A DNA stretch of 63,113 bases, taken from Polyangia bacterium. Its GTDB lineage: Bacteria; Myxococcota_A; Polyangia; HGW-17. The notes below the pieces were generated by a model. That model worked only from the letters and a program-made list of their open reading frames with translations. It had not been told where the DNA came from and searched no databases. Positions within the stretch are counted from its first letter, which is position 1. Each line of letters begins with the position of its first letter. The position numbers were made by a program, and so were the translations under genes. The DNA is taken from assembly GCA_041686345.1 (NCBI GenBank), contig JAWLEA010000005.1:1-63113 (forward strand), given 5' to 3'. This document shows, piece after piece, positions 1-63,113 of the stretch.

Positions 1-107
1 TTTGTCGTAACTTCTTGAAATAGTAGTGGCTATATCTGCGAAGTTACTTCGCGCATCTGAAACCAGTTTCTTCACCAGGCCAATAACCCCTATTCTGGGA
101 TGGGAAC
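1..107 (-). mobile_element. MITE-like 162-bp element, copy 1 (cut by window start)
   Basis: Ends ...TTCTGGGATGGGAAC followed by TAGTTA (108-113); body aligns with the copies at 9840 and 32245. Confidence 0.85.
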
Positions 108-283
108 TAGTTAAGATGCCTGGTTCTATGAGTATTCTGGTTGCTCCGGTTGTTTCGGGCCATTTCGTCCATTTTTCTATCAACTCTTATTTTGGCAAAA
201 AATATCATCACAACCAGCAAAAGCAATGTTGCCAAAGCGTAAGCCAAAAGAACAACAGTTGAATTTTTCATTTTTATTTTCAT
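107..283 (-). CDS. 58-aa small membrane protein, not in ORF track (possibly truncated)
   Basis: Own translation MKIKMKNSTVVLLAYALATLLLVVMIFFAKIRVDRKMDEMARNNRSNQNTHRTRHLN*; ATG overlaps the GntR stop (TAATG), AAGGAG RBS upstream, one hydrophobic helix; TAG stop lies at the element junction. Confidence 0.6.
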   Translation of the reverse strand: MKIKMKNSTVVLLAYALATLLLLVVMIFFAKIRVDRKMDEMARNNRSNQNTHRTRHLN

Positions 284-666
284 TATAATTCTCCTTCTTT
301 TTCAATTTTGGTACAATAGTTTTTATATTCCTCTTGTAATTCTTCCAGGGAAAAATCCAGCATTTCCATTAAATGAAATAATCTGGGCAATTCTTTTTCT
401 ATGAATTTTTTCTTTTTCAAACTGGTAATTATCTTGGTTGCTTCTGATTCCACAAAGAACCCCTTTCCCCTTTTTTTGTAAATAACTCCTTTTTCGAGGA
501 GAGAGGAATATGCTCTGACCACGGTATTTGGATTTGTCTGGGTCAGAGAAGCCATTTCGCGAATGGAAGGTATTTTGTTGGCTTCCTCGTATTTTCCATC
601 AAGAATACTTTCCATGAGAAGATCTCCTATTTGAAGATATATGGGTTTATTATTGTTGAATTTCAT
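283..666 (-). CDS. GntR family transcriptional regulator, YtrA subfamily
   Basis: PIYLQI...KIPSIREMA...NPNTVVRAY...KRGKGFFV winged HTH, short C-terminus, next to ABC genes. Confidence 0.93.
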   Translation of the reverse strand: MKFNNNKPIYLQIGDLLMESILDGKYEEANKIPSIREMASLTQTNPNTVVRAYSSLLEKGVIYKKRGKGFFVESEATKIITSLKKKKFIEKELPRLFHLMEMLDFSLEELQEEYKNYCTKIEKEGEL

Positions 667-667
667 C

Positions 668-1477
668 TCACACCTGCTTTTCAGTTATTTTCAAGTATGA
701 AGCGATCAAAACTACTATCGGGGTTACAAAATTCATCCAGGCCTTCATGATATACCTGAACACAGGCATATTTGCCCCAATTTGGAAATTGTTTTCTTGC
801 TGTCCATGAACACGGCCAGAATTTCTTTGAGCATTGATGAGAATCTCTTTGTATTCCGGTTTAATACTGAAGCCGTCAAAATAAGGCAGGAATACCAAAT
901 ATGCTATAGTCAGGACTATAATTCCAAACAGCAGAAAAAATCCAAAAAGTGCAAGGGAAGTTTTGATGAAATGATATGATTTAAAGTAGATCGACCCAAA
1001 GACATAAAAGGACATCATTAAAAGATATCCTCCAATCAGATTTAAAAAATCCCAACTGAATATATCCAGATAACGGTGAGGACTTTCAAGAATCAGAGCA
1101 TTAACTGTTTCACCCAAAAACATTCCCAGATAATAAACACAAGTTATGCCCACAATAAAACCTGCAGAAGCCACCAGCAATTTAACCATGAACTTTTCAA
1201 AGTGGGATCCGGGAATAAGCAGCCAGCTCATCCCAGAAGTATTTTCTTTGAGTTCCTTAAAGGAATAACTGGTAAAAATCAGCCCGCCCAACATCAGAAA
1301 AAGGGAAAAATTACCCATATGCATGGCCGGATCCTGGTTGGTAAAATTAAGCGAGGTGAGAAAAACAAAACCACCTATGGCAGCTGCCGTAATCAAGGCG
1401 GGTTTCTTAATTGAATTTAATTCGATATTCAGCAAAGCTAAAAACCTGTCCAGTGAAAAAACAGTTCCTTTATTCAT
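668..1477 (-). CDS. ABC transporter permease (YtrA-operon type)
   Basis: About 6 TM segments, LLIPGSHFEKF motif, overlaps the ATPase gene. Confidence 0.75.
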   Translation of the reverse strand: MNKGTVFSLDRFLALLNIELNSIKKPALITAAAIGGFVFLTSLNFTNQDPAMHMGNFSLFLMLGGLIFTSYSFKELKENTSGMSWLLIPGSHFEKFMVKLLVASAGFIVGITCVYYLGMFLGETVNALILESPHRYLDIFSWDFLNLIGGYLLMMSFYVFGSIYFKSYHFIKTSLALFGFFLLFGIIVLTIAYLVFLPYFDGFSIKPEYKEILINAQRNSGRVHGQQENNFQIGANMPVFRYIMKAWMNFVTPIVVLIASYLKITEKQV

Positions 1478-2324
1478 TGTCTTCCCCTTTCATTATTTTG
1501 TTCAATTTTTGAGGGTTGTTAACAGCTATATTGAAAATGGTTTCAATATCCAGTTGTTCGGCCTCTGTTTCGGAATCAGCCTCCATAACTACTGAATAAC
1601 CTCCCAGAGTTTTTTCCGAATAGAGAATTTCTTCTGTATCTGATTTCTCCTTCATCTTCACTATTTTAAATTTATCCTGCAAGGCATTTACATATTGTTG
1701 GAAGATAACCTTGCCTTTTTCCAGAATAATAATGGGATCAATAAGATTTTCAACATCCCTTACCTGGTGAGTGGAGATGATAACTGTCTGGTCATCATTA
1801 ATATATTCGGCTACCAACCTTCTGAATATGGATTTGGATGGAATATCAAGACCATTGGTGGGCTCATCAAGGATAAGCAAGGCACATTGGGAGGCAAAAC
1901 CAAAAGCCAGCAGGAATTTCTTTTTCTGTCCCAGAGACAATTTGTTGAGATTGCGCTCGTAAGGCACCTCAAATTCTTCTATGTGTGTTTTTAACAATTC
2001 ATGAGAGAAAGAGGGATAACATTTACTGTAAAGTTGAACGTATTTCTTTGCAGTCAGAGGCGGCACCCAGATTTCTTCGGGAATAAAACAGATTTTCTCC
2101 AGCATTTCTTTGGGGCGGGATGAAGCTAGAAAATCTCCGGTGATTATTTCACCGGAATCAGGAAATCTGAGTCCGGTCATCAACTTCAGCAAGGTTGTTT
2201 TGCCGGCTCCATTCCTGCCCAGCAGGCCATAAATATTTCCATGATCCATATTCATATCCAAATCATGGAAAAGTGAAGTGTTTTTGTAGGAAAAATCCAA
2301 ATTATTAATTTTTATCATACTCAT
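1470..2324 (-). CDS. ABC transporter ATP-binding protein
   Basis: Walker A GRNGAGKT, LSLGQ signature, LILDEP, ISTH. Confidence 0.95.
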   Translation of the reverse strand: MSMIKINNLDFSYKNTSLFHDLDMNMDHGNIYGLLGRNGAGKTTLLKLMTGLRFPDSGEIITGDFLASSRPKEMLEKICFIPEEIWVPPLTAKKYVQLYSKCYPSFSHELLKTHIEEFEVPYERNLNKLSLGQKKKFLLAFGFASQCALLILDEPTNGLDIPSKSIFRRLVAEYINDDQTVIISTHQVRDVENLIDPIIILEKGKVIFQQYVNALQDKFKIVKMKEKSDTEEILYSEKTLGGYSVVMEADSETEAEQLDIETIFNIAVNNPQKLNKIMKGEDNE

Positions 2325-2334
2325 AGCTCCTTTC

Positions 2335-2360
2335 TAGTGTACTATGTTGCTAATACACTA
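2335..2360. promoter_or_regulatory. Candidate YtrA-type operator
   Basis: Palindrome TAGTGTA-N12-TACACTA directly upstream of the RBS of the ABC-GntR operon; resembles the AGTGTA...TACACT YtrA site. Confidence 0.75.
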
Positions 2361-2622
2361 ATATGAATACACGGAAATTTTATTCCTGTCAACCTTGTTT
2401 TTACTTTTTTTATTTAGTTCCAACTCATTGGAAACAGAGCCTGCAGCTAATAAAACCAACTGCCAATTTCTGGTTATCATTGGCTTTCCCAAATTTTTCC
2501 TATTTTCTTTGGTAAAAACTCTCGAAAAGGTATAAATTTATCCCTGTCCAAAAAACTCCAGCTCATTTCTAATCAAAAACACTAAATGGTTTTTTTAATA
2601 AACCAATCCGGGAGGTCAAACA

Positions 2623-3990
2623 ATGAATATAGCACCAGTAATTGCCTATCTTGAAAAACACAAAGATCAGCATCTGAAAGAATTGATAGAATTTCTAAAA
2701 ATACCCAGTATCAGTGCTCTTCAAAAAAATAAACCAGATATTGAAAAAGCAGCTGATTTTATGGTCAACAAACTTGAAGAGCTTGATCTCAATGTTGAAA
2801 AAATCCAAACCCCCGGAAATCCTCTTGTTTATGCTCAATCAAAAAAGATGGATCCCGCCAAAAAAACTTTGCTTTTTTACGGCCACTATGACGTTCAACC
2901 TGTTGACCCCATTGACTTGTGGGATTATCCTCCTTTCGAGCCCACTATTGTCAACGACACCATCTACGCAAGAGGAGTCAGCGACGACAAGGGACAATTA
3001 TACAGTCATCTCATGGCAATAGAAGCTTTTCGCCAAACCAACACCGAAATACCCGTCAATATTAAAATGATTTTCGAGGGTGAAGAAGAAGGCGGAGGTG
3101 AAAACGTCTACAAATTCACCGAAAATAATCCGGAAAAACTCGCCTGTGATGCAGTAATTATCAGTGACACTTCCCAATATAATGAAAACACTCCGGCAAT
3201 CTGCTACAGCCTCAAAGGCATTGCTTACATGGAAATTAGAGTAAAAGGACCCGGCATGGATCTGCATTCGGGAAGTTTTGGCGGAGTTGTTAAAAATCCC
3301 GGTAATGGTCTGGCTGAAATTATAGCTGATCTCAAAAACAAGGACGGAGTTATTCAGATCCCCGGATTTTACGATAATGTTCTTGATCTGGAACAAAGTG
3401 AAAAAAACGAATTTGCTTCACTGAAATATTCAAACGAAGTTCTTAAAAAAGATACCGGTTCCAGTACTCCTCATGGAGAAAAAGGATATACAACTTTGGA
3501 AAGAATGTGGGGAAGACCGACTCTGGATGTCAACGGCATCTGGGGAGGATACAGTGGAGAAGGTGGCAAAACTGTCATTCCTTCCACAGCAGGAGCAAAG
3601 GTCAGCATGAGACTGGTTCCCAATCAGGATCCCAAAAGAATTGCCAAACTTTTCAAAAAATACGTTCTGGAAGTAGCCCATCCCAGCCTTGAAGTCGAAG
3701 TTGACACCTTGCACACAGCTGTCCCTGTACTTATTCCAAGGGATCATGAAATTACCCAGAGTGGAATTAACGCCCTGGAAAAAGGTTTTGGCAATAAAGC
3801 CAAATTCATTCGCGAAGGAGGTTCCATTCCCATAGTCGCCACTTTCCAGAAAAGCTTGAAGTCTCCTGTTCTTTTGCTCGGTTACGGACTTCCCAACGAT
3901 AATATTCACTCTCCCAACGAACGTTACCTGCTGAAAAATTTCTTTAACGGCAACAAAACCACCGCCTACCTTTTCGAGGAACTAAGTTAG
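2623..3990 (+). CDS. M20 family dipeptidase
   Basis: YGHYDVQP, ARGVSDDKG, EGEEE, DLHSG, REGGSIP, HSPNE motifs; GGAGG RBS. Confidence 0.93.
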   Translation: MNIAPVIAYLEKHKDQHLKELIEFLKIPSISALQKNKPDIEKAADFMVNKLEELDLNVEKIQTPGNPLVYAQSKKMDPAKKTLLFYGHYDVQPVDPIDLWDYPPFEPTIVNDTIYARGVSDDKGQLYSHLMAIEAFRQTNTEIPVNIKMIFEGEEEGGGENVYKFTENNPEKLACDAVIISDTSQYNENTPAICYSLKGIAYMEIRVKGPGMDLHSGSFGGVVKNPGNGLAEIIADLKNKDGVIQIPGFYDNVLDLEQSEKNEFASLKYSNEVLKKDTGSSTPHGEKGYTTLERMWGRPTLDVNGIWGGYSGEGGKTVIPSTAGAKVSMRLVPNQDPKRIAKLFKKYVLEVAHPSLEVEVDTLHTAVPVLIPRDHEITQSGINALEKGFGNKAKFIREGGSIPIVATFQKSLKSPVLLLGYGLPNDNIHSPNERYLLKNFFNGNKTTAYLFEELS

Positions 3991-4002
3991 ATCGAATTCA
4001 AT

Positions 4003-5460
4003 CTATTTCTTTACAGGTTTCAACAATAAAACCCCTTGGTGGTTCTTTACTTTTATCTGCCAGTTTTTGGCCTGTAATTTATCTGGCAAATTAGTTTCTC
4101 CTGGCAAAAAAACTGCTTCGGGTTTGTATTTTTGCCAGATTCTCCACCAACCGGGACGATTGTAAATAATTGTAAAATAATCATCCCAAACCTCTCTGGA
4201 AAAACAATCATTGCGAGAATCGATGAAATTCAAATACCTGCCGTCAAAGTGGTAAAGCAAAGCTCCTCCCCAGCGATGAGGCACAAAAACTCTTTTTACT
4301 TGTGCTACTTCAAGATGTCTTCTGCTCTGAACAAAAAGTTTTCTGGGATAAACACTTTTTCTGAATTCAAAATTATACCTGGATTTTTGAAAAATTGAAA
4401 AAAGGGGAACAAAAACAATTAAAAGCAGAATAAAAATAACTGGAATTCGAATTTTTACATTCCAGCTGTTTTTGAGATAAACCAAAAAAGAAACAGGGTT
4501 TTTAGCTGTCAGGAGATTGCCGACAATTACCAGCACCGGAAGATTGCGCCCAGAAGCCGCTCCAAAGCCAAACAGAATTATCAATACCAGAAAATAATAT
4601 TTGGGAATATTGTTTTTCAACCCCCGATAAAAAAGATAAATCAGGTAAACAACTATCAACCCCAGCATCCACTGAGTCGGCGACTGCCATTCGTCTATCC
4701 GGGGCAAAAAGCGATAAAAACCGAAAATATATTTGAGCAGAAAAAAAGGCAAACGATGAAACCAGGGATTGGTAAAAATGCCTGCAACCGCTGCCATACA
4801 AGTGAAAAACCAGCCTTGCCAAGACAATTCAGTCTGAGGAGGTTTGTCTGAATTTTGTCCAAATCCTGTAGCCATCCGGGGAAAAATTCGGGAAAAGGGA
4901 AAAAGCAGAAACGCTCCCAGAAGAAAACCCGCCATTACACTGCCATGAAAATTGCTCCACAGGGTAAAGTAAACATACACAGCCAACACCGGCTTCCAAC
5001 CGGTGATCTTCTTGAAAGATATCCCGCCTGATTTCAACTTGATAATAGCCAGGACCATGCCCAGAAGGAAAAGATCTCCAAATAAATAGGGACGTAGAGC
5101 ATAATGTCCATAAATGAGCAAAACTCCCAAAAATCCAGCCAAGACATGAAAACCTGAGAAACCACTGAATACCACAAGTAACAATAGAAAAAACAAAAGG
5201 GAATGAAACGCCTTTACTGCTTTAAATCCCCCCAAATTATCGATCCCGGCTATCAAAGCTCCATACCCCCAGGAATGATCTATCCATTTTTGTTGGGAAG
5301 AAAAAGAAGAAAAATTTGTTTTCTGCAAATTCCCCCTGAGAGTTTTTTGACCGAAATGGAGCCTCCACCAATAATCTCCGGTGCGCGGACTCTGTCCCGA
5401 GAGCAGAGCTGCAAAAACCAAGAAGGGCAAGAAGAGAAGATATTGCTTATGTGTTTTCAT
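4003..5460 (-). CDS. Polytopic membrane protein, possible GT-C-fold glycosyltransferase
   Basis: 10 or more TM segments, DYWW...G, RP, WSNFHGS and FIDSR motifs; likely start MKTHK at 5460. Confidence 0.5.
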   Translation of the reverse strand: MKTHKQYLLFLPFLVFAALLSGQSPRTGDYWWRLHFGQKTLRGNLQKTNFSSFSSQQKWIDHSWGYGALIAGIDNLGGFKAVKAFHSLLFFLLLLVVFSGFSGFHVLAGFLGVLLIYGHYALRPYLFGDLFLLGMVLAIIKLKSGGISFKKITGWKPVLAVYVYFTLWSNFHGSVMAGFLLGAFLLFPFSRIFPRMATGFGQNSDKPPQTELSWQGWFFTCMAAVAGIFTNPWFHRLPFFLLKYIFGFYRFLPRIDEWQSPTQWMLGLIVVYLIYLFYRGLKNNIPKYYFLVLIILFGFGAASGRNLPVLVIVGNLLTAKNPVSFLVYLKNSWNVKIRIPVIFILLLIVFVPLFSIFQKSRYNFEFRKSVYPRKLFVQSRRHLEVAQVKRVFVPHRWGGALLYHFDGRYLNFIDSRNDCFSREVWDDYFTIIYNRPGWWRIWQKYKPEAVFLPGETNLPDKLQAKNWQIKVKNHQGVLLLKPVKK

Positions 5461-6832
5461 GATTAGAAAAAGATTGGTCGTCGGTAACCGGGAGATCCTT
5501 GCCAACAACCTTTTCCTCCTGTTTTGCCGGATCTTTCAGATTTTTGGTGTTTATATCAGCTTGCCCAATTTTATTTTTATATTTAGGATTTTCAGGCTTT
5601 TCCGAGGGTTTTCGTTCTTGAATTTGAGAAGGAGATTTTTTAACAACAGCCTCTTCAGTATTGTTAATCAGGTAATGATATTTAAACAGCCATTGGCCGA
5701 TAACCAGAAGATGTAAAACAAGCATGAATTCAGGAAAAGGAAAGGTATTCTGCACCACCCAAGGCTTGATTACAACAGCAAGGAAGGGAATTAACGAAGA
5801 TAAACACAAAAAAATAAGCGTTTTGCGTTGATAAAAACTCTGTCGGGAAGCAAAGAGAGGGGGAATCAGAAAAAGAGGAAAAAAACTGAGGTAATTCATA
5901 TTCCGGGTACATATTTGCAGATGATAACCGAAGAATAACAAAACCAGAGAAAAGAAACTCTGCAGAAAAAAGAGAAGCAGAACATCAAATTTGGTTAAAA
6001 ACAGATTTTTGAACCAGAAAAAAGGTAAAAGAAAAAACAAGAGTACTACCCCTGCAAAAAAGATGGGGAATAAATCAATTTTTGCAGTACTATGATCTTT
6101 TCCCTGATAAAAAAGTATGCTTTTTTTCACCAGTGGACGCAATTGTCCGAAATGTCCCTGTTTGACTGAAGAAATTTTGAGAGCTCTTTCCAGATGCAAA
6201 GGCATGAAAGTACCATCCCACCGGGTTCGTTTTTTATCCATCTGACCAGCCAGAATCAACTTTAACCCCAGACTCATTGAAGTATACTTTCCCAGTGCTT
6301 TTTCGAGGGAACGGCGCCAGGTTAAACCTTCTCTGCGGGAAAGATCAGTTCTGAATTGTCCTTTGGTGAAGGTGGAAATCAGATCACGCATCTGAGTTGC
6401 ACAATTTTTGTTGAAATGGTGATATAGATAAAATTTTTCCGATGAATCAAGGATTGTATTTAATTTTTGTTCCAGAGCTTCAACTTTTTTTGGATGGAAA
6501 TCAAGTTGGTATAGTCTAATTGTCCTTTTTTCCTTTTTGTATGCCTTGATAAATTCGGTAAATCCCTTTTTTTCGATGAAATAATGAGCCTTCCCCCTGA
6601 AGAAATCCAAAACAAATTTGTCATCATAAACAAAATTACCAAAATCATATACCATTGGTTTTTTATCAGAAGAAAAAATCACAAAGGCACTATGACCGAA
6701 TTTGGTAAAGAGTTGGGAACCAGGTTCAATAATAATCACCCAGGCTTGCTTCTGGGAAGGATTAGTCTTCAGCCCTGCAACTTGGGGCGAAAAATTTAAA
6801 AAATTTAAAAAAATAGTGAAAATTATAATCAT
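5447..6832 (-). CDS. DUF4105 (Lnb-like) membrane protein
   Basis: FGHSA, YDFG, Y..FNKNCAT motifs followed by about 5 TM helices and a charged tail. Confidence 0.75.
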   Translation of the reverse strand: MIIIFTIFLNFLNFSPQVAGLKTNPSQKQAWVIIIEPGSQLFTKFGHSAFVIFSSDKKPMVYDFGNFVYDDKFVLDFFRGKAHYFIEKKGFTEFIKAYKKEKRTIRLYQLDFHPKKVEALEQKLNTILDSSEKFYLYHHFNKNCATQMRDLISTFTKGQFRTDLSRREGLTWRRSLEKALGKYTSMSLGLKLILAGQMDKKRTRWDGTFMPLHLERALKISSVKQGHFGQLRPLVKKSILFYQGKDHSTAKIDLFPIFFAGVVLLFFLLPFFWFKNLFLTKFDVLLLFFLQSFFSLVLLFFGYHLQICTRNMNYLSFFPLFLIPPLFASRQSFYQRKTLIFLCLSSLIPFLAVVIKPWVVQNTFPFPEFMLVLHLLVIGQWLFKYHYLINNTEEAVVKKSPSQIQERKPSEKPENPKYKNKIGQADINTKNLKDPAKQEEKVVGKDLPVTDDQSFSNHENT

Positions 6833-9789
6833 TTCTGTTTTTTGTAAATTATATACTGGTTCCAGGACTTCTCCAGTTTGTTACTGGCTCTGGCTGTGAT
6901 CCCAATTAGATTTTTACCTGGTTCAAGTTGAAGCATCTGTTCAACCTGGAGCTTCTTTTTCTGTTTTCCATCAATAAAAGCAATTTTTTTGTATTTTCCT
7001 TGTTCATCAACCCTTTCCACAACTACATCTTTCAGATGCAACGGATGGGAAATAACAGCCCTAATCTTTGCCTTGTCCTTGCTGGTTAAAAGAGGCAGTT
7101 CTGTGATTATGTCTATTTCGGGAGAAATAACCTGATAAACAGGTTCCCAATGAGGTTTCAACAAAGAATCATCAATAATAGTGTTAACCTTGCCTGAACT
7201 TCTTAAAATAAAAGCAGTTCTCTCCGGACTCAAGAGAATTTTGATCCACTTCCCTCTAATTCCCCTTATCAAAAAAATCGAACCTGCCCTGGCAATTCCT
7301 AATCCAACTGATTTTTTATCCATTCCGTTATAGATAAGGGCTTTCTTTTTAACCTTGAAATATCCAGTAGTGTTCAAAGGACTTGATTGAAGATTATGAA
7401 CAGGAACAACCACTTTGAAACTGGTTTCTCTTTCTGAAATTTCATCTCTGATCTGGATGGTAAATTTAAGAAAATTATCGGTAAAATCAGGCGGAACCAC
7501 AAAAGATAAATCCTGGATCCTGGTTTCTCCGGGCAAAAGTCTGCCGAAAACAAAACGCTCTTTGGAAAAATGGATTGTTTCTTTAAAATTCTTGATGATA
7601 TTAATAATTGTATTTTCACCAGGTCCCTCTCCTTTGTTGGTAATCATGAGACGGAAACGAAGCTTTTCTCCATATTGACAAAGTCCATCTCCGTTCCCTC
7701 CAAGATTGTCCATGAGATGATAATGAACTTTGAAGTCAGGTTTGGGAGCGGGAAGGATTCTGATGTTGAAATTTGAAGTTTTATTCAAAAAGATTTTACC
7801 ATCTTTTTCAGCCAGATATTTTATTTTAAAGGGCCAGATTGTTGCTGGTGAAGAAATATCAACCGAATAAGAAAATGGTATTTCCTTTTTTTCTCCGGGA
7901 AACAGCTTTCCAATAAGAATTTCATTGTAGGTTGAATCCTCATTCTTTTTGATTAAAAGTCGCAACCTCGAAAAAGGAGCTGTTCCCAAATTTCTCAAAA
8001 CCACTTTGCCCTTGAGTTTTTCCCCGGCAATAACTGACATTCCTGTTTTAAACTGAATCGAACTGTCGAAAATAGGTTTACCTGTATTTGTATCCAAAGA
8101 CCAGTCAATTCCATTTTTTCCCAACAAGGAAAACAGGGTAGACATGGCTCTCTGATTGTATTTTTCAAACCAGGAAACAACTTTATCTTTGTCATTTAAC
8201 TCTCCTTCAAACTCTTTGGAGAATTCAATCAGAACTTTGATCAACGAATCGGGAGAACTGTTTGTCTCATTCAGTGGGGAAATGGAAATCTGTTGATTTA
8301 CAACTTTGATAAAACTCCAGGGTCGGGCCCGAGGTGAAAATTTTTGCAAATTCTGTTTGTCTTCATATTTGATAACTTTGGCTGATTTGGTGGAAAACAG
8401 AGGTGAATTCTTATTTTTGACGTCAATCATTCTGACAACTATATGGGGATTTACTCCTCTCGATTTAATAATATATTTGCCAGCACTCAGATAATGAGCA
8501 ATTGTCATTTTCAAGGCACTGCCATCTTCATTTTCGGTAACTGTTTGAATAGAACCCTTGCCAAATGATTTTTCTCCAACAATCAGAGCACGATTATTAT
8601 ATCTCAGAGAACCGGCAAGAATTTCAGCAGCACTGGCACTACCCTCGTTGATGAGAACAATCAGCCTTTTTTTCCAGATTGTATTTTCAGGTAGAGCCTT
8701 TTGAATATTTTCAGGTTGCCGATTACTGGATACAGTTGAAAAAATTATGCCGTTGTCCAGAAAAAGATCAGCACTTTTTTTTGCTTCCTTGAGCAATCCC
8801 CCGGGATTGTTGTAAAGGTCGAGAATAATAGTTTCAACCTTATGCTCTTTCAGCATCTTAATATGATTTTGCAATTCTTTGGTAGTTGTTTTGGTAAATT
8901 GAGTGATTCTTACATATCCTGTTTTTTTATTGATAACCTTGGAATTGACACTTGAAACATGAATAATGGTTCTTTTGAGTCGAAATCTTTTAAGATCAGG
9001 CTGATTCTCACGGGAAATCCAGAGAGTTACCCAGGTATCAGGTTTTCCCCGTAGCAAATTAACTGCTTCATTCAAGCAGATATTTACTGTGGAAACACCA
9101 TTGATTTTAACTATTCTGTCTCCTGTCTGAATTCCGGCTCTGGCAGCTGGAGTTTCATCGATAGCTGAAATTATAGTTAAGAAATCATCCTTTTTAGTTA
9201 AAACAATTCCTATTCCATTGAAGGAACCCCTGGTTCCGGTTTTTATCTCTCTGTAGATTTCAGGAGGCAGTAAACTGGTATGGGGGTCAAGAGTTGACAT
9301 AATTCCCCCGATAGCATTGTATTCCAGTTGTTTATGATCAATATCGGAAAGATTGAGGGTGATTAACTTGAAAGCCTTATGCAGATTCTTGTAAAGATCA
9401 AGAATTGTGTTTATTTTATCCAGATCAAATGAATGACGTAAGTCTTTTATTCCTAAAATAAATTTGTTGTCTTTTTTAGTGGTGATGATTTCGGGAGTTG
9501 TTTTTTCAAGATTCTTCAAGGCGAAAGAAAACATTTTTCCAGGCAAAATTTTGTCAGGATCAAGATAATTGTTTTTTACATTGAAAAGGACTGTACTCAG
9601 AGTTTTGAATCTGCTTTGTTCAAAGGTTGGATACAGCCTTTTTAATTTTCGAGCTTGCTGTTCAGGTGAGGGTTTGCCCAGAAAAAAAACTGCAAGAGCC
9701 AGTAACAAAGAAATTGAAACTGTCCGCAATAGCCTGTTGCGTCTCCACCCTGAAAAAACAAAATAATTTTCCACTTCTTTATTACGCAT
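6829..9789 (-). CDS. S41 family C-terminal processing serine peptidase with long C-terminal extension
   Basis: LDPHT, GIG, PDZ domain, NNPGG, SASAAEI, SFGKGSIQ; C-terminal Ig-like/SH3-like modules. Confidence 0.9.
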   Translation of the reverse strand: MRNKEVENYFVFSGWRRNRLLRTVSISLLLALAVFFLGKPSPEQQARKLKRLYPTFEQSRFKTLSTVLFNVKNNYLDPDKILPGKMFSFALKNLEKTTPEIITTKKDNKFILGIKDLRHSFDLDKINTILDLYKNLHKAFKLITLNLSDIDHKQLEYNAIGGIMSTLDPHTSLLPPEIYREIKTGTRGSFNGIGIVLTKKDDFLTIISAIDETPAARAGIQTGDRIVKINGVSTVNICLNEAVNLLRGKPDTWVTLWISRENQPDLKRFRLKRTIIHVSSVNSKVINKKTGYVRITQFTKTTTKELQNHIKMLKEHKVETIILDLYNNPGGLLKEAKKSADLFLDNGIIFSTVSSNRQPENIQKALPENTIWKKRLIVLINEGSASAAEILAGSLRYNNRALIVGEKSFGKGSIQTVTENEDGSALKMTIAHYLSAGKYIIKSRGVNPHIVVRMIDVKNKNSPLFSTKSAKVIKYEDKQNLQKFSPRARPWSFIKVVNQQISISPLNETNSSPDSLIKVLIEFSKEFEGELNDKDKVVSWFEKYNQRAMSTLFSLLGKNGIDWSLDTNTGKPIFDSSIQFKTGMSVIAGEKLKGKVVLRNLGTAPFSRLRLLIKKNEDSTYNEILIGKLFPGEKKEIPFSYSVDISSPATIWPFKIKYLAEKDGKIFLNKTSNFNIRILPAPKPDFKVHYHLMDNLGGNGDGLCQYGEKLRFRLMITNKGEGPGENTIINIIKNFKETIHFSKERFVFGRLLPGETRIQDLSFVVPPDFTDNFLKFTIQIRDEISERETSFKVVVPVHNLQSSPLNTTGYFKVKKKALIYNGMDKKSVGLGIARAGSIFLIRGIRGKWIKILLSPERTAFILRSSGKVNTIIDDSLLKPHWEPVYQVISPEIDIITELPLLTSKDKAKIRAVISHPLHLKDVVVERVDEQGKYKKIAFIDGKQKKKLQVEQMLQLEPGKNLIGITARASNKLEKSWNQYIIYKKQK

Positions 9790-9839
9790 CCTGTTCTGTC
9801 AATTCTAAAATTTCTCGATACTAAACGGGAAACTAACCA

Positions 9840-10001
9840 GTTCCCGGCCCAAAAAGGAAGGTCATCGACTGAACGCGGAATTTTACACCATCAACTTTGT
9901 CGTAACTGCTTGATATAATGGCAACTATGTCGGTGCAGTTATTCCGCGCATCTCAATCCAATTTCTTCACCAGTCAATAACACCACTTCTGGGATGGGAA
10001 C
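9840..10001 (-). mobile_element. MITE-like element, copy 2 (full, 162 bp)
   Basis: GTTCCCGGCCCA...TGGGATGGGAAC; flanks TAACCA / TAACTA. Confidence 0.9.
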
Positions 10002-10004
10002 TAA

Positions 10005-11942
10005 CTAGATATCAAGAGCTATTAACTGATTATTTTTTTTATGGATAAATTGTTGTTCTTTTCCTTCGAAATAATACCTCAATACGGCATCAGTGCCGGA
10101 AGCCCTGATTTCAAACCAGCAATTTTCAAATTCGATAAAAGTTCCGTCACCGGCCCAAAAACAATCTTTTACTTCGGGAAAAGAGCTGTCTCCTGTTTTT
10201 TCCCTGAGAATTCTGGTAGTTTCCTCGGATTTCAGAGATGAAAGGTTTTTGAAAAAAGCAACAACTTTTTCTTTCTTACGATTTCCCCGAAGTTTTGCCT
10301 TATTTCGTTTTTCCCCGGTAAGACTTTCATCATAAAGAACAATATCCTGTCTTTCATAGGCAATTAAATTGATTTTGTAGGATTTTATCAGATCAAGATA
10401 AAAACGGGCAAATGATTTTTCTTTTTCCAGCAAACGGGCGGCCAAAGCCAAAGTGGCCAAGCCAACCTGCATTCCGTCTTTTTCTTTGAGTCCGAGAGAA
10501 TGATTTTTCCGTTTCTCAGAAAATACTCCTTCAGCTGTACCCATGGCAGCTCCGCCACTTTCTTCACACATAATCAAAAAACGGGGATTATCTCCCAGGT
10601 TGGTTTTTTTCCCGGTTATATCCTTAAATACCAGTTCGGATTTTTGTTGACGCAACCCTTGTTGGACGTCTTTGATTAAATTGCCGAAATGTTTGAAACC
10701 AACTGGAACCAGGCAATAATTGAGTTTGGCCTTGTATTCCGCTGCTATCCTGGAGGCAATCTGAAAAATAGAGCGAGAAGTTGGATAAGTTTCAGCTGCA
10801 ATCCAGTCGTATTTCTCAAGTTTCCCGGTTTCGGCCAGTTCTCTTACCCTCATTGCAGTCAACATAAAATATATTTGGTTTGGTTTGAAATATACTGCAA
10901 TTCTTTTATTGTCCAGCATTTCCGTTTCCAGACCATTGGCTTTTGCTTTCTTTTCCAAAGCAATTGGAGCCACCGTAACAATATTAAATCTGTCTCCATC
11001 GGGATCCCAGATAAAAACAAGATTGGCCTTGTTTTTACGTAACAACTTTTGAGCCCCAATATTTTTATATACTTGCCATTTGCCGGGATCCACTCCGTGG
11101 TTGACTCCGTTTAAAATTCCAATATCGTAAAAGCTCTGATTTTCTTTTTCGTGGATAAAAGAAATCCCTTTTTTATCCAGGGGAAAAGAAAGATGTGAAA
11201 AAATTTTACGAGCTGTGGCTCCCATGGAACCACCTTCGGTGGAAATAGTTACTTTCAATTCTTTGTTCAGAGCTTCACGGATTTTATCAAAAGATTCGGG
11301 CATGATAATATGATTCAAAAAATCCACATAAGCATCCAGGGGTTTAAAATCTTTTTTTATGAGTGTTGAATCCGACGGATGGAGTTGGATCTCAAGGGAT
11401 TCTTCAAGGGCTTTTTTTACCAGCATTTTAACTTCCAATGCAATATCACCGGCAAGTGAAAGAAGCTGCATTCCTTTACTGTCCATAGGTTTCCACCCAC
11501 CTTTATAATTAGGGGAATGGGAAGCAGTGAAGTTTTCTCCGCCACCGAGTTCATGATAAAAAGTGCCAAAAGAAGACAGCCAGATTGGAGTTGTCTTGAT
11601 ACCATCTCCCCTCAAATGAACTGTTATCCCGGCAGCTGCATATATCCGGGAAAAAAGATCAATGAATTTGTCAGTATGAGGTCTTACCTCGCCTCCAATA
11701 TGCAATGATTCTATTTTGTTCTTTTTGCAAACATTAGCTCTGGCGATGGCAATAAGGGAAGCTGTAACTGCATTGAAAGGAACATCGACAGCAAAAAAAT
11801 CTTCAGGATCAAGTAAATCCCTGTAGCCGGCTGTTCCCAATTTGAAATCCTCAGCCCATTTTTTAAGTGAATATTTTTTACATATTTCCTTGTCAATTAT
11901 AATTGTTTCAGGTTTCTGAGCAAAAGGGGTAAACAATGTCAT
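10005..11942 (-). CDS. Phosphoglucomutase/phosphomannomutase family protein
   Basis: LGTAGYR, TASH phosphoserine motif, DPDGDR metal loop, EESGG, RASGT. Confidence 0.88.
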   Translation of the reverse strand: MTLFTPFAQKPETIIIDKEICKKYSLKKWAEDFKLGTAGYRDLLDPEDFFAVDVPFNAVTASLIAIARANVCKKNKIESLHIGGEVRPHTDKFIDLFSRIYAAAGITVHLRGDGIKTTPIWLSSFGTFYHELGGGENFTASHSPNYKGGWKPMDSKGMQLLSLAGDIALEVKMLVKKALEESLEIQLHPSDSTLIKKDFKPLDAYVDFLNHIIMPESFDKIREALNKELKVTISTEGGSMGATARKIFSHLSFPLDKKGISFIHEKENQSFYDIGILNGVNHGVDPGKWQVYKNIGAQKLLRKNKANLVFIWDPDGDRFNIVTVAPIALEKKAKANGLETEMLDNKRIAVYFKPNQIYFMLTAMRVRELAETGKLEKYDWIAAETYPTSRSIFQIASRIAAEYKAKLNYCLVPVGFKHFGNLIKDVQQGLRQQKSELVFKDITGKKTNLGDNPRFLIMCEESGGAAMGTAEGVFSEKRKNHSLGLKEKDGMQVGLATLALAARLLEKEKSFARFYLDLIKSYKINLIAYERQDIVLYDESLTGEKRNKAKLRGNRKKEKVVAFFKNLSSLKSEETTRILREKTGDSSFPEVKDCFWAGDGTFIEFENCWFEIRASGTDAVLRYYFEGKEQQFIHKKNNQLIALDI

Positions 11943-12260
11943 ATTTTCTCCTGTCCTCTCATGATTATATAAAGGATAATCTTCTGCTTCCCATTTCGCA
12001 ATTCAATACCAGCCTTCACCTGCAAAATGATTTGGAGATAAATATTGCGGGAAACAGACCCTGAAGTACTCCTTGAAAATATCTTCAGGCCAAGATATAA
12101 ATACCAATTTATTGAACAATTGTAAAAGGTAATTCAACAACCGGTTTATTGTGCTCCCCAGATAAATATCCTGCAAAACAGGATTGAAATATCAACTCAT
12201 AAATAGTTTTATTGAAAGGAGCTCTTGATTTTTTTAAAGCAAAAACTAAAGGTAGAAACC

Positions 12261-12620
12261 ATGATTAAAATGTATTTCAAAACCACAATAAAAATAATAT
12301 TTATCGGCTTATTTCTGGTTGGTCTCAGTTGCCAACAGAATAAACAGGAAAAAATTGAAGACAAAAAACAAAAGCTTTATCAATTAATCAAGACAAAAAA
12401 CAAAACTGAAAACAAAACTGTCAATCATAAAAATAAAAATTCAACAGAGGGACAACCTAATCCGCAACGTGGTTCTACAGGAATTGGCAATTATGATTTC
12501 GGAACTGTTCCAAACTCCAATATAAAATTCCGCCCCCCTGTCAATTCCGCCACTGATTTGAAAAAACAGAGAGAAACAAACAAAAAAAACCATTCTGGGA
12601 TGGACAAGAAGTCGGATTGA
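12261..12620 (+). CDS. Hypothetical lipoprotein; last codons and stop lie in element copy 3
   Basis: Hydrophobic signal with GLSC lipobox, Lys/Asn-rich body; start uncertain (12261 or 12270). Confidence 0.55.
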   Translation: MIKMYFKTTIKIIFIGLFLVGLSCQQNKQEKIEDKKQKLYQLIKTKNKTENKTVNHKNKNSTEGQPNPQRGSTGIGNYDFGTVPNSNIKFRPPVNSATDLKKQRETNKKNHSGMDKKSD

Positions 12621-12733
12621 GATGCGCGGAATAACTGCGCAGACATAGTTGACACTATTTCAAGAAGTTATGACAAAGCTGATTAATTCAATTTCCGTCG
12701 CCAGACAATGACATCCATGTTTGGGATGGGAAC
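12606..12733 (+). mobile_element. MITE-like element, copy 3 (one end missing)
   Basis: GATTGAGATGCGCGGAATAAC...TTTGGGATGGGAAC then TACTTA; between convergent genes. Confidence 0.85.
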
Positions 12734-14196
12734 TACTTAACTAGGCCGGTTTTGGAATTGAATTCTTCAATTGCCTTGTCCCACTTTGGAACAACTGAAA
12801 AAATCCTGTCCCAGAATTCACGCTCCCAAAGAGTTTCCAAATCTCTGACATCTTTTGCCTGTTGTTCAACCCAGGTAAAATATTTGAGATTATGCAATTT
12901 CTTTCTATCCCAATAAGTTAATTCCTCGAAATTATCAAAACCCTGCATTCTCAAGCAACCTTCACTGCATTTCAAAGCTTCTTCTCTGGTGTATTTGCCC
13001 TTGTCCTGACTGAACTCAACCAGTCTGGAACGATACATATCAGCAGAATCTGTAAATACAGTGTAAATAACATCATTACTGTCCATCTCGAAGAATTTAG
13101 CAGTTTTGACAGCTGCGAGCAGATTGGCGATACTTGAAATTCCAAGGAGATGCAATTGGTCTACCAATTCTTTTTTGACTCCCTGCTCCTGGAGAACTTT
13201 CTTGCCTGACTCTTCATTGAAAAGACGAAGAAGCCTCATGGTGTCCTCATCGTCAATGGCTGCAACGGCATCGGTATTTCTGGTGTTATGAATCCAGGGA
13301 ACATGCTTGTCGCCGATTCCTTCAATTCGATGTGCTCCAAAGCCGTTTCTCAAAAGTGTAGGACATTGCAATGCTTCTGAAGCTATTGTCATCATGTTGG
13401 GAAATTTTTTCTTGAGATAATCTCCGGCAGCTATTGTTCCAGCACTGCCTGTAGCACTAACATAAGCAGCAAGTCTTGATTTTTCATCTTTTACTTCTGG
13501 CCAGATTTCTTCAAAGGCATTGCCGGTAACTTCGTAGTGGAAAATTGCATTGCCAAATTCATCAAACTGATTGAAAATTACCGCACTGTCATCTGTATTG
13601 CGAATTTCCCAGCATTTATCATAAATTTCTTTTACATTGGATTCGGAACCTGGAGTAGCTATAACTTCAGACCCGATTTCCCGCAGCCAGTCAAAGCGTT
13701 CCTGACTCATTTCCTCGGGAAGAATTGCAACTGGTGTACAAGCCAGAAGCGCACAGTCAAAAGCTCCACCTCGGCAATAGTTTCCGGTGGAAGGCCAAAT
13801 CGCCCGATGTGTCGTAGGATCAAACTCTCCGGTAATCAATCTGGGAACCAAACAACCAAAGGCTGCACCAACTTTATGAGCACCGGTGGGAAACCATTTT
13901 CCAACCAAACCAACGATTTTAGCATCAACTCCACTCAATTCGGGGGGAATTTCAATGTAATTTACTCCACCAAAAAGTCCGGTTTTTATATCATTTTTCC
14001 AGGAAATTCTGAATAGATTGCGTGAATCCACATCCCAGAGACCTATTTCAGGCAATTGTTTTTTTATTTTTTCCGGAATTTTTTCGGGATTTTTTAATTG
14101 TTCAAAAGTGGGAATAAGAATATTTCTTTCCCTGCATCTTTTAACTGTATTTTCCAAAATAGCATGATTAAATTTTAATTCGACAGGATTGTACAT
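12733..14196 (-). CDS. Fold-type II PLP-dependent enzyme (cysteine synthase/Trp synthase beta superfamily)
   Basis: PTGAHKVG (PLP Lys), STGNY, ATGSAGT, HRIEGIG, GISS; start at MYNP with AGGAG RBS. Confidence 0.85.
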   Translation of the reverse strand: MYNPVELKFNHAILENTVKRCRERNILIPTFEQLKNPEKIPEKIKKQLPEIGLWDVDSRNLFRISWKNDIKTGLFGGVNYIEIPPELSGVDAKIVGLVGKWFPTGAHKVGAAFGCLVPRLITGEFDPTTHRAIWPSTGNYCRGGAFDCALLACTPVAILPEEMSQERFDWLREIGSEVIATPGSESNVKEIYDKCWEIRNTDDSAVIFNQFDEFGNAIFHYEVTGNAFEEIWPEVKDEKSRLAAYVSATGSAGTIAAGDYLKKKFPNMMTIASEALQCPTLLRNGFGAHRIEGIGDKHVPWIHNTRNTDAVAAIDDEDTMRLLRLFNEESGKKVLQEQGVKKELVDQLHLLGISSIANLLAAVKTAKFFEMDSNDVIYTVFTDSADMYRSRLVEFSQDKGKYTREEALKCSEGCLRMQGFDNFEELTYWDRKKLHNLKYFTWVEQQAKDVRDLETLWEREFWDRIFSVVPKWDKAIEEFNSKTGLVK

Positions 14197-14414
14197 ATTT
14201 ATTTCTCCTTGATAATTGTAGTTCTTACAAAGAACATCGTTTTTAACGACGAACAGCAAGATAGTTTATTTTTGGGAAAAAAGCGAATGTTGTCGGAAAA
14301 TAATTCCTATTTTTTTAATCCGGATTCCAAATTAAGTTAAGCTATTGATATGATGTGCAAATAAAAAGATGTGCTTTAAATCAAAATCAAAAAGTTATAT
14401 TTAAAAATTCTGAT

Positions 14415-15677
14415 TCAATAGATTTCTGAAGGTTTTCGGGTAATATCAGCACCTAAAGATGATAATTTATTCTCTATCTTCTCATATCCGCGATCGAGAT
14501 GATAAACTCTGAGAATTTCGGTAGTACCCTTGGCAATTAATCCGGCAAGAATAAGAGAAGCACTTGCTCTCAAATCTGTGGCCATAACAGTTGTTCCTTC
14601 CAATTTACAAGGACCATTGATAATAGCATTTCGTTTTTCAATCTGAATGTCAGCTCCCATTCTCAGCAGCTCTGGTACATGCATATATCGATTTTCAAAA
14701 ATACTTTCCGTAATGAAAGATTTTCCTCTGGCCTGTAAAGCCAACACCATGAACTGAGCCTGCATATCTGTGGGAAACCCGGGATAAGCTTCTGTTATGA
14801 CATCAAGGGGATGAATTGTTCCAGAGGAACTGATTTTAATAAAATCCTTGCCGGTTTCTACGGAAATTCCAATATTTCGCATGATCTCAACTATCCGATT
14901 GACATGGAAAGGATTTGCTTTGCGTATCAATACCTCTCCTCTGGTTATAGCGGCGGCAACCATGAAAGTACCACTTTCTATACGATCCGGTATAACACTG
15001 TGATCGGCAGGCTGCAGACTTTCATTGCCATCAATTATTATCCGTGAAGTTCCAACTCCGCGGATTTCAGCCCCCATTTTATCCAAAAGATTGGCTAAAT
15101 CAACAATTTCAGGTTCTCTGGCTGCATTATTGATAACAGTGGTTCCTTCAGCCAAAGTAGCTGCCATCATCAGATTTTCAGTACCTCCGACTGTGGGTTG
15201 AGGAAAATCGATTATTGTTCCTTGCAGTCTGGTACAATTTACTTCTACATAGCCTTTACTTATATTAACCTGGGCTCCCATGGCTTTAAGGCCCTTCAGG
15301 TGCAGATCTATGGGTCTAGCCCCAATGGCACATCCCCCGGGCAGAGAAACTTTGGCATAACCGAAACGAGCAACAAGAGGTCCTAAAACCAGAATAGCGG
15401 CTCTCATTGTTTTAACAAGTTCATAGGGAGCAATGGGATTGTTGAGTTCAGTTGTATTTATTCTGATCTGAGGCCAGTTCATATCGATATCTGCCCCCAT
15501 TATTGCAAGTAACTTTAATATTGTTCTTATATCTCCCAAGCGTGGTACATTGTCGAAAACAATTTGTCCCGGAGTAAGAATTGAAGCGCAGATCAAAGGA
15601 AGAGCAGCATTTTTTGCTCCACTGATATCAACCTTGCCTGCAAGCTTTTTTCCACCATTTACAACAATTTTATCCAT
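14415..15677 (-). CDS. murA: UDP-N-acetylglucosamine 1-carboxyvinyltransferase
   Basis: GAKNAALP, LPGGCAIGARP, PGFPTDMQ, TDLRA, HLDRGYE. Confidence 0.97.
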   Translation of the reverse strand: MDKIVVNGGKKLAGKVDISGAKNAALPLICASILTPGQIVFDNVPRLGDIRTILKLLAIMGADIDMNWPQIRINTTELNNPIAPYELVKTMRAAILVLGPLVARFGYAKVSLPGGCAIGARPIDLHLKGLKAMGAQVNISKGYVEVNCTRLQGTIIDFPQPTVGGTENLMMAATLAEGTTVINNAAREPEIVDLANLLDKMGAEIRGVGTSRIIIDGNESLQPADHSVIPDRIESGTFMVAAAITRGEVLIRKANPFHVNRIVEIMRNIGISVETGKDFIKISSSGTIHPLDVITEAYPGFPTDMQAQFMVLALQARGKSFITESIFENRYMHVPELLRMGADIQIEKRNAIINGPCKLEGTTVMATDLRASASLILAGLIAKGTTEILRVYHLDRGYEKIENKLSSLGADITRKPSEIY

Positions 15678-15739
15678 AGAAGATCTTTCCTTGAAAAAAA
15701 TAAAAGGTCATAACTGAAAGCTACACCGAATCAGGGGAT

Positions 15740-17020
15740 TTATTTTATGCGGGAAGAAATTTTGTCTCCGTCCATGTAAGTTTCGAGAGTTGCACCTTCT
15801 TTTTCGCCAAAAAGTTCGAAAGCCTTTTCTTCGAGGTATCTGAATATGAGAGAACTGAGCCCTCTGGCGCCGGTTTCTCTGTTCAGGGCAAGTTTGACAA
15901 TATGGTCAATAACTTCTTCTTTAATTACCAGTTTGATTTTTTCCAATTCAAATTCTTTTCTCACCCTGGATAAAACATTGTCTTCCAAAATGTCCTTCAT
16001 GGTATCTTCATCCAAACTGGCAAAAGGAACAATGTTACCAAAACGGGCAACTAATTCAGGTAAAAAACCATAACTCTGAAAATAGGAAATGTTTTCAACT
16101 TCTTCGGGATCATAATCCACCGCAATAGCTGTTTCATCATATCTTTTCCGAGTTTTTATTTCTTGTCCGAATCCTTTAACCTTCCCTTTGGCAAAACGAT
16201 TAAGAATTGACGAAAACCCCGAAAATGCTCCTATTCCAACAAAGGCAATATCCTGTGTATTAATATTGACTGTCTCCACGTAAGAAGAATGAGTGAGTTC
16301 GACAGGCACATTTACTTCAGAAGTTTCAAGCATTTTGAGCAATTCGCGCTGCACCCCGAGTCCGGTAATATCTTTAGTGGTTCCCGCCCCTGCAAATACT
16401 GCATTATTCTGAGTTGAAGCCAACTTGTCAAATTCATCAAGGGCAATAATACCGACTCTGGTTAATCTCTCATCACGATCGGAGATATGATACAATCTGG
16501 TTAGTATATTGTTGGGATCCTGTCCCACATAGCCAGTTTCTGAATATGGAGTTACATCAACTACCACCGTGGGAAAATCGAGAATTTTATCAAAAAGGCT
16601 TTCAACCAGATAGGTTTTTCCACAACCGGTAGGCCCCATGAGCAACATATTATTTTTCTCACCGATTTCTTTGCGGGAAAGATTCTCAATATAGATTCTT
16701 CTCAATCGTTGTATATGGCGATAGGCCAATAAAGTTACAGATCTTCTGGCATTTGTCTGCCCTCTGTAACCCATCTTCTCCAATTCTGCCACCATTTTTT
16801 TCGGCGAAAGCAAGGGGATCTTTTCTATATGCTTTTTCAAAAATTCACTATCGGAAATATCAGCTTCCGGTTCAATATCCTCATCCTCTTTTCCGCCTTG
16901 ATCTTCAAAAATTTTTTCTGAAATTATAAAGTCAAAAGGGTTAACTTCCTTTGATTTTTCTGGAGAAGACTTGGATTTTTTTGATTTTGAATTTTTATTT
17001 TTATCACTGTTTTTGGTCAT
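15740..17020 (-). CDS. ClpX-like AAA+ ATPase without the N-terminal zinc finger
   Basis: GPTGCGKT, GYVG pore loop, LDEFDK, GVQRELLKMLE, TGARGL. Confidence 0.85.
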   Translation of the reverse strand: MTKNSDKNKNSKSKKSKSSPEKSKEVNPFDFIISEKIFEDQGGKEDEDIEPEADISDSEFLKKHIEKIPLLSPKKMVAELEKMGYRGQTNARRSVTLLAYRHIQRLRRIYIENLSRKEIGEKNNMLLMGPTGCGKTYLVESLFDKILDFPTVVVDVTPYSETGYVGQDPNNILTRLYHISDRDERLTRVGIIALDEFDKLASTQNNAVFAGAGTTKDITGLGVQRELLKMLETSEVNVPVELTHSSYVETVNINTQDIAFVGIGAFSGFSSILNRFAKGKVKGFGQEIKTRKRYDETAIAVDYDPEEVENISYFQSYGFLPELVARFGNIVPFASLDEDTMKDILEDNVLSRVRKEFELEKIKLVIKEEVIDHIVKLALNRETGARGLSSLIFRYLEEKAFELFGEKEGATLETYMDGDKISSRIK

Positions 17021-17305
17021 ATCTAAATATCCTGAATTTTTTGATAATTGAATTATCTTTGTTTCAAAAGGGTAACAGTTACATATAATGATGAGAAAAT
17101 ATCACCATATGCATATTTCAGATTCAAAGCAATCATTTGTATTTACAATGGTCTGTCCAGCCTGTCTCTCTTTGGAAATCTACAATTACAGATTTTGGCA
17201 ATGATTTCGAACCGAAAAGCTGGTTTAACTTGTCAATAATAATAATGCAAGCAGAGAAAATATTTTCAGCTGGATTTTAGCTCAAGGTTGACTTAACATA
17301 AAGTA

Positions 17306-17755
17306 ATGGACAGCAAAAGAAAAAACCCCAGACTATATTTCAACATACCAGTTCAATATGAAGTACTACCTGCCAACGAAAACGATATTCCCCCCGAGCT
17401 GGCTAGAGTTTTTCAATGGTTACACCCCAATGAAGACGGAGCCGGCAAAAAAATAAACGGCAGGTTGAAAGATCTCAGTTCCACCGGTGCTTTCATAGCA
17501 GGCGAACCTCCACCCCTTCTGGCTCGAGTAGGTTTGCTTTTCGGCATTCCCGGTTTCGCCAAAGTCGAAGCAATTGCTTGGGTACTATGGAGAAGAATAG
17601 ACTCAGTCATCTGTGATGATGAAGAATTGGCCAAAGGATTCGGGCTGCTGTTTGAATATCTTTCTCCCGAAGCCCGCTTGCATATTGAACGCCTGGTTAC
17701 CATGCAAAATGCCAGTGAAGAGCTGGATCCCCTTTTGGTAACCTTACTCGAATAA
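17306..17755 (+). CDS. PilZ domain protein
   Basis: RKNPR (RxxxR) and DLSSTG (DxSxxG) motifs. Confidence 0.8.
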   Translation: MDSKRKNPRLYFNIPVQYEVLPANENDIPPELARVFQWLHPNEDGAGKKINGRLKDLSSTGAFIAGEPPPLLARVGLLFGIPGFAKVEAIAWVLWRRIDSVICDDEELAKGFGLLFEYLSPEARLHIERLVTMQNASEELDPLLVTLLE

Positions 17756-17844
17756 ACCAACTAACCAGTTAAAATTAATCAATTATTTTTATAATCAACT
17801 TGTCCCTGATTGGTTAATCTGTTCTCTCACCCATTGCCGTCATC

Positions 17845-17914
17845 AATAAAAAAGTTGGTTTTTTTCTGATTCAAACTACAATAAATAAGGTTGGTTTTTT
17901 CTGATTCAAACTAC
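17845..17914. repeat. Two tandem copies of a ~35-bp unit
   Basis: AATAAA-x-AA(G)GTTGGT(6-7)CTGATTCAAACTAC occurs twice, head to tail. Confidence 0.85.
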
Positions 17915-17975
17915 AATTTTAAAAAGAATTCAATCTGCAAATCCTGCAGATTACCAGTTCAAAGAACATTAGTCA

Positions 17976-18012
17976 GTTCCCATCCCAATAACCCCCATAC
18001 TGGGATGGGAAC
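17976..18012. mobile_element. Minimal 37-bp derivative of the element (both termini joined), copy 4
   Basis: GTTCCCATCCCA-ATAACCCCCATAC-TGGGATGGGAAC; flanks TAGTCA / CAGTTA. Confidence 0.85.
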
Positions 18013-18030
18013 CAGTTATCGAGCGATCCC

Positions 18031-20133
18031 ATGAAACAACTTTGTTACCTTATTTTTTTCCTCTTCATTCAATTTACCGGCAGTAGCTGTGAAGATACAG
18101 TCGTCTACGACGAACCGGTATGTGGAAACGGCAAAATCGAAGAGGGAGAAGAATGTGATGACGGCAACAACAGTGAAGAAGATTTGTGTGACAACAACTG
18201 CAAACTCATTTTAACCGAAGATTGTACCAATGGACTGGACGATGACAATAACGGCTGGATTGACTGCATGGATCCGGCTTGTTTTGGCAGCGAACACTGT
18301 ACCAATGAAATTTGCCACAATGGATATGATGATGACGATGACGGTTTGATCGATTGCCAGGATCCCGATTGTGTCCAAGCTGGCAATTGCACCATCAATG
18401 AAATCTGCGATAACGGAATAGATGATAATGCCAACGGCAATATCGATTGTGAAGACAGCTCCTGCTTTGATCATCCAGCCTGTGGAAATTGCGATTACAA
18501 TCAGGATATATTGTTTCCTGCCCCCGACCAATCTTCCATACTTGATGCCACTGAATTAATTCACAACTTCAACTATTTCTGCCTGGAATCATCCAAAAAA
18601 AGCTGGATTACCCGCTTGCAACTTGATCAGCCTGTATCCCTGGAAATTACCCTGGAAAAAGTCAGCGATGCCACCGATTTTGTTCTGGCTCTAAGCAGAG
18701 AAGAAGAGCCCGGAACAAGCTGCGGTCTGGATGACTTGTATTGCTATACTTATTCCAGTCCCGATTCCACTTCTTTGGCCACCTTGCAACTCATTCCGCC
18801 AGGAACCTATCGTTTTGCTTTCAATCCCGGATCTTACAACGGCAAAGTTTTTCTAAACTATGGCGAACCAAAACTGGAAAATTGCACAGATGGATTTGAC
18901 AATGATGATGACGGATTGGTGGATTGCGAAGATCCGGACTGTATCGATCTGCCCGTCTGCAAGGAAGAAATCTGCGACAACAATATCGACGACGACGGTG
19001 ACGGACTGGTAGACTGCGAAGACCCGGACTGTGAAGTTTTCTGCGCCCCGCCGGAACAATGTGACAATAACATTGATGACGATCTTGATGGAAAAATCGA
19101 CTGCGGAGACTCGGACTGCATTGGTGATCCCGCTTGCCAAACCACTTCCTGTATCATTTACGAAAATATCGGATCACTCAACCGGGGCAGTTATACAACT
19201 TCCAACTATGATACAACCATAGCTGACAATAGTTTTTCAACCAGTTGCGGAGGAACAGGTCCCGACTGGGCAATTCAGTTCGAACTTGCTTCGTACTCCA
19301 ACCTGTTTATCCATCACACTCAAACAGGTATGCATTCCCTGGCTCTTGCAACCCAGACCAAAGAAGGAGAAACCTGTCAACAGGGTGAACTGCAGTGTTT
19401 TACCTCTGCCGGGCTGAATCTTCCCCAAAGTATCACTCTTCACGATCTCCCTCCTGCCACTTATTTTCTTCTTCTTGATACAGAAAGCCAAGATGGCTCG
19501 GGAATTGGCGAAGTGGAACTCCAGGTTCATGATCCAAATGCCGAAATCTGCAATAACGATCAGGATGACGATGAAGACGGAATGGTGGATTGTGATGACA
19601 GCGAATGCCAGCATCTTTCGATCTGTTCCGGGGAAACAAATTGTCACAACTCCCATGATGACGACAATGATGGCTGGATTGACTGCCAGGATCCCGACTG
19701 TATGTTCCAACCGGGTTGCAACACCACCAGTTGTATTCCCGAACATTTTGCCGGCTATCTTGATAAAGACTATCCCCTTGCTTTTTTTGCTGATCTGGAA
19801 GAAGGTGAAACGGATCTCTTGCAACCTTGCGGTTCTTCACAAGCTACCACAGCTAAAACGTATTCCTTCTATCTCAATGAAACCGGCAAAATCAGAATAC
19901 GCGTAATCCCCCAGAATTATGCTGATCCTGTCGTTTCCCTGGCCACACCTGCCGGTGCCGGCAGCCAATGTGCGGATGCCATTCATCTATGTACCAGCAT
20001 GCCTGCTCCGGGGTTGTCTTCAACAATAATATCCTCCCTCTCCCTGCCTGCAGGCGGCCCTTATTATCTGCTTGTTTCTCCCTATGTGGCGGGAGATTCC
20101 GGCACAGCTCAAATTATTGTTTACCTGGAATAA
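18031..20133 (+). CDS. Cys/Asp-rich modular surface (lipo)protein
   Basis: Signal peptide with GSSC; one CGNG..EECDDGN repeat, about 8 EICDNxxDDDxDGxxDCxDxDC repeats, three related non-repeat domains. Confidence 0.85.
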   Translation: MKQLCYLIFFLFIQFTGSSCEDTVVYDEPVCGNGKIEEGEECDDGNNSEEDLCDNNCKLILTEDCTNGLDDDNNGWIDCMDPACFGSEHCTNEICHNGYDDDDDGLIDCQDPDCVQAGNCTINEICDNGIDDNANGNIDCEDSSCFDHPACGNCDYNQDILFPAPDQSSILDATELIHNFNYFCLESSKKSWITRLQLDQPVSLEITLEKVSDATDFVLALSREEEPGTSCGLDDLYCYTYSSPDSTSLATLQLIPPGTYRFAFNPGSYNGKVFLNYGEPKLENCTDGFDNDDDGLVDCEDPDCIDLPVCKEEICDNNIDDDGDGLVDCEDPDCEVFCAPPEQCDNNIDDDLDGKIDCGDSDCIGDPACQTTSCIIYENIGSLNRGSYTTSNYDTTIADNSFSTSCGGTGPDWAIQFELASYSNLFIHHTQTGMHSLALATQTKEGETCQQGELQCFTSAGLNLPQSITLHDLPPATYFLLLDTESQDGSGIGEVELQVHDPNAEICNNDQDDDEDGMVDCDDSECQHLSICSGETNCHNSHDDDNDGWIDCQDPDCMFQPGCNTTSCIPEHFAGYLDKDYPLAFFADLEEGETDLLQPCGSSQATTAKTYSFYLNETGKIRIRVIPQNYADPVVSLATPAGAGSQCADAIHLCTSMPAPGLSSTIISSLSLPAGGPYYLLVSPYVAGDSGTAQIIVYLE

Positions 20134-20176
20134 CAGCCCCTTTTTATTCTATTGTTTTCAGTTGACAGAAATCCGT

Positions 20177-20371
20177 TCAGGAATTCTCTTTGATAAAATA
20201 AGCAACAGATCTGTTCCAGGTTTTTTCCTGCTCCTTGGTAAAATAACAAGCAGGTAATTCATTCATGCGTTTATGATAGGCTATGCATTCACAACAAATT
20301 CCAAAACGAGGGCATCCGCTGTAAGTACAATTGCAAACTTGTTTATTTTTTTCGTGATTAGAGCAGTTCAT
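20177..20371 (-). CDS. Small Cys-rich protein (DUF6485-like)
   Basis: CNCTYSGCPRFGICCECIAYH...ELPACYF...EKTWNRS; AAAGGA RBS; last gene of the operon. Confidence 0.75.
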   Translation of the reverse strand: MNCSNHEKNKQVCNCTYSGCPRFGICCECIAYHKRMNELPACYFTKEQEKTWNRSVAYFIKENS

Positions 20372-20396
20372 ATATCAATTTTCCTTTCTGTTTTGT

Positions 20397-21218
20397 TTAA
20401 TTGAATTCTCCTTTGAAAATATCTTTTTTTCTGGCAAGTTCAACCATCTCTTCATGAACCTGTGATTTCCCCATCATAATCCTGCCGGCAAAAATATTGA
20501 ATTCAGCCCCGTTTACATCGCTTATTCTGGCTCCGGCTTCACTTGCAATCAGCGAGCCTGCAGCTAAATCCCAAGGATATAAATTAACTTCTACATAACC
20601 ATCAAGCCAGCCCTTGGCCACCAGACAACAATCAAAGGCGGCACTTCCGGTTCGTCTGATTCCCTGACTTGAAACCATGTAGTTTTTTATGGTGGGAATA
20701 TAGCGCTGGGGATTTTTACGACGATCATAGCCATTTCCGAAACCTATCAATGCTTTGCTCAAATCTTTTCCAGGTTCCAACTCGGGAATCCGGTAGCCAT
20801 TGAAAAAACTGCCTCCATCTTTCAGGGCATAGAATTCCATTTTCAAAGCAGGATTATAGACTACTCCCACAACTGCCCTGTTATCCAGCAGAAGACTGAT
20901 GGAAACACAGAAAAAAGGCAAGCCATGTGCAAAATTGGTAGTTCCATCCAAAGGATCTATACACCATACTCTGGCTCCATCACCTTCAGCTCCACCTTCT
21001 TCTGCCAAAATTGCATCTTTTGGCCTCTTTTTATTTATTTCCGCCGTAATTGCTTCTTCGCTTTTACGGTCAAATCTGGTGACAAGATCAACTTCTCCTT
21101 TGTATTCTACTTTCAGAGAACCTGCAGCAGCCTGCCAGCCCGCTTCCAGGATATCACCGGCCTGATGAGCCAATTTTCTGGCAAACTCCAAATCTTTTAC
21201 AAATTTATTCATCCTCAT
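20397..21218 (-). CDS. suhB: Inositol monophosphatase family protein
   Basis: DLVT, AEE, WCIDPLDGTTNF, RRTGSAA, WDLAAG. Confidence 0.92.
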   Translation of the reverse strand: MRMNKFVKDLEFARKLAHQAGDILEAGWQAAAGSLKVEYKGEVDLVTRFDRKSEEAITAEINKKRPKDAILAEEGGAEGDGARVWCIDPLDGTTNFAHGLPFFCVSISLLLDNRAVVGVVYNPALKMEFYALKDGGSFFNGYRIPELEPGKDLSKALIGFGNGYDRRKNPQRYIPTIKNYMVSSQGIRRTGSAAFDCCLVAKGWLDGYVEVNLYPWDLAAGSLIASEAGARISDVNGAEFNIFAGRIMMGKSQVHEEMVELARKKDIFKGEFN

Positions 21219-22621
21219 TCAAACCTTTCTCTGTTTTTTTTGTATTCATCAACTAACTTACGGGAAATGCCCCCAAAAGAACCGGAGGAAAAAAACACAA
21301 CCAGATCACCTGATTGAATTGTTTCCAACAAACGAGCAACAATAGAATCTACTGTTGCAAAAGTTTCAGATTTTTTGCCCTGTGCCTGCAAATCAGCTGC
21401 CAATTTTTCTGAACTGAACCGCTGTTCCGGATCTATCCTGCTTTGATCATGAGGAGTTTTAATTAAAACAGTCTCCACATCATCAAAAGCTTCAGCATAA
21501 GGTAATTGAAAAATTTTTCGACGAGAGGTAGCACTTCTGGGCTCAAAAACTGCAATAATTCTCTTGCAATTCATTGACTTGAGTCCCTTGAGTGTTTCCT
21601 TTACAGCCGTAGGGTGATGAGCAAAATCCTCCATAACTATGAAACCGTTTATTTCATCAATTATTTCCTGTCTTTTTTTAACTCCCGAGAATTTCGGCAG
21701 TATTTCAACAAGTTTCCCTGGAGAAACTCCATAAATCAGTGCCATTGATAGAGCAGCCACACAATTTCTCAAATTGTGCTCTCCCATCATATTAAGATGA
21801 AACTCACCAAGTTCCCGACCACAATGGGATAAAATAAAATCCGTTCCCCGGTGATTATAATCTATATTCGAAGCTTTCCATTGGGGATCTCCGTCACTTT
21901 CCAAACCGTAAGCTTCTCCCCGACCTCTGCAAATCAATTCCATGGCATTGGAACAATTGGCTGAAACGAGAAAAGGTCCTGTCGGAGGAAGAATATTTCT
22001 CAAACGCATGAATTGTCTTTTGACTTGATCAAAATCATCGTAAATATCAGCATGATCAAACTCAATTCCGGTCAAAATCACTGCCTTGGGTCTGTAATGA
22101 AGAAATTTAGGATTTTTGTCAAAAAAGGCGGTATCATATTCATCGCCCTCAATTACAAAAAGCTGTTTCCCGGGAAGTTGAAAACTGATATCCAAATCTT
22201 TTGGAACTCCGCCAATCAGCCAGCCGGGTTTTACTCCAGCTTTATCAAGGAGAAAAGAAAGCATTGTGGAGGTAGTAGTTTTACCATGAGTACCTGCCAC
22301 GACAATAGTTTCTCCCTCTGACAACACCTGTCTTCCGAGTACTTCAGGAAAAGAGGTCAGGGGCAGTCTTTTTTCCCGGGCGGCTTCCACCTCCAGATGA
22401 TTCCGGCGACATACATTACCCACTATCACTTCATCGGGATTCCAATCAAGATTTGACTCCGAAAAAGGTGACATTACTTCTATTTCTCTGTCAGCCAGCA
22501 AGATGGACATCGGAGGATAAATTGCCTCATCGGAACCTTTGATCTGATGACCTGCAACCTTGAGAAGACCGGCAGCACTTCCCATTCCTGTACCTGCAAC
22601 TGAAATAAAATGGTATTTCAT
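21215..22621 (-). CDS. mpl: Murein tripeptide ligase (MurC/Mpl family)
   Basis: GTGM, YPPMS, VAGTHGKTTT, EGDEYDTAFFDK, EFDHADIY, DFAHHPTA, FEPRS. Confidence 0.9.
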   Translation of the reverse strand: MKYHFISVAGTGMGSAAGLLKVAGHQIKGSDEAIYPPMSILLADREIEVMSPFSESNLDWNPDEVIVGNVCRRNHLEVEAAREKRLPLTSFPEVLGRQVLSEGETIVVAGTHGKTTTSTMLSFLLDKAGVKPGWLIGGVPKDLDISFQLPGKQLFVIEGDEYDTAFFDKNPKFLHYRPKAVILTGIEFDHADIYDDFDQVKRQFMRLRNILPPTGPFLVSANCSNAMELICRGRGEAYGLESDGDPQWKASNIDYNHRGTDFILSHCGRELGEFHLNMMGEHNLRNCVAALSMALIYGVSPGKLVEILPKFSGVKKRQEIIDEINGFIVMEDFAHHPTAVKETLKGLKSMNCKRIIAVFEPRSATSRRKIFQLPYAEAFDDVETVLIKTPHDQSRIDPEQRFSSEKLAADLQAQGKKSETFATVDSIVARLLETIQSGDLVVFFSSGSFGGISRKLVDEYKKNRERFE

Positions 22622-22630
22622 ATTCTGTCC

Positions 22631-23542
22631 TCAGTTTTGAGAAATAACCCGGTTTTTCTTTTTAGAACGAGCATAAAAAACTTTTCGATAAAAATATTGA
22701 TAAGGTTTGCGAACAAATTTTCTTTTCCCTCCAGGTCCACTCAGATCGATCCAGAATCCATCTTTTTTTCTTATATCAAGATGAATATGATAGGAATTTG
22801 GATAAAAACCTAATCCTAAACTGTAATTTTCAAGCTTTTCCCTTCTCTTCAAAAAATATTTAATCAATTCTTTTCTTTCTATTCCGTCCAGATTGAAGTC
22901 GATGGCATCGCCAGTTACATGTCTGGAACTAGAAGTTGAATAAGGCGGCTGACGACAACCGGAAAACAAAGTAACCTGGGGCATTCCAAAATGTAACCAG
23001 GCCTGATAAAGCTCCACCAGCAACAGAGGATTCATTTTCAAATATTTTCCGCTACGATAGCAATAGGTAATTTTATTGAAACGTTGAATTGCTCTCTTTT
23101 TTACTTTTCCTTTGCGATCATAAATTCTCAATCTCATGTAATCCCGGGTATGAATATGATATACTGGCATTTTTGGAGATCTATGTTTCAGTTTCCGCTT
23201 TTTGCCTGAATTGACTTTTTTTCGATTTTTTAATTTATTGCTGGAGGAATTCTTCAAAGAACCAGATTTTATCTTCCTGCTTCTGGTTTTAATAACCCGA
23301 ACTCCTTTTTTTCCTTGCTTATAATTTCCTTTGACAACCCGCTTTTTCTTGCCGGTTTTATTCTTGCGAACTGCAAAAAGTTGAGGTTTTTCCATTTTAT
23401 CGAATTTGGCATTTTCCTTGGAAACTTGTCGATGATTAACTTGTTCGGGACTTAGACAATCAATAGTATAATTATCTGAACCTGGTTTTGATTGAAAGTT
23501 GACCGAACCGGTCAGCAATAATGAAAGAGTTAAAAAATACAT
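22631..23542 (-). CDS. YcbK/DUF882 peptidase M15-like protein with Lys-rich N-terminal region
   Basis: SGCR, SRHVTGDAIDF, GLGFYP..HIHLD zinc-peptidase motifs. Confidence 0.8.
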   Translation of the reverse strand: MYFLTLSLLLTGSVNFQSKPGSDNYTIDCLSPEQVNHRQVSKENAKFDKMEKPQLFAVRKNKTGKKKRVVKGNYKQGKKGVRVIKTRSRKIKSGSLKNSSSNKLKNRKKVNSGKKRKLKHRSPKMPVYHIHTRDYMRLRIYDRKGKVKKRAIQRFNKITYCYRSGKYLKMNPLLLVELYQAWLHFGMPQVTLFSGCRQPPYSTSSSRHVTGDAIDFNLDGIERKELIKYFLKRREKLENYSLGLGFYPNSYHIHLDIRKKDGFWIDLSGPGGKRKFVRKPYQYFYRKVFYARSKKKNRVISQN

Positions 23543-23888
23543 GTGTTATTTCCTCCTACTTTGTAATCCTATATCTTACATTGTAGGATGTCAAAAATTT
23601 GAAAGTTTTTTTTCTTGAAGAAAAAAATTATCTAAATTGACATATTCTTTCACTTTTGCTTTATTTTATGATTATCAAGTCCTGCTATTTTTTTAAATTC
23701 AGATTGCAACTTTTACCTGCAAATAGTAAAAGTATATTTGAAAGATCTGCAAAACTCCGGATTTTTAAAATTTATTCAAGTTTTTGCAGACAAGATTAAT
23801 TAAATTTTGAACCCAGCCCCCTTTAATTTTTCTCAATTTGAACCTGAGTCAAATTACTCCCCGGGCACCATACACGGAGGATATCCTC

Positions 23889-25061
23889 ATGAAAAAATGG
23901 ATATTATTTTCCTTTTTTGCTTCTTTGTTATTTTCAACTTCTGTTTTTGCCAATGATGCTCAAGTCCTTAAAAAAATAGATTCCATAAGTGTTAAAAAAG
24001 GCTATATTGATGATCAATTTTCAATTTCATCTGATGGCAAATATCTCGCTTACGTCACTGTGAATTCACAAGGGGTTGCCAAACTTCACATCAAATCCCA
24101 GGAAAAACGCACTGAAAACGTGGTTGAGATTACCAGAATCACAGATGAACCCCACAAGATTTTCTTTATGAACAACAAATATGTCTCTCTGGTTGCCAAA
24201 CACGGAAAATACAAAAAATACACCTTTTTCAATCTCAAGGGCAAAAAAGTCGGAACCATCAACAAAGTAACCGACATGATCCACAAACATGCAGCCAAAG
24301 AGATTACTGTATTCACCAAAATATCCCGTTCTTCTTCTACTACTTATCTCATCAATGAATATAAGATTCCAAACTTCAGAACCCCTTCTTCCAAATCCAA
24401 AATTAACACTTCAGCCGGTGATACTTTTACCCTCGACAAACAAAAACTCAAAGTATCCTATTTCACTCCAGACTACCAGTTTGCCGTAGTCAGAATCATC
24501 GGAGGATACGACGAAGAAAGCGACTCCAGACTTCCTGATAAAGTTGGTTTTTACAATGTTAAAACAAAAAAACTCAAAGAAGGCAATCGCATTGCCAACA
24601 ACTCCAAATGGGATAAAAATGCCCATATTTTTAAAAAAAATGCTGGGTACTCAAATATTATCCAGCTTAAAGGAACTCCCACAGTTGAGGGTATTAACGG
24701 AAATTTCCGATTTACCACAGGGCCCCAGCAATGGGAAAAAGTCGCCTATGATTTCAAGTTGGGACGCTTTAACTTTAAAACCCTGGTTACCGAAAAACGA
24801 TCTACCAACAATAAATTACACTTTTCACTTATTATAGATCCCCAAAATCCCATTATTCTAAAACAACTAAAATCAGAGAAGCGTTTTATCCACTTTTTTG
24901 AATTGAATACCAAAAACGGAAAAACCAGGACTTTGGGCAGAGTAAAAGCCGAACGAGGCTTCGTGCGTTGGCGAATCAACAATAATATTCTTCTTGTCAT
25001 GAAACTCTCCAAAAATTGGAAGGTTGGAGCAAACCAGCTCGATATCTACAAAATCAAATAA
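23889..25061 (+). CDS. Secreted hypothetical protein (possible beta-propeller)
   Basis: GGAGG RBS, signal peptide ending VFA, SSDGKYLAY motif. Confidence 0.7.
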   Translation: MKKWILFSFFASLLFSTSVFANDAQVLKKIDSISVKKGYIDDQFSISSDGKYLAYVTVNSQGVAKLHIKSQEKRTENVVEITRITDEPHKIFFMNNKYVSLVAKHGKYKKYTFFNLKGKKVGTINKVTDMIHKHAAKEITVFTKISRSSSTTYLINEYKIPNFRTPSSKSKINTSAGDTFTLDKQKLKVSYFTPDYQFAVVRIIGGYDEESDSRLPDKVGFYNVKTKKLKEGNRIANNSKWDKNAHIFKKNAGYSNIIQLKGTPTVEGINGNFRFTTGPQQWEKVAYDFKLGRFNFKTLVTEKRSTNNKLHFSLIIDPQNPIILKQLKSEKRFIHFFELNTKNGKTRTLGRVKAERGFVRWRINNNILLVMKLSKNWKVGANQLDIYKIK

Positions 25062-25083
25062 TTTTCCTTTCCGAGACTCAGCC

Positions 25084-25272
25084 ATGAACATTATTCTGAA
25101 CGGCAAAACCAAGAAAGTCGATAATAATACTTCCATTGCCGATCTCCTGAAGGCTTTTTCCAATAAAAATGCTGTTGTTGTTGAACTAAATGGTAATATT
25201 TGCCAGAACCGTGATTACAAACTCAATGAAAACGATATAGTGGAAATTGTCACTTTTGTGGGAGGCGGCTGA
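25084..25272 (+). CDS. thiS: Sulfur carrier protein ThiS
   Basis: MNIILNG...VVVELNG...DIVEIVTFVGGG with C-terminal GG. Confidence 0.9.
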   Translation: MNIILNGKTKKVDNNTSIADLLKAFSNKNAVVVELNGNICQNRDYKLNENDIVEIVTFVGGG

Positions 25273-25397
25273 ATTGCTGTTTATGGCATTTTTTTCAATT
25301 TCGTCGGCTATTATTTTCTACCCCTTTTCAAATCAATAACCAGAGTCGATAATATTCAGAAGTCATCTTTCCAAATAAAATTTCAACCGGAGGAATC

Positions 25398-25790
25398 ATG
25401 AAATTATTTTTACTTCCTATACTTCTGCTGGTTTTTTCCTGCTCAGAAAACACCGAATCTTCACCTCAAAAAGTGGCAGATACTTTTGTAATTTCGGTTT
25501 TAAACGATCTGAACGGAGAACAAATTAAAAATTTATCGAAAGATTCAAAGGGTAAACTTGAAAAAGCGGCCAAACAATGGCAAAAAAAAGGGCTTGAAAT
25601 TGAACCTTCAGATCTGCTGGTATCAATTCCCCAATCCAATGAAGACTGGCTGGGAAGTTTGGATACAAAAATCATTTCCACAGAAAAAAACAAAAAAACT
25701 GTGGAAATAACTTCCGATTACAATAAAAAGAAGAAATTACAACTGCAATTGATCAAAGAACACGATTCCTGGAAAATAGAACTTTTCTAG
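25398..25790 (+). CDS. Hypothetical lipoprotein (NTF2-like)
   Basis: GGAGG RBS, VFSC lipobox, SPQKVADTF...LIKEHDSWKI. Confidence 0.7.
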   Translation: MKLFLLPILLLVFSCSENTESSPQKVADTFVISVLNDLNGEQIKNLSKDSKGKLEKAAKQWQKKGLEIEPSDLLVSIPQSNEDWLGSLDTKIISTEKNKKTVEITSDYNKKKKLQLQLIKEHDSWKIELF

Positions 25791-25876
25791 TCTTACCCCG
25801 GTCCTGCAGCTTTCTCAAATAATTACAACCCATCCTTCCGATATATTAGCGGAAACCGTTTAAAGAGGTAAAATCC

Positions 25877-27259
25877 ATGAAAACCAATATTAAAACACTG
25901 CTGACAGAATCACCCGTTGACACCGAAGTAGTCGTCAAAGGCTGGATAAGAACAAAAAGAGGCTCCAAACAGGTTTCCTTTCTGGAAATTAATGATGGCT
26001 CCTGTTTTGCTTCCATGCAGGTAATTCTTGATAATAAAAATTTTTCAGATGAAATTTTGCAGAAACTCAGAACCGGAACTTCGGTCAAAATTACCGGAAA
26101 ACTGGTTGAATCGCCTGCTCCTCAGCAACCGGTTGAACTTCAGGGTTCCAAAGTCAAAATCTATGGCGAGGCTGCTCCCGATTATCAACTTCAGAAAAAA
26201 AGACATTCTTTTGAATTTCTGAGAGAAATAGCCCATCTCAGAACAAGAACAAATACTTTTGGTGCTGTTTTCAGAATCAGAAATATTCTGGCCAAAGCAG
26301 TTCATGATTTTTTTCAGGAACGCAATTTTATCTATCTTCATTCCCCCATAATCACAACCTCGGATTGTGAAGGAGCCGGTGAAATGTTCAAGGTCACCAA
26401 TTTCGATCTGAACAATATCCCCCTTGACAAAGCTAATAATGTGGACTGGGAACAGGATTTTTTCGGAAAAATGGCCGGACTCTCAGTCAGTGGTCAACTG
26501 GAAGCTGAAATTTTTGCCTGCTCTTTGGGAGATTGCTATACTTTCGGACCAACCTTCAGAGCTGAAAATTCCAACACTTCTTATCATCTCTCGGAATTCT
26601 GGATGGTGGAACCTGAAATAGCTTTTGGAGATCTCGAGGATGACATGGATTTGGCTGAAGATTTCATCAGATATCTATTCAAAGCCGTACTTGACAAGGG
26701 AAAAGAAGATCTGGAATTTTTCAATAAAAGAATTTCCAAAGGAAAACTAAAAGCACTTGAAAAACTGGCTACATCTCCTTTTAATCGCATATCATACAGC
26801 GAAGCCATTTCCAAACTCGAAAAAAAATCAAACAAATTTGAATTCAAACCAAAATGGGGCATGGATCTGCAGACTGAACACGAGAGATATCTTACGGAAA
26901 AAGTTTTCAAAGGTCCTGTATTTGTTACAGATTACCCCAAAGAAATCAAAGCATTCTACATGAGAATGAATGACGATGGCAAAACCGTGGCCGCCATGGA
27001 TGCCCTGCTGCCGGCTGTGGGTGAAATTATTGGGGGCTCCCAAAGAGAAGAACGCTATGAGGTACTGGCAAACAGAATAAATGAAATGGAACTCGACCTT
27101 TCTGATTACGACTGGTATCTGGATCTTAGAAAATACGGTACTATTCCACATTCGGGATTTGGACTTGGATTCGGCAGAATGGTACAATTTGTGACTGGAA
27201 TGAAAAACATCCGTGATATCATCCCCTTCCCTCGAACTCCAGGTAATGCAAAATTCTAA
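25877..27259 (+). CDS. asnS: Asparagine--tRNA ligase
   Basis: GWIRT, NDGS, VSGQL, FRAENSNT, EFWMVEPE, PHSGFGLG. Confidence 0.97.
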   Translation: MKTNIKTLLTESPVDTEVVVKGWIRTKRGSKQVSFLEINDGSCFASMQVILDNKNFSDEILQKLRTGTSVKITGKLVESPAPQQPVELQGSKVKIYGEAAPDYQLQKKRHSFEFLREIAHLRTRTNTFGAVFRIRNILAKAVHDFFQERNFIYLHSPIITTSDCEGAGEMFKVTNFDLNNIPLDKANNVDWEQDFFGKMAGLSVSGQLEAEIFACSLGDCYTFGPTFRAENSNTSYHLSEFWMVEPEIAFGDLEDDMDLAEDFIRYLFKAVLDKGKEDLEFFNKRISKGKLKALEKLATSPFNRISYSEAISKLEKKSNKFEFKPKWGMDLQTEHERYLTEKVFKGPVFVTDYPKEIKAFYMRMNDDGKTVAAMDALLPAVGEIIGGSQREERYEVLANRINEMELDLSDYDWYLDLRKYGTIPHSGFGLGFGRMVQFVTGMKNIRDIIPFPRTPGNAKF

Positions 27260-27260
27260 A

Positions 27261-28112
27261 ATGAATATCTTAATCATCTTTAAAATAAAAAACTCCAAAG
27301 CTAAAAAGCTTGCGCAAAAAGCTACTATTTTTCTCCTTTCAAAAGATCATCAAGTTTTTTGCGAAAAAAATCAGCAGATAGAAGGGGCAACTCCCCTGAA
27401 AAACAATCAACTTGACTCTGAAATAAACTTTGTAACAGTTATCGGGGGAGATGGCACTTTATTGTATTCCACTTCATTGATGACCACCAAGGTGGTTCCC
27501 ATACTCGGAATCAATCTCGGTTCACTGGGTTTTCTTACTCCTTTTTCTTCCAAGTATGTATTTGATCACCTCCACCGGGCAATCAACAACCAATTACCCC
27601 TGACCAGAAGATTTCGCATAGATGTAAAGGTGTTGCGCAATCAGAAATGCATTTTTTCCAGTATTGCCGCCAATGATGCGGTTATTAACCACAAAAAACT
27701 GGCCCGACTGATGACCATAAATTGTTATGAAAACAATGAATATATATCAACTTATAAGGCTGATGGCCTGATTCTGGCCACTCCCATGGGTTCAACCGCT
27801 TATGCTCTTGCTGCCGGGGGACCGATTATTTCTCCCCAGATGGATGCTCTGGCAATTGTTCCCATCTGTCCTCATCAGTTGACTCAACGACCTTTGGTCA
27901 TCGATTCCTCCTCCGAATTGACAGTCAATCTTGAAAAACCGGGTTTTCTGACAGTAGACGGACAAAGAGGTCAGGAAATAGAACCCGAAGACAAAATCAT
28001 TCTCAAAAAATCACAATTACCGATAAAATTATTTCTCCCCGATAACTATTCCATCTTCAAAGTACTCAAACACAAGTTGAGTTGGGGAGCCAGAGAGGCT
28101 TTTAATGCTTGA
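27261..28112 (+). CDS. nadK: NAD(+) kinase
   Basis: GGDGT, GSLGFL, ND, DGLILATPMGSTAY; start at ATG 27261. Confidence 0.93.
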   Translation: MNILIIFKIKNSKAKKLAQKATIFLLSKDHQVFCEKNQQIEGATPLKNNQLDSEINFVTVIGGDGTLLYSTSLMTTKVVPILGINLGSLGFLTPFSSKYVFDHLHRAINNQLPLTRRFRIDVKVLRNQKCIFSSIAANDAVINHKKLARLMTINCYENNEYISTYKADGLILATPMGSTAYALAAGGPIISPQMDALAIVPICPHQLTQRPLVIDSSSELTVNLEKPGFLTVDGQRGQEIEPEDKIILKKSQLPIKLFLPDNYSIFKVLKHKLSWGAREAFNA

Positions 28113-29802
28113 ATATCTGAATATCCAGAATTTGGCGGTCATCTCTTCTTCAGAAATTGAATTCAGTAAAGGACTCAATATAATCACCGGAGAAACTGGA
28201 GCCGGCAAATCCATGATTGTTCAAGCTCTCGGCTTGTTAAAGGGAAACAGAGCCTCCAGAGACTGGGTCAGAACAGGAAAAGACAGAGCCATAATTCAAG
28301 CTGTTATTGATGTATCTAACTATAAAAACATTCAAAACAATTTGAAACTTAATGATTTTGAACCGGATTCTTCTTTGAATATTGAACGAATCATCAAGAA
28401 AAAAGGTAATGGTCGTATCAAAATCAACGGTTCCCTGGTACCGGCCAGAACTTTGCAGGATATTATTTCTGATTCAGTAGAAATATCTTCACAACATGAT
28501 CAGCAAAAACTCCTTTCCCGCAAAAATTATCTTATCCTTATCGATCTTTTCGGCAATCACGGGAAACTACTTGATAAATACAAGCATTACCTGAAAATTA
28601 TGGATGCGAAATATAATAAACTTGAACAATTGAAACGGGAAAATGCCAACAGAGAAGAAAAAATCCACACCCTCAAATTTAAAATCAAAGAAATTGAAAA
28701 ACTCAAAGTCAAGCCAGGAGAAAGAAAAAAACTTCTCCGTAAAAGAAAAAGGCTGAAAGCCAGAAAAGAAATTCTGGAAACAGTGTATTTTTCTGAAAGA
28801 CAACTGTATTCCAAAGATGATAGTATCACTGATTTTCTTCATGAGATCATCAGCAGAATTAAAAATGTCGAAGATGTTGAACCTGGTTTTGCTTCTATCA
28901 GTTCCATGTTGCAGGAAGCTCTGGTTCTGGTTGAAGAATCCTGTTCAGAACTCTCCCGACTCAACCAATTTGATCAAGATGGAGAATCTCTGGAAGAAGT
29001 TGAAACCAGACTCCATTCCATCGAACGCCTCCTGAGAAAATACTCCTTGGAAGATACTTCTCAACTACTGGTAAAACTAGATGAATTAAAAAAAGAACTG
29101 GAGTTTTTTGATAATTTCAATTTCAATTATTCCAATCAGGAAAAAGCCTGTCAAAAAGCTCAGAAAACAGTTGTAGACCTGGCTGAAAAATTAAGCAACT
29201 ATCGCAAAAAACAAACTGAAGTTCTGGCAAACACCGTGCAAAAAGAACTTGCAGATCTTGATTTTAAAAATGCAATTTTTAAAATCAAACTCACCTCCCT
29301 TTCCCCTCAGGAAAATACACCGGGATATAGAATCCACAACAATAAATTCCTGAGCGGAACCGGAACAGATCAGGCCCAATTCCTGTTCAGCCCAAATCCA
29401 GGAGAAAAACCTCTTCCTGTTTCCAGAGCAGCTTCCGGAGGGGAACTATCCCGACTCCATCTTGCTTTAAAATGTGCTCTTGAATCAGGAGATCAAACAA
29501 TAACCACTGTCTACGATGAAGTTGACTCAGGAATTGGCGGAACTGCAGCCGTAAAAATAGCTGAAAAATTAAAACAGGCAGGTAAAAACAGACAAGTAAT
29601 TTGTATTACTCACCTTCCGCAAATTGCCGCCTTTGCCGATTGTCATTTTGTTGTTTATAAAGATGTCAAAGCAAACCGTACCTACACCAGAATAAAAAAA
29701 CTAGACAAAAATGGAAAAATTGAAGAATTGGCCCGCATGACCGGAAAGATCAACAAAGAATCAAGACAACACGCTAGAGCTTTACTTGATAATACTCAAT
29801 AA
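28105..29802 (+). CDS. recN: DNA repair protein RecN
   Basis: TGETGAGKS, coiled coil, ASGGELSR, DEVDSGIGG, ITHLPQIAA; canonical nadK-recN order. Confidence 0.96.
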   Translation: MLEYLNIQNLAVISSSEIEFSKGLNIITGETGAGKSMIVQALGLLKGNRASRDWVRTGKDRAIIQAVIDVSNYKNIQNNLKLNDFEPDSSLNIERIIKKKGNGRIKINGSLVPARTLQDIISDSVEISSQHDQQKLLSRKNYLILIDLFGNHGKLLDKYKHYLKIMDAKYNKLEQLKRENANREEKIHTLKFKIKEIEKLKVKPGERKKLLRKRKRLKARKEILETVYFSERQLYSKDDSITDFLHEIISRIKNVEDVEPGFASISSMLQEALVLVEESCSELSRLNQFDQDGESLEEVETRLHSIERLLRKYSLEDTSQLLVKLDELKKELEFFDNFNFNYSNQEKACQKAQKTVVDLAEKLSNYRKKQTEVLANTVQKELADLDFKNAIFKIKLTSLSPQENTPGYRIHNNKFLSGTGTDQAQFLFSPNPGEKPLPVSRAASGGELSRLHLALKCALESGDQTITTVYDEVDSGIGGTAAVKIAEKLKQAGKNRQVICITHLPQIAAFADCHFVVYKDVKANRTYTRIKKLDKNGKIEELARMTGKINKESRQHARALLDNTQ

Positions 29803-30288
29803 AAGCACTGCTTAAAATTACCTCTTACTTACAAATTTGTGGTTTTGATATTGATCTTGATTTATCTGCAACCTGATTAAATTAAGAGAATATCGAACAG
29901 TTGAAAAAGATCTGTGTAGCAATAGTTACAGAACTTACACCAAAAGGTGTATAATTGATTTTACAAATCTTGATATTATCTTCACATATTACTGGTACTA
30001 TATTATTGTGGCAGTAAAATATATGATGAAACATATTTCTTTATTTTTATCGATTCACATCATAATATTGGGTTACATGCCGAAAAGGAAGTTAAATTTC
30101 GACAAAAGCAGCAACTTGCAAACGCTGTTGATACCATTACAAAGTACCAACAAGAACGAACCCTGCAAATTTCAAACTGCAGACGGTGACAATTCTTTTT
30201 GAGATCTAAACCAGCTCCCATGAAATAGTTGCTTTTTATTGCTTTCAAGCTAAGCTGTCTTTGGATGATTTTTTATCCCTTTTGATCA

Positions 30289-30304
30289 TGGCACAGATGT
30301 TGCA
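30289..30304 (+). promoter_or_regulatory. Sigma-54 (-24/-12) promoter candidate
   Basis: TGGCAC-AGATG-TTGCA matches TGGCAC-N5-TTGCW exactly, about 120 bp upstream of the Cys-rich gene. Confidence 0.7.
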
Positions 30305-30425
30305 ACTTAAAAAACACGAATGTGAGATTTTTGCAAAATCAAACAATTATGGCCACTGTATTTTTCTTTTATCAGGTGGCTGATTTTTCAAAGATTTTAA
30401 TATCCCTACTCTATGGAGGTTTATC

Positions 30426-31652
30426 ATGAAAACTAAATTAATGCTTTCCGCCCTTTTCTCATTTGCATTATTCCTCAACGGTTGCTGGTTAGGCGGCGAC
30501 TGTGGCGAAGACGAATTGCTCTGTAATGTCTGCGATTCCCAATTGGGTTGCTTCGATGAAAACTGCAATCCAGCCACTTGCTCTGTTGATGACGATTGCG
30601 CCCTTGATGAATATTGCAACCATCATCAAAGACAATGTTACCCTTCTGATATTCAATGCACATATGACTGGCAATGCACTCATTCCGTCTGTACCGACGG
30701 TTTTTGCTCCAACCCCGACAATACCAACGTTTGTACCAGTGACTGGGACTGCCCCGACGAATCATATTGTGACGAATACAGTGGATTGTGCATGGAATCT
30801 CAGGGTTGCACATCCAATGAAGACTGCAATACTGATGAATATTGCGATTCCCGCAACGTCTGCTCCCCCAAACCCACCGGCCAATGTTCCAACGATTCAG
30901 AATGTGGCATAGGTGCCTATTGTGATGATGGCAGTTGCATCAGTTCAAACCTGTGTACTTCCGAAGGAGACTGCACCGATCCTGCTACTCCAATATGCGA
31001 TTCCAGAGGAGTTTGTGTTCCCGACACCACTGTATCCGATCCCTGCACAACTTCAGATGATTGTGGTAGCGGACAAATATGTCGTGATGGACTTTGTGAA
31101 GACAGTACTCCCCGAGATCCTGCCCAGAACTGCAGAATAAATGAACACTGTGGCGAAAACGGCATCTGTGTAGGTGGTAAATGCTATAACAGTTGTGTTG
31201 ATGAAAGTGATTGCGGTACAGGACAAATCTGCGGAAGCACCGGTTATTGTGAAGACAATCCCGCTGCCGGCGGTGAATGTGTAGAAAACAGTGATTGCAC
31301 CATAGCCGATGATATTTGCATCAACGGCACCTGCTACAACTCATGTGATCTGGACAGCGATTGCCTGAATGAAAACGATCACTGCCTTGAAGGTGTATGT
31401 GTTCCCGACAATGTATCCTCTCCCGAATGTTATACCAATAATGATTGTAGCAGCAGTGGCGAAGAATGTTTCGAAGGCGTATGTCGTATTCCTTGTATCG
31501 ATGAAGAAGACTGCCAGGCTTGCCCCGACGATCCAATCTGCGGCACCGGCGGCTTTTGCATGAGTGAGAACGATCTCAATCCAGAGTGTGTTCTCAACAG
31601 TGATTGCACCGAGCCGGAACTTTGCATAGACGCCATGTGCACAACCCTGTAA
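30426..31652 (+). CDS. Highly Cys-rich repeat lipoprotein
   Basis: GGAGG RBS, LNGC lipobox, about 16 CxxxxDC/EC-x4-C-x4-C modules. Confidence 0.85.
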   Translation: MKTKLMLSALFSFALFLNGCWLGGDCGEDELLCNVCDSQLGCFDENCNPATCSVDDDCALDEYCNHHQRQCYPSDIQCTYDWQCTHSVCTDGFCSNPDNTNVCTSDWDCPDESYCDEYSGLCMESQGCTSNEDCNTDEYCDSRNVCSPKPTGQCSNDSECGIGAYCDDGSCISSNLCTSEGDCTDPATPICDSRGVCVPDTTVSDPCTTSDDCGSGQICRDGLCEDSTPRDPAQNCRINEHCGENGICVGGKCYNSCVDESDCGTGQICGSTGYCEDNPAAGGECVENSDCTIADDICINGTCYNSCDLDSDCLNENDHCLEGVCVPDNVSSPECYTNNDCSSSGEECFEGVCRIPCIDEEDCQACPDDPICGTGGFCMSENDLNPECVLNSDCTEPELCIDAMCTTL

Positions 31653-31681
31653 ACTCCAGAATTTCTCACCAAATTATCCAA

Positions 31682-31724
31682 AAAACTGTAAAAGGGGTCA
31701 TCACCAGACCTCTTTTACAGTTTT
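31682..31724 (+). terminator. Intrinsic terminator-like hairpin (possibly bidirectional)
   Basis: AAAACTGTAAAAGGGGTC / GACCTCTTTTACAGTTTT stem 30 nt after the stop codon. Confidence 0.75.
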
Positions 31725-31840
31725 CTCCTTGTTTTTTCATATTATTTCATATGCTTGCCACATAATTCTCTATTTTTTTGTTATCATTTAAAAGTTGTGT
31801 AAAAATAAAAATACTTTAATTTTAACCAAAGATTGGAGAA

Positions 31841-32047
31841 GTGAAGATGAAATTGTTTCCCCTCTCAATTTTAACTGTTATTTTATTTATCCTGCTTGTG
31901 CTGTTCAGTAGTTCGAAGCAAAATAACAATCAGGAAAAATTGCCAAAACAAAATACAAAAGAATCAAATTACCATCATGATTCACCAGTCAAAATTTCTG
32001 AACTTCCTCTCCAGGAACAATATCATTATCAAAGATTCTCCAAATAA
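31841..32047 (+). CDS. Small hypothetical membrane-anchored protein
   Basis: GGAG RBS, N-terminal hydrophobic helix; short. Confidence 0.45.
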   Translation: MKMKLFPLSILTVILFILLVLFSSSKQNNNQEKLPKQNTKESNYHHDSPVKISELPLQEQYHYQRFSK

Positions 32048-32244
32048 TTCCATTTGATTTGGTTTTCCCTTCGATCAATCTTCCCTGTCAACAGTTCTTT
32101 TCCATAATCGAAATCCTCTTTGTCATAATTTACTGATCATACAATGAATAAAAGATAAATTCAAAAACCTTCAAAAAAAGATGTTGAATAATAACCATCT
32201 ATTTTGTAAGTTGAGATGATATTTTTTTAATCATTTACTAGGTA

Positions 32245-32406
32245 GTTTCCATCCCAAAAAGGAAGGTCATCGCCTGAATGCGGAATTTCACCTCATCTGC
32301 TTTGTCGTAACTGCTTGAAATAGTGTCAACTATGTCGGTGAAGTTATTCCGCACATCTGAGGCAAACTTCTACCCCAGCCGAAAACACCACTTCTGGGAT
32401 AGGAAC
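32245..32406 (-). mobile_element. MITE-like element, copy 5 (full, 162 bp)
   Basis: Perfect TAGGTA direct repeat on both sides (32239-32244, 32407-32412). Confidence 0.92.
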
Positions 32407-32576
32407 TAGGTAGTTTCCGTCCAAAAATTTGTTTTTTTAATTAATTTAAACTATCTGATGAGCTGGAATAAAATAATATTTTTCTGGTTTTAATCAAACA
32501 GTTATCTTTACTATTTCCCATTTGATGCAGGTAAACTTTATGGGAACGGCAATTTTCCTGGATACGGAGTTTCATT

Positions 32577-35500
32577 TTGAATAAGATTGAAAATTTCAAA
32601 TTGTTAAAAAGAATTGGAAAAGGGGGAATGGCAGAAGTCTATCTTGCCAAGGCAGATTACAACGGTCTCAAAAAGATAGTTGCTCTCAAAAAAATACTTC
32701 AACCCCTTTCATCCAATGATCATTTCCGGGAAACATTCAGGCATGAAGCCGGCCTCTCAATGGAACTGAATCATCCCAATGCTGTTCAAGTTTTTGAATA
32801 CGGGCAAACTGCCGATGGAAAACATCTTTACATGATCATGGAATTCATCAATGGTGTCGATTTGATGAATCTGATGAAAACCATGAAAAAGCAAAATCAA
32901 ACAATTGAACCGGGAATAGCTGTCTTCATAATCAGTGAAGCACTCAAAGGACTTGATTATGCCCATCGACTTATAGGCAGTGATGGTCAACCCCTGGAAC
33001 TGGTACACAGAGATGTAAGTCCTCAAAACATCCTTCTTTCTTTTGAAGGTGCCGTCAAAGTCACCGACTTCGGAATTGCCAAAGCCCTCAACAAAAAAGA
33101 AGAAGAAGAAGGAGTTCTCAGGGGAAAAATTCATTATATGTCCCCAGAACAAGCTTATGCCAAACCTCTTGATAAAAGATCAGATATCTTTTCAACTGGT
33201 TTAATTCTGTATGAAATGTTGACGGGCACAAATCCATATAAACAATTCAAAGGTACTCAAGCTCTGGAAAAAGCTAAAAAGGCCGAAATAAAACCACCAT
33301 CCATGTTGATTGATGTTCCAATTCAACTGGAAAAAATCATTCAAAAAGCGCTTTCTCCTCAAAAAGAAAACCGTTATCAAAATGCAAGGGAGATGCAAAA
33401 CGACCTGTCCTTGTACCTGCATAAATTGCCGGTGCTCTATGACTCCAACAAATTAACATTCATTCTCGATCAGACCTTTTCAGATAAATCCAAAATCAAA
33501 CTTGCTGGACTTGACAGTCCCACCATAAATAAAAAATCTGACAGTAATGCTGATTTCGGTTTTACCAACGAAACACATACAGGAACTTTTTCCATCAAAG
33601 AAAAGAAAAATCTTGTTTCCATGGTTATCCAGGTTGGAGGTGTAAAAAAAGCACTGCAACGACATGATCGCGACAAGGTTGAAGGCGAACTGGAAAACTT
33701 CATGAATATGGTGGAATTTATTATGATCAAAGATAAGGAAAAGAGGTATCGTTCCCGTCGCCTTACTGACAATAAATTGTTGGTAGTTCGTGGTATTCCT
33801 TATACCGGAGAATATGATGAAACCGAACTTCTCATGGATGCCCACAAAATAAAAAGAGATTTTAAAGTTTATCAGGAAGAAGTTCCTGAATTCAACATTG
33901 GAATCGGGGTAGATCGCATCAAGGTCAGCATTGTTTTCAACAAATCTTCAATACATTGGGATATCCTGGATAATTCAGAAAGAAAACTCTCTCTCCTTGC
34001 CCGCAGTAACCCCAATGAAATCATGGTATCGGCTCAAATTCACTCTGCAGCCAGATACAATTGGAAATTTGAAAAAATAAAAAATGATTTTGGTCTTTAT
34101 AATTATAAGTTAATCAATCTCAAAAGTGATTACGAAATAAAAAAGACCAGAATGACCAACAATCTTGTGGGTCGTTCATTTGCACTTGGTCGAATGCAGC
34201 GTGAATTTCAAGAATCGGTCAAAAAATCTCGTTTTGTCATCCTGCCCATAATCGGTGATATGGGAGTAGGCAAAACTACTCTGATCCAAAATTTTATTCA
34301 GGGCATCAAGAATAAAAACAGGGTTTTCAGTACTGAAGCCAAGCCATTCAACAGTTTTTCCCCGTTTTCACTTATTATCTCTCTGCTGAAAGATATTTCA
34401 CGTACCCGCGGGGGTTCTGGAAAAGACTTTACCAAGATTATTTACAAGGAATTGAGAAACCTGTTGAGTGAAAAAACTCTGGATGAAATTGTCAAAACCC
34501 TGGAAATGCTCCTTGATTCAGAAAAAGAAATTTCACAGGGACACAACGTCGGAGCTCTGGTTGCCACAGCATTGCGCAGAATTCTGAAAGGGTTTTCAAA
34601 TCAAGGACCTGTAATCGCTATCTTTGAAGATCTGCAATGGGCCGATAAAAAGAGTCAATCAGTTCTCAATTCACTTTTTGAAAATGAAAAATTGAAAGGC
34701 AGGGTCTTCATCATCCTGTCAGTAAGAGATGCTGATGATTACTCCAACACCTTTAATGACAAAAATTCTGTCAAACTGCCCATTAAATTAACTTATTTTG
34801 ATCCTGAACTTACCCGCAAATTTGTGGAGAGGAGATTCGAAAATCCCCAAAAAGCAGCACCTATGATTGACAGAATAGTTAAAATGTCAGAGGGAAACCC
34901 CTTTTTCATAAATGAGCTTTTGTCTTTTGTCGTATCTAAAGGCTTTTGTGAGCCAACTGAGAGCAATTCCGAGAAACTTGTTCTCACCAGGAATATTTCA
35001 GCCAATTTCTCACTGGAAACTTCCCCCACCATCGATGGAATTATCTCCAGTAAACTTGATAATCTCTCTCCCGAAAACAGAAGAATCATTCGTCTTGCTT
35101 CAATTGCCGGCAGAACTTTCTACAAAAAACAATTGCAACAACTGGTTGAAGAGGATGTAGAACAATTTCTGGAAGAATTTGAAAAAAGAAATTTCATCAA
35201 ACAGATGAAAGAACCGGACAGATATACCTTTGTTCAAAAAATAATGAGAGACTTCGCCTATTCTGGGCTTGCCGAAGATGATAAACGCCATGGTCACCTG
35301 CTCATGGCTGAATATCTGGAACAAAATGAACAAAAAAATTATAATGCTCCCATAATAGCCATGCATTATGAAAAGGGTGGCAATCACGAAAAAGCAATAG
35401 AATATTATTTACAAGCAGCTCATCATTCCAAAAATCTGGCTTCCAACAATGAAGCTCTTAACCATTACCAGAAAATTCTGGAACTGGTGGGCAAAAACAA

Positions 35501-36797
35501 AGAAGTTAAATTCCATGCCCATAAAGATATGGTCAATATCTACCGCAACCTTGGTTTACGCAATAAACAACTTGTGGAAATCAAAAATATGGAGACCCTC
35601 GCTCTCGAAGAAAACAAAACCAAGTGGCTAAGTGAAGCCCAATGCAGAAAACTGGCTTATTTTCAGGATATTGGCGAACCTCGTAAAACCATAAATCTTT
35701 TTGACGAAGTAATCACTAACGCAACTAATGCCCAGGATGAAAAAACTCAGATTTATGCCTATTATATTCTGGCCAGAGCTTTGGTTGATCTCGGTGAAAT
35801 AGATAAATCATTTGAAGCCGTCGGCAAAGGGATGGAAATAATAAACAAAAATCCCAATATTAAATATCTCAAGGGCAATCTTCTTCATATCAAAGCCAAC
35901 ACCTACCACTACAGCGGTGAAGATGAAAAGGCCATTGCCGCTTATGAAAAAGCCCTTAAGATTTTCAGGGAAAACAACAAAAGAACTGAAGAAGCAACTA
36001 TTTTAATGAACTTGGGCTTTCTCTCTTTTGTCAGGGGTAATTACGAAAAAGCCCTGTCCCTGTACAAAAAAGCTTACCAGATTGACATAAGCAAAGGAGA
36101 CAGACTTTATACAGGGGTTAAACTATCCAATATTGCTCAAACTCAAATCGCCCTGGGTAATTATTCTCAAGCCCGAAAAGTATTGCAACAGGCCAAAAGA
36201 TTGTGTCTTGCCACTAAAGACAGTGGTGCCCTCAGCGATACCTACTTTACAATTGCCCTGCTCAAACTCCGTACCGGCAATCCAGCAGCTTCCATGCAGT
36301 TTATCACCGAAGGACTCCGCATTGCCAGAGAAGCAAACAGTAAAATTGATGAAGTAAGAGGCTTGCAACTATGGGCCCAATGCCAATTAGAAGATCTGGA
36401 GGGTAATTATTCAGAAGCCCTCTTAAAATCTGAACAACTTATCAAACTTGCCAAAAATTCCAAATTGCCCAACAGTTATATCCACGGACTTCGGTTGAAG
36501 GCTTTAACTCTGTTGAAAATGGGCGAAAACAAAGAAGCCCTCCCTTTTTCCACCAAGGCTGTATCTTTGACAGTTGTCAGCAATGTCGAAAACAAGGAAG
36601 TTATTTATCATACCCATGCCAGAATCATGCTTTCTCTTCAAAAGAAATATTGGGCTCAGAGATTTTTGAAAAAAGCTGTAGATATAGTTAAAGTCAAAAA
36701 CAATCTGCTTTCCTCAGAACAGGCAAAACAAATCTATCTTTCCGTTTATCCAGCCCGAAATATACTGGAAGATTTTGAAAACTATCAAAATAGTTAG
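32577..36797 (+). CDS. Ser/Thr kinase - AAA/STAND ATPase - TPR multidomain protein
   Basis: GKGGMAEV, HRDVSPQN, DFG, YMSPEQ; GDMGVGKT, FEDLQWAD, GNPFF; C-terminal TPRs; TTG start with GGAG. Confidence 0.9.
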   Translation: MNKIENFKLLKRIGKGGMAEVYLAKADYNGLKKIVALKKILQPLSSNDHFRETFRHEAGLSMELNHPNAVQVFEYGQTADGKHLYMIMEFINGVDLMNLMKTMKKQNQTIEPGIAVFIISEALKGLDYAHRLIGSDGQPLELVHRDVSPQNILLSFEGAVKVTDFGIAKALNKKEEEEGVLRGKIHYMSPEQAYAKPLDKRSDIFSTGLILYEMLTGTNPYKQFKGTQALEKAKKAEIKPPSMLIDVPIQLEKIIQKALSPQKENRYQNAREMQNDLSLYLHKLPVLYDSNKLTFILDQTFSDKSKIKLAGLDSPTINKKSDSNADFGFTNETHTGTFSIKEKKNLVSMVIQVGGVKKALQRHDRDKVEGELENFMNMVEFIMIKDKEKRYRSRRLTDNKLLVVRGIPYTGEYDETELLMDAHKIKRDFKVYQEEVPEFNIGIGVDRIKVSIVFNKSSIHWDILDNSERKLSLLARSNPNEIMVSAQIHSAARYNWKFEKIKNDFGLYNYKLINLKSDYEIKKTRMTNNLVGRSFALGRMQREFQESVKKSRFVILPIIGDMGVGKTTLIQNFIQGIKNKNRVFSTEAKPFNSFSPFSLIISLLKDISRTRGGSGKDFTKIIYKELRNLLSEKTLDEIVKTLEMLLDSEKEISQGHNVGALVATALRRILKGFSNQGPVIAIFEDLQWADKKSQSVLNSLFENEKLKGRVFIILSVRDADDYSNTFNDKNSVKLPIKLTYFDPELTRKFVERRFENPQKAAPMIDRIVKMSEGNPFFINELLSFVVSKGFCEPTESNSEKLVLTRNISANFSLETSPTIDGIISSKLDNLSPENRRIIRLASIAGRTFYKKQLQQLVEEDVEQFLEEFEKRNFIKQMKEPDRYTFVQKIMRDFAYSGLAEDDKRHGHLLMAEYLEQNEQKNYNAPIIAMHYEKGGNHEKAIEYYLQAAHHSKNLASNNEALNHYQKILELVGKNKEVKFHAHKDMVNIYRNLGLRNKQLVEIKNMETLALEENKTKWLSEAQCRKLAYFQDIGEPRKTINLFDEVITNATNAQDEKTQIYAYYILARALVDLGEIDKSFEAVGKGMEIINKNPNIKYLKGNLLHIKANTYHYSGEDEKAIAAYEKALKIFRENNKRTEEATILMNLGFLSFVRGNYEKALSLYKKAYQIDISKGDRLYTGVKLSNIAQTQIALGNYSQARKVLQQAKRLCLATKDSGALSDTYFTIALLKLRTGNPAASMQFITEGLRIAREANSKIDEVRGLQLWAQCQLEDLEGNYSEALLKSEQLIKLAKNSKLPNSYIHGLRLKALTLLKMGENKEALPFSTKAVSLTVVSNVENKEVIYHTHARIMLSLQKKYWAQRFLKKAVDIVKVKNNLLSSEQAKQIYLSVYPARNILEDFENYQNS

Positions 36798-36957
36798 TTC
36801 CCATCCCAGAATGGGGGTTATTAACTGAATGAGAAGTTTATCTCAGATGCGCGGAATAACTTCGCAGACATAGTTGGCACTATTTCAAGAAGTTATGACA
36901 AAGCTGATTAATTCAAATTCCGTCGCTAGGCGATCACCTTCTTTTTGGGACGGGAGT
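36797..36957 (+). mobile_element. MITE-like element, copy 6 (full length)
   Basis: TAGTTA then GTTCCCATCCCA...; its first G completes the TAG stop of the kinase gene. Confidence 0.9.
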
Positions 36958-37184
36958 TGATCAGTTCCAATTTCTCCGGCAAATCAAACAAGAAGAAAAA
37001 ATATAAGCTTCAGCTTGCAAAATATCTTTTTATTCAATAAAAGTTATTTTCAACATATTGGATAAATGTTAACCTTTGATGACAATTATCGTTCTTTTTA
37101 CATTTGCATTATGTCTAAAACAAAAATTGGGCAATTCCGTCTCCAAACGGAAACCTGATAGTCTCAAACCAACCTGCAGATATC

Positions 37185-37224
37185 ATCAGAAAGAAATTCG
37201 GTCATGTATTTCTTTCTGATTTTT
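37185..37224 (+). terminator. Hairpin with T tail
   Basis: ATCAGAAAGAAAT-N10-ATTTCTTTCTGAT, perfect 13-bp stem followed by TTTT; AT-rich stem. Confidence 0.45.
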
Positions 37225-37273
37225 CCAACAGGCTTCTGGACAGTGGCATAATAGTGTTATAATGTAATACAGA

Positions 37274-37306
37274 TTAAAGATAATGATTTTAAATCATTAT
37301 CTTTAA
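37274..37306. promoter_or_regulatory. Perfect 16-1-16 palindrome with Fur-box half sites
   Basis: TTAAAGATAATGATTT-T-AAATCATTATCTTTAA. Confidence 0.5.
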
Positions 37307-37309
37307 ATA

Positions 37310-37461
37310 CAGAGTGGAGATTTTTGACTGAATAAGAAATTTGTCTCAAATGCACCAAATAGCTTCGCAGACATAGTTGACACTATTTCAAAAAGTTATG
37401 ATAAACAAATGAGATATAAATGACCTGTTCAGGCGATGAATTTCCTGTTTGGGACAGGAAC
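37310..37461 (+). mobile_element. MITE-like element, copy 7 (degenerate, one terminus lost)
   Basis: CTTCGCAGACATAGTTGACACTATTTCAA core; ends GGGACAGGAAC then TAAATA. Confidence 0.8.
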
Positions 37462-37649
37462 TAAATAAAAATTATCAGATTAGTTCCATTTTAGAAATAT
37501 TGATTATAAGCGAGGCTCCAAACTGTGACCTCCTTTTTCGTAACCTGAACTAATCAACAAGGTTTAATAATAAACTTTAATCTACTACCGGCAACACTTG
37601 AAATACCGGTAATAACAGAACTTTATAGATTGCTTAAAAAGGTGTTAAG

Positions 37650-40220
37650 ATGAAATTTTCAACCTATATACTGATCGCTTTTACTTTTTTCTTTTCCAGT
37701 TGTGTTTCCATCAAAGAAGATGAGGAAACTACATCAGAACTTTGTGGCAATGGCATTGTCGATCCCGGTGAAGAATGTGATGACGGCAACCTGATCAACC
37801 ATGACGGCTGCAATGAATTTTGCATGATTGAATCCTTTTGCGGCAACGGAATTGTTGAGCCTGGTGAAGAATGTGACGACGACAACCAAAAAGACGGGGA
37901 CGGCTGTGATCACAACTGCATGGTAGAAACCGGATGTGGTAACGGTATCCTGGAACTTGGCGAAGAATGCGATGATGACAACATTGACACCGGTGACGGA
38001 TGCGACGGCGAATGTAAAATGGAAAATGCAGAAGCTGTTTGTGGAAATAGCATCTGGGAACTCGGTGAAGGTTGCGATGATGGCAATACCGAAAACGGGG
38101 ACGGTTGCAGTTCAAATTGTGAACGAGAAGACGGCTGTGGTGACGGCACCAAGTCCGAATCTGAACAATGTGACGATGGTAACAATGTCAGCGGTGACGG
38201 TTGCTCCAAAGATTGTCAGGTAGAATTTATCTGTGGCGACGATAATTGCGACCCCGACAATGGAGAAACTTGTGAACTTTGCCCCGAAGACTGTTGTCCT
38301 GACTGTGGCAACGGAATTCTGGAGGAAGGCGAAGAATGTGACGACGGCAACAACACCTCTGATGACGGTTGTTCACGGGGTTGTCTTGACGAAGACGGAG
38401 AAGCTGTTTGTGGAAATGGCATCTGGGAACTCGGTGAAGAATGTGACGACGGTAATTTAACTGCCCATGACGGCTGTTCACCTGAATGTGTCCGTGAATA
38501 TGTCTGTGGAGATGATGAATGTACCGTAGCTGAAGGTGAAAGCTGTCGAAATTGTCAGAAGGATTGCTGTCCTGCCTGTGGCAATGGAGTTCAGCAAACC
38601 GGTGAAATTTGCGATACCGACGATTTGAACGACAGAACCTGCGAAATGTTTGGTTATGACGGCGGCGATCTTTCCTGTACCGACTGGTGTACTTACGATT
38701 TCTCCACCTGCACTGGAACCGGTCCGGAATGTGGAAACGACGTCAAAGAATACGGCGAAGAATGCGACGGAGACGACATGGACAACCAGGATTGTTCAAC
38801 TCTGGGCTACCTCGGTGGTCTTGCTTTTTGCAACACTGACTGCACCATCAATAAAACCGGTTGCACCGATATGATCAGGTATTTCTTCGAAGACTTTGAT
38901 GAACTTCTCCCTCCCAACAACTGGCAATTCGTCTATCCCTGGGAATGGGGCACTCCCTCCAGCGTCGGTCCTTCCAATGCTTTCAGCGGTAATTCCTGTG
39001 TGGCTACTGTCATCGAGGGAGACACTCCTTCTGATCTTGATTATTCAACTAATTCCATGACAACACCACCCATCGATCTCAGTAACGCCGACAACCCGGT
39101 TCTCTTTTTCTGGGCTTGGGCAGATCTCACTGACTCAACCTACAATGATGATGCCTGGCATGTGGAATATTCCCTTGACAACGGCTCCAGTTGGACCTTG
39201 ATCACCGATGTTGATCCACAATATACTTCTACTGAGGGAAGTTCAGAAGGCTGGGAATATTTCGAAGGATCTGATTCCTGGAATCCATATACAGCCAATC
39301 TTGCATCTCTGGCCGGTGAAACCAATGTTCTGCTTCGTTTCTCGGCTTATTTCGATCATTCATCTTACACCGGAGAGTCCGGTATTTATATAGATGATCT
39401 CATGGTGGTTGAAGGGGCTCATATTCCCATCTCCATAACCACACCCGATGATCTGGGCAAAGCAGTGGTTGACACCCCCTACAACACTAGTATCAACGTC
39501 TGGGGTGGCAGTGGCAACTTTACCTACTCCTTCATTGGAGATTCTCCTTCCTGGTTATCTCTCAACTCTGCCACCGGCGAACTTTCAGGTACTCCTTCCG
39601 CAGCCGACATAGACTCCTATCAATTCACAATCCAGGTTGCAGATGCAGATAATCCCACCAATACCGACCAGAAATCATTTAGCCTAAATGTTCTTGATGC
39701 CCTGCTTTTCGTTAATTTTGAAAGTGGAACTCCTTCCGGCTGGAGCACCAGCGGTGGTGTATGGGAAATAGGAAGCGCCGGAAGCAGTGGACCTTCCTCC
39801 TGTTTCAGCGGAAGCACTTGTGTTGGCACCAATTTCAACGGAGATTATGGGGACAATTTGAGCTGGGGTGATCATTGCGTAACCAGTGGCGATATCGATC
39901 TTTCCGCAGCAACTTCAGCTACCCTTGAATTTATGGGATATCTCGACTCTGAAAATGGCTGGGACGGTTGCCATGTCGAGGCCAACGATGGCAGCGGCTG
40001 GACTCTGCTCGATCAGGTCACTCCCCCTTATAGTGCCGGTGACTGTGGCAGTCAAGACTGTTGGGAAGGAAGTGCTCCCTCGTGGCAAACTTATTCTGTA
40101 GATCTGAGCAGCCAGGTTGGCCAAACTATCCAGGTACGCTGGTGTTTCTACTCAGATAGTTCTGTTAACGACTATCCTGGATTCTTCTTTGACGATGTAA
40201 TTGTTGTTTTCAGTAATTGA
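37650..40220 (+). CDS. Myxococcus-type Cys-rich repeat lipoprotein with Ig-like and two jelly-roll/MAM-like domains
   Basis: FSSC lipobox; repeated CGNG..EECDDGN..DGC..C; PSWLSLNSATGELSGTP putative Ig motif; two WExG..GP....SG..C...IDLS domains. Confidence 0.88.
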   Translation: MKFSTYILIAFTFFFSSCVSIKEDEETTSELCGNGIVDPGEECDDGNLINHDGCNEFCMIESFCGNGIVEPGEECDDDNQKDGDGCDHNCMVETGCGNGILELGEECDDDNIDTGDGCDGECKMENAEAVCGNSIWELGEGCDDGNTENGDGCSSNCEREDGCGDGTKSESEQCDDGNNVSGDGCSKDCQVEFICGDDNCDPDNGETCELCPEDCCPDCGNGILEEGEECDDGNNTSDDGCSRGCLDEDGEAVCGNGIWELGEECDDGNLTAHDGCSPECVREYVCGDDECTVAEGESCRNCQKDCCPACGNGVQQTGEICDTDDLNDRTCEMFGYDGGDLSCTDWCTYDFSTCTGTGPECGNDVKEYGEECDGDDMDNQDCSTLGYLGGLAFCNTDCTINKTGCTDMIRYFFEDFDELLPPNNWQFVYPWEWGTPSSVGPSNAFSGNSCVATVIEGDTPSDLDYSTNSMTTPPIDLSNADNPVLFFWAWADLTDSTYNDDAWHVEYSLDNGSSWTLITDVDPQYTSTEGSSEGWEYFEGSDSWNPYTANLASLAGETNVLLRFSAYFDHSSYTGESGIYIDDLMVVEGAHIPISITTPDDLGKAVVDTPYNTSINVWGGSGNFTYSFIGDSPSWLSLNSATGELSGTPSAADIDSYQFTIQVADADNPTNTDQKSFSLNVLDALLFVNFESGTPSGWSTSGGVWEIGSAGSSGPSSCFSGSTCVGTNFNGDYGDNLSWGDHCVTSGDIDLSAATSATLEFMGYLDSENGWDGCHVEANDGSGWTLLDQVTPPYSAGDCGSQDCWEGSAPSWQTYSVDLSSQVGQTIQVRWCFYSDSSVNDYPGFFFDDVIVVFSN

Positions 40221-40450
40221 ATATTTTGATTCATACTGTTTATGCCAAGGGAGCCTAATCATTATACAAGTTGGTTGCAAAATAAATACCGGCCAAACCG
40301 CTCCCGGCCCCTTTTGTTTCTAAATCTGGGCTCATACTTAAAATTAATCTCCTATTTATGGTAGTTTTTTGTTAATTTAAATTTATAAGAATTTTTACAA
40401 ATCTCCGAAAGTTGGATCAAACAAAACCATAATAGAGAAAGGTCTGGTTT

Positions 40451-41764
40451 ATGTTGAAAAAAGCATTGATTTTCATGGTTATTGTTGCAGCCTCCATCAC
40501 CAGTTTCACCAAGATGGCAATGGCTGAAGATAAAAAGAGAGTAGTTCTTTTGCCTTTTGACTCAGGTAAAAATAAAAAGGGAACTTATAAAATTCGCACC
40601 TTTATCAAAAATCTACTCAAATCCAACTTCGACTACCTGGTTAAAAAAGATATCAAAGAAGCCGAAGGTGAAATTGATTTTTACAATATCAAGCCCCCCA
40701 AAATAAAGGATATCTGCGCCAAGTTCGGAGTCACCGCCTTTATTAGCGGTAAAATGGTTCGTAAAAGCAGGCGCAAATATATCTTCACTTCCATCATCTA
40801 CTCCTGGGAAGAAGGCAAACCAATTTTTGAGAAAGAATTTGTCCTTAGAAGATATCTACCCACCCAAAAAGATCTTGAAAAGATCGCCATGGCAACCCTG
40901 AAAAAACTGCTGGCTATGCAACAATTCAAACAAGAAGAAGAAAAAAAAGAGCCTCAACCTGAAAAAGTTGAAACTGAAACTAAAGACGAAGAAGACGAAA
41001 AACTGGAAGACCCCATTGATGAACCGATTGTCAAAAAGAAATTCATGACCAACAAACTTGGTTATGCTCCATTCAGTGCTAAACTTTCCCTTGGATTTAT
41101 TCAGCGTAATCTTGATTTTGAACCTGCTACCGAACCCTATTACAAAACAACCTCTCCGAGTTTTTCTCCCTTTTTGTCATTTGAAGTATATCCTGGCGCT
41201 TTTTCCAAACCCGAAAGCATAATTGCTCACTTTGGTCTTATTCTGGATGCTTTTTATCTTCCTGGTTTTAAATCATATCCCCACGACGACGATAACAACA
41301 AAATCAACACCATGGTTTATAATTTTGGAGCATCCCTTGTCTATTTGCACCAGCTCAATCAGAATTTATTTTTAAAACCGTTCCTGGGATTTGGCATGCG
41401 AGAATGGAGCTTTGAACAAGAAGATACTCTTGATGTTCCAAGTGTTTCTTATTCTTACCTCAGAACCGGTACCATGATCGGATTTAAGATCAGCGATAAA
41501 GCCCAGGTGGAAGGTAAACTGGCTATCCTCCTTCCTTTGGATGCCGGAGAAGTAGTTGAAGGTGATTATTACGGTCAGGCTTCATTATGGGGCATTCAGA
41601 CCAGTGTTGGCTTTTCCTATAAAATTCTCAAACATTTGGCTTTAACTGCAGATTTTGAATACAATAACTTCAGTTTCAGTTTTGATAAATCAGGATACAG
41701 AACTGCCGACAGTGCCTCCGATCAATACATTATTTTCACTATCGGCGGAAAATATTCTTTCTAG
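40451..41764 (+). CDS. Outer-membrane beta-barrel protein with N-terminal periplasmic domain
   Basis: Signal peptide, acidic linker, amphipathic strands, C-terminal GGKYSF. Confidence 0.7.
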   Translation: MLKKALIFMVIVAASITSFTKMAMAEDKKRVVLLPFDSGKNKKGTYKIRTFIKNLLKSNFDYLVKKDIKEAEGEIDFYNIKPPKIKDICAKFGVTAFISGKMVRKSRRKYIFTSIIYSWEEGKPIFEKEFVLRRYLPTQKDLEKIAMATLKKLLAMQQFKQEEEKKEPQPEKVETETKDEEDEKLEDPIDEPIVKKKFMTNKLGYAPFSAKLSLGFIQRNLDFEPATEPYYKTTSPSFSPFLSFEVYPGAFSKPESIIAHFGLILDAFYLPGFKSYPHDDDNNKINTMVYNFGASLVYLHQLNQNLFLKPFLGFGMREWSFEQEDTLDVPSVSYSYLRTGTMIGFKISDKAQVEGKLAILLPLDAGEVVEGDYYGQASLWGIQTSVGFSYKILKHLALTADFEYNNFSFSFDKSGYRTADSASDQYIIFTIGGKYSF

Positions 41765-41939
41765 AATTAAACTTGAACGGGGCTGAATCCTCAACAACCA
41801 AATTTTGACAACTCATGGCTTAAATCTTTCATTTGAAATCACAGGTAAAAAGGGTAAAACAAACAAATAAACTCAGTATTCAACAACAGCTTTTATTTGA
41901 GTTGTTTTCCCCAACCATTATTTCTATTTTGAGGATCAT

Positions 41940-42971
41940 ATGAATAAAGAAAAGCAGCAACAACCTCCCGAACAGGATAATAACGATTCTGTAGGTCCTT
42001 TCACCTTTGAGGAATTTGAACTGGTGGAAGATATCATGGAGGTACTTTCCAATACCATTAATCCTCAAAATGTAATCCATATCAGTTATATAACTGAAAA
42101 ATTCAACAGAATAAGAAGATTTCACTCTCTGGCTCTTGATAAATCAGATAATCATCCTGAATTCAAATGTGAAATTTACGATGATCATGACCTGATTGAA
42201 AATTTAATTAACATCAATCCTCATGATTTTGAACTGCGCCTTCCCACCAGAACAATTTTTGGAAAAACACTGATCGATCTCGAAATCAGTTTTTGGGGAT
42301 TTATTATCTATTCTCTCGAAATTCTGGCTGACGAAAATAATGAAAAAATCATTGAACATTACAATAAAAAAGTATCCCACCATCTTTCCAAAAGAGTTTA
42401 CAACCGCATGACCGCCGAATTGCTTACCAGTGTGGCCACCAATACCAATATCAAAGATACTACCAGACAACAGGCCATCCGCTATCTGATCACACTCTGG
42501 AAAAAAACAGCCATCGAAGCTATGCGAAACTTTGCTCCTCTGATGGAATCAATTTGGGCAGCCCGAAAAAAAGCAAAGATCGTCATGGGAACAATGATGG
42601 GTATCCAGGAAATGTTTGATATGCAAATTAACGGTGCTACTCCCCATTTCCTCAACTTTATCGCCAGTCATGGTGAAAATGAAGAAATTCAGGCCGCTTT
42701 TCGTGAATTTCTTTTTGGAGCTACCTATGAAGAACTTTGCCGCAAAGATTCCATCCGTAAAGAAAATGGCGTCATCGACAGCAATTCAGTAATTTCTTCC
42801 TTCGATAACAACAAAGTCAACAACTCAACCCTTGAAAACGCACTAGGCATCTATCGCTTTTTCACCAAAAGAAAATTGGAAGCCAAAGCAAGACAGATGA
42901 GCAATTCCCCCGGCCCCAAGAGTACTGCCGAAGAATTTCTTCTCATCTATTTTCTGGAAAAGGGTCTGTAA
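41940..42971 (+). CDS. Hypothetical cytoplasmic protein
   Basis: 343-aa ORF with GAGG RBS; no motif recognised. Confidence 0.7.
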   Translation: MNKEKQQQPPEQDNNDSVGPFTFEEFELVEDIMEVLSNTINPQNVIHISYITEKFNRIRRFHSLALDKSDNHPEFKCEIYDDHDLIENLININPHDFELRLPTRTIFGKTLIDLEISFWGFIIYSLEILADENNEKIIEHYNKKVSHHLSKRVYNRMTAELLTSVATNTNIKDTTRQQAIRYLITLWKKTAIEAMRNFAPLMESIWAARKKAKIVMGTMMGIQEMFDMQINGATPHFLNFIASHGENEEIQAAFREFLFGATYEELCRKDSIRKENGVIDSNSVISSFDNNKVNNSTLENALGIYRFFTKRKLEAKARQMSNSPGPKSTAEEFLLIYFLEKGL

Positions 42972-43341
42972 TTTTTTCCTTTTTCGCCATTTTTTTGATT
43001 ACCAGTTAAAAAAAATCTAAATTCCATAATTCTCTATTGTTGTTTGACTAAACGGTTAAAACAGGTAAAAAGAAGTATCTTAACTGCGGAAATGGTACAT
43101 TTAGCAAAACCTATTTCCGATTTTTTTGGAGATTTCTAAACAAAAAAACCAAAATAGTGTAAAAATTATCCCCTAGTATTACCTGATTGGAAAAATTCGA
43201 TCCACACCTCTGCCAATCTGAAACCGGAAACATCAAACCAGGGGGCTTGAATCAAAAATTGAAACTTTAACTCAACCTTTGGGAATGTTGGATGAACACA
43301 TTCACAATATTCCCGGATAGAAATAATTCTGGAGATCTTTT

Positions 43342-45003
43342 ATGCTTGAAACCTTAACCAATGGATTTCGTTCTGCCCGCCACAAATTGCAGGGAATGAG
43401 CGAAATTAATGAAAAAAATATCAAAAGTGCTCTTCGTGAAGTCAAAATGTCTCTGCTGGAAGCCGATGTTGACTTCAAAGTAACTAAGAACTTCATTAAA
43501 AATGTAAAGGAACAACTTAAAGGTGAAGTAGTCAAAGTTAAAGCCCAAGGGGATAAAAATATAAAGGTAAAACCCGGCGAGCATTTCATCAAAGCCTGTT
43601 ACGATGAACTTGTAAATCTGATGGGTCCGGTGGATCTTTCTCTCGAAATTCCGGAAAAAGGAATAGCCTCCTTCATGATGGTGGGACTTCAGGGTTCAGG
43701 TAAAACCACCACTACAGCTAAACTGGCCAAATATCTGCAAAAAAATCATAAACGCAAACCCTTGCTGGTGGCAGCCGACGTTTATCGACCAGCAGCTATA
43801 GACCAACTCAAAGTTCTGGGAAAACAAACCGGTTTTGAAGTCTACAGCGAAGATGTCAAAGATCCTCCCGGTATTTGTGAGAGAGCAGTAAAATATGCCA
43901 AACTCAACGGTCTTGACACTCTCATTTTTGATACCGCAGGCAGACTCGCTATTGATGAAGTTCTGATGGAAGAACTGATACAAATCAAAAAACGCACCCA
44001 ACCTGATAATATATTTCTGGTCATCGACGCCATGATTGGCCAGGATGCAGTAAAAACAGCCTCTACCTTTGATGATAAATTGGATATTTCAGGTTCCATT
44101 CTCACCAAACTCGATGGCGATGCCAGGGGCGGCAGTGCTCTATCCATAAAAAAAGTCACCGGGAAACCCATAAAATTTCTTGGTATGGGAGAATCACTTG
44201 ATAACCTTGAAGAGTTCAGACCCGAGGGAATGGCAAGCAGAATCCTCGGCATGGGCGATATTGTCGGACTTGTTCAAGACTTTGAAGACGTTGTAGATGC
44301 CGAACAAGCTGAAAAAGACGCCGAAAAAATGCTTAAAGGCAAATTCAATATGAGTGATTTTCTGGAACAGATAAAAACTATTCAGAAAATGGGAAGTCTG
44401 AAAGATCTAATGGAAAAAATGCCTTTTTTCCCGGATGGACTGCCGGATGAGATGAACCTTGACGATTCTGAACTTGTCAGAATTGAAGCCATTATCAACT
44501 CCATGACCAAAACCGAAAAAGATGATCCTGAAACATTGATAAAAAACAGTCGTGAAGTTCAGAGAAACGCCCGTAGAAAACATAAAAAAAATATCAAATT
44601 AAAATTTTACAGTGACCGCACCAAGCGTATAGCCAAAGGATCAGGCACCAAAACCAAAGATGTCGAGGAACTCATCGCCAGATTCATTACCATGAGACAG
44701 GTTATGGCACAACTTGGCCAAAATCAGGGCCTGCTCAGCAAAATACCCGGATTCAAGCAATTGAACCAAATGAAAAAAATGAAGAACATGGATGTCAACG
44801 ATCTTATGTCCTTTGGCCAAATGGGTGATACCCCGCCAGATCTAGATCCCGGTCTTGCCGGCACTCCAGGATTGCCTGGAGCTCCCGGACCAACACCTAC
44901 CAAAGTAAAACTTAGTAAGAAAAAACGAAAAAAACGAAAAAAACGACGTAAGATGGCTAAAAAATCACGAAGAAAAAAAAGAAGAAAGAAAAAGGGCAAG
45001 TAA
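43342..45003 (+). CDS. ffh: Signal recognition particle protein
   Basis: LLEADV, GLQGSGKTTT, DTAGR, TKLDGDARGG, RILGMGD, M domain. Confidence 0.97.
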   Translation: MLETLTNGFRSARHKLQGMSEINEKNIKSALREVKMSLLEADVDFKVTKNFIKNVKEQLKGEVVKVKAQGDKNIKVKPGEHFIKACYDELVNLMGPVDLSLEIPEKGIASFMMVGLQGSGKTTTTAKLAKYLQKNHKRKPLLVAADVYRPAAIDQLKVLGKQTGFEVYSEDVKDPPGICERAVKYAKLNGLDTLIFDTAGRLAIDEVLMEELIQIKKRTQPDNIFLVIDAMIGQDAVKTASTFDDKLDISGSILTKLDGDARGGSALSIKKVTGKPIKFLGMGESLDNLEEFRPEGMASRILGMGDIVGLVQDFEDVVDAEQAEKDAEKMLKGKFNMSDFLEQIKTIQKMGSLKDLMEKMPFFPDGLPDEMNLDDSELVRIEAIINSMTKTEKDDPETLIKNSREVQRNARRKHKKNIKLKFYSDRTKRIAKGSGTKTKDVEELIARFITMRQVMAQLGQNQGLLSKIPGFKQLNQMKKMKNMDVNDLMSFGQMGDTPPDLDPGLAGTPGLPGAPGPTPTKVKLSKKKRKKRKKRRKMAKKSRRKKRRKKKGK

Positions 45004-45040
45004 ATTACCAGATTCCGTCAGTTCTAAAGGAAATTATTAA

Positions 45041-46081
45041 ATGAAGCGATTCAATTTGGTTCTGTTATTTCTTATTTTTTTACTTCCCTCAGGTCTGCAA
45101 GCTCGAAAAATCGAATACAATATTGATTTTACAGGCAGGGCAGGAATAGGGTATCCCCTTGTCAACCGTCTTGATGAAGGGATCAATAAAACCGGAGCAA
45201 ACTTGGGAACAGGAGTCAAATTCACCTTTCCCGGGCTTATCAAAAAACATACCTTGGCAACTTCCACCGAAATTGATGAATCTATCTATTTTGGTACCGC
45301 CCAGGTTCTTGGCTTGGGTCAGTATTTTCACTACCAATTTCTTTCTAATATCGCAGATCGCTCCTTTGATACCGGAATAGGAGCGGGACCTTTTATCTTT
45401 TTTGCTCCCACCCGTGATTCCGATTCTGTCTGGTATGGCTATTCCCTGAAAATTGATGTTCTAACCAAAATCAAAGACAAGTTATGGGGTGGTATTTACT
45501 TGGAATTTAAACAGTTATTTATGCCTGAAGTTAAGGATCCCGCATTTTTTACAGTGGGAATAACTGTATCCTGGAGATTATGGTCATCTTCTCAACCTCC
45601 TCCCTCTTCTTCTCTTTCTGAACCGGATGCAAAACAATCATCCAGCAAACCAAATGAGACTGATAAAGTAAAATCAACTGAAAATATATCAGTCTCCCCT
45701 GAAGATAAAGATGGAGACAAAGTACCAAACAACCAGGATCTTTGTCCTTCAACGAAAAAGGGAAGACAAGTCGATGAAAATGGCTGTCGTCCCATTTCCG
45801 ACGGTATGATCTTCTCGGAACTTGAATTCGACAAAAACTCGGCTCGCCTCAAGCCGGCCGGCGAAAAAGAACTGATTCGCCTGGCAGAAATACTCAAAGC
45901 AAACAAATCAATTCACCTCATTATTGTTATCCATTCTTCCCAAACGCTCCAAGCAAAAAAAAGGGGCGATCTCATTGAATTCAAATTAAAACAATTGCAA
46001 ATAGCTCCGAAACGACTAAGGATTAAAGTAGTTGAAACTGATGAAGAAAAGGTTTTCTTCAACTTCAGACTCAGTCTATAA
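45041..46081 (+). CDS. Outer-membrane protein with thrombospondin-3-like repeat and degenerate OmpA-like domain
   Basis: Signal peptide, barrel-like N-half, DKDGDKVPNNQDLCP...VDENGC, FDKNSARL. Confidence 0.7.
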   Translation: MKRFNLVLLFLIFLLPSGLQARKIEYNIDFTGRAGIGYPLVNRLDEGINKTGANLGTGVKFTFPGLIKKHTLATSTEIDESIYFGTAQVLGLGQYFHYQFLSNIADRSFDTGIGAGPFIFFAPTRDSDSVWYGYSLKIDVLTKIKDKLWGGIYLEFKQLFMPEVKDPAFFTVGITVSWRLWSSSQPPPSSSLSEPDAKQSSSKPNETDKVKSTENISVSPEDKDGDKVPNNQDLCPSTKKGRQVDENGCRPISDGMIFSELEFDKNSARLKPAGEKELIRLAEILKANKSIHLIIVIHSSQTLQAKKRGDLIEFKLKQLQIAPKRLRIKVVETDEEKVFFNFRLSL

Positions 46082-46111
46082 AGATTTTTTGTACTGATTG
46101 AAAGGATAAAT

Positions 46112-46975
46112 ATGAATAAACACGATCTTGCCCTGTGGGGTTGTGGGAAAATTGGACACGCAACAGGTAAGATTATCCGGGAAAAAAATCTTGAATTAAA
46201 ATGGGTTTACGACAAAAATATTGCCAAAGCTGCAATATTTCAAAGGGATTATGAACAGGGTGAACTTTTGCACTGCCCACCGGAAGCTGATTCTTTTCCC
46301 AAAGTTGAAACAGTCATCGATGCTTCGGGTGACAAGCATCTGCTTGCTTATTGGGAAAAAGTTCTTCAATTCAAACGCATAAAGCACGTAATTCTCACTC
46401 GCAGAGAACCTCGGGCCGATAATCATTTCATGGCCGGATTATACAAGCAAAAACCATTCTTCAAAAAAGGTTCACTAACTGCCATGGGAAGTTGTACTGG
46501 AAATTGTCTGGTTCCACTTCTTTCTCATCTTGAAACCAGATTCACCCCGAGAGCTATCAGTTGCCGAATTCTCCATCCTCTGAAACAAAATAAAATCTTC
46601 AGTTTGCGCAACATAAATACAGCGCTTGAGCTTTCTTTACAGGATCACCTGCCCCATCTGTCAAATATTTTCATGGGACAATCAATGGAATTACCTACCA
46701 AACGGGGGATGGCTCTTGATCTGGCTGTCAATTTTAAAAATCCTGTTAAAAAAAAAGAATTGGCAATTTTTTTTCAAGACTTATCGGATAATCATGAATT
46801 TTTCCATAAATCCCAGCAACCTGTGGATTCAGAACTGGTTTTGGACCGACCAGAATCAGCCATTCTTGATAATAATTGGAGATTTACCAATAATCACTTT
46901 CGGGGATTAATCTGGCAAGATAATGAATATGGCTTTTCCTCAAGAATTTATGATTTAATGCAATATCTGGAGTAA
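46112..46975 (+). CDS. Shortened GAPDH-like protein
   Basis: GCGKIG Rossmann motif, VIDASG, GSCTGNC, WQDNEYGFS. Confidence 0.75.
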   Translation: MNKHDLALWGCGKIGHATGKIIREKNLELKWVYDKNIAKAAIFQRDYEQGELLHCPPEADSFPKVETVIDASGDKHLLAYWEKVLQFKRIKHVILTRREPRADNHFMAGLYKQKPFFKKGSLTAMGSCTGNCLVPLLSHLETRFTPRAISCRILHPLKQNKIFSLRNINTALELSLQDHLPHLSNIFMGQSMELPTKRGMALDLAVNFKNPVKKKELAIFFQDLSDNHEFFHKSQQPVDSELVLDRPESAILDNNWRFTNNHFRGLIWQDNEYGFSSRIYDLMQYLE

Positions 46976-46979
46976 AGAC

Positions 46980-49900
46980 ATGGGAAACAACAAAGACAAA
47001 CGGCTTTTATCTGAAAGTGATGCCTGGCAAGCCAATAAATCATCTATCCCCCTTCCTCCAAGCGATTATCCCGAAATTGCCAAATCACTGCTCAAAACCG
47101 TTTCCGATTCATTTGGACTCAGAGACAGACTTGAAAGTTTTTTCAAGGAATACTATCATCCCTTTCCTGATTTTCAGGCAGTTGCCAAAGGTTATCGTTC
47201 TCTGGCTCTGCAAGATGCCTGGGCTTTTCATAATGCCGATAATGCTTCTCAAAATCTCTATGATATCGGTTTGCTGGGAATCAATCTTCTCCAAGAAAAA
47301 ACTGAACTCCATATTAAAGAAAGAATACTTAATGCTCTATTGAGAATGATTTCCAAAGAACTTGCAGCCGACTATCTTTCAGACGAACAGGCTTCTCGTC
47401 TCATCAAACTTTTGCAATTTCCCCTGCAGCAAACTTCCCTTTTCAATGCCAGAGCCTCCACCCGTTTAAAAAGAATGGCCAAAAAAACAGCCAACCCACT
47501 TACCAAACAACAGATTTTTTCTTTATTGAAAGACAGCCTCAGGAGCTGCTGTGAAATCTGGGGTAAAGAGAGAGTTGCAGACTGGATTGAAAATTACCAG
47601 ACAATATCTCTTTTTCACGTTATTCAGGAAATCCTGGATAAGGTTGAAAACTATAAAAAGCAACTGGATACAATTGAAGATAATAATCAACTGCTTTCCC
47701 TGCCCAATTACGAGGAAATTGCGGAAAAATTTCTTGACAAATCACGCAAAGATCATCCCCTTATCCAAAAAATTGAATTAATCCTCAGCCTTTTTGATTT
47801 TAAACCTCTGGAATTTTATAAAAAAGACTTGTTAAATCACCTTACGTTCATTCTGCGCAAATCCGAAATTGCCGAGAAACATGAGAAGGCCCAAACTATC
47901 TTCGGAATGGTTTTTCCTTTTCTAAAAAAACTTGATAACAAACAGTTCTTTGTCACCAATTCCATAATTCTCAATTTGGGTAAGCAGATTATTCCCACTC
48001 AACAAACCAGGACAATAGAACTTTTCTGCCGGCATTTGCTCACTATACCCTTCCCCAAACCGCACTTGGGAGGAGTAGACAACGAATGGCAAACTCGTCG
48101 CAATCCCGCCCATCTTCCCAGATTAAGAACTTACCTGGAATTATTTAAAATCGATCCCCAGAAAGCATCTCTACTTTTGGCCGGATTGCATGTCAACCTG
48201 CGTTGGAGTGGAGTTTTTATCAATGACACCGATTTGTTTCAGTCTGATGTTTCCCGCATGCTCAACTCAGACATCAGACCCGTATACAAACAGGTAAAGC
48301 AAATCTGTAGACTTTTTCCTGTTTTTTTCAAAGAAATTGGGGCTGAAGGCAAATTGCGTTATTCCTCAACTCAGATCGATGAGATCAATAACCGCCAGGA
48401 TCTGCTTATCCACTTTTTTCGCAAACAGATTCATATTGAAAGCAATAACACCCACATCGAATTGGTAAAAAAAATATTCAAAACCTGGACGGACGGCTCC
48501 ATTGATAGATTAGAAGATTATGTACCCGAAGAAGTATGGATTTTCCTCCAAAACGATCAGAGTTTTATCCAAAAAACTAAAGAATCTGTCGAAATTCTGG
48601 CCGGTTCCCTGGGAGTAAAACCTGAAAAAATTCTCAATCTGGATTACGAATTGGTAAAAAATTATTGCGAAGAGGGTGATTTGGACATGAGAATTGCCCA
48701 CCTGAACCGGATCTATAACCTGCTTGTTGCCAAATATGATCTTGATGCAGTAGGTGCTCGGGAGGCCCTGATTTCCACAAGATTCATAGAAAAACAAGAA
48801 GTAATCCAGTTGTACAAAGATATCGACAATCTCGAATTGGATAAAGCTATTGAAAGAGCTTTAAATCTTATTTCAAAATTAAAGGAAATCATTCTGGATC
48901 CTGAAATATCCGAGGGAGAAGAAAGAATCTACAGAAAGAGACACATAGCAGCAGGGATTCCTTCCATGTATGGTGTTTACGAAGAAAGAAAGCTGGAATG
49001 CCTTGGTATTACTTATCGTCTGGAACGTTTAATCTCAATTCTTTTTGAAAAACAGATATCATTTCTTGATCTCGATTATATCACTCGCCCTGCCCTCAGA
49101 AAAATTCACTGGATTCTGGAAAAATTATGCAAAGCTCTTGATCTTGATGGAATTAAAGTACACGAATTGGAATCAGACTTGAACATGCTTGACTCGGCTT
49201 TGAAAAAAGAAGGGTTTAGTATAGGGCAATTTCTGAATATTTTTCAAGTTATCAGTCAGCATGTGCGAGGAATCATCAAAAGATACTTCTATAATTTCCA
49301 CAAAGAAGCCATTACAATTGTTGGCAAAGAAAAACTTAATGAAATTCAAGATATTGAAGCTTTTTCAGAAAAAATTATGAGAGAAATCCTCTCCTCAGCT
49401 TTCGGTATAAGCAAACTTGATTCCTTTTTAAGCCAGATTATCACCACTCTTGGAGATATGCGGTTTAAACTTCCTCCTGAAATTGTCAACCTGGTTCTAT
49501 CTTTCAATGCAGATAAAGCCCTGGTTCCTCTCAATCAAATTCCCAATCATATGAAAAATGCTATCTGGCTTGGTAATAAGGGATACAATCTTGCTCTTCT
49601 GAGAGAATTCGGTGTTAAAGTTCCGGAAGGTTTTGTGGTCACCACCGAGGCTTATCGCTGCCGCAGCGCCATGGAGTCTTATCCCCATATGAAAACAGCC
49701 ATCAGAAGAAGGATTATTTCCGAAATCAGGAGATTGGAAGGTCTTTGTGGTCTAACCCTGGGCAAATGCCAAGATGGTAAACCACCGCTTTTACTGTCAG
49801 TAAGATCTGGATCCGCCGTATCAATGCCTGGTATAATGATGACTTTCCTCAATGTCGGCATGAACAAAGAAATAGCCGAGGAACTGGCAAATTTGCCAAA

Positions 49901-51035
49901 TTATGCCTGGACAACCTGGGATTGTTATCGCCGCATGATTCAAATTTGGGGAATGGCTCACGGAGTCAACCGAGATCTTTTTGATGAAATTATCAATGAC
50001 AAAAAGAAAAAATTCGAGATAAACAGAAAACTTGAATTCAGTCCCGCCAATATGGCTAAACTGGCTGATGAATACATGGAGTTGATAAATCGCCATGAAA
50101 TTTATATTCCTGAAGATCCACTTGAACAAGTCTTTGAAGCCATGGAACTGGTTTTTCAAAGTTGGGAAAGCCCCATGGCTGAAATATATCGCAACCAATT
50201 CGATATTGCCAGTGAATGGGGGACAGCTGTAATTATCCAACGCATGATTCTGGGCAATCTCAATCTGGATTCAGGTACCGGTGTTGCAATGACCCGCACT
50301 AAGAATCGGAACATAGAGCTTTATGGGGATTTCGTTCCTCATTCGCAAGGTGAAGATGTAGTATCCGGCCTGGTTTATCCTTATCCCATATCGGAAAAAG
50401 AAAAACAAAGAAGAGAAGAACAACTTTCTCTGGAAGAAAATTTTTTCCACCATTACAAGCAGATCAAGGAACTGGCTCATAAGCTTGTAGTTGATAACGA
50501 TTATTCAGAACAGGAAATTGAATTCACCTTTGAAGACAGTCAACCGGAAAATCTTTATATTCTCCAACGCAGAAATCTGATCAGCGGACACGGTGAAAAG
50601 CAACCCGTTTTCAAAGATTCGGAATCTCCTGTGGGAATTGGGGTTGGAGCGGGAGGAGGAGCTTATTCAGGCAGAGCTGTCTTCAATCGTGACGGGATTG
50701 ATAAATTACTCAAATCCAAAGATCCCCTCCTGCTGATTCGACCAGATACCGTTCCTGATGATGTGGACATGATTTTCAAATGTGATGGTCTGCTTACCGC
50801 CAGAGGTGGCGTAACCAGCCATGCAGCTGTTACTGCGATCAGACTGGGCAAAGTATGCATCGCCAATTGCCGAAAACTTGCTGTTGATGACAAGCATAAT
50901 CGAGCTAAACTGGGAAATCTTGAAATTAACGAAGGAGACTGGATCTCCATCAATGGCAAAAATGGCTTTATCTTCAAAGGCAAAAAAGAAATTATCCACT
51001 CCACCAACTCCTCCACCATAGTTGAAATGGTTTGA
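46980..51035 (+). CDS. Large PPDK-like dikinase (N-terminal extension, ATP-grasp and phospho-His domains)
   Basis: LGNKG, VPEGF, LLSVRSG..SMPG, QRMILGN, SGTGV, QGEDVVSG, EIEFT, GGVTSHAAV; ends after the His domain. Confidence 0.88.
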   Translation: MGNNKDKRLLSESDAWQANKSSIPLPPSDYPEIAKSLLKTVSDSFGLRDRLESFFKEYYHPFPDFQAVAKGYRSLALQDAWAFHNADNASQNLYDIGLLGINLLQEKTELHIKERILNALLRMISKELAADYLSDEQASRLIKLLQFPLQQTSLFNARASTRLKRMAKKTANPLTKQQIFSLLKDSLRSCCEIWGKERVADWIENYQTISLFHVIQEILDKVENYKKQLDTIEDNNQLLSLPNYEEIAEKFLDKSRKDHPLIQKIELILSLFDFKPLEFYKKDLLNHLTFILRKSEIAEKHEKAQTIFGMVFPFLKKLDNKQFFVTNSIILNLGKQIIPTQQTRTIELFCRHLLTIPFPKPHLGGVDNEWQTRRNPAHLPRLRTYLELFKIDPQKASLLLAGLHVNLRWSGVFINDTDLFQSDVSRMLNSDIRPVYKQVKQICRLFPVFFKEIGAEGKLRYSSTQIDEINNRQDLLIHFFRKQIHIESNNTHIELVKKIFKTWTDGSIDRLEDYVPEEVWIFLQNDQSFIQKTKESVEILAGSLGVKPEKILNLDYELVKNYCEEGDLDMRIAHLNRIYNLLVAKYDLDAVGAREALISTRFIEKQEVIQLYKDIDNLELDKAIERALNLISKLKEIILDPEISEGEERIYRKRHIAAGIPSMYGVYEERKLECLGITYRLERLISILFEKQISFLDLDYITRPALRKIHWILEKLCKALDLDGIKVHELESDLNMLDSALKKEGFSIGQFLNIFQVISQHVRGIIKRYFYNFHKEAITIVGKEKLNEIQDIEAFSEKIMREILSSAFGISKLDSFLSQIITTLGDMRFKLPPEIVNLVLSFNADKALVPLNQIPNHMKNAIWLGNKGYNLALLREFGVKVPEGFVVTTEAYRCRSAMESYPHMKTAIRRRIISEIRRLEGLCGLTLGKCQDGKPPLLLSVRSGSAVSMPGIMMTFLNVGMNKEIAEELANLPNYAWTTWDCYRRMIQIWGMAHGVNRDLFDEIINDKKKKFEINRKLEFSPANMAKLADEYMELINRHEIYIPEDPLEQVFEAMELVFQSWESPMAEIYRNQFDIASEWGTAVIIQRMILGNLNLDSGTGVAMTRTKNRNIELYGDFVPHSQGEDVVSGLVYPYPISEKEKQRREEQLSLEENFFHHYKQIKELAHKLVVDNDYSEQEIEFTFEDSQPENLYILQRRNLISGHGEKQPVFKDSESPVGIGVGAGGGAYSGRAVFNRDGIDKLLKSKDPLLLIRPDTVPDDVDMIFKCDGLLTARGGVTSHAAVTAIRLGKVCIANCRKLAVDDKHNRAKLGNLEINEGDWISINGKNGFIFKGKKEIIHSTNSSTIVEMV

Positions 51036-51338
51036 TTGACAAACTCTCGTTTCTGAATAACTCCATTTTGAAAACTCAGCTTGACTTGAATCATTTTTGT
51101 CAATATCGTCTTTATATTCAGATATTTTAATTTTTTTGGCAAATTCATTGACCGGCTCCCAACGGATCCATCTTATAATCAGATTTTTCTCAAATTTGGT
51201 AAAATCATTTAACCAATGAAAAACTAATGTTCGCTCAAATTAATAGTTGAATGCTTTTCAAGTTTTCAACCCAAACCTTGGTCTTTTCGAAATGGCTATC
51301 CCTGTTAAAATCTACAAAATCAATCTTAGGAGGTCTTA

Positions 51339-52571
51339 ATGAGAGTTCTTGGAATAAACGGCTTAGGCAGAATCGGCAAACTAACCCTCTGGCGCCATAT
51401 TTCCTTAGGCTATTACGATAAAATAGTAATCAACACCGGCAGAAAAGTTGGAAAAAATATTCAAGATATAGCCAACTACCTGGAATCAGATTCAACCTAT
51501 GGTCAGTTCAGCCGCTATCTTTACGGCTTTAAAGGAGATAAAAAACGACCTGTGGTCAAAATCGATCCAGAACAGGAAAATTCTCTCAATATTGAAGGAA
51601 CCAAGGTTGTACTGCTTACCCGCCACCGCAACCCCAAAGATATCCAGTGGCATCAGCATAATGTAAAAATCGTAGTTGATACAACAGGTGTTTTTCGTGA
51701 TCCCACCAAAGATCCTGGAGCTCCCGGAGGGTCCATCCGCGGTCATCTCGAAGGAGGAGCCCGCAAAGTAATCAATTCTTCTGCTTTCAAAATGAAAACA
51801 AATAAAACAACTCCGGAGGATTCTGTAACTTTGATTCACGGAATCAACCACCATGCTTTTGATTCCCATGAACACAATATAGTCAGTGCCGCCAGTTGCA
51901 CTACCACTGCTCTGGCCCACATGATCAAACCTCTGCTTGAAGCCAGAGAAACCAGCAAATTGCTCACAGCTTCCATGTCCACCATCCATTCAACTACAAA
52001 TACCCAGAGTGTTCTCGATAAGGTACCAGCTGCCGAGGCTTCCGATTTTCGCAAAAATCGGATGGTTCTCGACAATATCATTCTCACTTCAACCAACGCT
52101 GCCAAAGCTCTGGGCATTGTAGTTCCCCAGATCCAGAAAATTGGCTTCATGGCTGATTCGGTAAGAATTCCCACATCTACTGTTTCACTTGTAACTCTCA
52201 ATATAACCGTTCAAACTAAAATCCACGAAGATGGAGAAAGTTCGGTTACCAGAGAAATCGTCAACAATATCATGAAAAAAGCTGCTGAAGGTCCCCAGAA
52301 AGATCTCCTCGTTTACAGTGAAGTTCAAAAAGTATCAACTGATTACAAAGGTGTTGATGCGGCTGTCATTATTGAAGCCAATGATACTCATACCCGCACA
52401 GCCTTTCTGGAACTGGATCCAACGGAAGTGGGCCTGGAAATTGATTCTGGAAAAAAACTCAAAATACCCGTTACCCACGTTAAAATATTTGGCTGGTATG
52501 ATAATGAATTTGGTTCCTACACTCACCGCTTGGCCGATCTCACCACCTTTATCGAAGATCAACTTCACTGA
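51339..52571 (+). CDS. gap: Type I glyceraldehyde-3-phosphate dehydrogenase with insertions
   Basis: GINGLGRIG, DSTYG, ASCTT, STIH, RIPT, WYDNEFG; AGGAGG RBS. Confidence 0.9.
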   Translation: MRVLGINGLGRIGKLTLWRHISLGYYDKIVINTGRKVGKNIQDIANYLESDSTYGQFSRYLYGFKGDKKRPVVKIDPEQENSLNIEGTKVVLLTRHRNPKDIQWHQHNVKIVVDTTGVFRDPTKDPGAPGGSIRGHLEGGARKVINSSAFKMKTNKTTPEDSVTLIHGINHHAFDSHEHNIVSAASCTTTALAHMIKPLLEARETSKLLTASMSTIHSTTNTQSVLDKVPAAEASDFRKNRMVLDNIILTSTNAAKALGIVVPQIQKIGFMADSVRIPTSTVSLVTLNITVQTKIHEDGESSVTREIVNNIMKKAAEGPQKDLLVYSEVQKVSTDYKGVDAAVIIEANDTHTRTAFLELDPTEVGLEIDSGKKLKIPVTHVKIFGWYDNEFGSYTHRLADLTTFIEDQLH

Positions 52572-52651
52572 CACCTGCCTAATCCTGTCTTATTGCAAAG
52601 AGTTTAATTTCAGCTATTCAAAGAAGCATTAATCTATTATATTGATGAAGT

Positions 52652-53908
52652 ATGCTTTATTGTCCTGTCTGCCACAGATTATTTGAAGAAGATGGTCAAA
52701 TCTGCCCTTTTGATGAAACCGAACTGATTGTTCCTCCCGATCCCCGGCTGGGAACCAAAGTGGGGAATTATTTTCTCAACAAAATCATAGGAAAAGGTGG
52801 CATGGGCAAAGTATACAAAGGTGAACATGTTTTTATCGGAAAAGCTTTTGCCATAAAAATTCTCCACCCTCAATTCAAAGGTCACAAAAAAATTATCGAA
52901 CGTTTTCTGTTTGAAGCCAGAGCTGCTGCCAGGATAAACCATCCCAACATAGTAGATATCACAGACTTCGGTTATACAACCGATCAAACCCCGTTTTTTG
53001 TCATGGAATACATGGAAGGACGGGAATTAATTGAGCTGCTCATGGATGAGGCACCTTTGCCAGTCTACAGAGCTGTCAATATCATGTTGCAAACTTGTGA
53101 TGCTCTGGCATCCTGCCATGATGAAGGAATTGTCCATCAAGATCTAAAACCTGAAAATATTTTTCTGGTCAAAAGAAAAGGTCGCCGAAAACTGGTCAAA
53201 CTCCTGGATAACAAACCAGACAAATTCAAACTGGAAAAAGAAGAAAATTTTGATCTGGTTAAAATCCTCGATTTTGGTGTAGCTCATTTGGCTCAACTCC
53301 AAACAGGAGATACCATAGCCGGAACTCCTGAATACATGGCTCCCGAACAGGCCAGAGGGGTCAAAGGAGATCCACGCAGTGATATCTACTCCCTGGGAAT
53401 TATCTTTTTTGAAATGCTCACTGGAACAATCCCCTACTCCGGAGACAGTCCCAGCGAAATTTTCAAACAAACTCTCAACTCCCCTCCCCCCGAAATAAAC
53501 AAACTTTTTCCAAAACTTAAATTCAATAAACAAGTAGTGCACGTAATCAAAAAATCGCTGGCCAAAAAGCCGGAAGATCGCTTTCAAAATATAGATGAAT
53601 TAATGGAAAATCTTCGCAATTGTTTTGGCAGAACTTTCTATTCCAGGGATATTCCCAAAGTATTGGCACAAAACAAAAAGAAAAGGTCCCAGATAGATGC
53701 CGATCTGGCTCTTGATCTCAGTCAATTATTCAATTCCAAAAAGAACAACAAAAGAATTTCTTCAATAAAAACAAAAAAAGCCAGTTCCGATTCACCTAAA
53801 ACTGAACGAAACACAATGAGTACAAAATCACTGCGCAAAGAGAAAAAGAAAATCGGAGGTCAATTGGGCAAAGATCTGAATTCTCTCTTTAAAAAAAATA
53901 AAGATTGA
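52652..53908 (+). CDS. Ser/Thr protein kinase with N-terminal zinc ribbon
   Basis: CPVC..CPFD, GKGGMG, AIK, HQDLKPEN, DFG, GTPEYMAPE. Confidence 0.92.
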   Translation: MLYCPVCHRLFEEDGQICPFDETELIVPPDPRLGTKVGNYFLNKIIGKGGMGKVYKGEHVFIGKAFAIKILHPQFKGHKKIIERFLFEARAAARINHPNIVDITDFGYTTDQTPFFVMEYMEGRELIELLMDEAPLPVYRAVNIMLQTCDALASCHDEGIVHQDLKPENIFLVKRKGRRKLVKLLDNKPDKFKLEKEENFDLVKILDFGVAHLAQLQTGDTIAGTPEYMAPEQARGVKGDPRSDIYSLGIIFFEMLTGTIPYSGDSPSEIFKQTLNSPPPEINKLFPKLKFNKQVVHVIKKSLAKKPEDRFQNIDELMENLRNCFGRTFYSRDIPKVLAQNKKKRSQIDADLALDLSQLFNSKKNNKRISSIKTKKASSDSPKTERNTMSTKSLRKEKKKIGGQLGKDLNSLFKKNKD

Positions 53909-54174
53909 TAATTCACAATCACCAAGATCAGTTCAAACAAAAATTTATCGGTTTTATTAATGTTATCCAAATTGTACCGACAAAAAGTCACAAAATACAG
54001 GACACAACTTGCAACTGAGTTTTTACTCTGCTATTTCTGAATAAATTCAGTCTTCAATTATATTCAATCTTCAACTGAATATATTGCTTTAATTTTTTGT
54101 TTCTGCCTCGGCACAAATACTGTTTACACCTGCAAATTTCTTCAACTATAATTGCAGGTAGAAGGAAATTATAA

Positions 54175-54414
54175 ATGGAAAATATTGAAAACCTCAAAGG
54201 AAAAGTTGAAAAAGCATTGGAAAAAGTCAGACCTGCTCTGCAAAGAGACGGAGGAGATGTTTCCTTGATTGAAATTACCGAAGAGGGAGAAGTCAAGGTA
54301 AGACTCATGGGACACTGCCATGGTTGTCCTTTTTCACAAATGACTGTAAAAAACCTGGTGGAAAGGGTCATTAAACAAGAAGTACCTGAAATTACCAGTG
54401 TAACAAGTGCTTAA
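54175..54414 (+). CDS. NifU-C (Nfu) domain Fe-S cluster protein
   Basis: VRPALQRDGGDV...GHCHGCP. Confidence 0.92.
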   Translation: MENIENLKGKVEKALEKVRPALQRDGGDVSLIEITEEGEVKVRLMGHCHGCPFSQMTVKNLVERVIKQEVPEITSVTSA

Positions 54415-54599
54415 AACTACTATGACAGGGGAACAAATAAAATAAATCTTTGCAAAATTTCTTTTTTTGATAGAGTTCTGATAAAGAAAAATTTTGCTGG
54501 TTGCAATTAGATGGGAACCGGTGGGTTGCTATCTAATTGCAAATAATTGCCTGTATCCGCATACTATTATTCCGGTCCCCTGAAATCTGGAGAATATTC

Positions 54600-55019
54600 A
54601 TGTACAAACTAATTTTAGTATTTGTTTTGCAACTGACAATTTTTACAATCGGCTGCAAGAAACCACCTTGTGAAGTTGCTTTGAAGAAAGCTGAAACTTG
54701 TCTCAAAAAAGAAAACAAAAAACCAAATACAAATCACGCTCCAATTTTTTTGCAATTATGCAAAAAAAACAAGAGCAAGTTTGATAAATGCAATAAAATC
54801 AAGGAATGTACAGCATTCAGGAGTTGCATTTCCGAAGCAGCCACCAACCCTGCAGCTGTCAAAGAATATAATAAATTGTATAATCTGAATTCCGAAGAAG
54901 ATAACTCGGACAAGAAAACAGAAAAAAATTCCGAAGAAGATAACTCGGACAAGAAAACAGAAAAAAATTCCGAAGAAGATAACTCGGGCAAGAAAACAGA
55001 AAAAAACAACTCCGAATAA
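54600..55019 (+). CDS. Hypothetical Cys-containing lipoprotein with repeat tail
   Basis: GGAG RBS, IGC lipobox, 6 further Cys, (NSEEDNSDKKTEK)x3. Confidence 0.7.
   Translation: MYKLILVFVLQLTIFTIGCKKPPCEVALKKAETCLKKENKKPNTNHAPIFLQLCKKNKSKFDKCNKIKECTAFRSCISEAATNPAAVKEYNKLYNLNSEEDNSDKKTEKNSEEDNSDKKTEKNSEEDNSGKKTEKNNSE
54888..55004 (+). repeat. 39-bp coding tandem repeat, 3 copies
   Basis: AATTCCGAAGAAGATAACTCGG(A/G)CAAGAAAACAGAAAAA three times with a single mismatch. Confidence 0.95.
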
Positions 55020-55429
55020 TTCAAAACACATCAACAACCAATATCTTTCAACATCACCAAATATTTAATTCCAGTCATTTCTTTTCTAAATTAAATCTCA
55101 CAATATTTCCCCAAACCAAGTTCAAATTATTTTCTTTTTATGAATTTGTTTTTCAAGTTCATAAAATTAGTCCTTTTTTTTCTGTCTAACTCCCTGTATA
55201 TTTGAAAATGTGCAAATAACTAGTTCCTTCAAATTATTACTTTATAATCGTATTTTAACCCAGGTTTTTATTATTATTGTCTCAGGATGAAGTTCAAGAT
55301 GAAAAACATACTTTTCTATCCTGGTTACCACTGTCTGCAAAGTTCTGAAAAAACGGCCAATTTCCAATTTTATCTCTCAGGCAGCAACCGGCTGTTTCCA
55401 CCTGGGAACATAAAAAAAGAGACTTAATT

Positions 55430-56794
55430 ATGAGTGCACCTCAAAGAGAAGAATGGAATTCAGTTCTCGGTTTTATCCTGGCTGCCGCGGGTTCTGCGGT
55501 GGGTCTGGGTAACATATGGAGATTCCCCTATATCGTAGGGAAAAACGGGGGAGGAAATTTTGTTGTTCTTTATCTGCTGATAGTTTTTATTTTGGGACTG
55601 CCGGTAATGTACCTTGAATTGGCAGCCGGAAGAAAAACAAAAAGAGGACCTGTTGGTGCCATCAAAGCACTTGCTCCCGGTTCATTCTGGAAATTCCTCG
55701 GCTATCTGGCAGTAATAACCGGCATCGCCATTCTATCCTATTATGGAGTTGTTGCCGGCTGGACCATCTACTATCTTTTTCACTCTGTTCTTTTTGGTTT
55801 TGAAAGTGGCAGTACCGCTGCTTTTTTTAACAAATTTACCAATAATGGCATATTACAGATCTCTCTTCTTTTCATTTTTATCGGAATTACCACTTCGGTT
55901 GTGTTTTTTGGGATCAAAGGCGGGATAGAAAAAGTAAGCAAAGTTCTGATGCCTTTGCTCCTCCTTCTGATGCTGGGTTTGATTATTTATTGCTGTAATC
56001 TGCCCACTGCTGACAAGGGGCTGGAATATTACTTCATGCCCCGCTTCAGCGAAATGAATACCAATACCTTTATTTTTGCCCTTGGGCAGGCATTTTTCTC
56101 ACTTTCTCTGGGTATGGGAGCAATGATGACCTATGGCAGTTATCTCAAAAAAAGTGAAAAATTATTGAATGCAGGTTTTGTTGTTATTATTTTTGATACT
56201 GCTATCGCCATTATGGCTGGTTTGATTATTTTCCCCGTAGTTGGCGGTGCTCCCGAAAAAGCCAGTGCGGGTCTGGTTTTCGTTGTCATCACCGATCTGT
56301 TCACCAAAATTCCGGGTGGACAATTTTTGGCGATTTTCTTTTTTCTTCTCTTATCCATAGCTGCCCTTACTTCAACAATTTCTCTGCTGGAGGTTGCAAC
56401 TTCCTATCTTATTGATGAACACAGCATTTTCCGCAAAAAAGCAACTGTTACCATTGGTTTCATTACCTTTCTCATCGGCATTCCTTCTGCCTTGTCCCTG
56501 GGAGCAACTTCCTTCTTTACCAGATTTTTAAAAATCGGTGACAAGCATCTATCTTTTCTTGACTCCTTTGACTTTGCCTTTGGAAATATCTCCTTGGCTC
56601 TGGGAGCTCTATTGTTAGTTCTTTTTGTTATTTTCAAATGGAAATTTCATAACGCACAAAAAGAAATCTTTAAAAATCAAGAAGATAAGTTATGGTTGAG
56701 TTATATTTTAAAACCTCTGGTTCTGTTTGCAGTTCCGGCTGCAATCTGCATTGTTCTGGGATTTATTATTTTCACCGGTAAAACTTTGTCATAA
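55430..56794 (+). CDS. Sodium-dependent transporter, NSS/SNF family
   Basis: GSAVGLGNIWRFPY, GQAFFSLSLG, YGSY, AALTSTISLLE. Confidence 0.95.
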   Translation: MSAPQREEWNSVLGFILAAAGSAVGLGNIWRFPYIVGKNGGGNFVVLYLLIVFILGLPVMYLELAAGRKTKRGPVGAIKALAPGSFWKFLGYLAVITGIAILSYYGVVAGWTIYYLFHSVLFGFESGSTAAFFNKFTNNGILQISLLFIFIGITTSVVFFGIKGGIEKVSKVLMPLLLLLMLGLIIYCCNLPTADKGLEYYFMPRFSEMNTNTFIFALGQAFFSLSLGMGAMMTYGSYLKKSEKLLNAGFVVIIFDTAIAIMAGLIIFPVVGGAPEKASAGLVFVVITDLFTKIPGGQFLAIFFFLLLSIAALTSTISLLEVATSYLIDEHSIFRKKATVTIGFITFLIGIPSALSLGATSFFTRFLKIGDKHLSFLDSFDFAFGNISLALGALLLVLFVIFKWKFHNAQKEIFKNQEDKLWLSYILKPLVLFAVPAAICIVLGFIIFTGKTLS

Positions 56795-56924
56795 TCATAA
56801 AATAGTTTTACTATACAGACCAAAATACTTTCAGTTTTTAACCATCAACTGAAACAGCAACCACCTTGACCTGAATTTCCCCGAAAATTCGGCTAGTTCA
56901 GCGTCCACTTGAAAGTTTTTCAGC

Positions 56925-59423
56925 ATGAAAGCCAAATGTCCCCATTGTGGAAAAGAAATAGATGCAAAATCTTCTTTTTGTGGAAAATGTGGCAAAAAAT
57001 TAAAACAAACAATTATCGGAACTCCTACACCTATTTCCGATCCGAATTTATTCAAAAAAAATTCATCTGCGAAATTTTCCCGAATAAAAAGTAAGAAACT
57101 GGAAGATCTTTCAGCTAGTGATACTCTGTTCAATTCTCCCGACATTCTTCTGGGAAAAATGGTGGGAGAATACAAAGTCACTAATATTATCGGCAAGGGC
57201 GGAATGGGATGGGTATTTTCCGGTATTCATCCTGTCATCGAAAAAAAAGTTGCCATTAAAGTTCTAAAATCAAAATATTCCAAAGACGAAAAAATTGTCT
57301 CATCCTTCATGAATGAGGCTAAAGCAGTTAACTCCATCGGCAGCAAAAAAATCATCGATATCTTTGCCTTCGGCCAGCTTGAATCCGGTAATTTCTATTT
57401 CATCATGGAATTACTTGAAGGTTCATCCCTCGCTGAATTTCTCAAGAAAAAAGGAAAACTGAAAGCTTATGACGCTTATAAAATAATTACCCCCATTCTT
57501 GATGCTTTACAAGCTGCCCACGATAAAAAAATTATTCACCGGGATCTTAAACCTGAAAACATCTATATTTGTAAAGACGAAGACAAGGAATATACTGTCA
57601 AGCTTCTTGATTTCGGTATTGCCAAATTTAAAGAAGACAGTTTTTCATCCATGCATGAAACTCAGGCAGGCGTTATCAAAGGCTCGCCCTTATATATGTC
57701 TCCGGAACAATGCAAGGGTGAAGAAATTACAGTTCAATCTGATATTTATTCTTTTGGAATTATCCTCTATAAAATTTTTACTGGAAAAGTTCCTTTCAGA
57801 GGCAAAAATGCTTTAAGCGTAATTACAGCCCATCTCAAGGACGAACCGGAACCACCAAGCAAACATGCTGATATTCCAAAAGAACTGGATAACATTATTC
57901 TCAACTGTCTCAAAAAAGATCCCCAGGAAAGAATAGCCTCCATCCTTGATCTTAAAGACATGTTGATTCCCGTGTTGCAAAATATGGCACTGGCTCCAGT
58001 CAAAAAAAAGAACAGATCGGGCATTCTGGTTTTTTTACTTGCTTGCCTTGTAGTAGCCGGCTCCATTTTTTTTGTTTTAAAACCCTGGAAATATTGGAAT
58101 AAAAATAAAAATAAAAATAGTGCAGTTTTTGAAACAGTTGAATTATCAATTATTTCAGCCCATCCTACTTTGCTCAACCAAGAGTTTGAAGCCGGTTTCA
58201 ACAAATGGATGCTTAAAAATTACAAAAAACAGGTCAAAATAAAATGGTTTTCCTTCAGAGACGAGCTGGCTTCACTCCAGACCAATATTAAATCCTCAAT
58301 TAAGAACAACAAATTAACCAAGTATGATGTTATCTTTGGAGGAGGCGAACAAATTCATCACCGTCTTGCTTCACCCAAGTGCCTTACTATCGACGGCAAA
58401 AATTATCGATGCAGCGAAATAATCAATCTGGAACAGGAAATTAAAGATAAAATTCCTTCCTCCCTTCATGGAGTCAAACTCTATGATGAAAAAGGATACT
58501 GGTATGGTACTGCTCTTTCCGGATTTGGTTTTTTCTGCCACAAGGGCCGTCTCAAACAAGCGGGTCTTGAACTGCCTGAAACTTGGAAAGAACTGGCAAA
58601 ACCTCAATTCTTTCAAAAGTTGATCAGTGCAGATCCATCGAAAAGCAGTTCCACCTATATGATCTATGAAATCATCATGCAATCAATGGGTTGGGAACGG
58701 GGCCTCAAAACGATAATATCTCTGGGGGCCAACATCCATGGAGATTTTTTGAAAAGCTCCAAAATAGTTCTTCACAAACTTCTCGACAATAAAAAAGCGG
58801 TTTGCGGACTTTCCATCGATTTTCTTTTCCATATGCAAAATTCTCAACTCGACGATAATATTGCCAAGCAAATGAAGTTTATCCTTCCTGAAAAAACAGC
58901 TGTTTTCACTTCAGATCCAATTTCAATTGTTAAAAATGCCCGCCATCTTTTTTTGGCTGAAAAATTTATAAAATATGTCCTCACCGAGGGTCAATTTCTT
59001 TTTATCAAACCGGTGGGTCATCCAAAAGGACCTGAACAGGAAATTCTCCCCAGATTGCCAATTGTACCAGATCTCTACAAAGAATCAGAACCCGTTAATT
59101 TTTACGTAAATCCCTTTACTCAAAAATCAAAACTGCAATTTGATTCCAAACAATCACTGAAAAGAAAAAAACTGTTCAGATTGCTTTTGAAAGCCGCTCT
59201 GATAGAAAGTCACAAACCCCAAGTGAATAGTTGGGACTACATGATCAAAAACAAAAAATTAAAAATTTGGCAAAAAGATAAAAACATTGTTATCTCCAAA
59301 AAGACATTCAACAAAAAATTAAAAGGTGCTGAAAACATGAATCGGCTTGCCTGGAACGAACTTCAATTCAAGTGGATTGAGATGTTCCATAAATATTACA
59401 AAAATCTTAGAGGAACAAAATAA
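56925..59423 (+). CDS. Zinc ribbon - Ser/Thr kinase - TM - periplasmic solute-binding domain fusion
   Basis: CPHC..CGKC; HRDLKPEN, DFG, YMSPEQ; single TM; DVIFGGG, PETWKEL, ADPSKSSS, AEKFIKYVL. Confidence 0.88.
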   Translation: MKAKCPHCGKEIDAKSSFCGKCGKKLKQTIIGTPTPISDPNLFKKNSSAKFSRIKSKKLEDLSASDTLFNSPDILLGKMVGEYKVTNIIGKGGMGWVFSGIHPVIEKKVAIKVLKSKYSKDEKIVSSFMNEAKAVNSIGSKKIIDIFAFGQLESGNFYFIMELLEGSSLAEFLKKKGKLKAYDAYKIITPILDALQAAHDKKIIHRDLKPENIYICKDEDKEYTVKLLDFGIAKFKEDSFSSMHETQAGVIKGSPLYMSPEQCKGEEITVQSDIYSFGIILYKIFTGKVPFRGKNALSVITAHLKDEPEPPSKHADIPKELDNIILNCLKKDPQERIASILDLKDMLIPVLQNMALAPVKKKNRSGILVFLLACLVVAGSIFFVLKPWKYWNKNKNKNSAVFETVELSIISAHPTLLNQEFEAGFNKWMLKNYKKQVKIKWFSFRDELASLQTNIKSSIKNNKLTKYDVIFGGGEQIHHRLASPKCLTIDGKNYRCSEIINLEQEIKDKIPSSLHGVKLYDEKGYWYGTALSGFGFFCHKGRLKQAGLELPETWKELAKPQFFQKLISADPSKSSSTYMIYEIIMQSMGWERGLKTIISLGANIHGDFLKSSKIVLHKLLDNKKAVCGLSIDFLFHMQNSQLDDNIAKQMKFILPEKTAVFTSDPISIVKNARHLFLAEKFIKYVLTEGQFLFIKPVGHPKGPEQEILPRLPIVPDLYKESEPVNFYVNPFTQKSKLQFDSKQSLKRKKLFRLLLKAALIESHKPQVNSWDYMIKNKKLKIWQKDKNIVISKKTFNKKLKGAENMNRLAWNELQFKWIEMFHKYYKNLRGTK

Positions 59424-60688
59424 TGTCAAAAAAGTACAAACTGGCACTGGATTCAGGTTCACCGGAAAATCCAACTATTTTTGGCAAATATTTACTCATG
59501 GGCCTGATCGCCAGAGGAGGAATGGCAGAAGTATATAGAGCTAAAAGGATAAAAGATGGAAAAATAGTTGCTTTGAAATGCATGCGCACCAAGTTGGTCA
59601 AGGAACCAAAATACATAGATATGTTTTTGTATGAAGGGAGAACAGCAAACCGCCTCAAGCACGAACACATCGTCAAAACCTACGAGGGAGGACGCTATAA
59701 CAATAATTATTTTTTCACTATGGAATATATCCAGGGCAAAGATTTAAACCATATCCTCCGTAAACTTAAAATACAGGGCCAGAGATTACCTACTCCAGCA
59801 GCCTTGTTCATCACTGTAAAAGCTTTGAGAGCCCTTGACTATGCTCATTCCCTCACTGATAAAAATGGAAAAAAGCTTAATATTATCAATAGAGATATCA
59901 GTCCTTCCAATATCCGCATTTCCTATGAAGGTGAGGTCAAAATTATTGACTTTGGAATTGCCAAAACCAGTGACCGGTATACTGCAGAAATTGGAACTCT
60001 GAAGGGTAAATTAAGCTATATGTCTCCGGAACAGATCAGGGGACTTCCCATCGATACCCAAACTGATATTTATTCAATGGGAATAATACTCTATGAGATG
60101 CTTACCATGGAAAAATTATTCAAGGCTGAAAGTGAAACAGAATTGATGAACCTCGTCAGAACAGCAGATATTAATCCTCCTTCGAGCATCAACAATCGCA
60201 TTTCCAAAAAACTGGACCAAATAATACTGAAAGCGCTCAAAAAATCAAAAAGTGAACGTTATCAAACAGCTGGCAAACTGGCAGACGCCCTGGAAGAAAT
60301 TCTTCTTCCTTACAAATTCAAGCAGAAAGAACTCGCCAACAAAATTAAAAATATCTTCTACGAAGATTATCAGAGAGAAAAGGAGATTATGCGTCTAGCC
60401 AAAGATATGGATTTCAATCTTGCCGGAATAGATTCAAATGAAGCCAAATCTTTTGATCAGATTTCAGCAGATAATTTCAATAATGAACAAAAACTTGAAC
60501 TGGAATTTGATATGGATTTTGAGGATGAAGATCTTGAACCGGTTCACACCGAAGATTTATTGGAAAATCCTCTGGTAGTTGATAATTCAAATATGAAAAA
60601 CCAGGATCTGAACAAATATATCTATCTGATGCTGGCAATGACCATAATTGCAATTATTGCAATCATCATTATTCTCATCCTTAACTAG
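59423..60688 (+). CDS. Ser/Thr protein kinase with C-terminal membrane anchor
   Basis: ARGGMAEV, NRDISPSN, DFG, KGKLSYMSPEQ; hydrophobic C-terminus; TAATG overlap with the upstream gene. Confidence 0.92.
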   Translation: MSKKYKLALDSGSPENPTIFGKYLLMGLIARGGMAEVYRAKRIKDGKIVALKCMRTKLVKEPKYIDMFLYEGRTANRLKHEHIVKTYEGGRYNNNYFFTMEYIQGKDLNHILRKLKIQGQRLPTPAALFITVKALRALDYAHSLTDKNGKKLNIINRDISPSNIRISYEGEVKIIDFGIAKTSDRYTAEIGTLKGKLSYMSPEQIRGLPIDTQTDIYSMGIILYEMLTMEKLFKAESETELMNLVRTADINPPSSINNRISKKLDQIILKALKKSKSERYQTAGKLADALEEILLPYKFKQKELANKIKNIFYEDYQREKEIMRLAKDMDFNLAGIDSNEAKSFDQISADNFNNEQKLELEFDMDFEDEDLEPVHTEDLLENPLVVDNSNMKNQDLNKYIYLMLAMTIIAIIAIIIILILN

Positions 60689-60849
60689 TTCCCATCCCAG
60701 AAGTGGTGTTTTTGGCTGGTGAAGAAATTGGATTGAGATGCACGGAATAACTTCGCAGACATAGTTGTCACTATTTCAAGAAGTTATGACAAAACTGATA
60801 AAACCAAATTCCGTCGCCAGACGATGACCTTCTTTTTTGAAACAGGAAC
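60688..60849 (+). mobile_element. MITE-like element, copy 8 (full, 162 bp)
   Basis: Flanks TAACTA / TAAATA; first G completes the TAG stop of the kinase gene. Confidence 0.9.
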
Positions 60850-60863
60850 TAAATAAAACTATT

Positions 60864-61754
60864 ATGAAACAAAACTCTAGAGATACCGGCGAATACATTC
60901 CGGAAATATCAATAATCATCCCTGCCTATAACGAAGCTGCCAGTATAAAACAGGTTCTGACAAAGTTGCAGAAAGTGCTGAATCAGGCTGATTTCACCTA
61001 TGAAATCCTGGTAATAAATGACGGTTCCACCGATGGCACTGGCGATATCCTGGCCAATCTCAATGTCAGAACCATTAACCACGAAATTAACAGAGGTTAT
61101 GGTGCTTCACTGAAAACAGGAGTCCGATCCATCCAGTCTGAATTTTTCGTGATCATAGATGCCGATGGCACTTATCCCGAAGAAGAACTCCTCAATATCA
61201 CGGCTTATCGACATGATTACGATATGATCATCGCAGCAAGAACTGGGGAAAATGTCAATATTCCTCTTATTCGCAAACCGGCAAAAAAATTCATTACCTG
61301 GCTTGCTTCCTATGTTGCCAACCGCAGAATTCCTGATCTTAATTCAGGTTTAAGAATCATGAGGCGAGAAGTCGTCCTTAAATACATAAAACTGCTTCCT
61401 GACGGATTTTCCTTTACTTCTACAATTTCACTGGCCATGCTGGTTGGTGGCTTCAGGGTAAAATATATACCCATCAATTATAAACACCGTGAAGGCACCT
61501 CCAAAATTCGTCCTTTCTATGATACCATCAACTTTATTCTGCTTATTGTGAGAACAATAACCTATTTCAGACCTCTCAGAGTTTTTGTTCCCTTTTCTTT
61601 GTTTCTTTTTCTCACAGGAATTTTTGTTCTTTTTTTCAGCGGACTGTTTTTTGAACAGATTATGGATTCTACCTCAACTATTTTCATTATGACTGCGGTA
61701 AACATCTTTGGACTTGGGCTATTGGCTGAATTGATAATCAGAAGATCTGACTGA
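60864..61754 (+). CDS. Glycosyltransferase family 2 (polyprenol-phosphate sugar synthase-like) with 2 C-terminal TMs
   Basis: IIPAYNE, NDGSTD, GYGAS, DADG, DLNSG, R.G.SKI; the TTG start at 60837 in the ORF track lies inside the element. Confidence 0.9.
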   Translation: MKQNSRDTGEYIPEISIIIPAYNEAASIKQVLTKLQKVLNQADFTYEILVINDGSTDGTGDILANLNVRTINHEINRGYGASLKTGVRSIQSEFFVIIDADGTYPEEELLNITAYRHDYDMIIAARTGENVNIPLIRKPAKKFITWLASYVANRRIPDLNSGLRIMRREVVLKYIKLLPDGFSFTSTISLAMLVGGFRVKYIPINYKHREGTSKIRPFYDTINFILLIVRTITYFRPLRVFVPFSLFLFLTGIFVLFFSGLFFEQIMDSTSTIFIMTAVNIFGLGLLAELIIRRSD

Positions 61755-61846
61755 AATTTAACTCAATGTTTAATGGCTTTGAAATCCTCTGGTCAAATCC
61801 TGATATTTTCACTTATAAACTATATGAACACTCCATGGTTTAATCT

Positions 61847-62902
61847 ATGCAACATTTAAAATTATTAACAGTTTTCATTTTGTTATGGTTTCTTGTTGGA
61901 GCAACAGGATGCAAAGAAAAAACTGACCAGAAAAATGACGAATTCTCAGATTTTTTAAAACAAGATCTTCAATCCCTTTCTGAAACCCAACCACAAAAAA
62001 ACAGAAAAAAAAGAATAAATGAGAAAAAAAGCAAAAAAAATAAAGCAGCAAAAGTTGATAATACTCTGGAAAAAATTGGAAAATGTATTCTGGAATCAGT
62101 TAAATTTTTCAGAGAATCTCTGGCAGCCAAAAAAATTCCCAATAGTAAAAAACTGCAAGAAATAAATAATAGATGTCGCAATAATCTCTATTCTTTTGTT
62201 AAAAACTACAATTACATCAATAAACATTATCAAATCTACTGCTTGCTGGCAGCGGATTATCTTGATGAAATGCAACTTGGAATTAAAAAAATTAAAAATA
62301 GCATACAATTTTCACAGCTTAAAGATTTAGAAAAGCTGCTGGTAGAAAAATACAATAAATTCGCCCTTAAAAATAATGATCTTGCCGGTATTGACATTTT
62401 GGACAAAACCAAAGAATACAAAAAAACCAGATTGGCTAAAAGAACATTCAGGGATGAAATTGCCAGAAGTGGCAAAAAAATAGGTAATCTGCTGTTCAAA
62501 TGGCAACAAAAACACAACCCCTCATCAGACAATCAGGATGAACCGGGGGAAAAATATCCCACTCGCACCAGAGTCTATTTCAATTTCCTTAAAAACACCT
62601 GGGAAGATGAGAAAAAATACTTGGACTCAATAAGCTGTACTAACAAATTCTCCAATACTGACAAAAAAAATAATCAAACTGAAAAGCCTGAAAAAACTGG
62701 TAAAAATAACGATTATAATTGTAAAACATTAACTGACCAGTTAAATACCTTCCGCCAACATTGTGAAAAATTGATATCTTTGTGGGAAATTCAACTAAAA
62801 CATGTAAAAAAACCATCTTCTATTCAAAAAAACAAGAAGAAATTAAAAGAAGAATTCAAAAATTTCAGTAACTTTTATCAAACTCTCCCTCAACCTCTGT
62901 AA
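61847..62902 (+). CDS. Hypothetical Lys-rich lipoprotein
   Basis: ATGC lipobox, helical Lys-rich body. Confidence 0.65.
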   Translation: MQHLKLLTVFILLWFLVGATGCKEKTDQKNDEFSDFLKQDLQSLSETQPQKNRKKRINEKKSKKNKAAKVDNTLEKIGKCILESVKFFRESLAAKKIPNSKKLQEINNRCRNNLYSFVKNYNYINKHYQIYCLLAADYLDEMQLGIKKIKNSIQFSQLKDLEKLLVEKYNKFALKNNDLAGIDILDKTKEYKKTRLAKRTFRDEIARSGKKIGNLLFKWQQKHNPSSDNQDEPGEKYPTRTRVYFNFLKNTWEDEKKYLDSISCTNKFSNTDKKNNQTEKPEKTGKNNDYNCKTLTDQLNTFRQHCEKLISLWEIQLKHVKKPSSIQKNKKKLKEEFKNFSNFYQTLPQPL

Positions 62903-62977
62903 TCTTTCAACTCATTTTATCATGGAATAATTTTGCAAATAGTTAAAAACCATATCACCAAATTACCATCTTAGTTA

Positions 62978-63064
62978 GTTCCCATCCCAAAAATGGATGT
63001 CATCGTCTGGCGACGGAATTTTATCTCATCTGCTTTGTCATAACTTCTTGATATAGTGGCAACT
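62978..63064 (-). mobile_element. MITE-like element, copy 9 (half copy)
   Basis: TAGTTA then GTTCCCATCCCAAAAATGGATGTCATCG...; breaks off in the central hairpin. Confidence 0.85.
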
Positions 63065-63068
63065 TAGA

Positions 63069-63113
63069 GTTCTCGTTTCAGAATGCAAGGTCATCACCTG
63101 AAGCACGGAAATT
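63069..63113 (-). mobile_element. MITE-like element, copy 10 (diverged, cut by window end)
   Basis: GTTCTCGTTTCAGAATGCAAGGTCATCACCTGAAGCACGGAAATT aligns with the start of copies 2 and 5. Confidence 0.7.

Follow-up and report, generated by a model that had tools for sequence, protein, structure and literature searches.

A 162-bp MITE family in a Polyangia bacterium, most likely moved in trans by a single ISNCY-family insertion sequence

Introduction

Nezha of Anabaena and Nostoc and Correia of Neisseria are short elements with terminal inverted repeats, a target duplication and a stable hairpin. They have no transposase, occupy many intergenic positions, and can be seen as filled and empty sites when close relatives are compared (Delihas 2011; PMC3184786). 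The repeat family described here resembles them in all these respects but differs in its transposase family and in its 6-bp TANNTA target. With roughly one copy every 7 kb, the family takes up 1.9% of the source assembly, a density that is probably comparable to that of Correia and not higher. On the side of the autonomous elements, the clade of the parent insertion sequence (IS) described below is probably the ISDol1 group of ISNCY in ISfinder. Members of this group are 1.6-1.9 kb long with 6-7-bp repeats, and the parent IS fits this description.

In the sections of Delihas (2011; PMC3184786) that bear on such elements, classical MITEs are said to share only their termini with the parent IS. 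The same sections describe bcr1 of the Bacillus cereus group, a mobile-looking repeat of about 155 bp with 5-bp direct repeats, which is transcribed and whose structure is maintained by base-pair compensatory changes. Our family is similar to bcr1 in size and in its compensatory changes, found here in 16 of 62 pairs, a likeness at the level of description. The direct repeats are 5 bp in bcr1 and 6 bp here, and transcription is stated in those sections for bcr1 only.

Here we report the copies of this family in one contig, their distribution in the source assembly and in a sister species, and an IS with the same ends. We conclude, with a probability of about 0.88, that this is a 162-bp MITE family moved in trans, most likely by a single ISNCY-family IS.

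Results

The window, the whole stretch of 63,113 nucleotides that we analysed, is the entire contig C92 of the source assembly (G000; 3.64 Mb in 265 contigs). G000 is a fragmented metagenome bin, 88.9% complete, and the copy counts given below are therefore approximate. The copies in the window are as follows, with the relation of some of them to the sister species G001.

32245 to 32406, plus strand: focal full-length MITE copy, 162 bp, with termini GTTTCCATCCCA / TGGGATAGGAAC; matches nhmmer model positions 1-161 with 164.6 bits; absent at the orthologous G001 site
32239 to 32244, no strand: left target-site duplication TAGGTA of the focal copy, read from the sequence
32407 to 32412, no strand: right target-site duplication TAGGTA of the focal copy, read from the sequence
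32413 to 32430, plus strand: left-terminus remnant of an older copy, GTTTCCGTCC..., abutting the right duplication of the focal copy; also present in G001
1 to 107, plus strand: right portion (model 57-161) of a copy interrupted by the contig start, followed by TAGTTA; orthologous copy in G001:C228
9840 to 10001, plus strand: full copy with flanks TAACCA / TAACTA; the G001:C107 site is empty with a single TAAATA
12593 to 12733, minus strand: truncated copy (model 1-141) with TACTTA outside its intact end
17976 to 18012, no strand: 37-bp mini copy of two termini only, with flanks TAGTCA / CAGTTA
36797 to 36957, minus strand: full copy; orthologous in G001, truncated there
37310 to 37461, minus strand: copy truncated at one end (model 1-152) with TAAATA outside its intact end
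60688 to 60849, minus strand: full copy with flanks TAACTA / TAAATA; the G001:C210 site is empty with a single AAAATA
62978 to 63064, plus strand: left half-copy (model 1-87), interrupted at the hairpin tip
63069 to 63113, plus strand: start of a diverged-subfamily copy with terminus GTTCTCGTTTCA, nested in the 62978-63064 copy and cut by the contig end

The original prediction, made from the sequence of the window, listed about ten related copies in the 63 kb, and every one of them was recovered by a repeat search and by nhmmer. The repeat search returned them as direct and inverted families with 70-87% identity. The consensus 12-mer terminus occurs 18 times in the window with up to two mismatches, as opposed to 5.9±2.1 times in 100 shuffles, the largest shuffled count being 11. 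The prediction further inferred that this density could mean hundreds of copies per genome. A profile built from six window copies, iterated once and run with nhmmer on the whole of G000 gave 960 hits, the near-palindromic sequence making every copy score on both strands. After overlaps were collapsed, 544 non-overlapping loci remained, of which 262 are about full length, and merging loci at most 12 bp apart gives 487 clusters. The inference of hundreds of copies is thus correct. The predicted length of 161-162 bp holds with a correction: the element is 162 bp long, and truncated, half or nested forms make up about half of the 544 loci. The copies are scattered over the assembly, at a median distance of 2.6 kb. 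Fifty-two loci sit at contig ends, and 50 of the 530 contig ends of G000 are inside a copy, including both ends of the window contig.

In 221 full copies, conservation of the 12-bp termini GTTCCCATCCCA / TGGGATGGGAAC is about 90% or higher. The termini form perfect inverted repeats, and a copy is an imperfect hairpin from end to end. The focal copy, the only one read by eye for this purpose, has stop codons in all three reverse-strand frames. Rfam gave no match at gathering score in the window and none at E up to 1 in 32150-32500; the prediction had named such a match as one that would remove the novelty.

The target duplication was analysed in the 221 full copies for which 14 nt of flank was available. 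The flanking hexamers are identical in 101 copies and differ by one base in 52 and by two to six bases in 68, and the next-outer hexamers are identical in none of the 221. TANNTA is found on both sides of 115 copies. The two hexamers agree in 92 of these, compared with 18.2±3.7 (maximum 32) in 2000 shuffles. This genome-wide check of the flanks bears out a 6-bp TANNTA duplication in which the central NN is correlated, as had been proposed from a handful of window copies. Together with the copy number, the lack of coding capacity and of an Rfam match, and the empty sites described below, the conserved termini, the correlated duplication and the 162-bp length identify the element as a MITE, the class assigned to it earlier on the basis of inverted repeats and a duplication without coding capacity. 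The commonest targets are TAACTA/TAGTTA, TAAATA/TATTTA and TAGATA/TATCTA. At exact sites without an adjoining copy, a pyrimidine precedes the target in 37 of 52 cases and a purine follows it in 41 of 52, and the target is therefore roughly Y-TA-NN-TA-R. Reading the duplication as 6 bp is a convention, because a 2- or 4-bp duplication with the TA counted in the element gives the same empty site. With perfect duplications in only 101 of 221 copies, a mean pairwise identity of 80% among the 221 and a median identity to the consensus of 88%, many copies are, by sequence divergence, old.

The repeat is present in two of the 41 genomes searched, G000 and one genome of the same genus, G001; it was found in none of 12 other genomes of the same family and in none of 27 genomes further removed. 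Syntenic DNA of G001, 81-91% identical to the window, reveals empty sites with a single hexamer, which the prediction had proposed to look for in relatives. There are four clean ones, two in each direction. At the positions of the copies 9840-10001 and 60688-60849, G001 has no copy but one hexamer each (TAAATA and AAAATA, respectively). Conversely, two copies are specific to G001. One, at C210:8496-8659, is flanked by TAAGTA on either side and corresponds to a lone GAAGTA near window position 52645; the other, at C93:6748-6923 with TAACTA on both sides, is absent near window position 25330. The focal copy is also missing in G001, where TTGATA precedes the same GTTTCC remnant as is found after the focal copy in the window. 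The copies at 1-107 and 36797-36957 are common to both genomes, the latter in truncated form in G001. Since some copies are shared and others are species-specific in both directions, the comparison indicates that the family has been active both before and after the split of the two species. These empty and filled calls leave out 12593-12733, 17976-18012 and 37310-37461, which are poorly aligned, and the stretch from 62978 to the end. The 37-bp mini copy at 17976-18012 is absent in G001:C33, in a poorly aligned region with other indels, and the 37310-37461 region is 105 bp long in G001 and 273 bp in the window, with ambiguous alignment. Elsewhere in the otherwise syntenic DNA, G001:C228:10948-12775 represents about 1.8 kb of extra sequence relative to window position 2411/2412.

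Among contigs from three public runs mapped on 59500-62000, none skips the copy at 60688-60849. In a DNA run, the summed contig depth over 60676-60843 is 1400-3100 as opposed to 5-10 in the flanks. Depth over the same interval is also high in two metatranscriptome libraries from another study, in which the right end of the copy is spanned by a 151-nt contig that matches the window exactly. These depths are not evidence of transcription.

In the search for a parent element in G000, termini sharing a duplication were paired at distances of up to 6 kb. One strong candidate was found, a 1685-bp IS at G000:C30:4912-6596 with TAGATA on both sides. It has a single intact ORF of 450 aa that matches Pfam DUF772 and DDE_Tnp_1, and its transposase matches the NCBIfam model NF033593 (ISNCY) over residues 22-439 with 404.3 bits (403.9 in the genome search) against a cut-off of 325. 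The invariant residues D148, D349 and E400 are the putative DDE residues. This is the sole NF033593-type transposase match in G000, in one copy. The window was correctly said to lack a transposase, the only match of the relevant family in G000 being on C30. An IS with the same termini around a transposase, which the prediction had proposed to search for, thus exists in G000. At its left and right ends, the MITE consensus is identical to the C30 IS for 16 and 28 nt, respectively, and we infer from these shared ends that the transposase of the IS mobilizes the MITE. The MITE core of about 118 nt has no similarity to the interior of the IS; a simple deletion within this IS copy therefore does not account for the MITE. 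A search of G001 (92% complete) gave no ISNCY transposase match, though G001 has MITE insertions of its own.

Among 8000 candidates scored, 6128 homologues of the C30 transposase were found (E up to 1e-3), the best of them 55% identical; the homologues are annotated as IS5 or ISNCY family. A contig scan with a single transposase as query gave no relative, and one with an alignment as query gave multi-copy relatives. Eight multi-copy IS sets from other phyla were aligned, seven of which gave usable ends; the boundary heuristic failed for delta_CAWIGY (an 88-bp block) and misplaced the right end of CBDCYI, and those ends were not used. The seven sets have aligned blocks of 1592-1703 bp with GT.CCC termini (one right end being the misplaced one), and 6-7-bp duplications, mostly TA..TA, are legible in five of them. 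Among the closest known elements is ISRle10 on plasmid pRL7 of Rhizobium johnstonii. The C30 protein is 43% identical over 96% of its length to transposases annotated as ISNCY or ISRle10 family, and the two elements share a similar length (1685 and 1665 bp), one ORF of about 450 aa, GT.CCC.TCC termini and a TA...TA duplication. ISRle10 has termini GTGCCCGTCCAT and a 7-bp TAGTCTA duplication, and a Sinorhizobium relative has termini GTTTCCGTCCAT and a 7-bp TAGCCTA duplication. In both, the duplication is thus TA-NNN-TA, unlike the 6-bp TANNTA here.

Because related ISs in other phyla share these termini and TA...TA duplications, the aligned ends indicate that GT.CCC termini and a TA...TA target are traits of this IS clade and are not new to the MITE. 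The prediction had recognized neither the family nor its target preference. The preference proved to be common to related ISs, while the other part stands: our search of published papers, with ISfinder and supplementary files outside its scope, found neither a description of this MITE nor any other MITE of the parent IS clade, and nothing relevant on the 12-mer termini. Literature matches to the 12-mer terminus were in papers on unrelated subjects, as judged by their titles.

Gene context was assessed with a crude ORF caller, which required an ATG start and a length of at least 100 aa and gave a coding share of 82%. None of the 262 full copies is inside an ORF of at least 100 aa, and 67 of 226 full copies lie between divergent genes, compared with 322 of 2318 background gene pairs. 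The orientation to neighbouring genes is even, with 135 copies in one direction and 132 in the other before 5' ends, and 94 and 91 after 3' ends. An ORF stop codon coincides with the edge of the duplication or element in 70 of 225 full copies (31%). The stop is made up of the first three bases of the duplication at 22 ends and of its last TA plus the first G of the element at 51 ends. The same stop position is found at 241 of 2489 free non-coding TANNTA sites, about three times more rarely than at copies, an enrichment that rests on the crude ORF caller. Window examples are the stops at 36795-36797, 60686-60688, 12733-12735 and 10005-10007. The 1406-aa kinase ORF at 32577-36797 ends on the TA of the duplication and the first G of the copy at 36797-36957, and the ORF at 59423-60688 ends in the same way on the copy at 60688-60849. 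With a duplicated target and an element that starts with G, the protein stays the same when an insertion falls on a TAA or TAG stop. Some of the cases with TA plus G may instead be tolerated truncations that shorten the tail of the gene.

The focal copy is located between the gene of a DUF7107 protein and that of the 1406-aa Ser/Thr kinase-TPR protein. The window otherwise contains housekeeping genes, including asnS, recN, ffh and mpl, and a weak match to TIGR03900 (MXAN_5808-family peptidase) below the cut-off. The regions 37650-40220 and 18031-20133 encode large, secreted-looking proteins with repeated Cys-rich DUF4215 modules, visible in the DNA as repeats of 96-105 bp and 90 bp. Ser/Thr kinase paralogues are found at 33009, 53375, 57735 and 59891. 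The TIGR03900 match, the DUF4215 repeats and the many Ser/Thr kinases are weak hints of the former Deltaproteobacteria. A perfect 39-bp tandem repeat at 54888-55006 has three copies that are 98-100% identical.

Some copies are inserted into or beside others. In the nested composites, a diverged-subfamily copy (terminus GTTCTCGTTTCA) is inserted at the hairpin tip of another copy, between its left half (model 1-87) and its other half. Such composites are found at window 62978-63113 and in G000 at C63:4750, C9:25400, C116:11208, C185:2156 and C33:18750. TGTA precedes the inner copy at several loci and a TAGA variant at others, including the window. The recurrence of the same junction at several loci suggests that the composite itself was amplified, as a unit of about 330 bp. 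Flanks abut another copy on the left in 40 and on the right in 36 of the 221 full copies. Near-full copies with exactly one duplication shared between them form 11 pairs (for example C248:16396-16892 and C9:24265-24593), and 10 of these are head-to-tail. The neighbours belong to different subfamilies in five of the seven typable pairs, and only one pair is 100% identical; given these differences in subfamily, most tandem pairs are independent insertions. A 56-to-1 count of neighbouring loci in the same orientation was rejected because parts of single elements and of nested ones are counted together in it; the orientation result is based on the 11 near-full pairs.

Mini copies of 26-46 bp consist of two termini only, and seven have perfect TANNTA duplications. 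They are found at window 17976-18012 and in G000 at C254:19778, C236:7316, C23:3150, C104:2114, C242:9264, C130:11894 and C17:2589. The mini copies are probably in-place deletions of the hairpin interior. We rejected them as proof that the termini alone transpose, because such a deletion leaves the same picture.

The consensus folds into one long hairpin of 62 pairs, with -55.3 kcal/mol for one strand and -77.7 kcal/mol for the other. The second strand folds better in 215 of the 221 copies (mean -67.0 and -50.3 kcal/mol, respectively). For the focal copy, the values are -55.6 kcal/mol on the minus strand (z -3.58) and -43.0 kcal/mol on the plus strand (z -2.18). One strand folds better because its fixed mismatches are G.U where the complementary strand has A.C; there are 1535 cells of this kind and 303 of the opposite kind. 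In 16 of the 62 pairs, two Watson-Crick types that differ on both sides are each present in at least 5% of copies, as opposed to 0-3 such pairs when the partners are slid by one to three columns. The 46 variable columns comprise 26 in 13 pairs that vary on both sides, 6 paired with an invariant partner and 14 unpaired. The structure used here was derived from the same sequences on which covariation is tested. Compensatory changes appear to keep the whole element a hairpin, the cause of which could be selection for the fold or arm-to-arm repair of the palindrome.

Discussion

Combining the census, the target duplications, the comparison with G001 and the C30 IS, we propose that the family is moved in trans. 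A DDE transposase supplied in trans would make a 6-bp staggered cut at Y-TA-NN-TA-R, and TANNTA would be duplicated when this cut is repaired. The source of this transposase would most likely be the C30 IS. The element would move by cut-and-paste or by copy-and-paste. What counts against this explanation is that only one copy of the IS was assembled and none was found in G001, which has MITE insertions of its own, that the MITE core is unrelated to the IS interior, that many copies are old and have imperfect duplications, and that no contig of the three public runs skips the copy at 60688-60849.

The alternative that survives best gives the hairpin the leading role. The element would mainly be a structured RNA or single-stranded DNA hairpin kept by selection, for example as an mRNA end-stabilizer, a terminator or a small RNA, and transposition would only spread it, as proposed for bcr1. 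The compensated pairs (16 of 62, compared with 0-3 for slid partners) and the 13 pairs varying on both sides, with 6 paired columns varying alone, are in its favour, as is the finding that the better-folding strand is the same in 215 of 221 copies. However, the covariation rests on few subfamilies (59, 52 and 35 copies), and because these three carry most of the signal, the independent events are few. Chimeric arms are common (for instance GA in 28 and TC in 12 copies at pair 17/146), and arm-to-arm repair or re-folding of the palindrome could yield the pattern without selection. Two of the fixed A.C positions stem from differences between the two ends of the IS. MITE-like contigs are abundant in two RNA libraries, but these libraries may contain DNA, and contig depth is no measure of expression. 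The even orientation to neighbouring genes (135 and 132 before 5' ends, 94 and 91 after 3' ends) also counts against this alternative. The compensatory changes of bcr1 provide a precedent, as far as the sections on bcr1 in Delihas (2011; PMC3184786) describe them. On balance, we consider this alternative unlikely. It is similarly doubtful, though conceivable, that the whole-length hairpin is selected on one strand. This DDE-type MITE would then depend on a fold of single-stranded DNA or RNA, either for its own propagation or for a benefit to the host, in the manner of REPINs or bcr1. Such a hidden strand asymmetry could also lie behind the head-to-tail landing of independent copies beside a resident copy in 10 of 11 pairs.

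A hairpin with compensatory changes over the entire element would also fit a REP/REPIN-like element moved as single-stranded DNA by a Y1 transposase (RAYT or IS200-type) that recognizes the hairpin. One weak Y1_Tnp (PF01797) match is found in G000, at C150:2572-2841 in a 341-aa open frame (25.5 bits, cut-off 23), but no copy flanks this gene, the nearest being about 4.7 kb away. Y1 transposition is not known to make a target duplication, whereas a correlated 6-bp duplication is present here, and a DDE IS with identical termini exists in the same assembly. We therefore regard movement by a Y1 transposase as very improbable.

TA abuts both termini in most copies, as it would in an IS630/Tc1-mariner-type MITE that duplicates only TA, the outer bases being a target preference. 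A 2-bp duplication of this kind needs an empty site of the form TA-NN-TA-NN-TA, but the empty sites in G001 and G000 hold a single hexamer, and they refute this reading. The central NN is moreover the same on both sides in 92 of 115 copies, and the parent transposase fits ISNCY/IS5-type models, with no IS630-type model among the matches listed. Finally, spread of a non-mobile repeat by recombination or tandem duplication, or an assembly artefact, to which the one 100% identical tandem pair (C248) and the breaking of contigs in copies could point, is refuted by dispersed copies at unrelated sites, each with its own duplication, by the clean presence and absence in G001, and by tandem neighbours that are mostly of different subfamilies.

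Mobilization of the MITE in trans by an ISNCY-family transposase is thus the reading that we retain, and the evidence requires no new mechanism. The family adds a MITE of an ISNCY/IS5-related DDE transposon to a kind of element that is already known, and is notable for its density and its covarying hairpin.

The family represents a natural MITE burst, with about 500 copies making up 1.9% of a 3.6-Mb genome in which the parent IS is still present. The clade of this IS (ISNCY, ISRle10-like) is poorly described and very common in metagenomes. Its ends and its Y-TA-N2-3-TA-R target are now defined, which helps the annotation of ISs and MITEs. The poor assembly of this lineage can be related to the family, because 50 of the 530 contig ends are in copies. 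The diverged copies provide a data set for hairpin covariation, for insertion on stop codons and for insertion beside resident copies.

Follow-up and report, generated by a model that had tools for sequence, protein, structure and literature searches.

The repeat and its copies in the window

The stretch of DNA analyzed here, referred to as the window (63,113 nt), contains towards its end a gene of 421 amino acids (aa) whose TAG stop codon is completed by the first base of a repeat. The repeat unit was a 162-nt hairpin MITE with ends GTTCCCATCCCAG and a 6-bp TANNTA duplication, and the alignment of its ends revealed an invariant G as the first base. When folded as RNA, the flagged copy next to the 421-aa gene consisted of one long hairpin (−45.7 kcal/mol, z = −3.5 with respect to shuffled sequences). 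Nine loci of the family were found in the window and are given in Table 1 together with the associated stop codons. The earlier note on this DNA had described five genes ending at the target site or junction and a sixth ending inside a copy, and every coordinate that it cited was right. Its remark that the same end of the element faces the gene in four of the five junctions was also confirmed for the window, that end being the 5′ end of the model. The 58-aa ORF next to the window start shows a one-base overlap with the stop of the upstream 127-aa gene and contains a hydrophobic stretch.

Table 1. Stop codons, target duplications and MITE copies in the window; the hyphen in TA-G marks the boundary between target and element.
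Feature	Position	Strand	Remarks
TAG stop, 58-aa ORF 107..283	107-109	-	TA-G; putative ORF, rejected by the custom gene caller
TAG stop, 645-aa ORF 10005..11942	10005-10007	-	First half of target TAGTTA
Stop of 131-aa ORF 12225..12620	12618-12620	+	Inside the MITE with degenerate 5′ end
TAG stop, 508-aa ORF 12733..14259	12733-12735	-	TA-G
TAG stop, 1406-aa ORF 32577..36797	36795-36797	+	TA-G
TAG stop, 421-aa gene 59423..60688	60686-60688	+	TA of TAACTA plus G60688 of the MITE
MITE cut by window start	1..107	-	TA-G at 107-109(-) ends the 58-aa ORF
Full-length MITE	9840..10001	-	Target TAGTTA at 10002-10007, its first half being the stop of gene 10005..11942(-)
MITE with degenerate 5′ end	12593..12733	+	3′ end gives TA-G at 12733-12735(-); ORF 12225..12620(+) ends inside the copy
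Terminal-repeat remnant, 34 nt	17985..18018	-	One repeat; profile match
Full-length intergenic MITE	32245..32406	-	Exact duplication TACCTA; neither junction with a stop
Full-length MITE	36797..36957	+	TA-G at 36795-36797 ends the 1406-aa gene 32577..36797
Diverged MITE, degenerate 5′ end	37310..37461	+	Without junction stop
Left duplication TAACTA	60682..60687	+	Last TA plus G60688 form the stop of gene 59423..60688
Flagged full-length MITE, 162 nt	60688..60849	+	nhmmer 169.5 bits; ends GTTCCCATCCCAG ... GAAACAGGAAC, alternatively written GTTCCCATCCCAG...CTGGGATGGGAAC
Right duplication TAAATA	60850..60855	+	One base different from left TAACTA
MITE, sequence diverging before window end	62978..63113	-	Nearest approaching stop 78 nt off

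An iterated nhmmer profile retrieved 574 non-overlapping MITE loci from the 3.64-Mb draft genome (265 contigs, 88.9% completeness), 287 of them full-length and 54 of them touching contig ends. Together they make up 2.1% of the genome bases, at a density of about one locus per 6.3 kb. The NN of the duplication agreed between the left and the right side of the MITE (e.g., TAGTTA/TAGTTA and TAAGTA/TAAGTA), and 108 of 236 full copies have exactly the same duplication left and right. Both MITE ends start with G, so that the junction TANNTA-G contains a TAG at position −2, and the favored targets provide TAA or TAG at position −6. The proposal that the target overlaps stop codons and that insertion regenerates them was therefore borne out, since TANNTA is a real 6-bp duplication overlapping TAA/TAG and the first G of the MITE rebuilds TAG at both ends. 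In the HMM consensus, inspected by eye, the frames entering from −6 and −2 are closed by the junction stop triplet and the frame from −4 stays open for about 24 codons; judging from its sequence, the MITE appears to be short and non-coding.

The parent insertion sequence and its relatives

A search of the genome with the NCBIfam model NF033593 gave a single match (G000:C30:5114-6367), with a score of 403.9 bits against a cut-off of 325, which spans model positions 14-442 of 444 within an ORF of 456 aa. This is the only transposase ORF of an insertion sequence (IS) of 1685 bp (G000:C30:4912-6596) that has GTTCC-type ends like those of the MITE and is flanked by the exact duplication TAGATA/TAGATA, of 6 bp and thus of the same length and type as that of the MITE. 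The terminal inverted repeat GTTCCCATCCCA is present at both ends of the MITE and at both ends of this IS. Because the NF033593 element of the genome has the same ends and the same 6-bp duplication, the repeat is, on sequence grounds, a MITE of an ISNCY-family insertion sequence (NF033593, transpos_ISNCY_1). The assembled contigs hold one copy of the parent IS against 574 MITE loci. We take NF033593-type ISNCY elements to be the ISDol1 group of ISfinder; the values that we assume for this group are approximately 1.6-1.9 kb and a 6-7-bp duplication, and the parent, with 1685 bp and 6 bp, fits them.

Another approach to the parent was discarded. A scan for suitably spaced terminal repeats returned many chance pairs, and the candidate at C9:18536-19736 was a histidine-kinase gene with a solo terminal repeat on one side and a MITE on the other. 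NF033593 was not found in the genome of a sister species of the same genus, which carries the MITE family and shows about 86% nucleotide identity in synteny; this genome is 92% complete, and absence from the organism does not follow.

Relatives of the transposase, with 41-60% identity, were found at 72 loci in a scan of one genome per species, their hosts being Myxococcota, Binatia, Acidobacteriota, Gemmatimonadota, and others. In 36 of the 72, the two ends were identifiable; these elements measured 1647-1804 bp and had GTTCC-type ends preceded by TA, with duplications of 6-7 bp (e.g., TAGCTA, TAGTTA, TATTTA, and AAGCCTA). The TA-GTTCC-type junction is common to these 36 full-length relatives, which come from many phyla, and to ISRle10.

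Stop codons at the junctions across the genome

Genes were predicted with a custom caller, not a standard one, which took ORFs of at least 40 aa, was trained on the codon usage of ORFs of at least 400 aa, and applied a greedy non-overlap rule. It gave 2780 genes (88% coding density), 2656 of them with a called stop. The analysis used 743 of the 828 MITE ends predicted from the profile, namely those with GTT at the expected place. For 304 of these 743 ends, a gene reading towards the MITE stops within −400 to +175. A gene stop was located at −2 (TA-G) in 80 of the 743 ends and at −6 (the first target triplet) in 37, while each offset from −30 to −7, as well as −5 and −3, accounted for 0-7 ends and −4 and −1 for none. 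The claim that the element lands on stops beyond chance was thus upheld, with 117 of 743 ends at −2/−6 compared to 0-7 at neighboring offsets. Each of the 117 junction ends lies at a separate gene, so that 4.4% of the 2656 genes are involved, and 114 of the 117 encode at least 100 aa. In the 1.45-Mb subset of the sister genome, which contains 169 MITE loci, 29 (−2) and 11 (−6) of 228 MITE ends coincided with a gene stop. Junction stops were about as frequent at the ends of partial copies (41/263) as at those of full copies (76/480), and for this reason an enrichment of full copies at stops through decay by deletion was rejected.

These overlaps have practical consequences. A total of 80 of the 518 called TAG stops are made at MITE junctions, so that stop-codon usage is visibly shifted, and in annotation pipelines approximately 4% of the genes would run one to three bases into a repeat.

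With respect to target availability, the unoccupied tolerated TANNTA sites numbered 1928, and 223 of these (11.6%) coincide with a stop in the −2/−6 register, a proportion that rises to 18-19% when NN is AC/GT. In 54 of the 191 non-tandem full-length insertions a stop was already present at the site, in 8 the insertion cuts a gene short at a Tyr codon, and the other 129 fall into neither category. The occupancy tests excluded the 45 of 236 copies that are tandem or nested, the truncating insertions, and 29 of the remaining 183 insertions, in which neither duplication copy is still TANNTA. For the 154 insertions used, the crude odds ratio of stop overlap relative to unoccupied tolerated TANNTA sites was 3.8 (p = 2e-11). 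The insertions away from stops also favor NN = AC/GT, AA/TT, and GA/TC, and of these 129, 97 have Y directly before the target and 96 have R directly after it. This extended target contains stops because TA followed by R is always a stop triplet and because the favored NN put TAA or TAG at −6. When the sites were stratified by NN class and flanks, 51 overlaps were observed against 34.3 expected (z = 3.9, 1.5-fold), and a logistic regression with three flank positions gave an odds ratio of 2.05 (bootstrap CI 1.26-3.42, likelihood-ratio p = 0.001). A local control with favored-type sites located 7-30 nt beyond stops gave an odds ratio of 1.42 (p = 0.2). In the subset of the sister genome, a replicate that is only partly independent given the shared insertions, the crude odds ratio was 3.6, and stratification gave 20 observed against 12.2 expected overlaps (z = 2.9, 1.6-fold).

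An excess over what TANNTA availability provides, as implied by the earlier note, therefore exists against the simple null (3.8-fold), but most of it is due to the extended target Y-TANNTA-R with favored NN. The excess of about 1.5-2-fold that is left at stops is real, and sequence preference does not account for it. Selection against promoter-side insertions was rejected as the source of this residual excess, since intergenic occupancy was no lower in divergent regions (6.8%) than in tandem (5.9%) or convergent ones (5.4%).

The comparison of C-termini with the orthologues of the sister species was possible for the 41 of the 117 junction genes whose 3′ end could be placed in its subset. The stop fell at the same codon in 34 of the 41 orthologues and was one codon off in four, giving 38 within one codon; of the remaining three, one was three codons off and two were probably misaligned. 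At the stop, a terminal repeat was present in 14 of the 41 sites of the sister species, and 27 were unoccupied. Because most orthologues stop at the same codon and most of these sites are unoccupied, insertions at stop sites leave the proteins intact and are harmless, as the earlier note had proposed.

The genes of the window illustrate several of these situations. The flagged site at 60688 is empty in the sister species (CTAAAATAAAAC, read as ...ATC CTA AAA TAA AAC), with TAA at the same codon, and the 421-aa gene, which ends in ILN-TAG here and in ILK-TAA there, has the same length with one residue different. The gene at 10005(-) ends in LIALDI followed by TAG in both species, although the sister species lacks the full element and its TAG is followed directly by TTCCCGTTTC. 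The gene at 12733(-) is of equal length in both, with the respective ends KTGLSD and KTGLVK, and the orthologue of the ORF ending at 12620 stops at a TAG that precedes the TTCCC of a terminal-repeat remnant. The stop of the gene at 36797(+) is occupied in both species, with duplication TAGTTA here and TAACTA in the sister species. Insertion polymorphism was also seen in the opposite direction, the sister species having a copy near window position 52650 where there is none here. Placement by both flanks succeeded for 39 of 236 insertions only, nested copies having matched paralogous MITEs; among the few placed non-tandem copies, those of the stop class were empty in 7, occupied in 2, and unclear in 2 cases, and those of the other class in 9, 3, and 2, respectively.

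The codon present before insertion was rebuilt from the opposite flank of the MITE at 53 full-copy −2 junctions and was TAG in 24, TAA in 18, TAC in 6, and TAT in 5. The junction rule can hence also clip a C-terminus at a Tyr codon (11 of the 53 junctions). In 10 of these 11 cases reading on indicated a loss of 2-134 codons, and in the eleventh no stop was found.

Probable origin of the stop-codon overlap and comparison with known repeats

The most probable explanation, to which we assign a probability of roughly 0.78, is that the pile-up of the MITE at stop codons is mainly a by-product of the target sequence and of purifying selection, without any orientation preference. The MITE would depend for its movement on the DDE transposase encoded by an ISNCY-family IS, and this enzyme would make a staggered cut over 6 bp, with a preference for Y-TANNTA-R in which NN = AC/GT, AA/TT, or GA/TC. 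Repair would then duplicate the 6-bp site, a cut geometry suggested by the duplication itself. Since such a motif would be impossible in frame within genes and common at their ends, many of the tolerated sites would overlap stops. The upstream copy of the duplication would keep the old stop (−6) or turn TAA/TAG into TAG (−2), leaving the protein unchanged, and insertions inside genes would be purged by selection. In this regard, the landing on stops follows neatly from the choice of target and is nothing very unusual.

A broader reading, which we judge unlikely, is that the whole NF033593/ISDol1-like branch of ISNCY is a lineage that homes on stop codons, with a TA-ended, TAG/CTA-rich target, an invariant G, and gene ends as a safe harbor, and with some copies possibly retained as 3′-end structures, as the residual 2-fold excess and the better conservation of stop-side copies might indicate. 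If this were true, it would explain how one MITE per approximately 6 kb can touch 4.4% of the genes harmlessly. It is less likely still that the landing on stops is an evolved safe-site strategy of the IS family, in which the TA-ended target and the terminal G would be maintained because they allow a very high copy number. The TA-G junction and the 6-7-bp TAG/CTA-type duplications of the 36 relatives and ISRle10 would agree with such a strategy, as would the density of one locus per 6.3 kb found here; however, recognition by the transposase constrains ends and motif anyway, so that conservation alone is no proof of adaptation. Among the relatives, 92 IS ends had 150 nt or more of flanking sequence, and 16 of them adjoin an ORF of 80 or more codons with a stop at −2/−6 (18 ORFs in total); this raw count includes doubtful end calls and may be affected by the spurious long ORFs common in GC-rich genomes. 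Pfam domains were detected in 6 of 10 tested ORFs of these 18 (Lgt, a Big_2 protein, DAHP synthase, an Xre-type antitoxin, a hybrid histidine kinase, and LEA_2), and in several cases the domain was complete up to the C-terminal end.

The orientation of the copies bears on a further explanation, namely that stop-side copies have been kept because a hairpin in the 3′ UTR benefits the host by acting as a transcript stabilizer, processing site, or terminator. The two strands of the MITE are unequal as RNA (mean minimum free energy of −66.3 and −49.3 kcal/mol), and because they fold differently, selection for a 3′-UTR hairpin should favor one orientation. None was favored: genome-wide, the model 5′ end faced the gene in 60 cases and the model 3′ end in 57, with 34 against 31 for full copies and 19 against 21 ends in the sister species, and between same-strand genes 89 MITEs lay with and 94 against transcription. 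These orientation calls are reliable, the best strand scoring at least 15.5 bits above the other (median 58). The bias noticed in the window thus did not extend to the genome, and its four-in-five pattern is a small-sample accident. In addition, occupancy of intergenic regions on the 3′ side of genes was not above that of divergent regions, and the hairpin, as read from the sequence, is not followed by a U-run. Such a use of the hairpin would account for the residual excess of about 2-fold after sequence control (1.6-fold in the sister species), and it would also suit the slightly higher scores of stop-side copies against the family profile (median 176 vs. 171 bits, p = 0.0016) and the effects that the available text of a recent review reports for ERIC and Correia elements (PMC10969869). 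A metatranscriptome contig identical to window positions 60731-60881 spans the junction to the right of the flagged MITE, but its strand and ends are unreadable and it may be derived from DNA; among the RNA contig pieces listed, none bridged the left, gene-side junction. Of the words sampled, 16% were found in one metatranscriptome and 85% in one DNA run, which may be the source sample (contigs only in both cases). An Rfam scan of window positions 60400-63113 at E <= 1 returned two sub-threshold unrelated matches only, and ERIC was not matched. Neither orientation nor occupancy gave a genome-wide sign of selection for a 3′-UTR hairpin, and nothing supports a host function of it; we consider that the retention of copies for such a function is quite improbable.

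Finally, it is hardly credible that the overlap is an artifact of ORFs that run into the MITE and are closed by its TAG, the junction genes being truncated or spurious: the 11 Tyr codons among the 53 rebuilt junctions, 10 of them with lost codons, and the 58-aa ORF at 107-283, which is putative only although plausible as a real gene, point in this direction, but 114 of the 117 genes reach at least 100 aa, the −6 stop is never made by the MITE, and the sister orthologues, 34 of 41 with the stop at the same codon and 27 of 41 with the site unoccupied, largely refute it.

The reading as a by-product of target choice and purifying selection can be compared to what is known of other repeats. The parallel with ERIC elements drawn by the earlier note would hold only as an analogy of consequence, not of family. 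The duplication of ERIC and Correia elements is, as we assume, TA. Their sequences are unrelated to that of the present MITE and they have other parent families, and the orientation neutrality found here argues against an RNA effect. According to the available texts, enterobacterial ERIC and Correia of Neisseria are hairpin MITEs that lie next to genes and are transcribed together with these; in Yersinia, ERIC copies at 3′ gene ends alter the amount of transcript, and RNase III cuts Correia transcripts (PMC10969869, PMC2229807). In the accessible part of Delihas (2008; PMC2229807), stop codons come up solely in connection with the reading frames of the repeats themselves, and the terms "stop codon" and "ISNCY" are absent from the available text of the 2024 review on prokaryotic MITEs (PMC10969869). 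The Coxiella elements QMITE1 and QMITE2 share 1-10 bp or more with functional genes at their 3′ ends, and a single QMITE copy supplies a C-terminal extension; they belong to other families, and the available text lists the overlaps singly, without a rule for a target that regenerates the stop (PMC5896051).

The closest consequence is that of the GTAG-tagged REPs, palindromes of 20-40 bp tied to tyrosine (RAYT-type) transposases, whose ends, like that of the MITE, supply the stop, as far as the available text of Di Nocera et al. (2013; PMC3733652) describes them. These REPs have neither IS terminal inverted repeats nor a 6-bp duplication, whereas the stop at the MITE is made of the target TA plus the G of the element, or of the target. 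With 162 nt, IS-type terminal repeats, and a DDE-family parent, the MITE does not belong to the GTAG-type REPs. Given that stop-supplying repeat ends have already been described for REPs, no new kind of biology is involved. In the literature searched, we found nothing on a TANNTA target, nor on an overlap with stops, for these insertion sequences. What the present case offers is a simple and checkable rule for a dense MITE in a compact genome, in which the target carries stop triplets and the first base of the element rebuilds the stop.

Full-length relatives in many phyla have this junction as well, and the rule is therefore probably valid far beyond this organism. ISRle10, from plasmid pRL7 of Rhizobium johnstonii (1665 bp, 7-bp duplication TAGTCTA), has the same TA-G junction as the parent IS. 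In comparison with these NF033593 insertion sequences, the overlap with stops was seen here for a 162-nt non-coding derivative present at 574 loci.

Strand asymmetry of the predicted RNA fold

Among full copies of the hairpin MITE across the whole source genome (G000), the RNA fold of the model strand, the one matching the family profile, was about 17 kcal/mol more stable than that of its complement (−66.3 and −49.3 kcal/mol, respectively). Since the fold stabilities of the two strands differ to this extent, the data point to many G-U pairs on one of them. Despite this difference, the orientation of the element was neutral relative to the genes of G000.

Tandem, nested and shortened copies

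Tandem or nested arrangements, in which a full copy abuts another one, accounted for 45 of the 236 full copies in the genome of G000. In the examples read, the adjacent copies had one hexamer in common (...GGGAAC TAGTTA GTTCCC...). The target copy bordering an element is well suited to receive a further insertion.

Some ordinary copies in G000 carry, within their central loop, a member of a diverged subfamily (~162 nt; ends GTTCTCGT...ACGAGAAC). Its internal position and its flanks (CAGTTA ... TACAAG) were constant in every case, suggesting a MITE-in-MITE composite that went on to multiply in its own right. G000 also carries mini-derivatives of about 27-85 nt, which consist of hardly more than both terminal repeats and retain TANNTA-type hexamers on either side; internal deletion or abortive repair may have produced them.

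Other repeats were also present in the window. Repeat families D2-D5, cysteine-rich and with units of ~30 residues, make up two large ORFs, and the direct repeats D9 and D12 connect ORFs at ~33000, 53400, 57700 and 59900, which are taken from the wording of these repeats to be putative kinase-like paralogues.

Location of MITE derivatives in G000 (C-numbers, contigs) and of other repeats in the window
Feature	Sequence	Positions
Mini-derivatives	G000	C23:3150-3179; C17 near 2634; C43 near 17918; C52:22041 onward
Diverged nested subfamily (among others)	G000	C239:670-832; C213:18782-18944; C9:25489-25651; C33:18583-18745; C185:1989-2151
Cysteine-rich-repeat ORFs	Window	18031-20133; 37650-40220
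Three near-identical 39-nt tandem units	Window	54888-55006 (within ORF 54537..55019)

Copies and stop codons in the sister species

The stop of the 1406-aa gene was occupied by a copy, in the same orientation, both in the window (36789-36797) and in the sister species of the same genus, G001 (locus L045, ~4340-4360). The duplication was TAGTTA in the window, where the product ends in S, and TAACTA in G001, where it ends in N; this could reflect either two substitutions or two independent insertions onto the same stop.

Other sites differed in occupancy. A copy in G001 (C210:8495-8661) separates the orthologue of gene 51339..52571 from that of gene 52652..53908, while the corresponding window site (~52648-52653) had none. 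At the stop of gene 10005(-) (window 10002-10007), G001 (locus L127, ~5490) reads TAG followed by TTCCCGTTTC, without a full element. Compared with the empty site reconstructed for the window genome, this G001 site was shorter by ~5 nt, a shortfall that may represent a footprint or an indel.
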